Shown: positions 1 to 51,410, counted from the stretch's first letter. The stretch is 51,410 nt of DNA from Phycisphaerae bacterium (GCA_049605375.1 JBMYUM010000001.1:1-51410); one strand, 5' to 3'. The notes: generated by a model from the sequence alone, not told the origin. Program-made: numbers and translations.

Positions 1-45
1 CGAGATGGTCATTCATCTCTGGAGATCGGCCAGACCGCCGATTCC

Positions 46-636
46 ATGGTGCTCTCGGCACTGACGCCAAGCAAGGTGGGACAGATCGAAACTGTCAGTC
101 TGCTTGAACGCTCCTTGGCCTTGTCGATGTTGATCGCGCTGATGCCACTTTTTGCGTGCGTGGTCGCGGCCATTCGAATGATCGATAAGCAGTCGGCACT
201 GTTCGTCCAGGACCGAGTCGGTTTGAATGGCCGAGTCTTTCGCATCTACAAGTTCCAGACGATGAAAGCCGGTTGTGCGGAAAAAGTCATCGCCAGCAAG
301 GCCGATCATGATCCACGGATTACACGACTGGGACGATGGCTTCGTAAGCTGAACATCGATGAAATGCCGCAACTGTGGAACATCATTCGTGGAGAGATGC
401 GTTTCGTCGGACCGCGCCCCGAACTTCCAAAGATCGTGGAGGAATACGACGTGCGTGCGATGCGCAGACTGGCATGCCTGCCCGGTATCGCTGGGCTCTG
501 GCAGGTCAGCCCGCATCGAAACGATCCCATCCACCATCATCTTGAATATGACGAAGCCTATCTGGCATCGCATCCCACCTTTCTTGATTGGGCGATCGGT
601 ATGCAGGCGGTCCTGGCTGGATTCACAGGTAAGTAG
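46..636 (+). CDS. small PglC/WbaP-type bacterial sugar transferase (polyprenyl-phosphate priming enzyme)
   Basis: 196 aa. One N-terminal hydrophobic hairpin (LALSMLIALMPLFACVVAAI), then family-typical motifs FRIYKFQTM, DPRITRLGRWLRKLNIDEMPQLWNIIRGEMRFVGPRP and GLWQV (Bac_transf-like). The frame stays open to base 1, so the true start could lie upstream of the window. Confidence 0.85.
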   Translation: MVLSALTPSKVGQIETVSLLERSLALSMLIALMPLFACVVAAIRMIDKQSALFVQDRVGLNGRVFRIYKFQTMKAGCAEKVIASKADHDPRITRLGRWLRKLNIDEMPQLWNIIRGEMRFVGPRPELPKIVEEYDVRAMRRLACLPGIAGLWQVSPHRNDPIHHHLEYDEAYLASHPTFLDWAIGMQAVLAGFTGK

Positions 637-661
637 GACGTTGAAGAGAAGGAGAAGTCTT

Positions 662-1234
662 ATGAGATGGCGAGGGAGAATCGTTGGGTTGCTCGGGGTT
701 CCGTGCCTCATGCTCGCGAACTGCTCTGAGCAGGGAACGGAGACGCAGGCGATCGTCGATGTGCCGATGGAAAGCACGGACGATGCGTTCGCACCGACGG
801 ACTCGGTGGCTGCTGAAGAGATGGACAACGAAGAGGTTGTCGTTGAGGCGGATGACGTTTCGGAAGAGGGAGAGGCCGTTGTGGTCACGACGATTGAGCA
901 AAGCGGTTTTGCCGCACCCGCTGATCCACCGTCCGAGTTTACCTTCGATACGGTGACAGAGTTCGGTGTCTTTGCCAAGGTCGTCGACATGAACGGCAAT
1001 CCCGCATTCGACGTGACGTTGACCGCCGCAGCCATGAGAAATGGTGTTCCCGTTCAACTCTATCGCACCAGAACGGATACCGCCGGAGAAGCGGATCTGA
1101 TTGTCTCCAGACTCTGGGCTGACGACGTGATCACCGTCACGGCACGGAAGCCGTATTACCAGGAAGTTATCGTCGATGTCGTCATGGATGGGTCGATTGA
1201 AACCGAAGTCACTATCGAACTACCTCTGGAGTAA
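662..1234 (+). CDS. lipoprotein with acidic linker and beta-rich C-terminal domain
   Basis: ATG at 662 is preceded by AAGGAGA (648-654). The N-terminus MRWRGRIVGLLGVPCLMLANC looks like a signal peptide plus lipobox. An acidic stretch EEMDNEEVVVEADDVSEEGE follows, then a roughly 80-aa beta-rich C-terminus. The longer ORF call from 359 overlaps gene 1 and is unlikely. Confidence 0.6.
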   Translation: MRWRGRIVGLLGVPCLMLANCSEQGTETQAIVDVPMESTDDAFAPTDSVAAEEMDNEEVVVEADDVSEEGEAVVVTTIEQSGFAAPADPPSEFTFDTVTEFGVFAKVVDMNGNPAFDVTLTAAAMRNGVPVQLYRTRTDTAGEADLIVSRLWADDVITVTARKPYYQEVIVDVVMDGSIETEVTIELPLE

Positions 1235-1237
1235 GTC

Positions 1238-2812
1238 ATGTTCTGGAAACACAAAACGTCGACCGGTGCTATCGTTGCTTCCTTGATTGGTGCGCTCAGT
1301 ACGCTGAGTTCCGTCCTTGCCGACTGCCCGAATTCCCCTGTGGAAGGTACGTTCACACAGCTTCCATCTGTTCTGCTGGATGAAGTGCGAGACCTTCTGC
1401 CGGAACGTGTGACCATTTTCACGCTCCATCCGGAGTTTATTGACGAAACCGTGAATCCGAATCTCCTTGTCACGCAGGACGCAGACATCAGCGTTACCTT
1501 CATCGATGAAGGCGCCGGGTATCGCAATGCGTTCGGGTATGTCGAGTTCGACAATGATGGGAACATACTTTGTGAGCAGTCGATCTGGGCCAATGCCTCC
1601 GAAGTTGGCGGTGGAGGCTATCTCGTGCCGGGTGACACGGTTGACCTGGGTACGTTCTCGGCTGGCACGAATGTCGGCTTCTACGTTATCGCGAATGGAT
1701 TCAACCGAGGCGAATCGGTGCCATCCCAGAGTAACCCTGACAATGTCTTTTACACGATTGACAGTTTGAACACGGACGGATTCCGACACGTTGCATTGAT
1801 CGGTACCCAGGCTCAGGTCGATGGTGAGAATCCGCTGATCCTGGGGTTTGAAGATCTTCGGAATCTGGGTGACAAGGACTTCAATGACGCGGTCTTTATC
1901 GTTCAGATTACACCCAACGAGGCGCGGGAAGAGATCATTGAGAACGGGAATATCCCGGTCTCGGACTTCGCAGAAGATCTTGATGGTGACGGCATTCTGA
2001 ATGGTGAAGACAGCCATCCAGACGACCCCGATCGATGCGTCCGGGTTCGTCTTCCCGGCGAAGACGAAAACTACATGATTGCGTTTGAAGACCTGTTCCC
2101 GAATGTGGGTGACGGTGACTTCAATGACTTGGTCGTCGGCTTCTTTGTCGAGCAGATCCTCGATGGACAGGGGTTGATTAAGGAACTGCGTATCATGCAC
2201 AAGTTGGTTGCACGCGGTGCATCCTACAAGCACGAGTTTCATCACCGGATTCGATTCATCGGGTATGACGCAACGAGTGTCACACGCCGATACGATCGTG
2301 CGGGTGGTTTGGTCGAGGTCGTTAACGGAACCCACAATTCCGGTGCCGACATCACCGTCTTCCCGGATACGCATCTTGCCCTGTTCGACGAAACAACGCT
2401 GAGCCCGCTTCCCAATACGGAGCCGGGCAAGGATCAGAAAGCAGGACGTTACACCGAGACGGTCATCATCTTCGACAACGCTATACCCGTGACCGATCTC
2501 GAAGTGGCGCCGTTTGATCCATACATTCTCGTGCTCGATACCGGGTATGACATCCATCTGATCGGCAAGAACCCGATCGATGGAAGCATCAACGGGGAAA
2601 CACCGCTCGGCAACGCATTCGTAAACAGTGCGGGATTCCCGTTTGCCATGCTGGTTCCGGTGAACTGGCGGTATCCGGAAGCCGGCAACTACATCGGTAG
2701 CGTTTTCCCGGGTTTCAGCGGATGGATCGATAGTGACGGTGTGAACAACGCCGATTGGTACGACGCGCCGGGAACGGGGGCTCGCAACTACACGTTGACC
2801 ATGCCGGATTAA
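1238..2812 (+). CDS. secreted DUF4114 / LruC-domain protein
   Basis: 524 aa with a signal peptide (ASLIGALSTLSSVLADC). DUF4114-like motif LILGFEDLRNLGDKDFNDAVFIV. Asp-rich calcium-type loop DLDGDGILNGEDSHPDDPD. LruC-type motif FEDLFPNVGDGDFNDLVVGF. Confidence 0.7.
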   Translation: MFWKHKTSTGAIVASLIGALSTLSSVLADCPNSPVEGTFTQLPSVLLDEVRDLLPERVTIFTLHPEFIDETVNPNLLVTQDADISVTFIDEGAGYRNAFGYVEFDNDGNILCEQSIWANASEVGGGGYLVPGDTVDLGTFSAGTNVGFYVIANGFNRGESVPSQSNPDNVFYTIDSLNTDGFRHVALIGTQAQVDGENPLILGFEDLRNLGDKDFNDAVFIVQITPNEAREEIIENGNIPVSDFAEDLDGDGILNGEDSHPDDPDRCVRVRLPGEDENYMIAFEDLFPNVGDGDFNDLVVGFFVEQILDGQGLIKELRIMHKLVARGASYKHEFHHRIRFIGYDATSVTRRYDRAGGLVEVVNGTHNSGADITVFPDTHLALFDETTLSPLPNTEPGKDQKAGRYTETVIIFDNAIPVTDLEVAPFDPYILVLDTGYDIHLIGKNPIDGSINGETPLGNAFVNSAGFPFAMLVPVNWRYPEAGNYIGSVFPGFSGWIDSDGVNNADWYDAPGTGARNYTLTMPD

Positions 2813-2871
2813 ATGAATGCCGGGCGGTTTGCAGACAACACCTGCAGGTCGGCTGAAGACGGATAACGATC

Positions 2872-4179
2872 ATGCGAAACACGATCATCAACTCGGAACG
2901 CGTGCTGCAACTGGCGATGCTCGTGTGGTTGTTGATGGTCCTGACGAATCTTCGTCCTCCGTGGCAGGGTCTGGTGTCAGACTCTGCGGTGCAGAATCTC
3001 GCAACGAAGCGCCAACTCATCTTTGGCGTTGGCGGCGTTGCGGGATTCATTTATTTGACATTCCGGGGAAGCTTCTACCGGGCCGTCCTCTGTTTCGTAC
3101 CCTGCCTGATGTGGTTGGGATACTGCTTCTTTTCGCTGGTATGGAGCCCGCAGCCGGCCCTCACCGTGAAGCGAAGCGCCGTGCTGTTGCTCGGCTACAT
3201 CATGATCGCAGCCTTCTCCGTCTCGTCGAAACGACCGCTTGCACTCTGCCAACGTTGGATCGTGCTCGTCACCGGGTTCCTGGCCGTCGGTTCCATCGGT
3301 GCGATGGTGGCGCTGCCCAAGATCTGCTGGAGTCCGCCGATGCGTGACGGGTTGGCCGGACTGACCAATCACCCCAACACGCTGGGAATCGCCTGCGGTA
3401 TCGGGTGGATTGCCTCATTGGGGTGGCACGGTCTTCATGGCTGGCGTTGGCTCTTTCTACAGGGGCTGCGACTCGCACTCTTCGCCAGTGTGATTCTCAC
3501 CGGTTCCAAATCGTCATTGATGCTGATGATCCTGGGAACCCTCGTCTACGCCATACTTGTCTCCGGTCGATACCGAAGATCCTTTATTCTTCTGGTGACG
3601 CCGGCTGTCCTTGCCATTGTTGGCATCATTGGACCAAACACGATCTTCGCAGAAGCCACCGGTGCCCTCGGACGCGATACCACCCTGACCGGTCGTACCG
3701 AACTGTGGGAACTGGTCTGGGCGGAAGCGATGAAACATCCGTGGGCCGGCACCGGCCTTGGCGCCTTCTGGGTTCCCATGAAGGGGTACGAACTGACAGG
3801 TACCTGGAACCCGCGTCAGTCCCACAACTCCTACCTCGACCTGTTCAATGAACTGGGTTTGGTGGGAGCGGTGTTCTTTATCCTCGCGTTTCATGGCGTG
3901 GTGGTACGTGCCATCTCGTCATTGCCGTTCCCCGAACCGGGACGGCGGGATCTTGATGGGGCACGTCGTGCGGCCATGCTCGCTTTCTGTGCCATGATCC
4001 TGTTCTACTATTCCATGCTCGAAACCTGCCTTATGAAGGTAGACAACTTTCCATTCCTGGCCCTGCTTTGGACGCTGATCTGCGTCTACCGCGAAGTCAT
4101 TGGGCTCGATGGAAGAGACAGGAGCGAACAAACCGTTGAAAGCCCTGTCATGGGCGGAGGAAGACTGTCGTGCGCGTAG
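2872..4179 (+). CDS. O-antigen ligase / Wzy-type polymerase-like integral membrane protein
   Basis: 435 aa and polytopic, with many hydrophobic segments. Has the loop typical of Wzy_C/O-antigen ligase proteins (TGRTELWELVWAEAMKHPWAGTGLGAFW ... SHNSYLDLFNELGLVGAVFFILAF). Confidence 0.75.
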   Translation: MRNTIINSERVLQLAMLVWLLMVLTNLRPPWQGLVSDSAVQNLATKRQLIFGVGGVAGFIYLTFRGSFYRAVLCFVPCLMWLGYCFFSLVWSPQPALTVKRSAVLLLGYIMIAAFSVSSKRPLALCQRWIVLVTGFLAVGSIGAMVALPKICWSPPMRDGLAGLTNHPNTLGIACGIGWIASLGWHGLHGWRWLFLQGLRLALFASVILTGSKSSLMLMILGTLVYAILVSGRYRRSFILLVTPAVLAIVGIIGPNTIFAEATGALGRDTTLTGRTELWELVWAEAMKHPWAGTGLGAFWVPMKGYELTGTWNPRQSHNSYLDLFNELGLVGAVFFILAFHGVVVRAISSLPFPEPGRRDLDGARRAAMLAFCAMILFYYSMLETCLMKVDNFPFLALLWTLICVYREVIGLDGRDRSEQTVESPVMGGGRLSCA

Positions 4180-5381
4180 CCATGCTGGTTAACATCTTGA
4201 GTCCTTATCGAATTCCTCTGTTCCGTGATCTCCAGGACACGAACGGCTGGAACTTCAAGGTTTTCACCTGCGCGGAAACAGAAAAAGGACGAGACTGGAC
4301 GATCGAAGCCGACGGGCTGCAGGTCAAGCGGTCGTGGAGTCTGTCCTGGGTTCGAACCATCAAGCGAAAGGGGGCAGTCGACTTCACACAACGGCTGACC
4401 TATCACTTCCCATTCGGCGTACTTTGGGATCTGATGCGCTTTCGACCCGATGTGGTCGTCAGCGCCGAACTGGGCGTTCGAACCTTCCTGGCCGTCCTGT
4501 ATTCCATGCTGTTCCGATCTCAGTTGATCATCTGGTGGTACAGCACGAAGGTCAGCGCGCAGGGTTCGTCCTGGCGGCAGTGGCTCCGACGTCAGATGTT
4601 GAATCGAGCGGATGCGGTCATTGGTATGGGAACGGATGCGCGGCGCATGCTGAAGTCCCTGGACGTTCCGGAAGAGAAGATCTTTGACACGATGAATGCG
4701 TCACCGGTGGCGCCTCGGCAGACGCCCGAAGGCGTCGGCAAACTGACGGTCGAAGAAACTCACTACCTGCGGGAAAAAATGAGCGCGAGGCAGATCGCCG
4801 CGTTGGATGGTCGTCGCATTGTCTGTTGTCCGGGCCGCCTGATACCCGTCAAGGGAACGCTTGATGTGTTGCAGGCTTGGCGTTCACTGCCCCAGGAAAT
4901 ACGAGACCTGTGGGCCCTGGTCATTGCCGGAAACGGTCAATACAAAGAAGACGTCGAGGCCGCAAGCGAGCAGGATCCATCAATTCTCTATGTTGGCCAT
5001 CTCGACGGTGAAGAAATGGCGGATCTCTATCATGTCAGTGACCTGGCACTGTTCAATTCCTACGGCGACGTCTGGGGTCTGATTGCGAATGAAGCGATGT
5101 CGTGCGGTGTGCCGGTCCTCTCATCAGTCTACGCAGGTTGCACGGTTGACCTGATTGAGCATGCAACCAACGGTTGGCGTTTTCGTCCGGATTCGCGGTA
5201 CGAATTCAGGACGACGCTGGAGGCTGCGATGCGCCATCCTGATCTCGCGGGTGTCGGTGAGCGCGCCCGTGAGACTCTGCGTGCTTTTACAATTGGTCGC
5301 ATGTCGCTCGGTATTCGCGAGGCCGTGAACCGAGCGACGACCGGCGGTGTCGATGTACGTGCAGAGGTTGATCACGCTTAG
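4170..5381 (+). CDS. GT4-family glycosyltransferase
   Basis: 403 aa. GTG start is 8 nt after GGAGG (4157-4161). N-terminus MRVAMLVNILSPYR. C-terminal Glycos_transf_1 signature GDVWGLIANEAMSCGVPVLSSVYAGCTVDLIEHATNGWRF. It overlaps the upstream gene by 10 nt, which suggests an operon. Confidence 0.85.
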   Translation: MRVAMLVNILSPYRIPLFRDLQDTNGWNFKVFTCAETEKGRDWTIEADGLQVKRSWSLSWVRTIKRKGAVDFTQRLTYHFPFGVLWDLMRFRPDVVVSAELGVRTFLAVLYSMLFRSQLIIWWYSTKVSAQGSSWRQWLRRQMLNRADAVIGMGTDARRMLKSLDVPEEKIFDTMNASPVAPRQTPEGVGKLTVEETHYLREKMSARQIAALDGRRIVCCPGRLIPVKGTLDVLQAWRSLPQEIRDLWALVIAGNGQYKEDVEAASEQDPSILYVGHLDGEEMADLYHVSDLALFNSYGDVWGLIANEAMSCGVPVLSSVYAGCTVDLIEHATNGWRFRPDSRYEFRTTLEAAMRHPDLAGVGERARETLRAFTIGRMSLGIREAVNRATTGGVDVRAEVDHA

Positions 5382-5755
5382 ACCATGCTTCTACGTTGCC
5401 ACTCTTCACCGATGCAGCTCTTCTCCGTAGAAAGGGGCTTTGGAATGCCGAAGCGTGTAGCACATGCAACGCATATTCAGCCGAACCATGTTCACGGGAG
5501 CAGATCCCCAGGGCCCATGGTACGGACTGCGGTTGCCGCGGTCGGAGATTTGCCGCGATCTCGCTCCCGCTCGTTGGCCATGCTAGGCCAACAATTGCCC
5601 GGGCGTTCGTATGCCGCGATGGATTTGTGTGCATGCGAACGCCTCCTTGATTCTGCGAGGCCGTTCCAGCCGAGGTAACCCAAGGGAGCGTGATTGTCGG
5701 GACCTTGTCTGATGGAACCTGGCAAGGCCTCAACATGACGTATGGGAGGGGGGAT

Positions 5756-5797
5756 CGCACCGGGCAGGACTCGAACCTGCGACCGTCGGATTAGAAA
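5756..5797 (-). pseudogene. tRNA-Arg(TCT) 3-prime half only (anticodon loop to discriminator); prophage attachment-site core
   Basis: Read on the minus strand: TTTCTAA (loop, anticodon TCT) / TCCGA / CGGTC / GCAGG-TTCGAGT-CCTGC / CCGGTGC / G. This matches tRNA geometry from position 32 to 73. The 5 nt upstream (TGCCA) cannot pair with TCCGA. No D-arm or 5-prime acceptor strand (GCACCGG) is present in the next 80 nt. Confidence 0.6.
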
Positions 5798-5819
5798 TGG
5801 CATCTCGGACAGAGATTCA

Positions 5820-5840
5820 CCCCTTGCACAAGGGGGTTTT
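5820..5840. terminator. hairpin abutting the integrase stop (possible bidirectional terminator)
   Basis: CCCCTT (5820-5825) / loop GCAC / AAGGGG (5830-5835), followed by GTTTT on the plus strand. On the minus strand it sits directly after the int stop codon (5839-5841). Confidence 0.3.
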
Positions 5841-7107
5841 ATGAATTCGCTGAGGCACTGTACGCCGACGTGTTCACCATGAAATTGTTGAGCAAAGTTA
5901 CGGTGTTTTTATTCTGGTCTGGAAACAGATGGCCGTAAGTATCCATGGTAAGCGTGATGGTCGAGTGGCGCATGATTGACTGAATTTCCTTCGGGTGGGC
6001 GCCCGCTTGTGCAAGCCAGGCCCCGCACGTGTGACGAAGGGAATGAAATACCAACACCTCGCCTTCCTCATTCGTCGGCAACAGCAGGTCGCTCTCCATT
6101 CTGCGCCGACTCTCGTCAGGGTCCGCCTTGGCTTCTTCGAGCCACTTGGATCTTGCAAAGGCCAAGTCGCGTTGGATGATTGTAGACCAGCGTGAATGCC
6201 GGTTAAAGCTAAACACCTGGTCACCCTTCTTCTTCCCCTGTACATGCTGTTCAATTTCATTCGCAAGATCGGGTAAGATGTACTGTCTGGCATCCTTTGA
6301 ATCTTTGGTGGAAGATCCGACGATCAATACGAATGGGCTTTCGCCGAAAAAGACCTTGCCCACCTTCAAGCTACGAAGCTCGCCAGCACGCAATCCCGTC
6401 TGTATAGCCATCGCGTAGAGTAGCGATCGTTCTGTGCCGGTGGCCTTCAAGTGCGTTGGCGCAAGTTTGGTGTACTTCTTCAACAGCAACCATTCGTCAG
6501 GGAGAAGCATTCGCCGCTTAATAACAGTCTCGATTGGTGGCGTCGATACGGTAAGAAGCGGGTCGGCTGACAGGTGTCCGTTCCTGGTGAGCCATTTCGT
6601 AAAGGCCTTGATTGCCCAAATCTTGTACCGGAGAGTTCGCGGCGCCAGCCGCTGCTGCATTTCAGCGGAGCATCGAAGAACATCTTCGGCGCAAATGTCG
6701 CGGACGAATTGCCATTGACTGAATTTGACGAACTCCGATAGGGCGAACGTGGACTGCGAAATGTGGGTGGGGTTTGAACGAAGTCGCAGATGGTCTCGAT
6801 AATTCTCGATGTGTTGATTGAGTTCGATCTTGGAGCTGGCGATTCGGGCCTCGATAAGCCGTAGTTTCGCCAGTTTATTTAGACGACGGCCATCGAGGTT
6901 GTCCAGCCATGCAATGATGTCTGGGTCCATTGGGGCCCCCACAGCAGCCTGGGCAGAAAGGCGTTCAAGCATGTCCGCTAACTTTTCGGTTGATCGTCTG
7001 TCGGCGTACCCAGCCCAAGACATCCATATGCCCGACATGTGGTTCTTCCATTTGAAATGCCAGTTCTTTGCGGGTTTTCCCCTTACCTTTCGTTTGTAAA
7101 CTCTCAT
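5839..7107 (-). CDS. int: tyrosine recombinase / phage integrase
   Basis: The C-terminal catalytic region has HSLRHTCGAWLAQAGAHPKEIQSIMRHSTITLTMDTYGHLF (H-x-x-R ... Y) and an upstream LRAGELRSLK Arg box. The ATG at 7107 lies 10 nt after AGGAGG, so I prefer it to the GTG at 7116. Confidence 0.93.
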   Translation of the reverse strand: MRVYKRKVRGKPAKNWHFKWKNHMSGIWMSWAGYADRRSTEKLADMLERLSAQAAVGAPMDPDIIAWLDNLDGRRLNKLAKLRLIEARIASSKIELNQHIENYRDHLRLRSNPTHISQSTFALSEFVKFSQWQFVRDICAEDVLRCSAEMQQRLAPRTLRYKIWAIKAFTKWLTRNGHLSADPLLTVSTPPIETVIKRRMLLPDEWLLLKKYTKLAPTHLKATGTERSLLYAMAIQTGLRAGELRSLKVGKVFFGESPFVLIVGSSTKDSKDARQYILPDLANEIEQHVQGKKKGDQVFSFNRHSRWSTIIQRDLAFARSKWLEEAKADPDESRRRMESDLLLPTNEEGEVLVFHSLRHTCGAWLAQAGAHPKEIQSIMRHSTITLTMDTYGHLFPDQNKNTVTLLNNFMVNTSAYSASANS

Positions 7108-7233
7108 GAAGTACACGCCTCCTGTTCGATCCTAGAATTGTCCGAATAGTAAGTTTAAGCAGTGGGCGCCATGCCGGTTCCAGCGACATGGCGCCCGGAC
7201 AACACAACGCCCTCCAGGACAAGGAGAAACGCC

Positions 7234-7452
7234 ATGCGTGTCAGATTTGCAATTGCAGCCGTCGTCATTGCGGCGGCCGCAGTCTTGTACATGAGTAGCA
7301 CTGGCAGAGCCGACGGCCCGCCAACTCAGAATTTTGTTTGCTGCCAGGACCTATCTGGGGCATGCCTGAGTCGGCCCGACTACATTGGGTGCGGCGAAGG
7401 CGAATACCCTGTCGAATGTCCGTGCAAGAAGCCCGGCACTAGAGCGGACTAA
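7234..7452 (+). CDS. small secreted Cys-rich protein (cargo gene)
   Basis: ATG 7234 follows AAGGAGA (7221-7227). 72 aa with signal-like N-terminus MRVRFAIAAVVIAAAAVLYMSSTGRA. The mature part has 6 Cys: VCCQDLSGACLSRPDYIGCGEGEYPVECPC. Its 3-prime end overlaps the convergent kinase gene by 14 nt. Confidence 0.55.
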   Translation: MRVRFAIAAVVIAAAAVLYMSSTGRADGPPTQNFVCCQDLSGACLSRPDYIGCGEGEYPVECPCKKPGTRAD

Positions 7453-9004
7453 GCCACGACTGGGCCTTGCCGCGCATCTCCGCCTGTGTATCACGGAGCG
7501 TGGCAACGCGCTCCATCAACGGCACCAAATTGGGAAGTCGGTTTCTGATCTCACTGAAGTGGGGGCGAAGCCCCCACTCTTTGTACATTCCAGAGCCATG
7601 CTTTGCGATCGCGTCGACATCGAGGTGGCACCACCGCTTCATCTCGTCTCGAATCTCAACTAGCAAGTCCAACGCATCACCTTCAACGGAATCGAGGTGA
7701 ATCGAGAATACACCATCAAGCAGTGGGTCGATTCCCGGAATATCACGGCCATCCTCTATCCAATGGGCCATACGGTCAGAAGGTGGCATCATCGCGATGG
7801 AGTCGTAGAGCATGTTCATTGCAGTTACAGCGCCGCTTACTGTACTTAAGTGCTGGGCTTCGCCTATCTTCGAGATCAAGATGTCGCGAGCGACAGTTGC
7901 TTTTTCGAAGTACTGGTCTTCCTCTTTCCGCCAAGCATGAATCTTGCATTCGTAAGGGAGTACGTTGTAGTTCATGAGTGCGGCCTCTCTGATTGCCGCA
8001 CGAACTGAAATTGTGGCGATCAGCGTGACTGCAATACATGCGGCAAGTCCGCACGCTGCCTTAATCCGATGACGTCGCAGGAACCATCCGGCTCGCCGAT
8101 GCGGCGCCCGGAGCTTCGCTGTAATTGATTCACCATTCAGGTAGCGTTCGACATCTTTCCTGAGAGCTGAAACCGTAGGATAACGGTCTTTCTGCTTCCA
8201 AGCAGTAGCCTTCTGCACGATTGCATCGAGTTCGGCTGGCGCTCTTTTGTTGCGTTGGCGAACAGTCGGAAACGGTTGACCGTTCTTCCAGAAGTCGGAC
8301 ACTTCAGTGTCATTCAGACCAAAGTATGGATGATGATCGGAAACCATCATGTATAGGATGATTCCCAGAGCGAATACGTCGCATTGTTCGTCAGCTTCGT
8401 ACTTCTTCAGTTGCTGTGGCGATGCATAATATTTGGTTCCGACGAATGCCCTGATTTCTGTATTCGCGTACCGAATAGGAGACTCTCTCTGGCGCGCCAA
8501 ACCAAAGTCTAGAACAGTCGGATGGTCTGCATCATCCACCAAGATGTTTGACGGTTTCAGATCACGATGGACGATCCCTTGGCTATGTGCGTACTCGATC
8601 GCGAAGCAAATTTTCTGAAACACTGGAAGCCTTTTGCCTCGGAGCGTTTCGATCATTTCGTTTCGATCAAGTTTGGGTTGCCCACACATCCAGAGTTCAA
8701 TGTCGCATCCCCTGATTAGCTCCATCGCGATAAACTGCTTACTGTGCGGAGCGCCATGGTCGAGGATCTTCACAATAGAAGGATGATCTAGCTGTCGAAC
8801 GATCCTGATCTCTTCTTCAAAGCGGACTCGGTCTTCGACAGTGGCGAGCTGCACGTCTCGTACGACCTTGAGTGCTACTCGTTCGCCAGATTGAACGTTG
8901 GTGGCAACATGGACCGAGCTCTGCGAACCTCGCCCCAGGTGCGTCTCCAGCAAGTACTTGTCGATCACAATGCGACTAGGATCAATTTTGGCTATTGCTG
9001 GCAC
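7439..9004 (-). CDS. transmembrane Hanks-type Ser/Thr protein kinase with extracytoplasmic C-terminal domain
   Basis: 521 aa. GTG start is 6 nt after GGAGAG. Kinase motifs: GRGSQSSVHVA, ALKVV, HRDLKPSNILV, DFGLAR, SPQQL. One TM segment (ACGLAACIAVTLIATISV), then about 190 aa of unknown domain. Spot count of one 60-nt line (8341-8400) gives about 45 percent GC, against about 60-68 percent in structural genes. Confidence 0.9.
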   Translation of the reverse strand: MPAIAKIDPSRIVIDKYLLETHLGRGSQSSVHVATNVQSGERVALKVVRDVQLATVEDRVRFEEEIRIVRQLDHPSIVKILDHGAPHSKQFIAMELIRGCDIELWMCGQPKLDRNEMIETLRGKRLPVFQKICFAIEYAHSQGIVHRDLKPSNILVDDADHPTVLDFGLARQRESPIRYANTEIRAFVGTKYYASPQQLKKYEADEQCDVFALGIILYMMVSDHHPYFGLNDTEVSDFWKNGQPFPTVRQRNKRAPAELDAIVQKATAWKQKDRYPTVSALRKDVERYLNGESITAKLRAPHRRAGWFLRRHRIKAACGLAACIAVTLIATISVRAAIREAALMNYNVLPYECKIHAWRKEEDQYFEKATVARDILISKIGEAQHLSTVSGAVTAMNMLYDSIAMMPPSDRMAHWIEDGRDIPGIDPLLDGVFSIHLDSVEGDALDLLVEIRDEMKRWCHLDVDAIAKHGSGMYKEWGLRPHFSEIRNRLPNLVPLMERVATLRDTQAEMRGKAQSWLSPL

Positions 9005-9235
9005 TTAAGTCTCTCCGGAATTGGGGGTATACTCCCACTGCTTTATGGCTTCTGCCGTGACGACGGTTGCACAGACCGATACGCCGGGAGCCGTAGGGTG
9101 CACTCGCACGGTGCAATGCCCTGGATCCCCTGCTCTCGCAATAGTTCAGCGCTTTTGCCTCAGGGGTGAAGGGGCGCCCTCTACCCGTATAGGTCCTCGA
9201 ACCCGCCGTTTTTGCCAAAATAAATCCAAAAATCT

Positions 9236-9685
9236 CTAAGTACATAAACACCAGTCCTTTAGATGCATGCCATCCACTCGCATATGAATAAGGGTTTTCC
9301 CGGTACCCGGTTCTTCGTCTTTAACTATTTTGTCATTCCACCATTCGTGGTCGCGAAACAGGTGCCTTGGTTCGCCAATCTGTTTGATGTCAGCTAGAGG
9401 GACGCCGCCCCCACGCATGGAAGCATGAAAGAGGAGCAACACTGCTGCTGTTGCTCTTTCAGGAAACTTCGTAAGCGTGTGATCGAGGAGAATGTAAGAG
9501 CCATCATGCGCAACGGTCGCTTGTCGAAGCTGGTGAGGTGCAGCAGGTGTGTGAGCGTCGGATGAGCGGCTCTGCGCTTTCAGAACTGATTCAGTGATCG
9601 TCTCAACAAGCGTAGACACAAACTCCCCCAGGGACTCCCCCCGGGTCGCAAATCCCTTGCGATCCATAGGTGGACCTTCGGCCAT
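9236..9685 (-). CDS. hypothetical protein, first gene of the kinase operon
   Basis: 149 aa. ATG is preceded by GGGAGGA. A sigma70-like TTGTAC-N17-TATTGT sits on the minus strand at 9769-9741. I recognised no family motif. Confidence 0.6.
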   Translation of the reverse strand: MAEGPPMDRKGFATRGESLGEFVSTLVETITESVLKAQSRSSDAHTPAAPHQLRQATVAHDGSYILLDHTLTKFPERATAAVLLLFHASMRGGGVPLADIKQIGEPRHLFRDHEWWNDKIVKDEEPGTGKTLIHMRVDGMHLKDWCLCT

Positions 9686-9979
9686 GGTTTTCCTCCCATG
9701 ATATTAGTTGTGCAATGGAAAGCGCGAGGTGTGCGCTCCCACAATAGTTCAGCGAGTCCGAAAGTACAAAAAAATATTCCGTAGGTCAACGACATTCCGT
9801 GCAGATTTACACGCGGCCTGCGATATCGAAAACGACGTTTTGCGTGCTTGCCGTGCAAAAGGCGCACGCGGCGCGCTTCAATCGCACTCGATTGCGCGAG
9901 ATTTGCACGCCATATTTCTTGTAGCTTCCGTCTCGTCATCAAAGTGGCATGCGGACATGCCCGGCAATGGAGACTGGCA
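9686..9979. promoter_or_regulatory. divergent control region with repeated TTT(G/A)CACG-type half sites
   Basis: AGATTTACACGC (9803-9814) and AGATTTGCACGC (9899-9910) are direct copies with one mismatch. There is an inverted pair TTTTGC (9838-9843) / GCAAAA (9855-9860). The minus-strand promoter-like TTGTAC-N17-TATTGT lies at 9769-9741. Confidence 0.4.
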
Positions 9980-10234
9980 ATGCCATCAAGAATGCTCAGC
10001 ACCAAACAGATCTGCGAGTGGCTTGGTATTTCTGATCGAACGCTTAGGCGATATCGGGATATGGAAGGAAAGCTCCGCTTCCCCGAACCCATCGTCATGC
10101 CATTTGGCAATCGTTGGAGGGAAGACGTGGTTCAGGCGTGGATCGGTCGCGCCAAGAGGCACGCTCTACGTCACGGTAGGCTCAATGAAACTGCCTTCGG
10201 CGAAGCGGGTCGTGAAGAAAGGCTCGCATCATGA
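9980..10234 (+). CDS. excisionase/AlpA-type helix-turn-helix DNA-binding protein
   Basis: ATG 9980 lies 6 nt after GGAGA. LSTKQICEWLGISDRTLRRYRDMEGKLRFPEPIV ... WREDVVQAWI matches the excisionase-family (MerR-like) HTH pattern. The upstream part of the ORF call from 9848 is Arg/Cys-rich and unlikely to be coding. Confidence 0.75.
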   Translation: MPSRMLSTKQICEWLGISDRTLRRYRDMEGKLRFPEPIVMPFGNRWREDVVQAWIGRAKRHALRHGRLNETAFGEAGREERLAS

Positions 10235-10404
10235 ACGAGCCACTACTCAGATTCGGCGACGGTGACTACCGCAAGGAAATCCGGCCGTCGGACTTTGACC
10301 GTCCACCCCGAAAACTACCACCGTTCAAGGGCATCCACGTTGTTGGCGTACTGATCTTGATCGGTTTCGCAAGGTGGTGTTTGCAATACACCGCCATGCC
10401 TTGA
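10231..10404 (+). CDS. small membrane protein (57 aa), not in supplied ORF track
   Basis: ATGA stop/start overlap with the HTH gene. Translation: MNEPLLRFGDGDYRKEIRPSDFDRPPRKLPPFKGIHVVGVLILIGFARWCLQYTAMP, with one C-terminal TM segment. Confidence 0.4.
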   Translation: MNEPLLRFGDGDYRKEIRPSDFDRPPRKLPPFKGIHVVGVLILIGFARWCLQYTAMP

Positions 10405-10492
10405 CTGCAGGACTCTCTGATCTGCGCGTGGGGGCCGTTAGTGCGCGCAATACAAATCGAACTCAACGGTGAATCTCCTTAATCTCAGGAAG

Positions 10493-10526
10493 AGCCCGCA
10501 ACGTTCACGTGTGAGCGTTGCGGGCT
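10493..10526 (+). terminator. 11-bp GC-rich hairpin (terminator or operator)
   Basis: AGCCCGCAACG (10493-10503) / 12-nt loop containing CACGTG / CGTTGCGGGCT (10516-10526). No U-run follows, so intrinsic-terminator function is uncertain. Confidence 0.35.
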
Positions 10527-10547
10527 GCCCCCTCGCGAGAGAAACGC

Positions 10548-11222
10548 ATGAAGCCGCTTTGGATTTTTGTGACGCCGCAGTCAACGGAAGCGAAGGCAAT
10601 CGAGAAAGAGATCGTCGAGCTTGGGCACCATCCGGTCTGCATGCACCCGTTGGATGGCAAAATCGAAGAACTACGGCTCGATGCATTGCATAAGTCGGAT
10701 GTGCTTCTGCTCGTTGATGGTTTTTCCAGCGACGGGTTTTCACTGAAAGCAGCTGACTTCGCGAGACAGAACGGCATTCACACTTCGTTGAGCTGGGGAG
10801 CCCTCCGGGACTACCTGTGGGGCGCAGCCAATGGGAAGTGCAAGCTGGTTAAAGAATGCCCGAGAGATTGCAGCAGGTTACCTCGCTGCGTGCGTGATGA
10901 GCTGTGCGTGTATGCGAAGCCCATGCATGAAGAGCCTACGATGCTTGATCTGCAGTTGCTCTATTTCGAAACGATGCAGCGGGCGTTCAATGAGTATTTC
11001 TGCAATTTTTTCCCTATTGGGCGGCCTTTCGCCGAGGTTTTCTGTCCGCCGAAGCAACCACTAACGGTGATTCCGTTTTCGCGGGATGAGAAAATCTTGC
11101 AGCAAAACATCTTGAGGGGAATGCGTGAGATCACAGAACGCCTTCGCGAGAAGCTTGGGGGTTCTGACGCAAACGAAACAACACCGCCGGATGGGATGCC
11201 GGCGGATTCGGCGGCTACGTAA
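10548..11222 (+). CDS. hypothetical protein
   Basis: 224 aa from ATG 10548. The earlier start at 10518 lies inside the hairpin. The N-terminal approximately 85 aa (KPLWIFVTPQS ... SDVLLLVDGFSSDG ... ARQNGIH) has an alternating beta/alpha pattern faintly like nucleoside-deoxyribosyltransferase-like phage domains. That assignment is weak. Confidence 0.55.
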   Translation: MKPLWIFVTPQSTEAKAIEKEIVELGHHPVCMHPLDGKIEELRLDALHKSDVLLLVDGFSSDGFSLKAADFARQNGIHTSLSWGALRDYLWGAANGKCKLVKECPRDCSRLPRCVRDELCVYAKPMHEEPTMLDLQLLYFETMQRAFNEYFCNFFPIGRPFAEVFCPPKQPLTVIPFSRDEKILQQNILRGMREITERLREKLGGSDANETTPPDGMPADSAAT

Positions 11223-11320
11223 CGTGCCGCCGGCGGGTCGCGGCTTACACCGTGAACCATGGAAGGGTTGGGGCATTTCGGCTGCGACCCGCTTTTCATC
11301 TATCGATAGGAGGCTGACCT

Positions 11321-11770
11321 ATGAGGTTTGCAACGTTGTTCGGAATGGTACTGATGATGTCCGGATTGGTGGGGTGTGGCAGTAATGGGCTTGGTGTTGC
11401 GCAAGGCATCCAGGCACAGCCGACAGAATACGCGCAGATCCTAGCTGTCGGCGCGAAGATTCTCGCAGACCAGGGCGTCTTGCGGAACTATAACCTGCAA
11501 GGTCGTGCGGATGTAAACGAACCCGGCCTGGCGGTAACGGTTTCCACGAGCGTAGAGACGCACCTGACCGGCGTGAATGCCGACGCCACGCTGGGGATGG
11601 AAGGAACCGGAACGCGCATGCCGCCCGGAACGCGCGAGCAATACATCAAGATGCTCGACGATCCCAACGTCCCCAACGACATCAAGCAGACCATCATCGA
11701 CCGCGTCTTCCCGTGGAACCGCCAACCCGGCAACCCCGGTGCGGATGTAGAGCCAGTGCCTACACCGTAG
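11321..11770 (+). CDS. prophage lipoprotein
   Basis: AGGAGG lies upstream. MRFATLFGMVLMMSGLVGCGSNG is a signal peptide with lipobox LVGC. 149 aa. Confidence 0.7.
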   Translation: MRFATLFGMVLMMSGLVGCGSNGLGVAQGIQAQPTEYAQILAVGAKILADQGVLRNYNLQGRADVNEPGLAVTVSTSVETHLTGVNADATLGMEGTGTRMPPGTREQYIKMLDDPNVPNDIKQTIIDRVFPWNRQPGNPGADVEPVPTP

Positions 11771-11857
11771 GTAGCGATTGGACCAAGAGCTCGAACCCCG
11801 GGGGTCTTTCCTTCTTTACCCCGACCATGCCCTCGGGGTTCACTTTCTTACGTGACG

Positions 11858-11904
11858 TCATGCATCGGGCATGGTTTTGCAGGGTTCGAGTCCCTGGCGT
11901 TGCA
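11858..11904 (+). other. tRNA-like 3-prime fragment (anticodon-arm to acceptor geometry) inside the prophage
   Basis: TCATG / CATCGGG / CATGG / TTTTG / CAGGG-TTCGAGT-CCCTG / GCGTTGC / A. It has a perfect T-arm and correct spacing. Position 33 is A rather than T, and there is no D-arm or 5-prime acceptor strand upstream. Confidence 0.3.
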
Positions 11905-11930
11905 TTCTCGAATGGATTTGAGTTTTAGCG

Positions 11931-12176
11931 ATGGGTGGCGGGCTCGGATGTCCGCCGCCCTGTTTCACCTCATTCGGATTCGACATGCGGAACGTTACCG
12001 ACGCAGACGCGGAATTGGATATCTGGGGCCTTTGTCCGGCGTGCGCGGCGCCATGTATTGCCGCGCTGGTGGACGACCCTGATGAACACAATCCGCTTTG
12101 CGAATGCCTTCACTGTGGATCGGAAAAATGGGCATGCGAACTCATCGACATCTTTTCGAAAGGTCTGACGCCATGA
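11931..12176 (+). CDS. small Cys-rich (zinc-ribbon-like) protein
   Basis: Contains CPACAAPC ... CECLHCGSEKWAC. An alternative start at ATG 11985 (MRNVTD) is at least as likely as 11931. Confidence 0.45.
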   Translation: MGGGLGCPPPCFTSFGFDMRNVTDADAELDIWGLCPACAAPCIAALVDDPDEHNPLCECLHCGSEKWACELIDIFSKGLTP

Positions 12177-12451
12177 ATTACCAACCCGTGAATGACGACT
12201 GTTGTTATCTGCCAATTGGCGATGTTCCGGAATCTCCCAACTACTCGCCGCCCGATTTCGAATCGGACTTCGGAATCAACGATGAATGCGTCTGTCCGAA
12301 TTGCAAGCGAACGGAGAGCGTGAAGCGTTGCCGTAAGTGTGGTGCTGATTTCGTTGACGAGAAGCCCACTATGGCGACGCGTTTCTTTGCGGAAAGTGGC
12401 TACGCGCCGTTTCGTTTCTATGGAAATACTGCGTTTGAGGGGCGCTGCTAG
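12173..12451 (+). CDS. small Cys-rich (zinc-ribbon-like) protein
   Basis: ATGA overlap with the previous gene. Contains CVCPNCKRTESVKRCRKCG. Confidence 0.5.
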   Translation: MNYQPVNDDCCYLPIGDVPESPNYSPPDFESDFGINDECVCPNCKRTESVKRCRKCGADFVDEKPTMATRFFAESGYAPFRFYGNTAFEGRC

Positions 12452-12666
12452 CACGTTGATTACGGGCCGGGACTGAAGTCATGCAGCGCAGACGAGGCTC
12501 AGCCGGTCACTGTCCTATTGGATCAACGTGTCTTCCACGCTGAAAGCCGGGCGTGCGATGGAAAATCAGCGGGACTGCCTTGACAGCAGCGGAGGCTTGA
12601 CTGCCGGGAGAGACCGGCTTCATCGAACTGAAACCGAGGATGTCATTTCAGACTAAGGAGAGTCTT

Positions 12667-12891
12667 ATGAACAACAATCTCGCGCACCAAGTATTCGAGG
12701 CGATCCAGAAGGAGCTTCAAAGTAGCGAAGATCTTGAGGATATTGCCAATCGGATCGCCTCGAAGATCAACATCGATCTCGGCAACGAGCAGCTCAAGCC
12801 CATCGTGCTGAACATGGTGCGAGCGCACGTAGCGAACTATGCAACGGGAGAAGCACGAAGCTTCGTCAAATCAATGAAAGCACGCAAATGA
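12667..12891 (+). CDS. hypothetical small helical protein
   Basis: ATG 12667 follows AAGGAGA (12655-12661). 74 aa, no recognisable motif. Confidence 0.5.
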   Translation: MNNNLAHQVFEAIQKELQSSEDLEDIANRIASKINIDLGNEQLKPIVLNMVRAHVANYATGEARSFVKSMKARK

Positions 12892-12950
12892 CCATCGAGC
12901 GTCGTTGCTCGACTTATCCCCGCTAACAAGCAGTTAATGGAGTAACGCTG

Positions 12951-13373
12951 ATGAAGTGGACTATTTGGAAGAGCATGATCGTCGCCGCTGCCTTGTGCAG
13001 TTCGGCGACCGCCTCACCGCCGTTGATGGACGGCCATTCGAAGTATTGCTGCTGCGCGACGGACGACGCAGGCAACCATCATTATTTCCTGAAGATGTGT
13101 CCGGAAGACTCCGGATGCGTCTGGCCGGACGATGCGAAGATTGACTGCGAGGGTCTGCCGGCCACGCGTTTCAATGCGCGTGGTCCGCTCGATCCATTCC
13201 ACCAGATCGTCCTGGATGAGATCGATGAAGCGGTCATCCGGATTGCGGAGCGTACGTGGGTCGAGCTTCACGAACGGCCGCTGGATCATCCGCTGTATCC
13301 CTTCTGGGAAACCAGTCTTCGTTTCGTTGTGATCGAATTGTCGTGGCGATATCTCGGCGATCTTCGCCGCTAG
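12951..13373 (+). CDS. secreted Cys-containing protein
   Basis: Signal peptide MKWTIWKSMIVAAALCSSATASP, then YCCCATDDAGNHHYFLKMCPEDSGCVWPDDAKIDCEG. 140 aa. Confidence 0.6.
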   Translation: MKWTIWKSMIVAAALCSSATASPPLMDGHSKYCCCATDDAGNHHYFLKMCPEDSGCVWPDDAKIDCEGLPATRFNARGPLDPFHQIVLDEIDEAVIRIAERTWVELHERPLDHPLYPFWETSLRFVVIELSWRYLGDLRR

Positions 13374-13388
13374 AACGAGGCACGATCC

Positions 13389-14234
13389 TTGAGCCTGATA
13401 CCCAGCAAACCAATCACCGACCGAACATTTGTCGCGGACGTTCATCGCCTGCCCTTGTGTGATGACAGCGTCGACCTCGTGTTCTGCTCGCCGCCGTATG
13501 AGGACGCGCGAGGCTACGGCATGGATTTCAAGATCAGTGGCGGTGATTGGGTGGACTGGGCGTATCAGGGTTTCGTTGAGTGTTTGCGCGTTTGTCGCGG
13601 CTTGGTTGCTTGGGTCGTCGAGGGACGCACTCGACAGTTTGGATGGAGTGCGACTCCGGTTCTGCTTGCTGCACGATTGCATGAGGCCGGATATGCACTA
13701 CGGAAGCCGCCCATCTTTCATAGGGTTGGCATTCCAGGTAGCGGTGGACCCGATTGGCTTAGGAACGACTTCGAGTTGGTCGTTTGTGCCCAGCGCGTGA
13801 AAAAGCGACTGCCGTGGTCTGACAATACCGCGATGGGGCACGACCCCAAATACCCTCCAGGGGGCGTTCCTTCGCATCGCACGCCAAGCGGCGCACGAGT
13901 CAATCGGAGTCGGCGTCGTCGTGGTGACGGCTACGAGGACCAGGTCTACAAGCCTCCAAAGAAGGCCAATCCAGGCAATGTCATTCGATGCAACGTCGGC
14001 GGTGGACATCTTGGCAGCAAGCTGGCTTACGAGAACGAAGCGCCCTTTCCAGAGAAACTGGCCGAGTTCTTCATCCGATCTTTTTGCCCGCCGGAGGGTG
14101 TCGTCCTCGATCCATTTGCAGGCTCGGGGACGACCGCAGCGGTCGCCGTCCAGTGCGGACGTCATTTCATTGCGAGCGATATTCGATCGTCGCAGATCGA
14201 GCTAACGCGGCGGAGGTTGGCTGAAAAAGGATGA
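13389..14234 (+). CDS. orphan beta-class DNA methyltransferase (N6-adenine or N4-cytosine)
   Basis: Motif IV DLVFCSPPYEDARGY is near the N-terminus. Motif I VLDPFAGSGTTAAVAVQCG is near the C-terminus. This IV-before-I order is the beta class. TTG start. No restriction endonuclease-like neighbour. Confidence 0.85.
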   Translation: MSLIPSKPITDRTFVADVHRLPLCDDSVDLVFCSPPYEDARGYGMDFKISGGDWVDWAYQGFVECLRVCRGLVAWVVEGRTRQFGWSATPVLLAARLHEAGYALRKPPIFHRVGIPGSGGPDWLRNDFELVVCAQRVKKRLPWSDNTAMGHDPKYPPGGVPSHRTPSGARVNRSRRRRGDGYEDQVYKPPKKANPGNVIRCNVGGGHLGSKLAYENEAPFPEKLAEFFIRSFCPPEGVVLDPFAGSGTTAAVAVQCGRHFIASDIRSSQIELTRRRLAEKG

Positions 14235-15418
14235 CGACTCCCGTACACAAGATCCATATGGATTCCGGGATCCCGTACCGGCACAGAGATTTGCCGGTCT
14301 GGATCCTGGAGCATCCATCATACCGCGACATGAAGGCTGCAATGCAGCACACGTTGCAGGGGATCGCCAACGCATGCGAAGCCAGGCCTTCCTACAAGGG
14401 CTCGCTGGTCGGAGCAATCTCCGGCAAACCACTGATTGATCAATGCGGCGTCAGCCGCAGCACATTCTTCCGTTACGTGAAGCTGCTTGAGCGAATTGGC
14501 TTCGTGGTCAAGATCGGCCAGGGCGGCCAGGTCGGCGACAAGAACGTTGCGAACACGTACGGGATCCCAGGCGAAAAGGGCGCGCTGGAACAGAAGCGTG
14601 TCGAAGCCCCCATCTACCAGATGCTCAGAGATGGCCACAAGTTCCGTCCGCAATGCATCCAACCAGGCGACCAGGCCACGCTCTGGCATCGCGACCAAAT
14701 GGAAGATCCAGAGGCACAAGCTCCTCAGTCTTCCGACGACCCAGCTTACCAAGAAAACCAACAAGAAATTCACAGGGGTAGTGTCAGACTGACACGGGGG
14801 GTAGTGTCAAAACGAGGGGGGGGTAGTGTCAGACTGACACGGGGGTGGTGTCAGACTGACCCACTACCAAACCATGGTATAAATCCATTGGTAAAAAACC
14901 ATGGTAGTGGTTCTTCAAAGCTTAGAACTTCCATGGGTAGACCCCGGTTACCCAGAATCACACCGGAAGATCTCACTGATCTCGACCGATTGCTCTCGCT
15001 CTTTGACCGCGCCACAAGTCTGGATCTCGTTGACGGCAGCGAGGCTGCACGCCTGACGTTTGTCGCGACAGCGATCGATTGCCTGCAGGCTGGCAAAAAC
15101 CCTTGCGCGCTGTTCGCCTTTCGAGTCAGGGAAGGCAAGTGGCTTGTCTCGCAATCATGCGAAGACCAAGCCCGCAGGCAACTCAGAACCCACCTGTACG
15201 GCGAACGCACGGCGTCTGCGAAGAGTTCTCAACCCAAACAGAGTAATCACACACCGAAGTATTCGAGCGACGTAGAGCTGCTGCAGAGCGTTCTGGCGAG
15301 CGTGCCGAGTGCGAGGGACTCTCGCGGAGTTTGTTTCAGTGCGTGCAAACGGATTGATCCGACCTGGACCGAGGAGCGGCAGGAGCGGGCAGAGAGGGAG
15401 TGCAATGAACATCATTGA
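14231..15418 (+). CDS. replication initiator-like protein (winged-helix N-terminus, iterons inside the gene)
   Basis: ATGA overlap with the methyltransferase gene. The N-terminal GVSRSTFFRYVKLLERIGFVVKI looks like an HTH / winged helix. The central coding region contains the iteron array, translated as GSVRLTRG repeats. This mirrors the lambda O / ori arrangement. Confidence 0.6.
   Translation: MTTPVHKIHMDSGIPYRHRDLPVWILEHPSYRDMKAAMQHTLQGIANACEARPSYKGSLVGAISGKPLIDQCGVSRSTFFRYVKLLERIGFVVKIGQGGQVGDKNVANTYGIPGEKGALEQKRVEAPIYQMLRDGHKFRPQCIQPGDQATLWHRDQMEDPEAQAPQSSDDPAYQENQQEIHRGSVRLTRGVVSKRGGGSVRLTRGWCQTDPLPNHGINPLVKNHGSGSSKLRTSMGRPRLPRITPEDLTDLDRLLSLFDRATSLDLVDGSEAARLTFVATAIDCLQAGKNPCALFAFRVREGKWLVSQSCEDQARRQLRTHLYGERTASAKSSQPKQSNHTPKYSSDVELLQSVLASVPSARDSRGVCFSACKRIDPTWTEERQERAERECNEHH
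14775..14910. repeat. candidate phage replication origin: G-tract + GT(A/G)GTGTCAGACTGAC iterons plus AT-rich inverted repeat
   Basis: Units lie at 14775-14795, 14796-14815 (degenerate), 14816-14840 and 14841-14862. The core GTGTCAGACTGACAC is itself a palindrome. Next comes CCACTACCA (14861-14869) ... ATAAATCCATTGGTAAAAAA ... TGGTAGTGG (14902-14910). AACCATGGT occurs twice. Confidence 0.6.
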
Positions 15419-15782
15419 GAAGATCAAGCAGCTCGACCAGGCAGCAACGCCAGGGCCGTGGCATTGCTTAGACGTAGCAGGAAACCCTTGGTTAGGCATT
15501 GCTGATTATTACGATTCGGCAGCGGTTTTCGGCGGAATCAATGAGGCAGACAAACTTTCAGATGAGCAAACCATGCGAAACGGGAAAGCTGCTGCTTCTT
15601 ACCGCAATCTCGCCCCGAAGGCCGCTGAGCTATTGGAGCGGGCGAAGGATCTATTCCATCTTCGCATCGAGCAATGCCCGTGTTGTGATGGCCTTTCAGA
15701 ATCTGATTGCTTCAGGGGCGGCGGGTGTGGCTGCACTTTGGAAAGGGAACTCCTCCGCGAGATCGAAGCGGAGATTGGGTAA
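15405..15782 (+). CDS. hypothetical early protein (AATPGPW motif, Ead/Ea22-like?)
   Basis: ATG 15405 follows GGGAG and overlaps the end of the previous gene. LDQAATPGPWHC resembles the GPW motif of Ead/Ea22-like phage proteins. C-terminal CPCCDG ... GGGCGC. Confidence 0.5.
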   Translation: MNIIEKIKQLDQAATPGPWHCLDVAGNPWLGIADYYDSAAVFGGINEADKLSDEQTMRNGKAAASYRNLAPKAAELLERAKDLFHLRIEQCPCCDGLSESDCFRGGGCGCTLERELLREIEAEIG

Positions 15783-16033
15783 TGAAGTTGGTTGATATTT
15801 GTTGCCCGAAACGGAGTTTCTTCAGCCGTATTCTGCGGGCGTTGTGGCCATGGCGTCGTTGCGACAACTGCAAGCGAACATTCTGCACGATAAGGCCACG
15901 CGATGTCGGTTGGAACTACTGGACATGGATCATGTGGGCTATCCCCTGGCACTGTTGCCGTAAGTGTGACGACGAAGAGTTCGAAGCGGTATTTGGTCGG
16001 TTCACGACGTCGAATCGGGATAAGTTCAATTAA
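15782..16033 (+). CDS. small Cys/Trp-rich protein
   Basis: ATGA overlap with the previous gene. Contains CCPKRS ... CDNCKRTFC ... HCCRKCDDEE. Confidence 0.45.
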   Translation: MKLVDICCPKRSFFSRILRALWPWRRCDNCKRTFCTIRPRDVGWNYWTWIMWAIPWHCCRKCDDEEFEAVFGRFTTSNRDKFN

Positions 16034-16048
16034 GGAAATAAAATCCGA

Positions 16049-16450
16049 ATGATGCAGCAAGACGACATGACCCAATTCGTTGATAGCCGTCTACAGAATC
16101 GCACGTTGCGTTATCAAGCCCTCATAAAGAGGAGAGAGCAATATCAGCGGCGAAAATCCGTGTGGAAAGAAGTCGATGGTTTTAGCGAATTGCACCACAT
16201 GGCCAGGAACGTCATTTTGAATCACTGCGACGATATCGACGACTTGTTTGACCTGTTTGAGATAGAGGAGCAGGCGTTGCAATTGAAAGGCGTTGGTCCG
16301 TTTGTTTACGAGATAGTGTTTCGATTCATGCTGCTGCTAGAGCAATATCGCAGCGAGTCTGATTGCCATAGCGATGAAAAATGTGATTGCGGTGGCCCTT
16401 TGATTCAGTTCAGCGTGTGTGCGCAGTGTGGAGATTCAAGACCTGCATAG
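16049..16450 (+). CDS. hypothetical early protein with C-terminal zinc-ribbon-like CxxC pairs
   Basis: 133 aa. C-terminal CDCGGPLIQFSVCAQCG. Confidence 0.5.
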   Translation: MMQQDDMTQFVDSRLQNRTLRYQALIKRREQYQRRKSVWKEVDGFSELHHMARNVILNHCDDIDDLFDLFEIEEQALQLKGVGPFVYEIVFRFMLLLEQYRSESDCHSDEKCDCGGPLIQFSVCAQCGDSRPA

Positions 16451-16499
16451 TGTGTTTTCGAATGACTTCAATAAAGCGTGCACTGGCATAGCGAGAAAC

Positions 16500-16682
16500 A
16501 TGCGAATGAGAACCGCATCAATACAAAAGGGTGATGAGTTTTTCATCTTCCGTTGCAAGGATGGATGCGAGCAGCAAGCGGTAGACGCATTATCAGATGC
16601 GGCAATGGACGAAGCAAGTCCGATTGATTGGTTTGATGCTTCAATGCTTGCTTACCAATTAGGAGGCTGTCGTCATGAGTGA
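16500..16682 (+). CDS. small hypothetical protein
   Basis: 60 aa from ATG 16500. Overlaps the next gene by 8 nt. No motif recognised. Confidence 0.35.
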   Translation: MRMRTASIQKGDEFFIFRCKDGCEQQAVDALSDAAMDEASPIDWFDASMLAYQLGGCRHE

Positions 16683-16992
16683 CGCGAAGCAAATGGCGAA
16701 GGTGAGGTACGATCCCAAGGTCAACTTTCGCAAGTGGGTCGTCATCTTGAGCGGCGTGCAGGCCGAATTCCATACTGAATGTGATGCAAATGAGTTCGCC
16801 AGCGCAATCAATGACGCGATTGAGAATGAAGGCATAACGCGGTCCGCGTCGAGACTCGGCGAAGGGTGCAAGGCGGGAATTGAGTGGGCAGCGCTGACGC
16901 TTCGTAAGGTTGCCGAGTCGCATGACGAGAAGCAAATGAAGGCATTAATTGATGCCGCCGTGACCATCGAAGCCAATGCGGAGTACGTGTAG
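16675..16992 (+). CDS. hypothetical early protein, paralogue A
   Basis: AGGAGG (16661-16666) upstream. Shares ECDANEFASAINDAIENEG with ECDDGHEFATAINVAIDAAKADG of the gene at 17574. Confidence 0.6.
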   Translation: MSDAKQMAKVRYDPKVNFRKWVVILSGVQAEFHTECDANEFASAINDAIENEGITRSASRLGEGCKAGIEWAALTLRKVAESHDEKQMKALIDAAVTIEANAEYV

Positions 16993-17309
16993 TGAGTCGC
17001 AAACCACTCTCGTTATGCGGTCGATTGCGTGCGTGGATGTCCTGTGTGTGGCTGAGAGTCATGGGCGCCGACTCAGGAAATTCGGCTGCGGAAGCTCCAG
17101 GAAACTCAGACACAGGCGCTGGATCTGTTTATGTGGACTACTGTCCGGGATGCGGAGAGGGATTCTCTGATTGGTTCACATGGACAACAGATGGCATGAG
17201 GTTTTGTTATCCATGTTGGTACTACGCAGGCATGGTGTTCTTGGAGGACGGCAGCAGATTCCGTGATGGAAGTGGTCCAGGAGACAGGTATCGGGGGCAA
17301 TTGCGATGA
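16992..17309 (+). CDS. small Cys-rich protein
   Basis: Contains YCPGCGEGFSDW ... FCYPCWYY. Non-ATG start, and the N-terminus is uncertain. Confidence 0.4.
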   Translation: MSRKPLSLCGRLRAWMSCVWLRVMGADSGNSAAEAPGNSDTGAGSVYVDYCPGCGEGFSDWFTWTTDGMRFCYPCWYYAGMVFLEDGSRFRDGSGPGDRYRGQLR

Positions 17310-17581
17310 GTGACTATCCCAAGCTGATGAGAGTGGAAGCCACGATCTGCGAAGCGTGTTTAAAGGGCGAAGGTAGCGAGTGCCATACGCCCGGTTGCAG
17401 TTTGATCCGTTCGAGAAGCCCCGATCTGGACTGGCGCGACAGCGTGCTGCTAAACGACGGATACATCGAGCCGCTTGAAGACTGGCTAGAGCGCCGGAGT
17501 AAAAGAGTAGACGCATGGCAAGCGGCCTACGGCAGGATCGACATTGCTTCTCGGAAGACGAAGGAGGCGGGTGATGGTTGA
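17306..17581 (+). CDS. small Cys-containing protein
   Basis: ATGA overlap with the previous gene. Contains CEACLKGEGSECHTPGC. Confidence 0.5.
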   Translation: MSDYPKLMRVEATICEACLKGEGSECHTPGCSLIRSRSPDLDWRDSVLLNDGYIEPLEDWLERRSKRVDAWQAAYGRIDIASRKTKEAGDG

Positions 17582-17906
17582 CGCGAGCGATGTGGTGAAG
17601 GCTGAGCCCTACGGGGTAGGGAAATTTACCATCTTTTTCAACGGGCACGTTGCAGGCGTCATGGAGTGTGACGACGGACACGAATTTGCGACCGCCATAA
17701 ATGTGGCCATTGATGCGGCGAAGGCCGACGGGCTCGAACATGGCTGGCGACTTGGAACAGATCGCGGGCGATTGGGCGGGCTCAGGTTTGCGGTTCTTGT
17801 TGCGAGGGCTGGGTGCTCAGACGTTACTGAACGCGGTACGTGCGAACGAATTGCTGACAACATTGAGTATGAAGCGAAGAAGCTGGAGGCCAGGCGAAGC
17901 CACTAG
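17574..17906 (+). CDS. hypothetical early protein, paralogue B
   Basis: ATG 17574 follows AAGGAGG (17561-17567). Paralogous to the gene at 16675-16992. Confidence 0.6.
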   Translation: MVDASDVVKAEPYGVGKFTIFFNGHVAGVMECDDGHEFATAINVAIDAAKADGLEHGWRLGTDRGRLGGLRFAVLVARAGCSDVTERGTCERIADNIEYEAKKLEARRSH

Positions 17907-17947
17907 GTCGCTGATGGAAGTATGCCGGGCGTACGCGAGGCACTGCA

Positions 17948-18295
17948 TTGCACCGCATCTACCAATTCGACTGTGCGATGTGCTGCGATACCGGCACGTA
18001 CTTCGACATTCTGGAAGTCGAGAAGTCATGCACCTCGTGTGATCGAGGGGGCAATATTGAGCCGCTGAGACGAAAGGCGATTGAGTTGAGCACTGACCAC
18101 ACATTGCCGAGCGATATACGCAAACGCTTCGAGAGCATCTTCACGGTTCTAGGGCTTCCTGCGAGACCCTGTAAGCGATGTGGGCGAATCATCTACTTCG
18201 TCGGCAAGAAACCGTACACGGATGATGGTGTTTCTCATTACGTGGATTGCCCCAAGGCGAGCGACCTTGGCAGGCCCAACCCCAAGTATGCGTAG
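17948..18295 (+). CDS. Cys-rich (double zinc-ribbon-like) protein
   Basis: Contains CAMCCDTG ... CTSCDRGG ... CKRCGRIIYF ... HYVDCP. TTG start is uncertain; ATG 17978 is an alternative. Confidence 0.45.
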   Translation: MHRIYQFDCAMCCDTGTYFDILEVEKSCTSCDRGGNIEPLRRKAIELSTDHTLPSDIRKRFESIFTVLGLPARPCKRCGRIIYFVGKKPYTDDGVSHYVDCPKASDLGRPNPKYA

Positions 18296-18476
18296 TGTGC
18301 TGTGCTGGTTCCACGGTCATCGGTGGTTCATGGCGGGGAAGGTCGAGCACGGCGGCCGGTTATTCCACTGTCGGCGCTGCGGGCAAATGGTCATCAGTAA
18401 CCGCGGGCTTCGTAAGGTGCCCGGATGGAGATTGTGCCAAGGCTTTCGATTCGAAAGGGCTTGGCTTCAGATTTGA
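18288..18476 (+). CDS. small prophage protein (CWFHGHRW ... CRRCG; DUF1660-like pattern)
   Basis: ATG 18288 overlaps the end of the previous gene. 62 aa. Ends in AWLQI-stop inside the 20-nt repeat. Confidence 0.45.
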   Translation: MRSVLCWFHGHRWFMAGKVEHGGRLFHCRRCGQMVISNRGLRKVPGWRLCQGFRFERAWLQI

Positions 18477-18613
18477 GTGCCCTGGACAGACTGGTGTGTG
18501 GCTAAGGGGTACGCGGAGTATGAGTTGCAGGATTCAGAGCGACTTCGAACAGTTTGGAGAGATTGCAGTGAATGAAATCGATCAGGTAATCGACAAGCTG
18601 TCGGAGAGGCTGA

Positions 18614-18895
18614 ATGAAGAGAACTCGTAGTGTGATTGATTGGTGTCATTGGAGAAAGGAAGAGGCTACTACCCTAAGCTGTGGAGGGGTCAGTTTTAGG
18701 GTGCGGCACCAAAGGGGCGAGCCTCCATTAATTGACGACACCAGCCCTGATCAGATTGACCTTTTCATTGCTGAAGTTAATCGGGAGATCGAAAAAATAA
18801 TCAGCGAGGAAATCGAAAAGGCCAGATTTGAAGGATGGCTTCAGGGTGCGAAGTCGTGGCGTGATGCTGTCCTAGCGGATGAAGATGATGAGTGA
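18614..18895 (+). CDS. hypothetical acidic protein
   Basis: 93 aa with an acidic C-terminus. No motif recognised. Confidence 0.45.
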   Translation: MKRTRSVIDWCHWRKEEATTLSCGGVSFRVRHQRGEPPLIDDTSPDQIDLFIAEVNREIEKIISEEIEKARFEGWLQGAKSWRDAVLADEDDE

Positions 18896-18933
18896 ATGGC
18901 TTGGCTTCAGATTTGAGAATGAGGGATTGTCAA

Positions 18934-19446
18934 ATGCTAATACACAAGGGGATCATTGCCGCTGCAAACGCGGCGGCAAATCTAATCGGGCAGCAGAGTT
19001 TCTTGGGCTCTGTCAAAGTCAGTCCTACTGCGGATGGCTGCGTAGCTGTGGCGACGAATGGCGTCTTGATTGCGTCTGTTACCACGCTATGGGACCAGCT
19101 CCCGTCTGAAGCCAAGGCAAACTTTGACGAGTGTTGCAAGGAACCTGCCAGATTTCCTAAATGCGAGGCGGTTCTTGAAGAATTTGACTACGACAGTTCG
19201 GACTGTGTGCAAATCTCCGTCAATGCAAAGTATCTAGCCGATGCCATGCAGGCCATTGCCGATTTGGCAATTCCCACTGAGTTCGACGAGGTGGAAGATG
19301 AGTTTGTCGAATCCGAACCCCCAGTTGTGGTGCTCCGCATCCCAAAACAGAAAGGTAAGCCGATTAGGTATGATGCCCATCTCCAAAAGCACTCCGTGTC
19401 TGGAGTAATCATGCCGTTCGCGAATCCAACGGATTCGAAGGTCTAG
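18934..19446 (+). CDS. short sliding-clamp (DnaN beta-clamp)-like protein
   Basis: ATG 18934 lies 7 nt after GAGGGA. 170 aa. Motifs occur in clamp order: VAVATNGVLIA (like ATDGHRLA), FPKCEAVL (like FPDY..VIP), ISVNAKYLADAM (like FN..YLLDAL), GVIMPF (like VVMPMR). It is about half the length of a bacterial DnaN. Confidence 0.5.
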   Translation: MLIHKGIIAAANAAANLIGQQSFLGSVKVSPTADGCVAVATNGVLIASVTTLWDQLPSEAKANFDECCKEPARFPKCEAVLEEFDYDSSDCVQISVNAKYLADAMQAIADLAIPTEFDEVEDEFVESEPPVVVLRIPKQKGKPIRYDAHLQKHSVSGVIMPFANPTDSKV

Positions 19447-19536
19447 CGGAATTCCACGGTGGTCTTTTTTGTGCTCGGGGAGCCAATGATCACCGTGGCG
19501 TCAGGGCCGTAGCCGTGCCGGTTCTGATGTACCAGT

Positions 19537-19556
19537 AGCGGCACAGGAGCCGCTTT
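19537..19556 (+). terminator. weak intrinsic-terminator candidate after the early operon
   Basis: AGCGGC (19537-19542) / ACAGGA / GCCGCT (19549-19554), followed by TT. 6-bp stem only. Confidence 0.25.
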
Positions 19557-19754
19557 CACCATGCGGCGCCTGCTAGACACGGTCGCGGGCGGGCGTCGAC
19601 CGCAAATCAACCCCGCCCGTGACATTATTGATGACATGGACGTTCGCTGTGTTGGCGAGCGATTTCGGATCTGGCATGGTCCCGGTGCCAGGTCGTCAAT
19701 TGGTACGGGACGATGGTGCGTGGCCCACAAAGAAGTTTACAGCTCTAAACGTCC

Positions 19755-19779
19755 GGGGGCGGGCTGTTCGCCCGCCTCC
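19755..19779 (+). promoter_or_regulatory. strong GC hairpin 50 nt upstream of the beta-helix gene
   Basis: GGGGGCGGGC (19755-19764) / TGTTC / GCCCGCCTCC (19770-19779). 10 pairs including one G-T. No U-run follows. Confidence 0.3.
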
Positions 19780-19828
19780 AATTCAAACACGCGCCACATC
19801 GAATTTCAGAACTTGAGAAAGGAATCTC

Positions 19829-21142
19829 ATGCACATCGAAACAGCTCAGCAGTCAATCAGAAGGACCAAGAGAATCACCGACATCGTTGGAATGACAGCA
19901 TGTGTGCTGGTCTCATCCTTGGGTGCCCAAGCGGAACAAACAGAGAAGCCGGCATCAGGCAGTACCGCACTCACGACCGCCATTCCCGACGGAATCCCGC
20001 ATTCGATTGTGGTGGAGTACCAGGAAGATGATGCGACAGAGAAGCTGCAGGCGGCATTGGATTCCGGGGCAGCTACGGTGCGAATCCCGTACGTCGGCAA
20101 GCCATGGATCACGCGACCGCTGTCGATCCGCAGCAAGACAAAACTGACGCTCGATCCAGGTGTTGTGCTGATGGCCAAGAAGGGGGCATACAAGGACGTT
20201 CATGACTGTGTCCTATCAGCTGAGCGAGTGCAAGAAATCGGCATCTACGGCGGACCAGGCGCCAGAATCCAGATGCACAAGGACGACTATCTCGATCAAT
20301 CGGCTTACGAGAAATCCGAATGGCGACACTGCATCCGGCTTCGGGGTGTCAATCGAGCCTACATCCATGGTCTGTCGCTTGTTTCCAGTGGGGGCGATGG
20401 GTTGTACGTCGGCCCCACCTGGGATGACGATCGTGTCCCCTGCAGCAACATCAAGGCCTTCGAAATCGACTACATCGACAACACCCGGCAGGGCCTGACA
20501 GTCGTTGCAGCCACAAGCAGCCACTTCGGGGCGTCGAGGGTGAGCCTGACGGGGGGGAGGGCGCCACAAGCTGCCATTGATATCGAGCCAAGCAGCCCGA
20601 GTGATCCGATCGATGTCGAGCTCATGGATTGGCATATTTCGACCAACGAAGGATCGGGCCTGTTGATCGTACTGGACAGGACGGATCCCGATTCCCGGAT
20701 CAGCGTGAAAGCATCACAGTTCTACATCAGCGGTACGCGGCAGGCCGCTGTACGCATGAAGTCGGCGGGTGCTCGATCGGCGGCCGGGAGGGTTTCGCTG
20801 TCGAATTTCGTGATCGAAGACATCTCGCACGAAGGGCTCAAGCTGGAAAACTGGAATCTCGGGACGAACTACGACGTGGTGCTCGATCGGATCGTCATGT
20901 CGGACGTCGGGCAGGATGTGCCCACGCCGATTTCGTTCGGGTTCATCGGTGATTCCATGGGGCGGGGAACGCTCTTGATCGGCGACTCGGTTCTCTACGA
21001 CCAGGGGGCACGCGAGAAGGTCAATGCGTCGATCAATGGCGACATGCCTGCGCCACTCATTGGCAGGCTGGAAGTGGTGACGAATGCTGTGCCGGCGGCA
21101 TCCTTGCCATGGGCCCAGGCTTTCGCGATCAACTATCGGTGA
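19829..21142 (+). CDS. secreted right-handed beta-helix (pectate-lyase-fold) protein, polysaccharide depolymerase-like
   Basis: 437 aa. N-terminus SIRRTKRITDIVGMTACVLVSSLGAQAEQ looks like a signal peptide, possibly Tat-type. ATVRIPYVGKPWITRPLSIRSKTKLTLDPGVVLMA and repeated short beta-rung-like segments (IHGLSLVSSGGDGLYVG ...) fit the pectate_lyase_3 / beta-helix fold. Confidence 0.7.
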   Translation: MHIETAQQSIRRTKRITDIVGMTACVLVSSLGAQAEQTEKPASGSTALTTAIPDGIPHSIVVEYQEDDATEKLQAALDSGAATVRIPYVGKPWITRPLSIRSKTKLTLDPGVVLMAKKGAYKDVHDCVLSAERVQEIGIYGGPGARIQMHKDDYLDQSAYEKSEWRHCIRLRGVNRAYIHGLSLVSSGGDGLYVGPTWDDDRVPCSNIKAFEIDYIDNTRQGLTVVAATSSHFGASRVSLTGGRAPQAAIDIEPSSPSDPIDVELMDWHISTNEGSGLLIVLDRTDPDSRISVKASQFYISGTRQAAVRMKSAGARSAAGRVSLSNFVIEDISHEGLKLENWNLGTNYDVVLDRIVMSDVGQDVPTPISFGFIGDSMGRGTLLIGDSVLYDQGAREKVNASINGDMPAPLIGRLEVVTNAVPAASLPWAQAFAINYR

Positions 21143-21319
21143 TCACAGGATTTAGAAAATACTTGGCTTAGGATATCGGATCGGATATCACAATGGGAAA
21201 GCAGGGCGTGCCGGTTGTGCACGGTGACCAGCACGTTCGGCACGCCCCGTGGGCCTTGGCCCCAAGAGGAACGGGACCAATGATGCGATCGGCAGGTCGA
21301 CGGAGCGAGTTAAGCTGCC

Positions 21320-22090
21320 ATGGCGGATCGTTACAAAATCGATGGTGGGGTCGATAATCTTTGGTCATCCACCAGTAATTGGTCAACGGTGTCCGGTGGG
21401 TCGGGTGGTGCATCAGCTCCCGGCCCGTCGGATTTCGCGTACGTGGATGGCAACTCTGGTGCCTCGCCTGTGCTCGAGCTCGGTGCCAACACCTCGGTTC
21501 GGAATCTCCAAGTCGAGAACGATGCTGCGGCCTCGACCATCATTGATCTGGCGGGATTTGCTCTGACGGCCGGTGATGTGGGCCTTGCGGCTGGTACGCT
21601 CAACCTCAATGGCGGCAGTGTGACCACCAAGACGCTGGAGACCGGTACCACCGGCGCCAAGATCACGGGCATCGGGGGCGAGACCTTCGAGATGACGCAG
21701 AAGGTTGGGCTGTCGTTTGATACCCGGTATCTGGCCGACGATGGTGACGACATCGCATTTGGAACCGAATCAAACCCGTGGCGAACGCTCTCAAAGGCAG
21801 AGACATTCCTGGTTACCGGCAAGCGTTGCTTGTTCAAGCGGGGCGGGGTGTTCCCGGTTGCGGATGGCTTCGTGTTCGATCCGGACGGTGGATTTCTTGG
21901 CGCCTACGATACTGGCGATCTGCCCATATTCGAGCTACCGGCCGGCGGCGAGCTGATCCTTGGTACACCGGGTTCAACCTGGACGTGGTATGAATCGGTC
22001 ATCCGTTTTGCTGCAGCTGTCGGCGGTTCGCTGAGGCGGCAGGGCATGACTGGCGGAATGAACGAGCTTACGGGAGGCATTCAAGGATGA
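21320..22090 (+). CDS. virion/fibre-associated protein with autotransporter-type beta-strand repeat-like N-terminus
   Basis: 256 aa. NLWSSTSNWSTVSGGSGGASAPGPSDFAYVDG ... LELGANTSVRNLQV resembles the W..NW motif repeats of beta-helical surface proteins. Overlaps the next gene by 4 nt. Confidence 0.5.
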   Translation: MADRYKIDGGVDNLWSSTSNWSTVSGGSGGASAPGPSDFAYVDGNSGASPVLELGANTSVRNLQVENDAAASTIIDLAGFALTAGDVGLAAGTLNLNGGSVTTKTLETGTTGAKITGIGGETFEMTQKVGLSFDTRYLADDGDDIAFGTESNPWRTLSKAETFLVTGKRCLFKRGGVFPVADGFVFDPDGGFLGAYDTGDLPIFELPAGGELILGTPGSTWTWYESVIRFAAAVGGSLRRQGMTGGMNELTGGIQG

Positions 22091-23943
22091 AGCTGCTCGT
22101 CAAAAAAGGGACTACCAATTACACCGTTGCCATCTTCATCCAAGACTCAAGTGTGACGGATGGGAGCGGCTTAACGGGTCTCACATTCAATTCATCCGGG
22201 CTGATTTGCCGGTACTGGCGTGAAGGGGCTGCGAGTGCAGCTCTGTCGCTCGTTACACAAACGGTGACAGGGGCACATGCCGACGGTGGTTTCGTAGCTG
22301 TCGATGGCACCAACATGCCGGGGCTGTACCGACTGGACCTGAGTGACGCCATTCTGGCTACTGGTGTCGGCAAGGTGGTCGTCATGCTGCGAGGCGCCAG
22401 CAACATGGCACCGGTCCTCCTGGAAATCCAGCTGGTCGACTTCGATCCGAACGATACGGTGAGGATGGGGCTTACCTCATTGCCGAACGCGGTGGCTGGT
22501 GCCGCCGGCGGGCTGGCGAATGATACCGATGCCAACGGACGTGTCCGTGTCGTCAGCGGTGCATCAGCGGGGGAGATCGCCCTGGCATCAGGTAAGGTCG
22601 ATGTCGGGAACTGGAACGGCAGTGCGGTGACCAATGGCGTAGGCAATAGGCCTGCCGTCGATGCAGAAGCGATCAGCGGGTCGACAGCCGCTGCGGACTT
22701 GCTGGAAGGTCAGGTCGCACAGCTGCTCAACATTTCGAGCATCAAGGCCAAAACGGATTCGCTCACGTTCACAACCACCAACAAGGTGGATTGCCGTGTC
22801 GACAATGTCGCCGGTACAGTTGTCACTGGGCCGAATGACTTCAAGGCGGATGTCAGTGGCACCGCAACGCAAGCAGCCGTCGCTGCTATCGACACGCTCG
22901 TCGCGGCCATCAAGACCAAGACAGACCAGCTGGGCTTCACGACGCCGGGCAAGGTGGATGCCCGGATGGACAATGTCGCTGGTACGGCCGTCAGTGGTCC
23001 GGATGATCTCAAGGCAGACGTAAGCAACCTCTCAACGCAGGTCTCTGTGAATGCCCTAGATACGCTGATCAACGCCATTAAGGCCAAAACAGACCAGCTG
23101 ACGTTCTCGACCAGCAACAAGCTGGACTCTCGGGTGGACTTCGTGGGAGCGGTTGCGGTGACAACACCCAACGACATGAAGGCTAATACCGCAAGCCTGG
23201 CCACCCAGGCGACTGTCAATGCATTAAACGTGCTGGTCGAACTTGTCAGGGCAAAAACTGATCTACTGAACTTCAGCGGATCGGACGTCCAGGCCACACT
23301 GGGTTCGGAAGAGGTAACCGTCGGCTCGATGTCGACTGGCGCCTTGGCCCAGTTCGCCAACGAAGACACCGGCGAAACGGGAAGCGTGGCGGGATCAGTA
23401 GCGGCTCTGGCGCAGGGCTCCGGTGGAGGTGTGACTGTGTCCGATGTCACGCAGGCAGCATTGGCCAAGTTCGTGACGCAGGATACGGGACAGAGTTCTG
23501 CTGCGTCTGGATCAGTGGCAAAGCTCGCTCAGGCAACCGGTGGTGTGGGCGGCGGTGGTGAGACGACCATCGTCCTCGGCCCGGTTGTGGCAAGCAAAGA
23601 CCCTGGCAATCGGGTTGGGGCACCAGCAACGCTTGAGATGTTCCAGGGATCAGCCAAGACCTTCACGCTGTCCGTTCTTGATACGGCCGGGCAGGCGATC
23701 GATCTGTCAGCATTTAGCCTGCGGTTCGTAGTGCACGATGAGAACGACCCGACTGCCCTGGTGTTCGAGGTCACATCAGGCTTTGCGCTGTCAGACAACA
23801 ACACAGTGGCAACGTTCACTGTGCCCGCGTCTGCGTCAGTGAACGCCAACAAGAACCTCAACTGGAAACTATGGGATTACGATGGTGATGTGCTGTCGCA
23901 CGGTTCGTTCCGCATCCTGCCGGCGGCCACGGCAACGAGCTAA
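22087..23943 (+). CDS. fibre-like structural protein with three and a fraction 56-aa tandem repeats
   Basis: 618 aa. Repeat unit is KAKTDxLTFTTxNKVDxRxDNVAGTxVxGPxDxKADVSxxxTQxxVxAxDTLxxAI. Gly/Ser-rich linkers. The C-terminal approximately 120 aa are beta-rich. Confidence 0.65.
   Translation: MKLLVKKGTTNYTVAIFIQDSSVTDGSGLTGLTFNSSGLICRYWREGAASAALSLVTQTVTGAHADGGFVAVDGTNMPGLYRLDLSDAILATGVGKVVVMLRGASNMAPVLLEIQLVDFDPNDTVRMGLTSLPNAVAGAAGGLANDTDANGRVRVVSGASAGEIALASGKVDVGNWNGSAVTNGVGNRPAVDAEAISGSTAAADLLEGQVAQLLNISSIKAKTDSLTFTTTNKVDCRVDNVAGTVVTGPNDFKADVSGTATQAAVAAIDTLVAAIKTKTDQLGFTTPGKVDARMDNVAGTAVSGPDDLKADVSNLSTQVSVNALDTLINAIKAKTDQLTFSTSNKLDSRVDFVGAVAVTTPNDMKANTASLATQATVNALNVLVELVRAKTDLLNFSGSDVQATLGSEEVTVGSMSTGALAQFANEDTGETGSVAGSVAALAQGSGGGVTVSDVTQAALAKFVTQDTGQSSAASGSVAKLAQATGGVGGGGETTIVLGPVVASKDPGNRVGAPATLEMFQGSAKTFTLSVLDTAGQAIDLSAFSLRFVVHDENDPTALVFEVTSGFALSDNNTVATFTVPASASVNANKNLNWKLWDYDGDVLSHGSFRILPAATATS
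22744..23286 (+). repeat. 168-bp (56-codon) in-frame tandem repeat, 3 full copies plus a partial one
   Basis: Protein residues 220-275, 276-331, 332-387 and partial 388-400 of the 22087 gene align by eye. Confidence 0.7.
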
Positions 23944-23976
23944 TACCACCACGATCACACGTAAAGAGATAAGACT

Positions 23977-24465
23977 ATGACTGAACTCATGTGTTTAGGT
24001 GATGGGGTGTTGGATACGCCTTACTTCGTCGCCCTGATGATGGCGGTCCTCGCCTGCCTCCTGATAGTGCACTGGCATGCTGTCGCTCAGTCGAAGCGCC
24101 TAGAGGCGATGGGCGTGCGTATCCGCGGAATTGCGGACGTCATCGAGGAGCTCCATAAAGTTGAGCTCACAATGACCCAAAAGTATATCTTAAAGCTCTG
24201 TAACGCTTCGTCCCTCCATCTTAGTGAGATTCGCTTCAGTCCCACAAGTTGGCGTGTTTCTAATGGTGCTACATGGTCACCTGAAACTCTTGAATGCCCG
24301 AGTCGTGCCAAGCGAGAGTTTGAAGATCTCGCCACGTTGGGATTAGTGAAGATCTTTGAGGGCGACTCCTTTGGGACTCTGTTTCGACTGACTAATCTCG
24401 GCAGGGTCGTACGCGACAAGCAACAATACTGGACGTACGAGCCCGCGCGGACGGGTCCTTCCTGA
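23977..24465 (+). CDS. membrane-anchored hypothetical protein (AT-richer)
   Basis: 162 aa. One N-terminal TM segment (YFVALMMAVLACLLIV). Visibly lower GC than its neighbours. Confidence 0.5.
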   Translation: MTELMCLGDGVLDTPYFVALMMAVLACLLIVHWHAVAQSKRLEAMGVRIRGIADVIEELHKVELTMTQKYILKLCNASSLHLSEIRFSPTSWRVSNGATWSPETLECPSRAKREFEDLATLGLVKIFEGDSFGTLFRLTNLGRVVRDKQQYWTYEPARTGPS

Positions 24466-24497
24466 CGGGGGCGTCCGCAGGGGCTTCGCCCACCATC

Positions 24498-24525
24498 GGT
24501 GCGTTTTTTTTCGCACCAAAAAAAA
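24498..24525. other. GGTGCG-T8-CGCACC-A8 structured element upstream of the packaging genes
   Basis: Two mutually exclusive hairpins are possible: GGTGCG/CGCACC with a T8 loop, or T8/A8 with a CGCACC loop. Homopolymer runs of 8 are rare in this GC-rich sequence. Confidence 0.3.
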
Positions 24526-24647
24526 TTGAGTAACGGTCGCAATTTCGGTGGAAGTATGCCACGCGCGTGGCACTCAGTAAGGCAAAAACGGGCCTCACGA
24601 TATCGTAAACGCCGATTCTGGCGGTCAGGTGACGGGCGATTCCATGG

Positions 24648-25316
24648 ATGGCAAAGCGGCGCACCACGAGCAAAAGAGCAAAGGGCACACGTCGAAAGCC
24701 CGAAAACGACCTGGAAACCCTGCTGCAGAAGCATTCCGCCGGGGAAAAGCTGTCGCAAGCGGAGCAGCGGCGAGTCGCGAAATTCCGGCGGGAAGTGATG
24801 CCCGACCTGGTCTTCGAGTACCTGAAGCAACTCCCAAAGGGTGACTACGAGAGTGTGACCGGGCGGGATCGGCGGATGCTCGATGCCCAGGCGCACCGAT
24901 GGGGGCTACCGCTGTCCGGCGAGACGCTCGATGTAGTTGCGATTCTCCGGGCATTTCACGACTTCGTGGGCGAGCATGCCAAGACGATTCGTGCGGCCGA
25001 GCGTGTGAAAGTCGACACCAAGGACGTTTCGAAAGCCAAACTGCGGCTTTACCTGGCCAAAGCCAAGCGGGAGGAACTCGCCTACGAGCGAGATCGGGCG
25101 GCCCTGGTCCCTCTGGATATGGTCGAAGAGGTCTTCATCGAAACGGCCGGCGTGCTTCGTCGCCACGGCGATTGGCTCGGCAAGCGAAAACTCCGCGATG
25201 CCCACCGTGAACACGAACGGACATTGCAAAGCGTGAAGCGGATCGGCCGGCGGCTGTTTGCGAAGCTCGATCCGCACAAGGATGAACCCGACGATGACGC
25301 TGACGGATCGGACTAG
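24648..25316 (+). CDS. terminase small subunit (by position and composition)
   Basis: 222 aa. Very basic N-terminus (MAKRRTTSKRAKGTRRK), helical, acidic tail. Lies immediately upstream of the GpA-type TerL and overlaps it. Confidence 0.6.
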   Translation: MAKRRTTSKRAKGTRRKPENDLETLLQKHSAGEKLSQAEQRRVAKFRREVMPDLVFEYLKQLPKGDYESVTGRDRRMLDAQAHRWGLPLSGETLDVVAILRAFHDFVGEHAKTIRAAERVKVDTKDVSKAKLRLYLAKAKREELAYERDRAALVPLDMVEEVFIETAGVLRRHGDWLGKRKLRDAHREHERTLQSVKRIGRRLFAKLDPHKDEPDDDADGSD

Positions 25317-27348
25317 AGAGCCTTGCGGATGCGGTTCCGGTGAGGAATACCGGTGGTGCCACGGTCACGTGGGGTTCCATCGGATCTTCGATCGGTTCGT
25401 GGAACTGGCGCGATCCCCGGAAGTACGCAGCATGCTCGAGTTCGCATGCGAGGAAATTGTCATTCCCGACGGCCCGTTCAAGGGCATGAAATTTGATCCC
25501 GAGAAGCAGCCCTACACCAAGCTGTGGTTCGATGCAGTGGATTCCGGAAAATGGCGTCGATTCGTCGTGACTGCACCCAGCCAGAGCGGGAAGACGCTTT
25601 GTGCATTCGTCATTCCGATCCTCTACCACCTGTTTGAGATGGGCGAGACGGTGATCTGCGGCATCCCGGATATGAGCATGGCGGGCGACAAGTGGTTCCA
25701 GGACCTGCTGCCGGTGATCAAATCGACGCGGTACGCGAAACACCTGCCTGCCAAAGGCGGTGGAAGCAAGGGCGGTAAGGTGACCGCCATCCGGTTTACC
25801 AACGGCGCGACGCTTCGATTCATGTCCGGCGGTGGTGGCGACAAGTCGCGTGCCGGCTACACCGCACGCGTCCTGGTCATCACCGAGACTGACGGTATGG
25901 ACACACCGGGCGAAGCTTCGCGCGAAGCCGACAAGATCAGCCAGCTGGAGGCCCGTACGAATTCATATGGTGATGACGCCTTGGTCTTCATGGAGTGCAC
26001 CGTCACGGTCGAAGAAGGCCGGACTTGGAGTGAATACGACACCAACAGCACCCGATCGGAAATCATGGGGCCGTGCCCGTACTGCAAGGAATACGTGTGC
26101 CCGGAACGCGACCACCTGCTCGGCTGGCAGGAGGTCGATTCGATCATTGAGGCCCGCGAGCGTGCAAAATTCCATTGCCCCGATTGCGGACACGCACTGT
26201 CCGAACGTGACCGCGAGCGGATGAACAACAAAGCCAAACTGCTCCACAAGGGCCAAGAGCTGTCTGACAAGGGGAAGATCAGCGGCGATCCGCCGTTAAC
26301 CGACACCTTGGGATTTAGGTGGAGCGGTTTCCACAACTTATTCACGTCGCCCGCGAACCTCGGCGGCGAAGAGTGGCGCGGTTCTCGTGCCGAAGACGAG
26401 GACACGGCCGACAAGCGTCTGCGGCAATTCTACTGGGCGATCCCGTACGTACCGCCACGGCTCGATACCACACCGCTGACCACGGCCGAGATCATCAAAC
26501 GAACCTCGAAGCTGGTGAAGGGTAAGGTACCGGAAGACTGCGACTTCCTGACCTGCGGAATCGACCTGGGCGATCACATGATGCACTACTGTGTGGTTTC
26601 CTGGAGGAAGGACTTCACGGGCCACGTCGTTGACTATGGCATCATTGGAATCCCCAGTGACCACATGGCGGTCGAGAAGGCGATTTTGCTGACGCTGCGA
26701 GAGTTCCGGGAGACCGTATTGAGTGGGTGGGCCTGGAGTGAAAGAAACCGCGTACCTGATCAAGTCTGGATCGACGCCGGTCACAAGGGCGACGTCGTCA
26801 AGGCGTTCTGTCGCGAGAAGGAATCATTCAGGCGGTTCATGCCAGTGTACGGTCGATCCTCGGCTCACCGTGACATGAAAGCGTATATGCACCCCGAGAA
26901 GGCTTCAAAGGGGGGAGTTGCCAGGGTCGGCGAGCGGTACTACGTGAAATCCAGCGGCGGGGCATGGGTTATTTTCGTGGACGCGAACCATTGGAAAACC
27001 CGTGTACACCAGGCGTTGCGTACACCTGCCGATTCGCCGGGTGCTTTGACTCTGTTCTGGACAAACGACAGTCGCAAGCTCCATCGCGAATTTGCAAAAC
27101 AGGTCACGGCGGAGAAGAAAGTCGAGGTCTTTGAACCCGGCAAGGGTACCACGATTGCGTGGGAGAAGGTCAGACAGAACAACCACTATTTGGATGTGTC
27201 GTATTACTCGATGGCGGCAGCGCACCTCTGCGGTGCCAGCCTCATTGAACCAGAAACAAGGCCGAAGGAAGAGCCAACGGCGGAGTCGAGCACCGGTATC
27301 ACAATGCCGGATGGCCGGCCGTTTGTCATAACTGAAAGGACGCGATGA
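25282..27348 (+). CDS. terminase large subunit, lambda GpA family, with N-terminal SEC-C-like Cys motif
   Basis: Walker A-like VVTAPSQSGKTL. A GpA-like N-terminal region starts near MLEFACEEIVIPDGPFKGMKFD. Zinc-ribbon CPYCKEYVCPE ... HCPDCGH sits between the ATPase and nuclease parts, as in GpA. Start is ambiguous: ATG 25282, 25294 or 25432. Confidence 0.9.
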   Translation: MNPTMTLTDRTREPCGCGSGEEYRWCHGHVGFHRIFDRFVELARSPEVRSMLEFACEEIVIPDGPFKGMKFDPEKQPYTKLWFDAVDSGKWRRFVVTAPSQSGKTLCAFVIPILYHLFEMGETVICGIPDMSMAGDKWFQDLLPVIKSTRYAKHLPAKGGGSKGGKVTAIRFTNGATLRFMSGGGGDKSRAGYTARVLVITETDGMDTPGEASREADKISQLEARTNSYGDDALVFMECTVTVEEGRTWSEYDTNSTRSEIMGPCPYCKEYVCPERDHLLGWQEVDSIIEARERAKFHCPDCGHALSERDRERMNNKAKLLHKGQELSDKGKISGDPPLTDTLGFRWSGFHNLFTSPANLGGEEWRGSRAEDEDTADKRLRQFYWAIPYVPPRLDTTPLTTAEIIKRTSKLVKGKVPEDCDFLTCGIDLGDHMMHYCVVSWRKDFTGHVVDYGIIGIPSDHMAVEKAILLTLREFRETVLSGWAWSERNRVPDQVWIDAGHKGDVVKAFCREKESFRRFMPVYGRSSAHRDMKAYMHPEKASKGGVARVGERYYVKSSGGAWVIFVDANHWKTRVHQALRTPADSPGALTLFWTNDSRKLHREFAKQVTAEKKVEVFEPGKGTTIAWEKVRQNNHYLDVSYYSMAAAHLCGASLIEPETRPKEEPTAESSTGITMPDGRPFVITERTR

Positions 27349-27623
27349 TGGCGAAGAAACGACAAGACGAAGCGGAGGATGTCAAGTTTTCACTCTCATT
27401 GCCCGTAGAGCCTCCTAGTGAGACATCTTACAGTGCAACGGGAAGATTCCATGTGGACATTCGGCTTGGGCCCGAGGAATCACGCGTTCTGGCGGCCGTT
27501 CAGCAAGGACTCAATCGAAATGCGGCTCGCCTGACGAATGGACGCTTTGTCCAATCCCGTAGCGATGCGATCAGGTTTCTACTGCAGGAGATGGCCTCGC
27601 AGTACCCATCGAAAAATGTATGA
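27345..27623 (+). CDS. small protein, possible ribbon-helix-helix/CopG-like C-terminus
   Basis: 92 aa. ATGATG overlap with the TerL stop. SRSDAIRFLLQEMASQY resembles the second helix of RHH regulators; this is weak. One 60-nt line gives about 52 percent GC. Confidence 0.45.
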   Translation: MMAKKRQDEAEDVKFSLSLPVEPPSETSYSATGRFHVDIRLGPEESRVLAAVQQGLNRNAARLTNGRFVQSRSDAIRFLLQEMASQYPSKNV

Positions 27624-27671
27624 TGATGCCAAGAAGGAAATGGCATCAATCGGTCTACGGGATGGGAAAGA

Positions 27672-29060
27672 ATGTCCAGCATCTGGAGCACGCCGCTTAA
27701 TTCATTGACTTATGAAGACGTTCGTTGCTTCTGCGGCAAACGACTTCGCGAGAATCTGACTCTGGAATACAAAGAACGGTTTTCCGACGGGGGCGAGAAA
27801 GTCGCCAGGGAAGTCGCAGCTTTTGCAAACACACTTGGCGGGACGATCATTTATGGCGTGGTCGACAAGAATGGCAAGCCTGCTAAGGATTCGAATGGTG
27901 TGGATCTAAAGGAGAGCGATCATGACGCGATCGTGAGTGCGTGCCATTGCCATATTAGTCCTCCAGTCCAGGTGGAGGTGTCAGGCTTACTAAGCAACCC
28001 GGACGATCCTTCGGAATCCTTTATGGTGGTACGCGTGCCTGCAAGTCCAGAGCTGCATTTGGTCGAGGGCAAAGCTGGAATCTACGTACGGCAGGAGGAT
28101 CATTCGGAAGCATCAAGGGCTACAATTGATGTTATTTCCGCACTCATGGGAAAACGAAAGGACGTCATTAGCCAACAGGAAAAGCGAAGAGACGATGCCG
28201 CGGAGCGATTGAGAATGCCGGTCACTCATGAGATCGTAGTTCCCTCAGGCAGCAAATCTTGTTTCCTATCCTTGATGTTCGGTCCAAGGCTCGCATTCTC
28301 ACCCCTTTGCCGGAATGACGAACTCCGAGATCGACGCGAAGAGTATTGCGCCCAATTGACTTGGCGGGATGCGCGTTTGGGCTCGGGCACGTCATGTGCG
28401 CCATTTATGGCTGGGATGCCCGTATTAGGGATGGTTGACGGCATCTACGGGGTTAATCGAAATAGTCAATCGTCTGGGTCAGTTGACCGCTACGGTAATT
28501 TGGTCACTTTCTGTCATGTATTGTCCCCAATCAATAACCACGACGCACAACTTGGTAGATTGAACGATCATCGTGGACACGCTCTTGATGAGAATGGAAA
28601 TCTAGTCGGCGTGCATGCAATCAAGATCGGATTGCAAATCCTCGTGGCATTTCAAGCGATGCAAAAGATGATCACGACATTTCCCTATGTGGGCGAACTT
28701 CAACTGAAAGTTGTCGTTGAAGGCACACGCCATTTGCCCTTAGTTGGCACCAGAGCGCCGAGTGGTATGCATCCAATTATTGCAAGTAGCTTCAATGACG
28801 ATTGGGTTTCCGCTTCTATCAGCGTGCCAAGCGACGCTCTACGATCCTACGAACAGTTTGAACCATATTTTCGAGAGATCTTCACGAACATTCTCTGGTC
28901 TTGGGGCTGCACGAATTCCCAAGAGCTGGACGACGCCTTTTACGCCAACGAGTTCGCTTGTTTCGGCCGTGACACCTGTCGTTGCAAAAACCATAGCAAG
29001 CCCCGCAACCGCGAAAAGTGCTACTTCTGCGAAAAGGCCGAACATGAAGGAAAGTCGTAG
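27672..29060 (+). CDS. AlbA_2 (Schlafen-type) domain protein with uncharacterised C-terminal region
   Basis: 462 aa. The N-terminal pattern ENLTLEYKERF ... REVAAFANTLGGTIIYGVVDKNG ... FMVVRVPASPE matches the AlbA_2 / divergent-AAA_4 domain. About 300 aa follow with no motif I recognise. Ends with CFGRDTCRCKNHSKPRNREKCYFCEKAEH. Two 60-nt lines give 43-47 percent GC. Confidence 0.7.
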   Translation: MSSIWSTPLNSLTYEDVRCFCGKRLRENLTLEYKERFSDGGEKVAREVAAFANTLGGTIIYGVVDKNGKPAKDSNGVDLKESDHDAIVSACHCHISPPVQVEVSGLLSNPDDPSESFMVVRVPASPELHLVEGKAGIYVRQEDHSEASRATIDVISALMGKRKDVISQQEKRRDDAAERLRMPVTHEIVVPSGSKSCFLSLMFGPRLAFSPLCRNDELRDRREEYCAQLTWRDARLGSGTSCAPFMAGMPVLGMVDGIYGVNRNSQSSGSVDRYGNLVTFCHVLSPINNHDAQLGRLNDHRGHALDENGNLVGVHAIKIGLQILVAFQAMQKMITTFPYVGELQLKVVVEGTRHLPLVGTRAPSGMHPIIASSFNDDWVSASISVPSDALRSYEQFEPYFREIFTNILWSWGCTNSQELDDAFYANEFACFGRDTCRCKNHSKPRNREKCYFCEKAEHEGKS

Positions 29061-29298
29061 GTGCTCGTGCATCATCGCAAAGCATATCCGTTTTTCCAGG
29101 GAATCCGGCACGCGTGCACTCCGGGGATCCTAAACTTCGCACTCCCGTTCGCGATGTTGGCACGGGCACGTGGGTAGCCTTGGGGCGTGAACCAGAATGT
29201 TGTGACCTCAATGCCATTGACTATCTTCATTCGTGAACCTTGCGTTAACTGGATGCAGATAAGTGGAAGTCAGCAGACGTAGCGATCGAGGCGCAATG

Positions 29299-29835
29299 CT
29301 ATGGCTGGTTGGCAGCAGCCCATAGGTAAGGACAAGCTATTGCCAGCCCAGCTACGAATTCGAAGAGCGACATGATGAGCATCGTCGAGAAAAGGACGAT
29401 TGACCCCCGGAACCAAGTTGTTTGCTTCGGATTTGGGGTATGCCACATATTGTGGTCTAGCTCATTCGAATCCGGATACTTCCACTGTCCATCGAGTGCA
29501 CCAAATTCGGTTAGAATATTGGTAATCACTGGGTTGAATACATTGCGGCAATCGTGATCGACTCTGGCGATGTACCACCAAATGAAGCCCAAAAGGCTTG
29601 CAAATATCAAGATCAACCCTGCTGCCATTTTCCGGAAAATCTCGTCGTGATCGGGCATCGAATTCTTATTGAAGAACACATAGAGGCTGGCGCCTCCGAC
29701 GAAGGCCTGCGTTGTCCAGAAGGCAGTCCATCGCCGATACATCAGGTCGTCGGCATGCTTCCACTTATCCCATAGAACTCTTAGCAACCCTGCTTTTTCG
29801 CGTTTGCATAGTTTTTTCAGTTCGTACACGTCCAT
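29299..29835 (-). CDS. multi-pass membrane protein (convergent with the AlbA_2 gene)
   Basis: 178 aa. ATG follows GGGGGA. Four hydrophobic segments: WTTQAFVGGASLYVFF, AAGLILIFASLLGFIWWYIA, IVLFSTMLIMSLFEFVAGLAIA, and possibly a further one. AT-richer than its surroundings. Confidence 0.6.
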   Translation of the reverse strand: MDVYELKKLCKREKAGLLRVLWDKWKHADDLMYRRWTAFWTTQAFVGGASLYVFFNKNSMPDHDEIFRKMAAGLILIFASLLGFIWWYIARVDHDCRNVFNPVITNILTEFGALDGQWKYPDSNELDHNMWHTPNPKQTTWFRGSIVLFSTMLIMSLFEFVAGLAIACPYLWAAANQP

Positions 29836-29932
29836 TTGGTTCCCCCGAGCGTTAGTAATGATCGTTTCCTTCTAGGTGGGCATTTTATCACATTTGTCCA
29901 ATGAATCCGAACCTCGGGCGCTCCGGGCGCCC

Positions 29933-29962
29933 TTGACGCCGATATCTCGCCTGTGATATCTC
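29933..29962 (+). promoter_or_regulatory. sigma70-like promoter candidate restarting the head operon
   Basis: TTGACG (29933-29938), then TG-A-TATCTC (29954-29962) after an 18-nt spacer. GATATCTC is directly repeated (29941 and 29955). The hairpin GGGCGC/GCGCCC lies just upstream. The ATG at 29970 has no clear RBS. Confidence 0.25.
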
Positions 29963-29969
29963 CCCCGGC

Positions 29970-30251
29970 ATGGCCCTGACTGCGACCAGCACTGATGCCG
30001 AGATCTACGAGGCTTACGTGATGAATTCCTCGTATGAACGGAGCGGATCCATCAATGAGGCGCATGATTTCATTCAGGCGTCCCGCATTCTCTTGGTGCG
30101 GCGCCCCAAACGCGTGAAGCAGGGCGAGCAGGAGATTGACATCGACCTGACGCTTATTCCCGCAGAGATCAAAGCCGCTCGGCAGTGGATCGCGGTGAAC
30201 GACACGGGGGGGGGCGTGAGTTACGCAAGCTGTCAGTTCTTTCGAGACTGA
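29970..30251 (+). CDS. small head-completion/gpW-position protein
   Basis: 93 aa, immediately upstream of the portal, as gpW is in lambda. No motif recognised. Confidence 0.45.
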   Translation: MALTATSTDAEIYEAYVMNSSYERSGSINEAHDFIQASRILLVRRPKRVKQGEQEIDIDLTLIPAEIKAARQWIAVNDTGGGVSYASCQFFRD

Positions 30252-30289
30252 TGTCAGACAATTCGGTTCCAGACGGGGGTTGAGCACGG

Positions 30290-31849
30290 ATGCTCGCGGC
30301 CTTCAAAGCACTCATGGGCGTCTTTCAAGGTATGTCCGCAGACTATAAGGCTGCGGAAACCAACCGGAATGTGCGCCAGCCTCGCGGCTTGCCAAATAGT
30401 GGTGCCTCGGCCGATTGGCATTACCGCCGAGACCGTGATCTTCTGATCATGATGGAGCGATGCCGGCACCTCGACCGGGACGATGGGCTGATCGGTCAAG
30501 GCGTTGATCGAGCCGTCGCCAACACGGTCCAGGATGGATTTGCTCTCGATCCGAACACCGGAGACGAAAAGGTCAACAAGGACCTATCGGAACGGTGGAT
30601 CGATTGGTCCACGGATCCCCGACAGGTTGATCTTGCCGCCGAACTCAACTTCCACGACATGGAAGAAAAGGTGCTCCGCCACCGCTTTATCGATGGCGAC
30701 CATTTGGCCTTATGCAATCAGTCGGGTGCCTTGGAACTGGTCGAAGCGCATCGGATGCGCACCCCCAGATCTGAACAAGCGAACATCGTGCATGGCGTAG
30801 AGTTGGGCCCGGATCGAAAGCGTGTCGCATTCTGGCTGACGCGTGATGAGATCAATCCCCATTCGCCGCATCCCAAGACGACAGAAATGATTCGCGTGCC
30901 GGCGTACGATGGCGACCTGCGGGTTGCATTGCAAATCTACGATCCGAAGCGGGCGTCGCAGTCGCGAGGTGTTTCGGTACTCACGCCGGTGTTCGACATC
31001 ATCCAGATGTTTGATGACACGAATTTTGCGCGATTGGTGCAGCAACGAATTATCTCGGCGGTGGGGTTAGCGGTGACGCGCGAACTCGGATTCGAGGTGC
31101 CAAATGATTCGAACATCGGTGAAGAGTCGACTGAAGTAGGCCCCGATGGCAAACAACGGAAGATTACGCAGATGTCGCCCGGGGCCATTTACCGTGGCAA
31201 CCCCGGAGAAAAACTCGAAGTCCTATCGCCGAACGTCCCCGCACCGACGTATTTCGACTTTGCAAAAATGCAACTGACCATCGTCAGTGTGAATCTCGGA
31301 ATGCCGCTTCAAGTTCTCCTTCTGGATCCCAGCCAAACGAATTTCTCGGGTTGGCGAGGCGCCATCGACCAGGCTCGCATGGGGTTTCGGCGTAACCAGG
31401 GCTGGCTCAGGTCGAAGTTTCACGTGCCGGTCTATTTCTGGAAGGTGCAGCAATGGATGGACGAAGACCCGGTGCTTCGACGTGCTGCCGAGAGAAGCAA
31501 CATCAGGATTCGCAAGCACCGATGGAACGTGCCTTCGTGGCCATATATCGAGCCCCTTAAGGATGCCAACGCCGACCTGGTCCGCCTGAAGAACGGTCTG
31601 GTGTCTCCGCGCCGATTGCATGCCGAACGCGGTCGCGATTGGGATGACGTCTACGACGAGACGATCGAAGACAACGCCAGAGCCATTCAGGCTGCCATGG
31701 CGCGAGCCGTCCAGATCAATGACGAGGGGAATCCTGAGACGATTGGATGGCGTGATTTGCTTCCGAAACCAGCTGCCGAGGGTGCCCAGTCGGCGCCGCC
31801 GAATGATGATGCGCCCGCTCGAAAGGAAGATGATGCCGAAGACGAGTAG
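30290..31849 (+). CDS. portal protein, lambda family
   Basis: 519 aa. Position TerL - portal - S49 protease. Size, acidic C-terminus and conserved-looking core are consistent with lambda gpB-type portals. Family call is by pattern and synteny. Confidence 0.8.
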   Translation: MLAAFKALMGVFQGMSADYKAAETNRNVRQPRGLPNSGASADWHYRRDRDLLIMMERCRHLDRDDGLIGQGVDRAVANTVQDGFALDPNTGDEKVNKDLSERWIDWSTDPRQVDLAAELNFHDMEEKVLRHRFIDGDHLALCNQSGALELVEAHRMRTPRSEQANIVHGVELGPDRKRVAFWLTRDEINPHSPHPKTTEMIRVPAYDGDLRVALQIYDPKRASQSRGVSVLTPVFDIIQMFDDTNFARLVQQRIISAVGLAVTRELGFEVPNDSNIGEESTEVGPDGKQRKITQMSPGAIYRGNPGEKLEVLSPNVPAPTYFDFAKMQLTIVSVNLGMPLQVLLLDPSQTNFSGWRGAIDQARMGFRRNQGWLRSKFHVPVYFWKVQQWMDEDPVLRRAAERSNIRIRKHRWNVPSWPYIEPLKDANADLVRLKNGLVSPRRLHAERGRDWDDVYDETIEDNARAIQAAMARAVQINDEGNPETIGWRDLLPKPAAEGAQSAPPNDDAPARKEDDAEDE

Positions 31850-33170
31850 CACAACCTGCGCCAACATCAAAACCGAGATCGAGAAGCGCGGCCTGAAGCA
31901 CCTGGAACAGTACGCCGGTGCATGGGCAATTTACCCCCAGCACTTTAAAGCGATGTCGAGCCACATTCGTAGCGTTGACATCATCGCGCACGTGGACGCG
32001 CAGTCGGAGCTTCCCGGCGATAGTCGGTCGGCGGCCGATTCAACCTACGACGTCGAAGACGGTATCGCATTCATTGACGTTGTGGGTGTGTTCACCAAAT
32101 ACGGTTCGAGCTTTTCATCGATGCGTTACGGATCGCGCGGCATTCGTCGCCAAATTCGCAATGCGACGAATGACAGCAAGGTTCGGGGCATCATGCTCCG
32201 TTTCGATTCGCCCGGTGGAGCCGTTGCCGGCACCAGCGACCTGGCGGCCGATGTCAAACGTGCCGCTGAAGTGAAACCGGTTTACGGCTTCATTGAGGAT
32301 ATGGGCGCGTCGGCTGCCTACTACGTGGCCAGCCAATGCACCAAGCTCTACTGCAACACGGACGCGATTGTCGGTTCGATCGGCGTGCTCCTGATGGTCG
32401 AAGACTGGTCGGGTTTCTTTGCCGAGCAGGGCGTCAAGGTTCACGCCATTGCCACTGGTCCATACAAGGCCGCTGGTGCCTTCGGTACCGAGCTCACGGA
32501 CGAGCATAAGGCCGAACTACAGCGAAGCGTGGACGAGACGTTCGAGCCGTTTGCCCAAGCTGTGGCAGACGGACGCGGAATGACTCGCGAACGCGTTGCA
32601 GAGGTCGGAGATGGCCGCGTGTTCGTTGGAGACAATGCCAAGCGCGAAGGCTTGATCGACGAGGTCGCGAGTTTCGATACGGCCGTGGCGGACCTGCGGC
32701 AGCAAACCCATAAGAGTTCACGAAGGGAGACTTCCATGACAACAGAGCAAGTGACAACGCCGGCGGAACCGCCTAAGCCCAAGGCCGCCACCATCCAGGA
32801 GCTCAAGGCTGCATTCGAGGGCGGGGATGCGGAGTTTCGGGAGGCGTGCCTTGAGAAAGAGATGACGCTTTCCGAGGCAAAAGATGTCTGGATCAAAAAG
32901 CTGACCGGCAAGAACAAAGAACTCGGCGAACGTGTCGCTGAGCTCGAAGGGAAGATCACCGACCTCGAAAAACAGGTTGCCAGCAAACCGCGAGGCGTGG
33001 CAACGGTTGGCACTCGAAACCTTGCGGCCGGCGAGGGGACTGCGACGGCCGAAGTCGAGCGTCGGATCGCCGAACGCATGAAGCAGAACGAGTCCCGACA
33101 CGACGCACACAAGGCAGTGATGCTAGAGGATCCTGAACTTCAAAAGGCGTACCGCGCCGAAGTGGATTAG
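31803..33170 (+). CDS. S49-family prohead protease fused to scaffold-like C-terminal domain (lambda gpC/Nu3 arrangement)
   Basis: GIMLRFDSPGGAVAG and GFIEDMGASAAYYVASQC (catalytic Ser context) and GSIGVLL fit the SppA/S49 fold. The C-terminal approximately 150 aa are a charged coiled coil (ELGERVAELEGKITDLEKQ). Start is among ATGs 31803-31833, overlapping the portal end. Confidence 0.85.
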   Translation: MMMRPLERKMMPKTSSTTCANIKTEIEKRGLKHLEQYAGAWAIYPQHFKAMSSHIRSVDIIAHVDAQSELPGDSRSAADSTYDVEDGIAFIDVVGVFTKYGSSFSSMRYGSRGIRRQIRNATNDSKVRGIMLRFDSPGGAVAGTSDLAADVKRAAEVKPVYGFIEDMGASAAYYVASQCTKLYCNTDAIVGSIGVLLMVEDWSGFFAEQGVKVHAIATGPYKAAGAFGTELTDEHKAELQRSVDETFEPFAQAVADGRGMTRERVAEVGDGRVFVGDNAKREGLIDEVASFDTAVADLRQQTHKSSRRETSMTTEQVTTPAEPPKPKAATIQELKAAFEGGDAEFREACLEKEMTLSEAKDVWIKKLTGKNKELGERVAELEGKITDLEKQVASKPRGVATVGTRNLAAGEGTATAEVERRIAERMKQNESRHDAHKAVMLEDPELQKAYRAEVD

Positions 33171-33240
33171 TTGATTATACCAACACCGGTTTCCCTATGA
33201 CCCGTTTGTGATGGGTTGCATTCCATAACGGAGAAGAATC

Positions 33241-33603
33241 ATGAGTCAATTCGTGGAAGGACCCACGAGGACGTTCCGAGCATCGGCGGCGATCGGTCGC
33301 TACCTCCGCGTGAAGATGACCGCCGGCAAGGTGGCTCTGGCCGGCGTTGGCGCGACGGATGAGCCCGCGGAACTCGGCACCATGGAAATGGCGGCCTTCG
33401 CGGCCGACGAGTTGGTTTCCGTGCGCCTGCGAAACGCTCCTGGCACCGTGAAGATGGTTGCATCGGGTGCGATCACGCAGGGGGCGGCCGTTTTCGGTGC
33501 TGCCGCTGGGAAGATCTCGGCTTCGACGAGCGGTGCGGCCATTGGTCGCGCACTTGAGGCAGCCAGTGCGGATGGAGATGTGATCGAGGTACTCCGCTTC
33601 TAG
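33241..33603 (+). CDS. DUF2190-type head decoration/cement protein
   Basis: 120 aa. YLRVKMTAGKVALAG ... ELGTMEMAAFAADELVSVRL ... GAITQGAAVFGAAAGKIS ... IGRALEAASADGDVIEVLRF is the classic DUF2190 pattern. Confidence 0.7.
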   Translation: MSQFVEGPTRTFRASAAIGRYLRVKMTAGKVALAGVGATDEPAELGTMEMAAFAADELVSVRLRNAPGTVKMVASGAITQGAAVFGAAAGKISASTSGAAIGRALEAASADGDVIEVLRF

Positions 33604-33665
33604 GCACCTGGATCCGTTACGTCGATTAACAACGCGGATGGACAAATCGGAAAGGAGTCCTGACC

Positions 33666-34655
33666 ATGCCCAATCCCAATCCCTCAGTTCTGATCGGTGA
33701 TCGTCGACCGGATATCTCCGGCTCGATGATGGAGTTCGACCTGGAAGCTGATCGTCGCGGCTTTATTGGCACGCGCGTCCTTCCAGTAATGGAGGTTGGT
33801 GTCGATTCCAGTCAGTACGGGATCGTGCCACTTGAAGAGCTTCTTCAGAATGTAGATACCGAGCGAGCCCCAGGGGCCCCGTACGCTCGCAGCACCACGT
33901 CCTTCACCAAGAAAGTCTTCTTGACAAAAGAGAACGGTGTGGAATCTGCCGTGGACGCGAAGAACGCCAAGATTTACCGCAACTACCTTGATGCGGAATT
34001 GGTTGCCGCGCGGAAGTGTCGCGACATTGTGCTCCGTAATCAGGAGAAGCGTGTCGCCAATCTTCTCTTTGATGCAACGACCTGGACAGGCGCATCGCTC
34101 ACGACTCCCGTGAGCAACGAGTGGGATGATTATGCAAATTCCACGCCGATCGCCGACGTTGACGCTGCCAGTCGAAAGGTGTTCGACAACACCGGCCTTT
34201 ATGCCAACTGCCTGGTGATCAACCGAAACGTCTTCATGAACCTGCGGCATTGCCAGGAAATCCTGGACCGGATTGCCTCAGCGGGTGCCGGTAATCGAAC
34301 GCTGCCGAGCGACGTCACCGTGCAGATGCTCGCAGAGGCCTTTGCCCTTGATTACGTGCTGGTGGCTGGGGGCGCTCAGAACACCGCGAACGAAGCGCAG
34401 GCTCGTGAGATTTCGCATATCTGGTCGGGCGAATACGCCAGCGTGTGCCGTATCGCCACAGAGACGCAGAACATCGAAGAGCCTTGCGTGGGCCGCACGT
34501 TCCACTACTCCGAAGACGGATCGGAGATCGGCACAATCATCGAGACATATTGGAACGAAGAACGTCGGTCCACGATCGTTCGCGCTCGTCACGATACGGA
34601 TGAGAAGATCCACTACGTCGAGATGGCGCACTTGCTCAGCAACATCTCTCAGTAG
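33666..34655 (+). CDS. major capsid protein, lambda gpE-like family
   Basis: 329 aa. Position after the protease and decoration genes. The N-terminal MEFDLEADRRGFIGTRVLPV and overall pattern resemble Phage_cap_E proteins. Confidence 0.8.
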   Translation: MPNPNPSVLIGDRRPDISGSMMEFDLEADRRGFIGTRVLPVMEVGVDSSQYGIVPLEELLQNVDTERAPGAPYARSTTSFTKKVFLTKENGVESAVDAKNAKIYRNYLDAELVAARKCRDIVLRNQEKRVANLLFDATTWTGASLTTPVSNEWDDYANSTPIADVDAASRKVFDNTGLYANCLVINRNVFMNLRHCQEILDRIASAGAGNRTLPSDVTVQMLAEAFALDYVLVAGGAQNTANEAQAREISHIWSGEYASVCRIATETQNIEEPCVGRTFHYSEDGSEIGTIIETYWNEERRSTIVRARHDTDEKIHYVEMAHLLSNISQ

Positions 34656-34725
34656 CGTGAACTGAGCGGAATATTCTCTCGTTGGCGACTGAGTCCATCG
34701 AGCCACTACATAGGAGCTTCGTTAC

Positions 34726-35001
34726 ATGACTTCATACGCGATCAAAACCAAGAGCGGTGTGCGTTGCGGCGACAAGGACTTCCCTGCCGGTTCCCGGTTG
34801 GGTGTGATCACGGTCGAGCCGGGCGTGCCCGTCAACTATCTGGTTGACGGTATGCGAAACGGGAAACTCACGGAAGAGCTGGACGAGTCGCTCTCTGTTG
34901 AGGGCCTTGAGGTTGAGCAGGTCGACGAGGCCGCCCAGCCCAGTGCGACCAAGGCCACCAAGCCCAAGAAAGGCGATGCGGCCAACAGCGGTAAGTCGTG
35001 A
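34726..35001 (+). CDS. hypothetical head-associated protein
   Basis: 91 aa with a Lys/Ala-rich tail. 4-nt overlap with the next gene. Confidence 0.5.
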   Translation: MTSYAIKTKSGVRCGDKDFPAGSRLGVITVEPGVPVNYLVDGMRNGKLTEELDESLSVEGLEVEQVDEAAQPSATKATKPKKGDAANSGKS

Positions 35002-35360
35002 GCGCGTTCGACGATCTCATGAAGGACATGGGGCGGCCGTTGCTGATGGAGCAACTCGGCAGGCCGGTGGTCTACAAGGCCATCGATACCGACGAGCAGA
35101 CCATCACGGCGGCCGTTGGCGAGATTCGCACGGAGATCGTGCAGGACGAGGGGCATCGAAGCGACGTCATGCGGCGCACCATCACGATTTCGCTTGCCGA
35201 TGTGACGCATCCACAAACGCACGACTGCATCGAAGTCGAGCCCGGCGATTCCTGGGTGGTCGTCGGCGTTGAGATTCAGAACAACGGATTGGCGTCGCTC
35301 CTGGCTGAGTCGACGCGGAAGACGCGCGTGACCAGGCCGGGCTACGATCGCGGCCGCTGA
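34998..35360 (+). CDS. head-tail connector/head-closure-like protein
   Basis: 120 aa, small and beta-rich, positioned directly after the capsid module. Confidence 0.5.
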   Translation: MSAFDDLMKDMGRPLLMEQLGRPVVYKAIDTDEQTITAAVGEIRTEIVQDEGHRSDVMRRTITISLADVTHPQTHDCIEVEPGDSWVVVGVEIQNNGLASLLAESTRKTRVTRPGYDRGR

Positions 35361-35372
35361 CTGGAGATCGTC

Positions 35373-35549
35373 ATGTCTGAGAAAGAAGCAAATGGCATCA
35401 AGAGGTTCATGGTCGGCATCGCTATCGCGGTTGCTGCGACAGGAATTGTGCAGGTTGGCTACCTGATCCACTGGGTCGGCGGAGCGAAGGTCCGTATCGA
35501 TCACAATGAATTGAACATTGCCAAAATCATGACGGACTGCTGCCAGTGA
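35373..35549 (+). CDS. small membrane protein (58 aa), not in supplied ORF track
   Basis: GGAGA (35363-35367) then ATG 35373. Translation: MSEKEANGIKRFMVGIAIAVAATGIVQVGYLIHWVGGAKVRIDHNELNIAKIMTDCCQ, with one TM segment. GTGA overlap with the next gene. Confidence 0.4.
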   Translation: MSEKEANGIKRFMVGIAIAVAATGIVQVGYLIHWVGGAKVRIDHNELNIAKIMTDCCQ

Positions 35550-36082
35550 CTGAACCGGCCGGACCTATTTCGATTGCGCGGGCGACGTTTCGCAAGATGA
35601 TTGCGGACTCGCCAGCATTCCGTTTGTGGATCGATGCGTCCGGCGATGATTCGAATCAGCAGGCGCAGGCCCTAAATCGCATTCATGTGAATGCGTTTCC
35701 GCCACCACTGGACGGGCGGGATTACGAGAAGGATGAGTATCTCGGCTATCTCCCGTGTGCCGTGGTCTGGACGGGGAGCCCGGTCTACGAGTCCATTCCA
35801 GTGGGTTCGAAGGCCTTCAGGGCCAGTGGGATGCTCATGGCGGACTTCCTGTGGGAAGTTCCGGAGGATCTGGCAGACAACGACAACGAGCTCGAGATCC
35901 GCCTGCACAATTTCATGGGCGAGTTGATCCAAGATTTCAAGGCGCTTGCCAACAACCCAGGATACCTGGAGATCGTCCAGATCGACATTGCCGAAAACTT
36001 CGCACGCACCCCGGAGGAAAAACGGCCTCACCTCGGGGACTACATTGTCATGGAGATGATGGCCAAATGGTCGGGGATCTAG
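35546..36082 (+). CDS. neck/tail-completion-position protein
   Basis: 178 aa, GTG start. No motif recognised. Call is by synteny only. Confidence 0.5.
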   Translation: MTEPAGPISIARATFRKMIADSPAFRLWIDASGDDSNQQAQALNRIHVNAFPPPLDGRDYEKDEYLGYLPCAVVWTGSPVYESIPVGSKAFRASGMLMADFLWEVPEDLADNDNELEIRLHNFMGELIQDFKALANNPGYLEIVQIDIAENFARTPEEKRPHLGDYIVMEMMAKWSGI

Positions 36083-36092
36083 GAGCGATCGC

Positions 36093-36263
36093 ATGAAGTG
36101 GATTCTCATGATGGCGTATTGCTGCCTGCTCGCCGGATGCTCGGTCAAGACCGTCGAAATCCACCTGTGGGGCAAATACTACCAAGAGAAAGAGCCGGTC
36201 CAAAAGGACCAGGCTAACGAACCGACTATCGAGGTGACCATCGATGAGAATCACGGGGCTTGA
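36093..36263 (+). CDS. small lipoprotein (56 aa), not in supplied ORF track
   Basis: AGGAG (36081-36085) then ATG 36093. MKWILMMAYCCLLAGCSVKT is a signal peptide with lipobox LLAGC. Confidence 0.4.
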   Translation: MKWILMMAYCCLLAGCSVKTVEIHLWGKYYQEKEPVQKDQANEPTIEVTIDENHGA

Positions 36264-36462
36264 AAAACTCAATGGGTACAAAACGTACATCGGCGTGATC
36301 CTTGGGACATTGGTCTTGATGGCTGAATCTCTTGGTTGGATTACGTCGGATCTTCGCGAGCCGTTGCTCATTGCTATCGGCGGATTGACCGGCGTATCCA
36401 TCATCCACAAGGTTGAGAAGAAGGTGCCGGACAAGCCGCCGGCAAAGAGTCGTACGACATGA
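36244..36462 (+). CDS. small two-TM membrane protein (holin-like topology)
   Basis: 72 aa. TM segments YIGVILGTLVLMAESLGWI and LLIAIGGLTGVSII, with a basic C-terminus. Overlaps the lipoprotein ORF by 20 nt. Confidence 0.45.
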   Translation: MRITGLEKLNGYKTYIGVILGTLVLMAESLGWITSDLREPLLIAIGGLTGVSIIHKVEKKVPDKPPAKSRTT

Positions 36463-36959
36463 TCGTATTCCGTGTCACACAGACCGGTCCGATGCCACGA
36501 GAGGTGCGGAAGCAATTGCCTTTGATTAAGAAGAAGGCGTTCATGGCTGCCGGGCGTTTCTGGCATCGATACTTTCGCCCCAAGCACTTTACGGCCAAGG
36601 GGGCGCGGGAATACGGCTATGCCCCGCGAAAAGGTGAGCGCGGATCCGGACGTGCGTTCAAAGGTTCGTACACGGCTCGAAAGCTCAAGCGATTCGGGCA
36701 TACACGGCCACTGGTGTACACCGGGGAATCTGCCCAACTGGCTCGGATCATGGACGTTCGCGGGACGTCGCGAGGTTCTCGAACGGTGATCCATGCACGC
36801 GGCCTCAACCGGCGTAACCCAAACAGCACGATCAACATGCGAGACGAGATGACCCGTATCAGCCGGGGCGAAGTGCAACGCCTCACGAAGCTGATCTCCG
36901 AGTCGCTGGGTGATTCGATGGACAAGATCCAGACCCGGAAAACCGAGACCATCAGGTAG
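36459..36959 (+). CDS. basic virion/tail-completion protein
   Basis: 166 aa, very basic. ATGA overlap with the previous gene. Call is by synteny only. Confidence 0.5.
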   Translation: MIVFRVTQTGPMPREVRKQLPLIKKKAFMAAGRFWHRYFRPKHFTAKGAREYGYAPRKGERGSGRAFKGSYTARKLKRFGHTRPLVYTGESAQLARIMDVRGTSRGSRTVIHARGLNRRNPNSTINMRDEMTRISRGEVQRLTKLISESLGDSMDKIQTRKTETIR

Positions 36960-36968
36960 GAGCAAGCC

Positions 36969-37883
36969 ATGATTGAACGCATCCATAGTCTGCATGCTGC
37001 TGAGTTCGGGGCTGCTTTGATTGATGGTGTGAATCGTGTTTCGGTCAATACCGGGACTGAAGTCAACAACATCACCACCGGTGCCGACATCTATTCGCGG
37101 CACCAGTCTGTCGTTGCCCAGAATCCCGGCGCATCGTTCGAGTCATTGGCCATTGCCAAGGTATTGGCCTCGGTTCCCCTGACCGGTCTGAATCTCGCGA
37201 CGTCGGCCTTGGGCATCTATGCCAAGAAACGGCAGCAGGGCGGCGGTATCGAGGGAAGCGGCCAGCATCGCAAGTACACGTTCTCGGCTGGGCTTGCGTA
37301 CCTTGGTTCGCTCTCTGTGAGCCATCAGGAAGATGCGTCGATCACCGTCGAGTCGAGGGGTATTGCTGTCGGAGCGAACAACCCACTGACGATCGCTGAC
37401 TCCGTGACGTTGCCGAATCTACTGGATAGCGAGCGGTTCACGCTTGGACCGGTGGTCGTGGCCGGTGTGGATATTGCGGATCACCTCGAATCGATCGAGC
37501 TTAACTTCGGAGTCAACATTGGTACGAAGGGGGCGGGCTCCACGATCTGGCCGACGTTCGCCAACGTCAAGACCGTCCTGCCGGAAATCACCTTCCGGGG
37601 CGTCGACCTGGAGTGGATCAAGACTGAGAATATCCCACTTCTGGGGAAAGCCGGCACACACGCCAACACCACCATTAGCCTGAGAAAGCGACTGTCAGGT
37701 GGCACCTATACGGCCGACGAAACTGCCGAGCATATTCAATTCACGTGTGACGGCATCGTCACACCTGACGACGTCATGGATGCGTCTGACACCGATGAGG
37801 CGAGCTCGACCATCATGATGCGTGCGCGGCACGACGGCACGAATCTCCCCCTGACGATTGCGACCGCAGTCGCCCTTGCATAG
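36969..37883 (+). CDS. major tail (tube) protein candidate
   Basis: 304 aa. Position is two genes before the tape measure. Beta-rich, with no sheath-like gene nearby. Confidence 0.5.
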   Translation: MIERIHSLHAAEFGAALIDGVNRVSVNTGTEVNNITTGADIYSRHQSVVAQNPGASFESLAIAKVLASVPLTGLNLATSALGIYAKKRQQGGGIEGSGQHRKYTFSAGLAYLGSLSVSHQEDASITVESRGIAVGANNPLTIADSVTLPNLLDSERFTLGPVVVAGVDIADHLESIELNFGVNIGTKGAGSTIWPTFANVKTVLPEITFRGVDLEWIKTENIPLLGKAGTHANTTISLRKRLSGGTYTADETAEHIQFTCDGIVTPDDVMDASDTDEASSTIMMRARHDGTNLPLTIATAVALA

Positions 37884-37894
37884 GAAGCGATACG

Positions 37895-38677
37895 ATGGCT
37901 GGTTTTCTGTATTACATCCCGAAGGTCAACAACAACGAGGTCACTGATCAACTGATCAAGGCGAAGGAACTCGACTACGCATTGGGTTCCAATCGATCGG
38001 TTCGTGGCCTGATGAAGGGACCGGATGGCGTCGAGGGCGTTGTCATCGGGAACAAGCGGAGCATCGCCGCAGAGAAGGTCGGGTACTTCCCGGATAAGCA
38101 GTCGTGGCGGCAGATCCCGAAATCGGATTGCTGGGTCGGCATGTACAACGACGATCGGCCGACGCCGGAAGATCTTGTGGTGCCGGCCCCGCTCGGAGGC
38201 CACAAGGTCAAGCTGGCTGACGATCAGATGTACACGATTCCGGTGGCACTGATGTACTCCGAAGAATTTCGCGGCCCAAGTCCGGCCTTGCCGCATTCGG
38301 TCGACGTCACTGACGACGGCGATTGGACGCTTGGAAAGGTGTTCGGCACATACGCCAACCTTGAGGAACTGGCAAACCAGTTTTGGAATGCATTCGCAAT
38401 GGGCATCCAAAGCGACGAAGGCTCTGAAGATGGTCAATCCGGTCAAGTCAAGTTTGACTTCGCGGGGGTCAGTGATGGTGCTTTGGCCGCCCTTTCGACC
38501 AACTATGCCGTAAACAAAGCTGAGATTGTCCTTGCCGGTTTGTTTGGGGGATCGGTCCAACAGGAAATCCTGCAGGCGCTGATTGACTGGCCTAGCGTGC
38601 AGGAGTTCATCAAAAAAAAAGCAGCCGAATCACAAGCGCTCGTTACCTCCGATTCCGAGCCTGGGCCTCCGGGCTAA
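37895..38677 (+). CDS. tail assembly chaperone-position protein with A9 slippery run near its 3-prime end
   Basis: 260 aa, acidic. Immediately upstream of the tape measure. A9 lies at 38612-38620. Confidence 0.5.
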   Translation: MAGFLYYIPKVNNNEVTDQLIKAKELDYALGSNRSVRGLMKGPDGVEGVVIGNKRSIAAEKVGYFPDKQSWRQIPKSDCWVGMYNDDRPTPEDLVVPAPLGGHKVKLADDQMYTIPVALMYSEEFRGPSPALPHSVDVTDDGDWTLGKVFGTYANLEELANQFWNAFAMGIQSDEGSEDGQSGQVKFDFAGVSDGALAALSTNYAVNKAEIVLAGLFGGSVQQEILQALIDWPSVQEFIKKKAAESQALVTSDSEPGPPG

Positions 38678-38800
38678 TACCGAATTACCGTCCGACGCTT
38701 GCCGATCTGTTTGCGTTGGAATTCGGTTTGGCAGACAGGCCGCCACAAGTGGTTGAGCGTCAGCCGATGATTGTTGTTCCGAAGATCAGGAGACGGTGAG

Positions 38801-40240
38801 TTGGCCGCACAACTCTCAGTTGAAATGACCGGTGACGAGCGAAAGCTCGCCAAGAAACTGGTCCGCGCTGAGGCAAACATCGACAGCCTGAAACGCAAGC
38901 TTCGAGAAGCCGGAAAGGCCGGCAAACGATCGGGCTCGGAGATCAGTGGATCGATGAAGTCGATCAAGATGTCGATGGGGGCCTTGGCCGGAGCGGCGGG
39001 CCTCGGGAGTGTCCAGCAAGCCCTCAGTGCCATCAATGCAAGCTATCAAACATGGCTTCGCAATCAACGAGAGATCTCCCTTGAGGTCCAGAAGAGTACA
39101 CGTTCTTCGGTAGCATTCTCTGCGTTGCAGCCGGTCGGCATGAAGCAATCACGGAAGAGGGAAGCCATCCAACTGGGGATGTATTACGGCCTCGAAGAAG
39201 ACCGTGACGGCATTACGGGTACTGTGCAGGCATTGCAAAGTGCTCGCGGTGGAAGCTTCAAGGCGGGCATGGATACGGCTAAGACGGTTTTTGCTGCGAC
39301 CCAGGTTGGCATCTCAATGGACCGCGCTCGCGAGCTTGAAGTCATTGGCGCATCTCAGGGAATGGCGTCTGGCCAAGCGTTGCGATTTGCATTTGTTGCC
39401 GGGCAAGAGTCTGCGCGTGATCCCGAAGTGCTAGCAGGCGCCTCTCCCGGGTTGAGCTTCTTTGAAGACAAGGTCTTTGGTATTTCGGCCGCCGGGGTTC
39501 TGGCCGGATCGCAAAAGCCCGAAGAGCTTGGCACGTTCCTCAAGGCTGCTGGTATCGCCCTCTCGAAGAACAGCTCTGTCGGATTCCAGGACACATTCAA
39601 GGAACTGGGAGTCGAGAACGCCACGAGGCTGGAGAAACTACAAGCGTTAGCGGCAGCTGGAATCAACACACAAGAGGAACTTGGACTGGCTGGCTTGACT
39701 GAGATGAGGCAGCAACAAGCGTTGGTTGGCTTGATCAACAATATTCCGGACGTGTTTCGCATCATGAGCGGAGTGGAGCAACGAGCAAAGCCGGGGCTCT
39801 TTGCAGAGCAACGAGCAAAGATCGAGGCCGAAGATCCGCTTGCAAAAAAGGAACGCGAGCTGCGGGTGCTTCAAGCGATGCACAAGTATGAACAGACCTT
39901 TGGGGCGGGGGCCGTGGGGGCGCTGGACCTTGAGATAAGTCAAACCGCTCGTGGTCTGGCGAATCGCAGGATGGGGCGCGAACAAGCCGGGCCCATTGAT
40001 CTGATCGACGAGCAGGGTCGTGCGAGCATATACAGTGGCGTAACGGCATTTCTTTCCTCGTTCTCGGCTGCTGGGCTTCTCGGGAGCGAAAGTACGGGCC
40101 TTGACGCTTTAAGCGATCAACTGGATCGGATTGGCAATGAGCTTGAGGACATCAACAGAAACACCTTGAGTTCCGCCGAGAACGGTGGCCGTGCAACAGA
40201 GCGACGACCACGAATCAACCCTGACGCGCAGAATGAGTGA
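38801..40240 (+). CDS. tail tape measure protein
   Basis: About 480 aa, helical and Ala/Gly/Gln-rich (GAAGLGSVQQALSAINASYQTWL, FAATQVGISMDRARELEVIGA). I prefer the TTG start at 38801, 7 nt after AGGAGA (38788-38793). The ORF track starts at 38771, and the first ATG is at 38824. Confidence 0.75.
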   Translation: MAAQLSVEMTGDERKLAKKLVRAEANIDSLKRKLREAGKAGKRSGSEISGSMKSIKMSMGALAGAAGLGSVQQALSAINASYQTWLRNQREISLEVQKSTRSSVAFSALQPVGMKQSRKREAIQLGMYYGLEEDRDGITGTVQALQSARGGSFKAGMDTAKTVFAATQVGISMDRARELEVIGASQGMASGQALRFAFVAGQESARDPEVLAGASPGLSFFEDKVFGISAAGVLAGSQKPEELGTFLKAAGIALSKNSSVGFQDTFKELGVENATRLEKLQALAAAGINTQEELGLAGLTEMRQQQALVGLINNIPDVFRIMSGVEQRAKPGLFAEQRAKIEAEDPLAKKERELRVLQAMHKYEQTFGAGAVGALDLEISQTARGLANRRMGREQAGPIDLIDEQGRASIYSGVTAFLSSFSAAGLLGSESTGLDALSDQLDRIGNELEDINRNTLSSAENGGRATERRPRINPDAQNE

Positions 40241-40638
40241 TGCCGAGCTTCAACGACAACGGAACGCTCTACGAGTTCATTACCATGGTTGGTGTTCCCC
40301 CGACGCCTGGCCAGCTGGTGCAGGACATCTCACGCTCCAATCTCGACGGTGTGGCGTTGCAACGATCCGCACGCAAGGGGGAAGAGTTCATCATTCGCGC
40401 GACTCGCGACGTTCTGGAAGCACAATTGAAGACGACCGTCGAATCGTATCGCAGCCTCAGTGGCCAGATTGTGACATGGACCGACGACCACGACGTGGTC
40501 TACACGAACATCGCAATCCTGCGTGTTCCTCTGGCTCGAATAATTCGAGGTCGAACGATGGTTGGAGGTTTTCATGGCTCGTCGGCTTATGCGATTATCG
40601 AACAGCAGTTTGCCTGCATCGATGTGAGGACATCTTAG
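40237..40638 (+). CDS. distal tail protein candidate
   Basis: 133 aa. ATGA overlap with the tape measure gene. Call is by synteny. Confidence 0.5.
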   Translation: MMPSFNDNGTLYEFITMVGVPPTPGQLVQDISRSNLDGVALQRSARKGEEFIIRATRDVLEAQLKTTVESYRSLSGQIVTWTDDHDVVYTNIAILRVPLARIIRGRTMVGGFHGSSAYAIIEQQFACIDVRTS

Positions 40639-41169
40639 ATGGCCGTCACGCTATTGGAATCAGTGAAGGTCGGCGGCGGCACCATGATCCGGTGGACGTC
40701 GGATCAGCCGAATCCGACGTTTCGGGTGCTGATCAACGGCGTAGAACGTTACCGCACACGACATACATCGGTGATCGTACCGATCACCAAAGACGAAGCG
40801 GTATTGGTGGAAGTCCTCGATGACGAATCGAAGGCCACGCCGGCCGCATCGTCGCGTGGGCGTGTGGCGATTGCTGAAGACGCGTCGGCGGACCATTTTC
40901 GGATCGAGCAGAATGTGGGCGGGGACTACGTCCTTCAGTCCGTGGCGCGACAGGGTGGTAACAACGGTGCGAAGTCTTATCGCACGCCGCCACTGGCAGA
41001 CAGTGAGGATCACGAGTTTCGGGTGACGCCGGTATCGCCGGAAGGCAACCAGGGAGCTGCGGCGACGGCCACGCTCTCGATGCGACGGCATCCTGATCCG
41101 CCGGCGGTTACATCGGTAGCGGCGGAATACAACGGGACGCTCAACACAACGATAGTCACGATCAGTTAA
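40639..41169 (+). CDS. tail protein with two Ig/FN3-like beta-sandwich halves
   Basis: 176 aa. Two similar halves, each ending in a short conserved strand: the first contains TMIRWTSDQPNPTFRVLINGV and the second contains HEFRVTPVSPEGNQGAA. Confidence 0.5.
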   Translation: MAVTLLESVKVGGGTMIRWTSDQPNPTFRVLINGVERYRTRHTSVIVPITKDEAVLVEVLDDESKATPAASSRGRVAIAEDASADHFRIEQNVGGDYVLQSVARQGGNNGAKSYRTPPLADSEDHEFRVTPVSPEGNQGAAATATLSMRRHPDPPAVTSVAAEYNGTLNTTIVTIS

Positions 41170-41184
41170 GCACGGAGGCTTACC

Positions 41185-42228
41185 ATGGCGAATGAAAAGA
41201 CCCACGCGGATGCGGTCCGCTTTTTCCTGACGGGGGCAAGTAGCCACGACGGCGCCCAGACCAACCCGGACCAAAGCCTCGGCAACCATAAGTCCAGCAC
41301 TCCGGCCGAAAGCGTTGAATACGCGGTATCCAGTCCGATCAGCGGAATTGCAATCAACGACGTTGCTCGAGCAAATGGACTAGGTGATGGTTCCCTGCAA
41401 GCTGTCGGTGATGACACCGTACGCTGGACACCGCCTGGCGGTACCGCCGGTGAGAATGTGGATATCGCTAACGGCGAAACCAAGCTGATTGAGGCGGGCA
41501 ACGGCGAGCCTGACAAGTTCATCCGCATCACCAGAAACAGTGCGAGCGCATTGATCGGCACGGCTACCATCAGCATCGCCGAAAAAGCCAACAGCGTCGT
41601 CGCCGGCGACGATGTGTCTTCGGCCGAGCAAGCGTCAGGTGATACCGAATACCGGTGCTTCTGCCTGGCGAATGTGTCCGGGGCGAATGTCGAGAACGTC
41701 GCCGTCCTGCTTGAGAAGCAAGGTACCCAGCGAAACACTGATAGTGGGCAATTGGGTGCCAGTGGTTCCGGCACGATCACCATCACGGGGAGTTTCGCGG
41801 ATTGGCCTCAATCTGGATTTGCGGCGATCAAAACAAGCGGCGGGTCACTTCGGGAAGTTGTGTACTACTCATCACGCACCGCCACACAACTGACGATTCC
41901 GACAGCCGGACGAGGCCTGCAGGGGACAAGTGCGGCCGCCGGAGCAGCAACCGACACGATCGACGCCATTCCGGCCATCGCCATCGGCATTGAAGCACCT
42001 GCCAGCCAGCCAAGTGGAGCCTTCACCGACAACACTGGAAGCGGTGAGGGCACGGCACCGGGTGGCGTGAGCTTTTCTGTGCCGCTAGAGACAGCCGAGG
42101 CACTTTCGATCGGCACGCTTCAGCCTGGATACACCTACGGTATTTGGATCAAGCGATTGGTGGTGGCGGGCATGACCGCAGGGAAGGATTTCATCAGCGG
42201 ATTAGCTGTCGATTTCGATGCGGTGTAG
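41185..42228 (+). CDS. tail/baseplate structural protein
   Basis: 347 aa, Gly/Ala/Ser-rich. Contains YRCFCLANVSGANVENVAVLLEKQ. No family assignment. Confidence 0.5.
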   Translation: MANEKTHADAVRFFLTGASSHDGAQTNPDQSLGNHKSSTPAESVEYAVSSPISGIAINDVARANGLGDGSLQAVGDDTVRWTPPGGTAGENVDIANGETKLIEAGNGEPDKFIRITRNSASALIGTATISIAEKANSVVAGDDVSSAEQASGDTEYRCFCLANVSGANVENVAVLLEKQGTQRNTDSGQLGASGSGTITITGSFADWPQSGFAAIKTSGGSLREVVYYSSRTATQLTIPTAGRGLQGTSAAAGAATDTIDAIPAIAIGIEAPASQPSGAFTDNTGSGEGTAPGGVSFSVPLETAEALSIGTLQPGYTYGIWIKRLVVAGMTAGKDFISGLAVDFDAV

Positions 42229-42257
42229 CGTCCCAGTTGCCGGTTCCATGGAAATGA

Positions 42258-42368
42258 AATTCTACTTCCGGAAGTAGAATTCTACTTCCCGGCAAATAAT
42301 CGCCTTTTTCGGCCCCGTTAAGAGGGTTTTCGTGTGAATGTCCGGAAGTAGGACAGTGCCTACTTCCG
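42258..42368. promoter_or_regulatory. palindrome cluster built from CTACTTCC / GGAAGTAG (5 copies)
   Basis: Perfect 24-nt palindrome AATTCTACTTCCGGAAGTAGAATT (42258-42281). Direct copy AATTCTACTTCC (42279-42290). Second inverted repeat CGGAAGTAGG (42343-42352) / ACAGTG / CCTACTTCCG (42359-42368). All lie in a 171-nt non-coding gap in an otherwise tightly packed operon. Confidence 0.5.
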
Positions 42369-42399
42369 CGAATCGACTCGTCTGGGATTCACGTGACCA

Positions 42400-44148
42400 A
42401 TGAGCGGAAACGACACCAACACGAAGCTCTACCTTCCTATGTCCGGCCAGGATGGTGACGTGGTTTTCGTCGACCGTTCCGCCGGCGGTGCGAATCATCT
42501 CATCCAATCCACCTACGGCGCTCAGCTGTCATCGGATCAAGCCCAGTTCGGGGCGGTAAGTCTACAACTCAACGGTGGCGGTGCACGTCTTGAGGTCCGT
42601 CCGAACCAGGGGTTTCGATTTGGTGCCGGCGACTTCTGCATCGACTTCTGGATGTACCTGGTTTCGCCGGAGCAATGCCACGTGCTGTCGTGGTACCGTG
42701 ATGATGATAACTATCTGGCGATCGAGACGATCCAGGTCAACGGTATGCGGCAGCGGCTGCAATCTCGATTTGTACGGGGCGGTATTGAGAAGTTCACGTG
42801 CACCATGCCGGCTTTCCGGGAGCTGACCAACGCGTGGACACACGTTACGCTCGAACGCTCCGGTACCACCATCAGCATGTATTTCAACGGGGCCTTGCGA
42901 GCTGTCGAGACGGTCGATGCGTCGGTGGAGATTTCGCCGAACGCCTGGCCGTTGTACATCGGTGCGGCGCCTCGACCGTCGGCAACCGGGTTGCAGCGGT
43001 TTCATGGCTTCATCGACTGCTTCCGGATTTCGGATGTGGCGCGTTTCGGTGGTTCGTTCACGCCGCCCACAAGCGAATACACCGGTCGCCAATCCCGTAG
43101 CATCGGTGGCTCCTTCGCTGTTCGCGCGAACACACGTCACACGGTCGGTGGCGAGTACAGTGTGCTGTATCGCCGTCGCAAACTCCTGGCCGGCGGGAGC
43201 TTCCGTGCCAAATCAGCGTTTACTCATAGCGTCGGTGGTGCCTTCAACGTGCGGCGATCGCAATCGAATTCGGTCGGCGGTTTGTTCAATGTGGAGGTAC
43301 GCCGATACAGGCAAGTTTTCGGCGGCACCTATCGTATCCGGCAGCCGCGTACGGTTTCTCTCGGCGGCACGTTCGCGGTGCGGAGCGGAAGATACTCCCG
43401 GTCACTTGGCGGCCGGTTCGATGTGCGTGGGCGATCAAAGGCCTCCATTGGCGGCACGTTCCGAGCGAAACGGCGGTATTCGATCAGCCTCGCCGGTCGT
43501 TACTCGGTCGAGAACACGAACCTCGAAGGGGTCCTTGTATACAGCAAGGTGGGAGCTGACCCGAATCCCGAAGTCGATATCCCGCAGGTGTTTAGCGGCC
43601 TTCCAATCAGTAACCTTGTGCTTAATCAGCAAGAGGGTGTGCACCACATCCTGGTGCAACGTCGCAACCGATACGGGCTTCGGTCGGAAAACCTAATCAC
43701 AGCATTCGTAGAACTCGACAGCGGATTCGCACCTGTCACCCGAAAACCCACCGGCCCGAGAGGGGCAAGCCTGACGGCTGCTGCGGGTGGAACCGTGACC
43801 GTCGAAGCGAGGTACATCCGGGGGGCCGACAAGAGCACGCTTGAAGATCGACGCGCGGATACCTGGCACATCTACCTGCGAAGCGACGGAACGGATCCTG
43901 ATCCGAGTGCAGACACGCCGACTGTGATCGCCATGACGTCCGCCGACGGTATCCCACGACTGTCCTGGACGTCGGCGGCATTTGCCAACGGCGCCACCAT
44001 CAAGGTGATTGTCAGAACCGTACGAAGTAGTGATGGACGCGATGACGGCAATCTTGATATCATGACCGCTACAGCGACTGCGGACGGACCTGCAGCCCCC
44101 AACATCAAGCTCACAGCCGTTGCGGACGGACTTCCGGTATCGGTGTAG
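42400..44148 (+). CDS. tail fibre/spike protein: LamG (concanavalin-A-like lectin) domain + basic short-repeat shaft + C-terminal domain
   Basis: 582 aa. LamG-type pattern DFCIDFWMYL ... WTHVTLERSGTTISMYFNGAL ... LYIGAAP ... FHGFIDCFRISDVARF. Followed by ten repeats of about 14 aa. Confidence 0.7.
   Translation: MSGNDTNTKLYLPMSGQDGDVVFVDRSAGGANHLIQSTYGAQLSSDQAQFGAVSLQLNGGGARLEVRPNQGFRFGAGDFCIDFWMYLVSPEQCHVLSWYRDDDNYLAIETIQVNGMRQRLQSRFVRGGIEKFTCTMPAFRELTNAWTHVTLERSGTTISMYFNGALRAVETVDASVEISPNAWPLYIGAAPRPSATGLQRFHGFIDCFRISDVARFGGSFTPPTSEYTGRQSRSIGGSFAVRANTRHTVGGEYSVLYRRRKLLAGGSFRAKSAFTHSVGGAFNVRRSQSNSVGGLFNVEVRRYRQVFGGTYRIRQPRTVSLGGTFAVRSGRYSRSLGGRFDVRGRSKASIGGTFRAKRRYSISLAGRYSVENTNLEGVLVYSKVGADPNPEVDIPQVFSGLPISNLVLNQQEGVHHILVQRRNRYGLRSENLITAFVELDSGFAPVTRKPTGPRGASLTAAAGGTVTVEARYIRGADKSTLEDRRADTWHIYLRSDGTDPDPSADTPTVIAMTSADGIPRLSWTSAAFANGATIKVIVRTVRSSDGRDDGNLDIMTATATADGPAAPNIKLTAVADGLPVSV
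43090..43510 (+). repeat. about ten in-frame 14-15-codon repeats (x-GG-x-F/Y-x-V/I-R-x5-S)
   Basis: SIGGSFAVRANTRHT / VGGEYSVLYRRRKLL / AGGSFRAKSAFTHS / VGGAFNVRRSQSNS / VGGLFNVEVRRYRQV / FGGTYRIRQPRTVS / LGGTFAVRSGRYSRS / LGGRFDVRGRSKAS / IGGTFRAKRRYSIS / LAGRYSVENTN. Confidence 0.7.
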
Positions 44149-44151
44149 TGC

Positions 44152-46287
44152 ATGGCCCTTATCACAATTTCAGGCGGAACGACGATCGGTGCCGGCGGCT
44201 CGGTACCGAAGTCGTATGCTCACGTCTATCTCCGCAAGAAATGGGGGGATGACTGGCGCCGGTTCAATGAGATCATCGCACTGGAAGCTGTACGCCGTGC
44301 CTGGCCGGCTCGCAGCGAAGCCCGCCTCCAAATCAATGTTGGTGACATCAAACGAAACGATGTGGCAAATTTCCAGTTCCGGCCATTCGCTCACGACTTT
44401 GCGGCCGGGTGGCAAGATCATTACGTGGCTCTCGTTGCTGTGCCGGAACAAGGCACGCCATACACGTTTTGGTGCGGCTACATTCCACACCAGGAAGTCG
44501 GACTCGGTGGCGAACGTGAAGTCAATTCTCAGATTCAGTGGGAAGCTGACATCGTCATGACGGCGTACGGACTCGATTACCTCCTGGAGAGACGAGAGAT
44601 CGAGCCCCTCGGCGGTTCATGGTTCCGCGAGATCACCGTCGACCAGGTCGACCGCATCGACTGGCGTCCTGACTTCAACCGCGCCCATCCGCTCGGTAAC
44701 TACCTGCAGGGTAATCGATCGGACTTCCAATATTCGTTCCAGCCGCCCGGTGGCGGTCCTCCACAAGACGCTTATGTGTTTGGTGCGTACAACGACTCAT
44801 CAGTCTGGTCCGCACGCGACATCATCGAATACGCCCTGGTCGGGTCGCAATCAACAATTTCGCCGAACGACGAGCCGCACTTCTTCCTTGGTGGCCCGGC
44901 CGATGCTCAGAGTTTTCTGGGGGAGATGAAACGCACCATCAACCATGAAGGCAACTCGGTGCGCAGCCTCATCGAGAAGCTCGTTGATCGTCGACGAGGC
45001 CTTCACCTGTGGACCAGCTTCCAGCAGACCGACCAGGACGGCATCATGCTTCCCGATGGTCCGGTCGAGATCGTCGTGGAAAGTCTGGCGAAAGATCCGA
45101 TCGCAATCGGTGATGTCACGCTGCCGGCCAATCCGTCGGGTGTTGATCTCGCCGTTGCGGATGCTCTGGAGATCGAAGAATCGACGGTGACTTTTGACAG
45201 TGTTACGACCTACGACCGGATCGTGGTCACCGGGGAACGCGTCGTTAGCTGTTTCACGCTGGGATTCCTGGGGACGATGGGAGCGGATTACAAGCAGATC
45301 ATTCCAGCCTGGTCCTCGGCCATGGAAACGACCTACCAGGAACTCACCGATCAGGAGCGATCCAATCTCGACGAGGTCAGTGCGGTTTACCGGCTGTTTC
45401 GCATTCCCAGCGACTTTGATTGGTTCCAGGGCGATGCACTGGCTCTACAAACACTGATTCCAAACTTCGATGCCAATGGCAACATCACCTTTGACGATGC
45501 CCAGCAGCCGGCACCATGGAATCGATACGTTCGTATTCTCCCGAGTCTTCCGCTGACCAAACGAACGGATCAGCTGGCCGAGCAGCAGGAACTACGTTTC
45601 GATAAACCGTTTGCGATCGTCGAAGTTCTCGACGAGGACGGCGCGCCCACGGGGCGATGGGAATTTGTGGATGCGAAACACGAAGACGGCGTACCATCTG
45701 CCACGGTGACGCCCGGTGATCGCGGCGGCACTATCGAAATCAAGTTTGGTCCTGCTCACCTTCTCGCCCGCAATCATTTTGATCCTGATGCGGATCCGAA
45801 TTTCCAACCAACCGAGACCGATCCCGCATTCGATTACGAACGGATGCTTGTCACGATCGCTGTTGAGGTCGACACGCGGAGCAAGGTCGATGTTGTCTTG
45901 GGTAGTGGGAGCCGGACGCTTGTGATCCACGTGCCGGATGCTCATGTATGGGTGACGTCGCCATTCACGGTGGATGGGTTGGGCGTGACGCGCATACCGC
46001 ACACCTACGTCGGGCCACGTGTGGTACGTGATGACACCCGTCGCCTGCGTGAAGTCGCCGCGGCCGCCAGGGCGTGGTACGGCGGCGATCGTCGCGCGAT
46101 CAACATTCGCGAACATGGCATCTTCTCACCGCTCCCGCTCGGCACGATGGTTTCAACGATCCAAATGGAAGGGGAGCAGAAGGAAGTCAACACCGTGGTC
46201 ACGGAGCAGAAATGGGATCTGGACTCAAGAGAACCCGCGACATCGATTCGAACGGGGTTTACCGAAATCGACCTGGGAGGCCGCTAG
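44152..46287 (+). CDS. large distal tail protein (host-specificity/hub-position)
   Basis: 711 aa. Starts 4 nt after the LamG gene. No motif recognised. Size and position resemble gpJ-like or hub proteins. Confidence 0.55.
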   Translation: MALITISGGTTIGAGGSVPKSYAHVYLRKKWGDDWRRFNEIIALEAVRRAWPARSEARLQINVGDIKRNDVANFQFRPFAHDFAAGWQDHYVALVAVPEQGTPYTFWCGYIPHQEVGLGGEREVNSQIQWEADIVMTAYGLDYLLERREIEPLGGSWFREITVDQVDRIDWRPDFNRAHPLGNYLQGNRSDFQYSFQPPGGGPPQDAYVFGAYNDSSVWSARDIIEYALVGSQSTISPNDEPHFFLGGPADAQSFLGEMKRTINHEGNSVRSLIEKLVDRRRGLHLWTSFQQTDQDGIMLPDGPVEIVVESLAKDPIAIGDVTLPANPSGVDLAVADALEIEESTVTFDSVTTYDRIVVTGERVVSCFTLGFLGTMGADYKQIIPAWSSAMETTYQELTDQERSNLDEVSAVYRLFRIPSDFDWFQGDALALQTLIPNFDANGNITFDDAQQPAPWNRYVRILPSLPLTKRTDQLAEQQELRFDKPFAIVEVLDEDGAPTGRWEFVDAKHEDGVPSATVTPGDRGGTIEIKFGPAHLLARNHFDPDADPNFQPTETDPAFDYERMLVTIAVEVDTRSKVDVVLGSGSRTLVIHVPDAHVWVTSPFTVDGLGVTRIPHTYVGPRVVRDDTRRLREVAAAARAWYGGDRRAINIREHGIFSPLPLGTMVSTIQMEGEQKEVNTVVTEQKWDLDSREPATSIRTGFTEIDLGGR

Positions 46288-46288
46288 C

Positions 46289-46792
46289 ATGCACATGCGG
46301 GAGATGGAATCGAAGATGCGCGAGATGAAGCGCGAGCTTGACCAGATGCGTAGACAGCTGGTGGAGCTGCCATCGCGTTTCGCTGACCCCGGTGGTGGCG
46401 CGCAGTCCGTCGTCCGGAATTTCCGCGTCGTCGAAATCCCAAGCGACACCGCCATCTGGCTGTATGCCGAACGGGTGGTTCGTGGTCCTGATTACGGCAA
46501 TGTTGCCAGTCCGGACTACGGCCGCTGGATCGGACTCAGTGAGAAGAACGGTACAACGATCGCGGATGAGCGTGAGCAAATCAACATTGATGGGGGTATC
46601 CCGGCCGGTGCCTACGCCGAATTCATCCTCTGTTGGGGCGCCAATGATGTGACCACGCGGGCAACGCCCATCCTGAAGGCCTTCAAAATTGATGGTGCCT
46701 GGCACCTTCATCATCCGTTCTTTGGCGTGCCGGTGTTGGAACTCGATCCGAACGCTCAAATCAACGACTGCGTGATTCCGGGGGTTAAGTGA
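46289..46792 (+). CDS. tail-associated protein with N-terminal coiled coil
   Basis: ATG 46289 follows GGGAGG (46275-46280). MHMREMESKMREMKRELDQMRRQL. 167 aa. Confidence 0.55.
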   Translation: MHMREMESKMREMKRELDQMRRQLVELPSRFADPGGGAQSVVRNFRVVEIPSDTAIWLYAERVVRGPDYGNVASPDYGRWIGLSEKNGTTIADEREQINIDGGIPAGAYAEFILCWGANDVTTRATPILKAFKIDGAWHLHHPFFGVPVLELDPNAQINDCVIPGVK

Positions 46793-47925
46793 TGGCTGGA
46801 GGTCTGGGCGCATGCTGTACGCCGCACCTGCCGGTGGGGTGCTTCAATTTTTCGACGAAGGCGCAGTGCGATGAGGTGGGAGGTCTGTGGCAGGGCCACG
46901 GTACAAGCTGCGCCACAACCGATTGCGATTCCGTACTCTGTAGCTGCTGTGACAACAACCCGGAACCGAATGTCTGCATACCGGGGCTGACGGTTGCCGA
47001 ATGCCATTCAGTACCCGGCCGCCAGGCGCGCGGGCCGGTGGGGTGTCCGCCTGATGTGTGTCCACAAGGGCAGATCATCGCCTGCTGCGATCCGTTCACC
47101 GGTGTGTGTATGAACTACACCGAGCAAGAGTGCTTCGAGCGTGGCGGCTGTCCTGTGGGGGCATTCCAGGATTGCACCACCGTCGACTGTTTCAATGACG
47201 TTCCGGTCGGCTGTTGCATCCCGAATGAGCAGACCGGGGAAACCGACTGCCTCGGTTCGGAGTTTCAGCTTTCATCGAATCAATGCCAGCAGATTGGCGG
47301 CACACCGTTTTGCCCTGGATTCTGCACGGAGGATTCCTGCGGCACGATCCCGGGCCTGGGCGCTTGTTGCCGGCAGAATGGTACGTGCTTCCTCGGTACG
47401 GAGCAGGAGTGCATCGATGCATTTGGCGAATTCCAGGGGGAGGGCACCACGTGCGACTTCGGTGCGTGCAATGACGAACAGACCGTCAAGGAATGCCGGA
47501 CCAGGCTGGCGCCATACTACGAAGCCGGCGACAAGCAATACAGCACGGACATTTGTGCGGGGGCGTATATCGGTTTTGCGGTCGAACCCGATCACAACGA
47601 AGACAGTATTGTGGGCCTGTTCAAACCAACCACCCTCCACGAAACCCGATCAACCGACGTTCAACAAATCGATGCCGATCCGTGCCGGTACCATCGAGCC
47701 TATCTGATGCTCAAGCCAAGCGGAAAGCCGGTACTCGCACTCTGCAGCAAGCATGACGGCGAAGACGTCGTGAACCTCGGCGGTTTCGCGATTCAGCCGA
47801 ACATGGAAGACATCAATGGGTTGCTCGAACCAGGCCAAGCTGTCGGCATCTGCGCTACCGAAAATCCACGGCACGGTGAAGTGCAGTTCAATGCCGGTAT
47901 CGCCTACTGCGACATTCCGGCTTAG
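46789..47925 (+). CDS. Cys-rich modular tail-fibre/receptor-binding candidate
   Basis: 378 aa. By my count there are 33 Cys in the first 227 residues. They form five modules of the type (G/I)ACC-x5-7-C-x7-8-C-x4-6-GG-x-(W/F)-x-G-x-G-T-x-C-x3-4-C. The C-terminal approximately 150 aa have fewer Cys. Confidence 0.65.
   Translation: MMAGGLGACCTPHLPVGCFNFSTKAQCDEVGGLWQGHGTSCATTDCDSVLCSCCDNNPEPNVCIPGLTVAECHSVPGRQARGPVGCPPDVCPQGQIIACCDPFTGVCMNYTEQECFERGGCPVGAFQDCTTVDCFNDVPVGCCIPNEQTGETDCLGSEFQLSSNQCQQIGGTPFCPGFCTEDSCGTIPGLGACCRQNGTCFLGTEQECIDAFGEFQGEGTTCDFGACNDEQTVKECRTRLAPYYEAGDKQYSTDICAGAYIGFAVEPDHNEDSIVGLFKPTTLHETRSTDVQQIDADPCRYHRAYLMLKPSGKPVLALCSKHDGEDVVNLGGFAIQPNMEDINGLLEPGQAVGICATENPRHGEVQFNAGIAYCDIPA
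46807..47469 (+). repeat. five degenerate Cys-rich protein modules (about 40-45 codons each)
   Basis: Modules begin at GACCTPHL, CSCCDNNP, IACCDPFT, VGCCIPNE and GACCRQNG. Confidence 0.6.
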
Positions 47926-47936
47926 GAGAAGTTGCC

Positions 47937-49598
47937 ATGGGACTCCAAACAGGATGCAACGGGCAATGCTGCTTCACTGAAGGCCCACCGGATGCGAACA
48001 TTTGCTTCGCGGTATTGGGTGATCTATTCACTAATGACCAGACCACTTTTGAGCATGAGAGCTGCTTCACTCGTATCGCGGACACGATTCCGAATGCCGA
48101 TTGTGTTGGCTGTGATGTTGGCTGCGATCCGGGCATCGACACGCCGGACCAGCTGATCTTCCAGGCGGCCGGCTTGCAAGGCAACCGGTTCCTTCGTCCG
48201 CATCCTGTTCTGCACTGCAGGGACGCCAAAGGCCGCATTGTCGATCTCGTGGCCAACGAGCCCATCCTCATCAATCGGCAATGCACATGGCAGCACGGCG
48301 CCGGGTACCGGCAACTCAATGCCTTCAGTGCGGAAGAGTGTTTCGGGTTCCACCCCTGCGAGCTTTGGCCGGACGAACCCTGTGACCAGGTCACACCCGA
48401 GAATCCGATCTACGTTCGGCCGGGCTACCAGGTTTCCGGAAACATGACGATCGGTAACGGATATCCCTACCGCCCGACGGACGCCACTGGGAACAAGCGA
48501 CTGTTATGCCGGAAGTTCACCGACGCTCCGGTTGATTTTGACATACTGGTTCGCCTGACGGATTACATGACGTTCTTCCTGCGGGTTGGCAGCTATACGG
48601 GCAATCGACTGATTCCCTGTGCGGCCAACGTCGCCCCGGGAAGCGTATGCGATTTTCTGCTCGATGGTGTGCCGAGCGGTTGTGCCGGCATCAACCGCGA
48701 AACCCAAACGCGCTACGCACCGTCGCCTTGCGACAAGATCTTCGATGAGGTGGTATGCGATCTATCCGGAGCGTTTATCCGCGAACACTCATACATCGAC
48801 GAAGAAGAGCGAGAACGGGTGGCACTCAAGAACCTGGTGCTCGCAAAGGTCGCAAGCTCACAATTTGGATTGGGGTTGCCGGTTGCTCAACGGACACGAT
48901 TCGATCGACTCGATCACGGAGCGGCACAAGGATCGAACCAGTTCTTTGGTAGCTACGCTCGCAGCTACAACGGGCTCGGCGCCGAGACCATAGATGATAT
49001 GGTGAAGGTCGCCGACCTGGTCGGGCGTACCAGTTTCGGCAACTGCCAGCTGACCGGGGAGCTTGTCATCACGCGCGTCGATGTGGTCGCATGGATGGTG
49101 CTCCATCTTGGTTCGCGCCGCGTACCTGTGCAAGCGCCCGAACCCGGAGCCGACTTGTATCTTTCGCCGCACGCGGTCATTGAGATCGAAGTCGATCTGG
49201 CGATTCGTGCGACACTCGAATCAGGTTGTCAATTTGCTGGCGAGGATGTTGCGATGGTTATCGATCCTCTGCATAGCCAGTTCCCTGCGGTAACACCCAC
49301 AGGCAACAGCATCAACTGGATGCACAACGGTGTCTCGGTCATGCCGCCGAAACGCGTTCGATGGCTCGGCCAGCTCAACAGTTTTTCGGAGCCGGCCGCA
49401 CCGTCGTATCTACTCGATCCGTCGACGCCATCAGCTGTCGGTGAGCAATGCAAGTACACGGCCGAGCTGCTCGGCCCGATTGTCGTGCCGGGCACGGCCT
49501 CCAATCTGGATACCAGTCCGGCGGACCGCAACAAGCATTACGATGGAAGCATCATACTGAGGTTTGATCAGACCAATGGATACCAACTCTGCAATTAG
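47937..49598 (+). CDS. large tail-fibre-associated protein with Cys-rich N-terminus
   Basis: AGGAGA (47924-47929) then ATG 47937. 553 aa. N-terminus GCNGQCCFTEGPPDANIC ... CVGCDVGC. Confidence 0.6.
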   Translation: MGLQTGCNGQCCFTEGPPDANICFAVLGDLFTNDQTTFEHESCFTRIADTIPNADCVGCDVGCDPGIDTPDQLIFQAAGLQGNRFLRPHPVLHCRDAKGRIVDLVANEPILINRQCTWQHGAGYRQLNAFSAEECFGFHPCELWPDEPCDQVTPENPIYVRPGYQVSGNMTIGNGYPYRPTDATGNKRLLCRKFTDAPVDFDILVRLTDYMTFFLRVGSYTGNRLIPCAANVAPGSVCDFLLDGVPSGCAGINRETQTRYAPSPCDKIFDEVVCDLSGAFIREHSYIDEEERERVALKNLVLAKVASSQFGLGLPVAQRTRFDRLDHGAAQGSNQFFGSYARSYNGLGAETIDDMVKVADLVGRTSFGNCQLTGELVITRVDVVAWMVLHLGSRRVPVQAPEPGADLYLSPHAVIEIEVDLAIRATLESGCQFAGEDVAMVIDPLHSQFPAVTPTGNSINWMHNGVSVMPPKRVRWLGQLNSFSEPAAPSYLLDPSTPSAVGEQCKYTAELLGPIVVPGTASNLDTSPADRNKHYDGSIILRFDQTNGYQLCN

Positions 49599-50190
49599 CG
49601 AACTGCCTCCGGAAGTTCAAGCGTCATTCGGCGAGATCCCTCCACCCAAGCCGAAACCGGAGCCGAAGGTGGCTCTTGAGAGAACGGAAGGACCGGTACC
49701 TCCGAAGCGGGAGAGAGTGCCGCGAGAAAAGGTGCCGCCGCCAGCCTGGTTGCAGAAGGAACCGCATGAGCCGTGGCACAATCTGACGCACCACATCAAG
49801 CGCGGGTTGAGGTTCTTCCACCTGGCCACGTCGTATCTGATCTGGCGCATGTCGCCGAAGGTCAGTGAAGCAGTCCAGGAGGCGAGAAACGAACTCTGCA
49901 TAAATGAATGCCGGTTTCACACTAAACGTGACGATCACGTCTGGTGCAAGCTCTGTGGGTGTGCTCAGGTTCCGGGAGCCGATGTGCGTATCAAGAATGG
50001 GCGGAAAGCACACAACTGCCCGATCGGCCTTCACGATGGCAGTCGGCCGACGATCGAGGGCAAGAAGTACGCTTACGCGTTGGTCAAGCTGAAACACCCC
50101 AACGTCGACGTGGTATCGAAGCAAAAGAAGGGCTGCCCGCACGGGAACTGCGGAAAAAAGAAAAAGACTGCGGCACCTGAATCGGGGTAA
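49576..50190 (+). CDS. Pro/Lys-rich then Cys/His-rich protein
   Basis: About 204 aa from ATG 49576; the ORF track uses TTG 49564. PPPKPKPEPK linker, one hydrophobic segment (LRFFHLATSYLIW), then CINECRFH ... WCKLCGC ... HNCPIGLH ... CPHGNCG. Confidence 0.5.
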   Translation: MDTNSAISELPPEVQASFGEIPPPKPKPEPKVALERTEGPVPPKRERVPREKVPPPAWLQKEPHEPWHNLTHHIKRGLRFFHLATSYLIWRMSPKVSEAVQEARNELCINECRFHTKRDDHVWCKLCGCAQVPGADVRIKNGRKAHNCPIGLHDGSRPTIEGKKYAYALVKLKHPNVDVVSKQKKGCPHGNCGKKKKTAAPESG

Positions 50191-50457
50191 GAGAAGGAAC
50201 GAGGTGCCGCAGTGTGAAGCGAATCGAATTCAGAGGAGCCTCACACTCACCTATATGCTTTTCGACCATCAAATCTGATCGAGAATATTGTGTGTATTTT
50301 GGGGCGCGTTGTTTTTAGGAACCGTGACCCCCTCGGTCGGTCGGGAAGAAGGAACTCTCTTCAGGGGGCCACGGCCCGAAGCGAGTGCAGCCAAAAGACT
50401 ACACACATGAGTTTGTAATAGAGGGCGAGGGGATAAGTCACGGATAATCCGTGTGCG

Positions 50458-50925
50458 TTATGTGGCGCGCGTGTGGGGTGAACCGCCGGCCGCTTGATTC
50501 GGATGCGTTCTTTCTTTCGTATTCCACTTTGGTTTTGCGATCCAGTAGATCAGTGCGATCAAAATCGCATTCGATACCAGAATTGAGAGCAGCAAGGTCG
50601 CAATAGCCTCTGCCACTCCAAGTCCGTCCAGCATGATTATGGCTACCGGTGACAACACAAGAAAAGTCACGAAGAGAACCAGGGCCGCGCCAACAATCAC
50701 ACACAAAACAAGAGCGATTACACCTATTGACTTTACGAGGTAGATTAGCTCACCCTCGAATTTCGAAAGTATTGAACTTGAAACGCCAGGGTTTTCGTTC
50801 TCACTTGGTCGAGTGTACCTGGGAGCTTTCTTCGGTGGCGGACCGTCATGCATTTGTTGGATCTTCTCAGCCTCCAGCTGCTCCAACGTGAGCGGCTTTG
50901 TATCATTGGATCGATCATCTGACAT
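50458..50925 (-). CDS. membrane protein (3 TM), AT-richer; prophage cargo or flanking gene
   Basis: ATG 50925 lies 7 nt after GGAG. 155 aa. Hydrophilic N-terminus, then IGVIALVLCVIVGAALVLFVTFLVL, VAIIMLDGLGVAEAIATLLLSIL and AILIALIYWIA. Confidence 0.5.
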   Translation of the reverse strand: MSDDRSNDTKPLTLEQLEAEKIQQMHDGPPPKKAPRYTRPSENENPGVSSSILSKFEGELIYLVKSIGVIALVLCVIVGAALVLFVTFLVLSPVAIIMLDGLGVAEAIATLLLSILVSNAILIALIYWIAKPKWNTKERTHPNQAAGGSPHTRAT

Positions 50926-51159
50926 TTCATTACTCCAGGGCAATGACTTGGGAACTGTTGAGCATTCGGCAGAAACCGAACAGCGCCAATATATATGCTT
51001 CGAACGGCACCTATGTAACCCATTCTCTTCGATCAAAAAATCTATGCCCGCAAGGGCGTGTCCATTCGTAGGCGCCCGCTGGGGAATGCACTAGCATCGA
51101 GACTGGTCGGAGGGGTGCGTCTAACTATTGATTAAGGCGTCCTAGGAAGAGGGGTTTCT

Positions 51160-51410
51160 ATGAGCGTGGTTCCGTATGATTTCACCATCGTTTACTTGAA
51201 GAACGGTATTATTCATGAGCTAGGCGGAGAATTTTCTCCCATTGCCCCGTGCCCGAAGAAAGGGGATCGCCTCAGCGATTTTGTGCGATCAAGGGGAGGG
51301 AAATTTGAGCAGAAGATCAAAGAAATCGAGGCACAGACCGCAATCATCGTTCAAGCGGAGAGCCGTCAGGCGTTGGAGCATATCGAAGATCTCGCAGTGG
51401 ATGGCGTCGA
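51160..51410 (+). CDS. partial CDS running off the window end (hypothetical)
   Basis: ATG 51160. 83 codons with no stop to base 51410 (MSVVPYDFTIVYLKNGIIHELGG ...). Not in the ORF track, presumably because no stop is present. Confidence 0.35.
   Translation, partial: MSVVPYDFTIVYLKNGIIHELGGEFSPIAPCPKKGDRLSDFVRSRGGKFEQKIKEIEAQTAIIVQAESRQALEHIEDLAVDGV

Follow-up and report, generated by a model that had tools for sequence, protein, structure and literature searches.

Prokaryotic Schlafens (pSlfns) were published in 2025-2026 as anti-phage proteins in which a single gene provides both a sensor and a tRNase (PMC13056530, PMC13462974). The active pSlfn is defined by an Ex4(E/D)xK motif, 97% of the surveyed pSlfn domains occur in fusions with putative sensors ('TBP-like' 1.5%, unannotated 17%), and two pSlfns protect E. 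coli, with RorSlfn5 acting as a phage-triggered tRNase (PMC13056530). Approximately 30% of the pSlfns in the literature are without defence neighbours. CbCash, a CRISPR-associated Schlafen (Weickert, Liu and Strecker, Nat Commun 2026, PMC13462974; PDB 9ylu), cuts tRNA T-loops and anticodon loops via E17/D22/K24; it carries a Csx15 cA4-binding domain and is under type III CRISPR control. The mammalian tRNases SLFN11, SLFN13 and SLFN14 share the nuclease fold and the catalytic motif, and mammalian Schlafens combine a pseudo-dimeric Slfn core of two lobes with a linker and a helicase. Phage morons and comparable prophage cargo are exemplified by rexAB, bor and lom of lambda and by old, tin and fun of P2.

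The window analysed in this study, a stretch of 51,410 nucleotides from a Phycisphaerae (Planctomycetota) genome (GCA_049605375.1 JBMYUM010000001.1:1-51410), contains an integrated prophage of a temperate phage, with an integrase gene at 5839-7116 and host glycosyltransferase and Wzy genes to the left of the element. Pfam matches confirmed that the locus of interest is flanked by genes for a gpA-type large terminase (TerL) and a lambda-family portal protein, and the coordinates previously assigned to the three intervening ORFs, of 92, 462 and 178 aa, proved to be correct (Table 1). TerL has more than 1,200 homologues, with approximately 50% identity in Planctomycetota prophages. Homologues of the 92-aa gene lie directly 3' of TerL in the related loci L039 (40% identity), L042 (37%) and L044 (32%), and likewise in many IMG/VR contigs, which places this gene in the conserved phage backbone and outside the inserted island. 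The island therefore begins after it and holds only the 462-aa and 178-aa genes, rather than the three genes proposed in an earlier note on this DNA. The suggestion that the 92-aa gene encodes an RHH protein is unsupported, since no Pfam match was obtained at E <= 0.1 and a profile of four homologues retrieved no RHH protein from the PDB. On the right-hand side, the 93-aa gene, which occupies the position of lambda W and has no PDB match, has homologues directly before the portal gene in L042 (42% identity), L044 (39%) and 24 IMG/VR contigs.

Table 1. Features of the TerL-portal region, with positions counted from the first nucleotide of the window.
Feature	Position	Strand	Basis	Remark
Large terminase TerL, gpA type	25258..27348	+	Pfam GpA_ATPase + GpA_nuclease	Left flank of hot spot
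92-aa backbone gene	27345..27623	+		Start overlaps TerL stop (ATGA)
Inserted cargo island	27624..29969	.		Between two small genes adjacent in 'empty' relatives
462-aa pSlfn	27672..29060	+		Nuclease domain, long helix, two-lobed C-terminal domain, zinc ribbon
Schlafen/AlbA_2 nuclease domain, aa 27-146	27750..28109	+	PF04326	
Ex4ExK motif, E27...E32-Y-K34	27750-27773	+		
Long single helix, aa 152-187	28125..28232	+	DSSP on AF2 model	Joins nuclease to C-terminal domain
Two-lobed alpha/beta C-terminal domain, aa ~198-431	28263..28964	+		Putative sensor/regulator
C-terminal zinc ribbon, C436, C438, C450, C453	28968..29045	+		
178-aa membrane protein	29299..29835	-	ORF + hydropathy	Convergent with pSlfn, divergent from head genes
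Divergent intergenic region	29836..29969	.	Sequence read	
93-aa backbone gene	29970..30251	+		Right boundary of hot spot, directly upstream of portal
Portal protein, lambda family	30290..31849	+	PF05136, E = 2e-58	Right flank

Comparison with 83 related phage loci revealed that in most relatives TerL is followed within approximately 0.7-1 kb by a gene of ~90 aa, a gene of ~95 aa and the portal gene, while a minority of relatives carry other cargo at the same spot. The distance from TerL to portal is 2,942 bp in the prophage studied here, against a median for 73 relatives of 999 bp, and it amounts to 541-1,077 bp in 14 of the 26 relatives that possess a homologue of the 93-aa gene. In the 'empty' locus L080, for example, the homologues of the 92-aa and 93-aa genes are found at 1956-2186 and 2279-2575, respectively, with the portal gene starting at 2611, and the unrelated cargo present elsewhere comprises DNA methylases, a ParB-like protein, an ATPase-GNAT protein and a lipase. 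The site is thus empty in most relatives and differently filled in some, which confirms the insertion between terminase and portal that had been proposed for this temperate phage. Since the flanking backbone genes are adjacent in relatives and the sequence between them varies, the island is accessory cargo in a variable hot spot of the packaging/head module. The island is also the lowest-GC 2.3-kb stretch on the contig (50.9% against 56.4 +/- 2.1%), an equally low value being reached by only 0.3% of segments of the same size; its AT-rich character consequently stands, although the values of 43-47% versus 68% reported earlier reflect single extreme lines and the true gap is approximately 5.5 percentage points. 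These features, namely insertion between conserved structural and packaging genes, a deviating composition and a site that is empty or variable in relatives, are shared with phage morons, from which the locus may differ in that its nuclease gene has no detectable promoter or terminator of its own. Its location between TerL and portal, where it occupies the spacer that separates the two small backbone genes, is peculiar to this group of Planctomycetota phages.

The larger cargo gene encodes the 462-aa protein, for which a full-length AF2 model was obtained with a pLDDT of 91.3 and a pTM of 0.89. The N-terminal AlbA_2 domain that had been recognised from the sequence alone was corroborated by PF04326 (E = 4e-16, with a score of 60 bits where 25.3 is the cut-off), and both motifs quoted at the time, ENLTLEYKE and AAFANTLGGTIIYGV, are present. 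The best sequence match to a solved structure is CbCash (E = 2e-8), the profile alignment spanning the whole nuclease domain and placing E27, E32 and K34 on the catalytic residues E17, D22 and K24, while the same E27-x4-E32-x-K34 motif also lines up with 'ESASIEFK' of SLFN13. In the family alignment E27 and K34 are retained in 33 of 33 members, position 32 being occupied by E in 24 and by D in nine, and a Foldseek search with the AF2 model retrieved SLFN14, SLFN13, SLFN11, SLFN5 and DIP2311 at probabilities of 0.99-1.0. As judged from its sequence, the protein is a prokaryotic Schlafen with an intact Ex4(E/D)xK motif and a predicted Schlafen-type nuclease activity, and the Schlafen-type reading of the AlbA_2 protein is accordingly upheld by a catalytic motif that is intact and aligned with the CbCash triad. 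None of the four proteins searched matched PADLOC-DB v2 at E <= 1, a database which dates from 2023 and is older than the pSlfn papers. The source annotation uses the names 'helix-turn-helix domain-containing protein' and 'ATP-binding protein'.

Beyond the nuclease domain, the long helix of the AF2 model may be an element of oligomerisation, and it leads into a confidently folded module of ~270 aa that ends in the zinc ribbon and belongs to the same polypeptide as the nuclease. In agreement with the earlier reading, searches of Pfam, NCBIfam, PHROG and PADLOC with the ~300 aa that follow AlbA_2 gave no match, and the tail with its CxC/CxxC pattern (TCRCKNHSKPRNREKCYFCEK) was located. The two-lobed C-terminal domain, which carries the conserved motifs GP (204-205), DxFGN (272-276) and WxWG (409-412), was modelled separately with a pLDDT of 91.1 and a pTM of 0.90, the second lobe displaying the element order S1-H1-S2-S5-H2. 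Foldseek comparison of this domain with the PDB gave no match at E <= 1e-3, i.e. no solved homologue, and no Schlafen match; among its top 50 PDB matches approximately 40 are TATA-binding proteins, all of them weak (E >= 3e-3, probability <= 0.63, TM 0.2-0.3), and similarly weak TBP-like matches were returned from BFVD. The zinc-ribbon cysteines are kept in 26 of the 26 family members that have the tail, and some members show weak zinc-ribbon Pfam matches. By analogy with the sensor fusions of other pSlfns, the C-terminal domain and zinc ribbon together form a putative sensor or regulator.

Approximately 50 representatives related to the 462-aa protein were found among 1.84 billion proteins, and all those that could be placed derive from Planctomycetota. 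Their architecture is fixed at approximately 450 aa, with ~30% identity overall, and all relatives examined are stand-alone genes outside phages whose neighbours differ in every context. The protein therefore belongs to a rare, Planctomycetota-restricted family without a conserved partner gene. In a sample that is small, with too few contexts for statistics, one relative adjoins an MNT/HEPN pair (PDC-S09; L003), one lies near PDC-S15 and PIN and HEPN toxin-antitoxin modules (L004), one adjoins a TIR-CHAT-NACHT-TPR protein (L008), and several are situated amid housekeeping genes (fumarase, acyl-CoA carboxylase, def/fmt and MutS2). The 462-aa protein is the only family member seen in a phage.

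The combination of an N-terminal Slfn/AlbA_2 nuclease, the Ex4(E/D)xK motif and a C-terminal fusion in a single-gene unit, with varied neighbourhoods that at times include defence genes, is that of the described pSlfns RorSlfn5 and EcoSlfn7 (Perez Taboada et al., Nat Microbiol 2026, PMC13056530), whose 'TBP-like' or unannotated class could include the present architecture. It differs from these in a C-terminal domain that has no detectable sequence relatives beyond its family of ~50 members and ends in a zinc ribbon, and in its location within a prophage head-module hot spot. Unlike CbCash it lacks a CARF/SAVED-like domain and any CRISPR context, and its C-terminal module is a different one; unlike the mammalian Schlafens it contains a single Slfn lobe. 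The remark that no named system could be recognised is now outdated with regard to the nuclease, which fits the published single-gene class, and the locus adds a further member to a defence family already described instead of founding a new two-gene system.

Based on these findings we favour, with a probability of roughly 0.6, the explanation that the island is cargo in the TerL-portal hot spot and that its main gene is a stand-alone pSlfn which guards the lysogen by tRNA cleavage. The Schlafen domain, with its intact metal-dependent Ex4ExK active site, would be the effector, and the C-terminal ~270 aa and zinc ribbon would serve as sensor or regulator. On the model of RorSlfn5, EcoSlfn7 and CbCash, the protein would be inactive in the lysogen until its C-terminal module recognises a protein or nucleic acid of a superinfecting phage, whereupon the activated nuclease would cleave tRNA loops, translation would stall and the burst of the invader would be reduced. 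That tRNA is the substrate, that a phage cue triggers the enzyme and that the lysogen is protected are inferred. The 178-aa membrane protein would be encoded by an independent cargo gene, which has a putative divergent promoter region to itself.

The smaller cargo protein is relevant to the alternative raised in the earlier note, that of a two-gene system in which the Schlafen protein senses or cleaves while the convergent membrane protein acts as a membrane-disrupting effector or partner. The two genes are adjacent, constitute the sole contents of the island and are similarly low in GC (0.51 and 0.49), and the 178-aa protein has a match to the Pfam family 8xMP (PF24838; 22.6 bits, E = 1e-4, aa 18-121) that lies below the cut-off of 30, a family on which no literature was found. 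It is indeed a hydrophobic membrane protein, although the 'about 4 TM helices' attributed to it are an upper bound, since hydropathy indicates two strong stretches, at aa ~70-92 and 141-175, of which the second could accommodate one or two helices, and a further, less hydrophobic stretch at aa 36-55. Outside the contig it is matched only by a second assembly of the same phage, and no phage, PADLOC, PHROG or NCBIfam match was obtained, which makes it an orphan unrelated to the pSlfn gene; a part in superinfection exclusion would be a guess. A tblastn search of all ORFs of the window against eight genomic or metagenomic (L001-L008) and 11 metagenomic (L046-L056) loci with relatives of the 462-aa protein found that protein only, no recurrent multi-TM neighbour was seen in the ~20 contexts, and neither gene is present in the 83 related phage loci. 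With no conservation of the pair across genomes, a convergent arrangement that precludes an operon, and published pSlfns that act as single genes (PMC13056530), a joint system is very unlikely. The fallback of two independent genes offered at the same time is the better reading, and the membrane protein may or may not take part in defence.

A second alternative is that the nuclease gene is expressed together with the late packaging genes to the benefit of the phage, in that its product might degrade host or competitor tRNA or RNA during lytic growth or target a co-resident element instead of protecting the lysogen. The pSlfn gene lies on the strand of TerL and the 92-aa gene, separated from the latter by 48 bp, and its surroundings yielded no signal resembling a promoter or terminator, so that its expression in the lysogen is only putative and the gene might instead be expressed late in the lytic cycle. 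In L042 and L044, too, the hot-spot cargo points in the direction of the late genes, and eukaryotic poxviruses carry Schlafen-like genes as well. A sigma-70 scan of 27200-30400 found no sites where 3.0 were expected by chance, but this is weak evidence because Planctomycetota promoters are outside the model. Furthermore, the other family members are all chromosomal stand-alone genes, and a late tRNase that is always on would harm the phage's own translation, so that a regulator would still be needed; we thus regard an offensive role as unlikely. It is also conceivable that the protein is a non-immune nucleic-acid-binding protein or regulator, whose AlbA_2 domain and TBP-like saddle bind DNA or RNA and whose gene merely hitch-hikes in the prophage. 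The database names, the weak but consistent TBP-like matches and the housekeeping neighbourhoods of several relatives would accord with this. The names are generic, however, as no helix-turn-helix or ATPase domain is detectable in the 462-aa protein, and the strict retention of the Ex4(E/D)xK triad in a family that is only ~30% identical overall argues for a nuclease under selection, which renders a purely binding function quite unlikely.

With respect to the remaining sequence of the island, the convergent intergenic region displayed no unusual structure (z = +1.18). On the plus strand of the divergent intergenic region, the promoter-like element noted previously exists as TTGACG (29933-29938) and TATCTC (29957-29962) with an 18-nt spacer, but it fails the standard sigma-70 scan and is retained here as a putative promoter. 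The minus strand contains an extended -10-like sequence, TGATAAAAT (29890..29882), 47 nt upstream of the start of the 178-aa gene, and a direct repeat, GATATCTC, at 29941 and 29955 overlaps the plus-strand element.

The window, a 51.4-kb contig from a Phycisphaerae MAG, carries host genes, an integrase gene and a lambda-like late module (see the table below), and the element it contains is therefore an integrated prophage; no tRNA genes were found in the window. All sequence features quoted in the earlier note are present, and the interval between the large terminase subunit gene (TerL) and the portal gene holds four ORFs. The eukaryotic-type Ser/Thr kinase (521 aa; Pkinase E = 1e-42), whose gene adjoins that of the integrase, may be a further prophage gene with an accessory or exclusion role.

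Features of the prophage-bearing contig, with positions and strands in the window
Feature	Position	Strand	Remark
Host genes (Wzy-type ligase, glycosyltransferase)	1-5.4 kb		
Tyrosine integrase	5839-7116	-	
Ser/Thr kinase	7439-9004	-	after integrase
N6/N4 DNA methyltransferase	13389-14234	+	after integrase; early region of prophage
Putative TerS	24648-25316		lambda-like late module
gpA-type TerL	25258-27348		lambda-like late module
92-aa ORF	27345-27623	+	start overlaps TerL stop
Island	27624-29969		
462-aa ORF	27672-29060	+	
178-aa ORF	29299-29835	-	membrane protein
Direct repeat	29941-29965		
93-aa ORF	29970-30251	+	
Lambda-family portal	30290-31849		lambda-like late module
S49 protease	31620-33170		lambda-like late module

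Over 1,200 TerL homologues were retrieved, at approximately 50% identity and mostly from Planctomycetota; the counterparts in isolate phages are at most 23% identical. Related phage loci were taken from the contexts of seven TerL homologues and from 79 IMG/VR contigs obtained with a TerL profile, each locus being anchored by tblastn with TerL, the portal and both the 92-aa and 93-aa genes. The TerL-to-portal gap is 2,942 bp in the window, as compared to a median of 999 bp among the 73 loci with a portal downstream (≤1.3 kb in 54 of them). Fourteen of the 26 loci that retain a 93-aa homologue have gaps of 541–1,077 bp and the gene order TerL, 92-aa homologue, 93-aa homologue, portal (in L080, one such locus, the two homologues lie at 1956–2186 and 2279–2575 and the portal at 2611), while the other 12 have gaps of 1.4–7.4 kb containing unrelated genes, namely DNA methylases, ParB-like, ATPase-GNAT, lectin-like and GDSL lipase genes and many unknowns. 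The 92-aa gene exhibits 37–40% identity to the gene following TerL in the related loci L039 and L042, and the 93-aa gene 39–42% identity to the gene preceding the portal in L042 and L044. Since this order is conserved in relatives, sequence comparison identifies the 92-aa and 93-aa genes as phage backbone and the island as the 462-aa and 178-aa genes in the spacer between them. The earlier note had counted three genes in the island; its inclusion of the 92-aa gene is not upheld, as that gene is conserved after TerL, while its proposal of inserted accessory cargo agrees with relatives in which the site is either short or differently filled. That the island represents an insertion is, judging from these comparisons, the best-supported result of this analysis.

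Neither cargo gene is present in any of the 83 related loci. The GC content of the island is 50.9% versus 56.4 ± 2.1% in equal-sized windows of the contig, making it the lowest-GC stretch of its size there (0.3% of windows are equally low), and its genes have GC3 values of 0.53–0.59 versus 0.65–0.72 for TerL and portal; a previously noted contrast of 43–47 versus 68% was thus correct in direction but overstated in size, having been taken from extreme single lines. No flanking repeats marking the insertion and no convincing attachment-site-like repeats were detected around the island, and an Rfam search of it returned no RNA-gene match. Profile searches of PDB sequences found nothing for a ribbon-helix-helix assignment of the 92-aa gene or a gpW assignment of the 93-aa gene.

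Pfam analysis of the 462-aa protein revealed an AlbA_2/Schlafen domain alone (aa 27–146); PADLOC, NCBIfam and PHROGs added nothing useful, one PHROG 'helicase' match spanning the AlbA_2 part only. Exhaustive HMMER searching with the C-terminal 315 aa retrieved 50 representatives among 1.84 billion proteins, nearly all of 440–460 aa and with a C-domain beginning near residue 152, which indicates a fixed architecture. All full-length genomic relatives derive from Planctomycetota/Phycisphaerae MAGs, and none were found in IMG/VR; a 10-sequence subset was employed for locus scans, the 33-sequence family alignment being too diverse. In that alignment E27, Y33, K34, N53, GG56-57, GV62-63 and R140 are invariant in the N-domain, while the C-domain contains the conserved motifs GP204-205, DxFGN272-276 and WxWG409-412 and ends in a cysteine zinc ribbon. 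AlphaFold2 modelling with the family alignment (pLDDT 91.3, pTM 0.89) predicted an alpha/beta N-domain, a 36-residue helix (152–187), a two-lobed alpha/beta C-domain (approximately 198–431) and a small ribbon. Foldseek matched the N-domain to SLFN14, SLFN13, SLFN11, SLFN5 and bacterial DIP2311 with a probability of ~1.0, and the CRISPR-associated Schlafen CbCash ranked first in a profile search of PDB sequences (E = 2e-8). In the alignment with CbCash, 'rEnlrLeYKre' falls on 'RETRKVDLKRE', placing E27/E32/K34 on the experimentally proven triad E17/D22/K24 (PMC13462974). E27 and K34 are invariant in the 33 family members and position 32 is E or D in all, so that the family motif matches exactly the Ex4(E/D)xK motif of active prokaryotic and human Schlafens (PMC13056530). 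The AlbA_2 match, the fold matches and the aligned triad bear out the Schlafen-type identity proposed at first reading.

The C-domain was predicted with similar confidence when modelled alone (pLDDT 91.1, pTM 0.90), and Foldseek against the PDB gave no match at E ≤ 1e-3. TATA-binding proteins (TBPs) account for approximately 40 of its top 50 PDB matches (probability ≤ 0.63, TM 0.2–0.3), and similarly weak matches to giant-virus TBP-like proteins were obtained in BFVD, while Pfam analysis of 26 family members matched the zinc-ribbon tail only. The modelled second lobe has the element order S1-H1-S2-S3-S4-S5-H2, typical of a TBP-type repeat. On these grounds taken together, the domain was labelled unassigned but possibly TBP-like. 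A reading of it as a second, degenerate Schlafen lobe was rejected, because alone it yields no Schlafen or AlbA matches. With its confidently predicted structure in a family of approximately 50 members, the domain is a candidate new module for phage sensing.

Two papers from 2026 establish the class of prokaryotic Schlafens, or pSlfn (PMC13056530, PMC13462974). Perez Taboada et al. described 5,930 pSlfn proteins bearing the Ex4(E/D)xK motif, 97% of which carry additional fused domains, arranged in 55 architectures, including 'TBP-like domains (1.5%)' and an unannotated 17%, and 69.6% of those surveyed have a defence gene within 10 kb; EcoSlfn7 and RorSlfn5 protect E. coli, the latter sensing the T5 tail assembly chaperone through a fused Ig-like domain and cleaving tRNA (PMC13056530). 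Weickert et al. showed that CbCash cleaves tRNA loops once activated by cA4 (PMC13462974). The 462-aa protein possesses every sequence and structure feature of this class, from which we infer its function, and is therefore another pSlfn rather than a new type of system. Its distinctive traits are the prophage hot-spot position, the Planctomycetota-restricted family and the unassigned C-terminal module.

A Schlafen-type cargo protein is plausibly antiviral, and we assign a probability of roughly 0.6 to the 462-aa protein acting as a single-gene pSlfn defence. A non-immune binding role is quite unlikely. The nuclease gene starts 48 bp after the 92-aa gene, no terminator was found between them, and a standard sigma-70 scan of 27200–30400, which does not cover Planctomycetota promoters, returned 0 promoter-like sites versus 3.0 expected by chance. 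As no promoter or terminator signal accompanies the gene, expression in the lysogen and late expression are both possible, which keeps alive a lytic or offensive role, albeit an unlikely one. It is similarly doubtful that the C-terminal module is an undescribed sensor fold, seen to date only in pSlfns of Planctomycetota, whose late-expressed phage copy serves phage-phage or phage-host conflict and not host defence; a variant that makes the orphan membrane protein a partner specific to this lineage is less likely again. The membrane-protein gene is divergent from the head genes and so requires its own promoter within 29836–29969, where sequence reading located a candidate extended -10-like element, TGATAAAAT, on the minus strand 47 nt upstream of its ATG. 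The promoter-like TTGACG-18-TATCTC proposed in the earlier note is indeed present in the sequence, but its -10 is poor and the scan did not recover it; it is overlapped by a direct repeat, GATATCTC(G/C)CC, occurring twice 14 nt apart just upstream of the 93-aa gene and possibly acting as an operator or as a regulator site. The convergent spacer (29061–29298) folds no better than shuffled sequences and has no Rfam match.

That nuclease and membrane protein form one system, as initially proposed, is very unlikely, since the two genes do not co-occur elsewhere, an outcome that the earlier note had itself named as refuting the idea: tblastn with every ORF of the window recovered the nuclease alone at the loci of its relatives, and no neighbour recurs across eleven metagenomic contigs. 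These relatives occupy unrelated neighbourhoods, including fumarase, an ABC transporter and an adjacent MNT/HEPN pair (L003), acyl-CoA carboxylase, PIN- and HEPN-type modules and a PDC-S15 gene (L004), transaldolase and MutS2 (L005), def/fmt (L006) and a TIR-CHAT-NACHT-TPR giant (L008). The last, a 1,484-aa TIR-CHAT-NACHT/NB-ARC-TPR protein encoded at 237–4691 directly upstream of the Schlafen relative in a Planctomycetota MAG from groundwater, resembles a neighbour from a defence island. The membrane protein has a basic N-terminal stretch of 35 aa, strongly hydrophobic regions at approximately 70–92 and 141–175 and a weaker one at 36–55. The one relative detected comes from a second, Logan assembly of this very phage (L079); word-index search, INPHARED tblastn, IMG/VR scan, PDB sequences, PADLOC, PHROGs and NCBIfam yielded no further homologues. 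It matches PF24838 (8xMP, 'octameric membrane protein family') below threshold (E = 1e-4), a family on which no literature was found.

To our knowledge, Planctomycetota phages and their defence repertoire have hardly been studied. The present analysis places a Schlafen-type nuclease within the packaging/head module of such a prophage, and the spacer between the two small conserved genes may be mined for accessory or defence genes in approximately 80 related viral contigs. Two different phages carry homologous cargo of ~390 aa at this hot spot (L044, 5047–6234; L107, 13660–14835), with ABC_tran-like and GNAT regions and a partial PADLOC mad3-like match, which suggests recurrent cargo types. In L039, the locus of the closest TerL relative (80% identity), an SDH-type serine protease follows the 92-aa homologue and precedes a reverse-strand HicB-like antitoxin (2784–4629), with no portal there, and the contig stops at 4.8 kb. 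Three further TerL-related loci, L040, L041 and L043 (Phycisphaerae, Anatilimnocola aggregata and a metagenome), share a conserved module of ParB_N-MTase, HARE-HTH, TerS-like and TerL genes and have RHS toxin, SNase-domain or glycoside hydrolase genes instead of a portal in the 6–8 kb downstream; they could represent prophages in decay or a different kind of element that carries TerL. Methylases lie upstream of TerS in these three loci, as ParB_N-MTase fusions, and within the TerL-portal hot spot in L042, L044 and L158.
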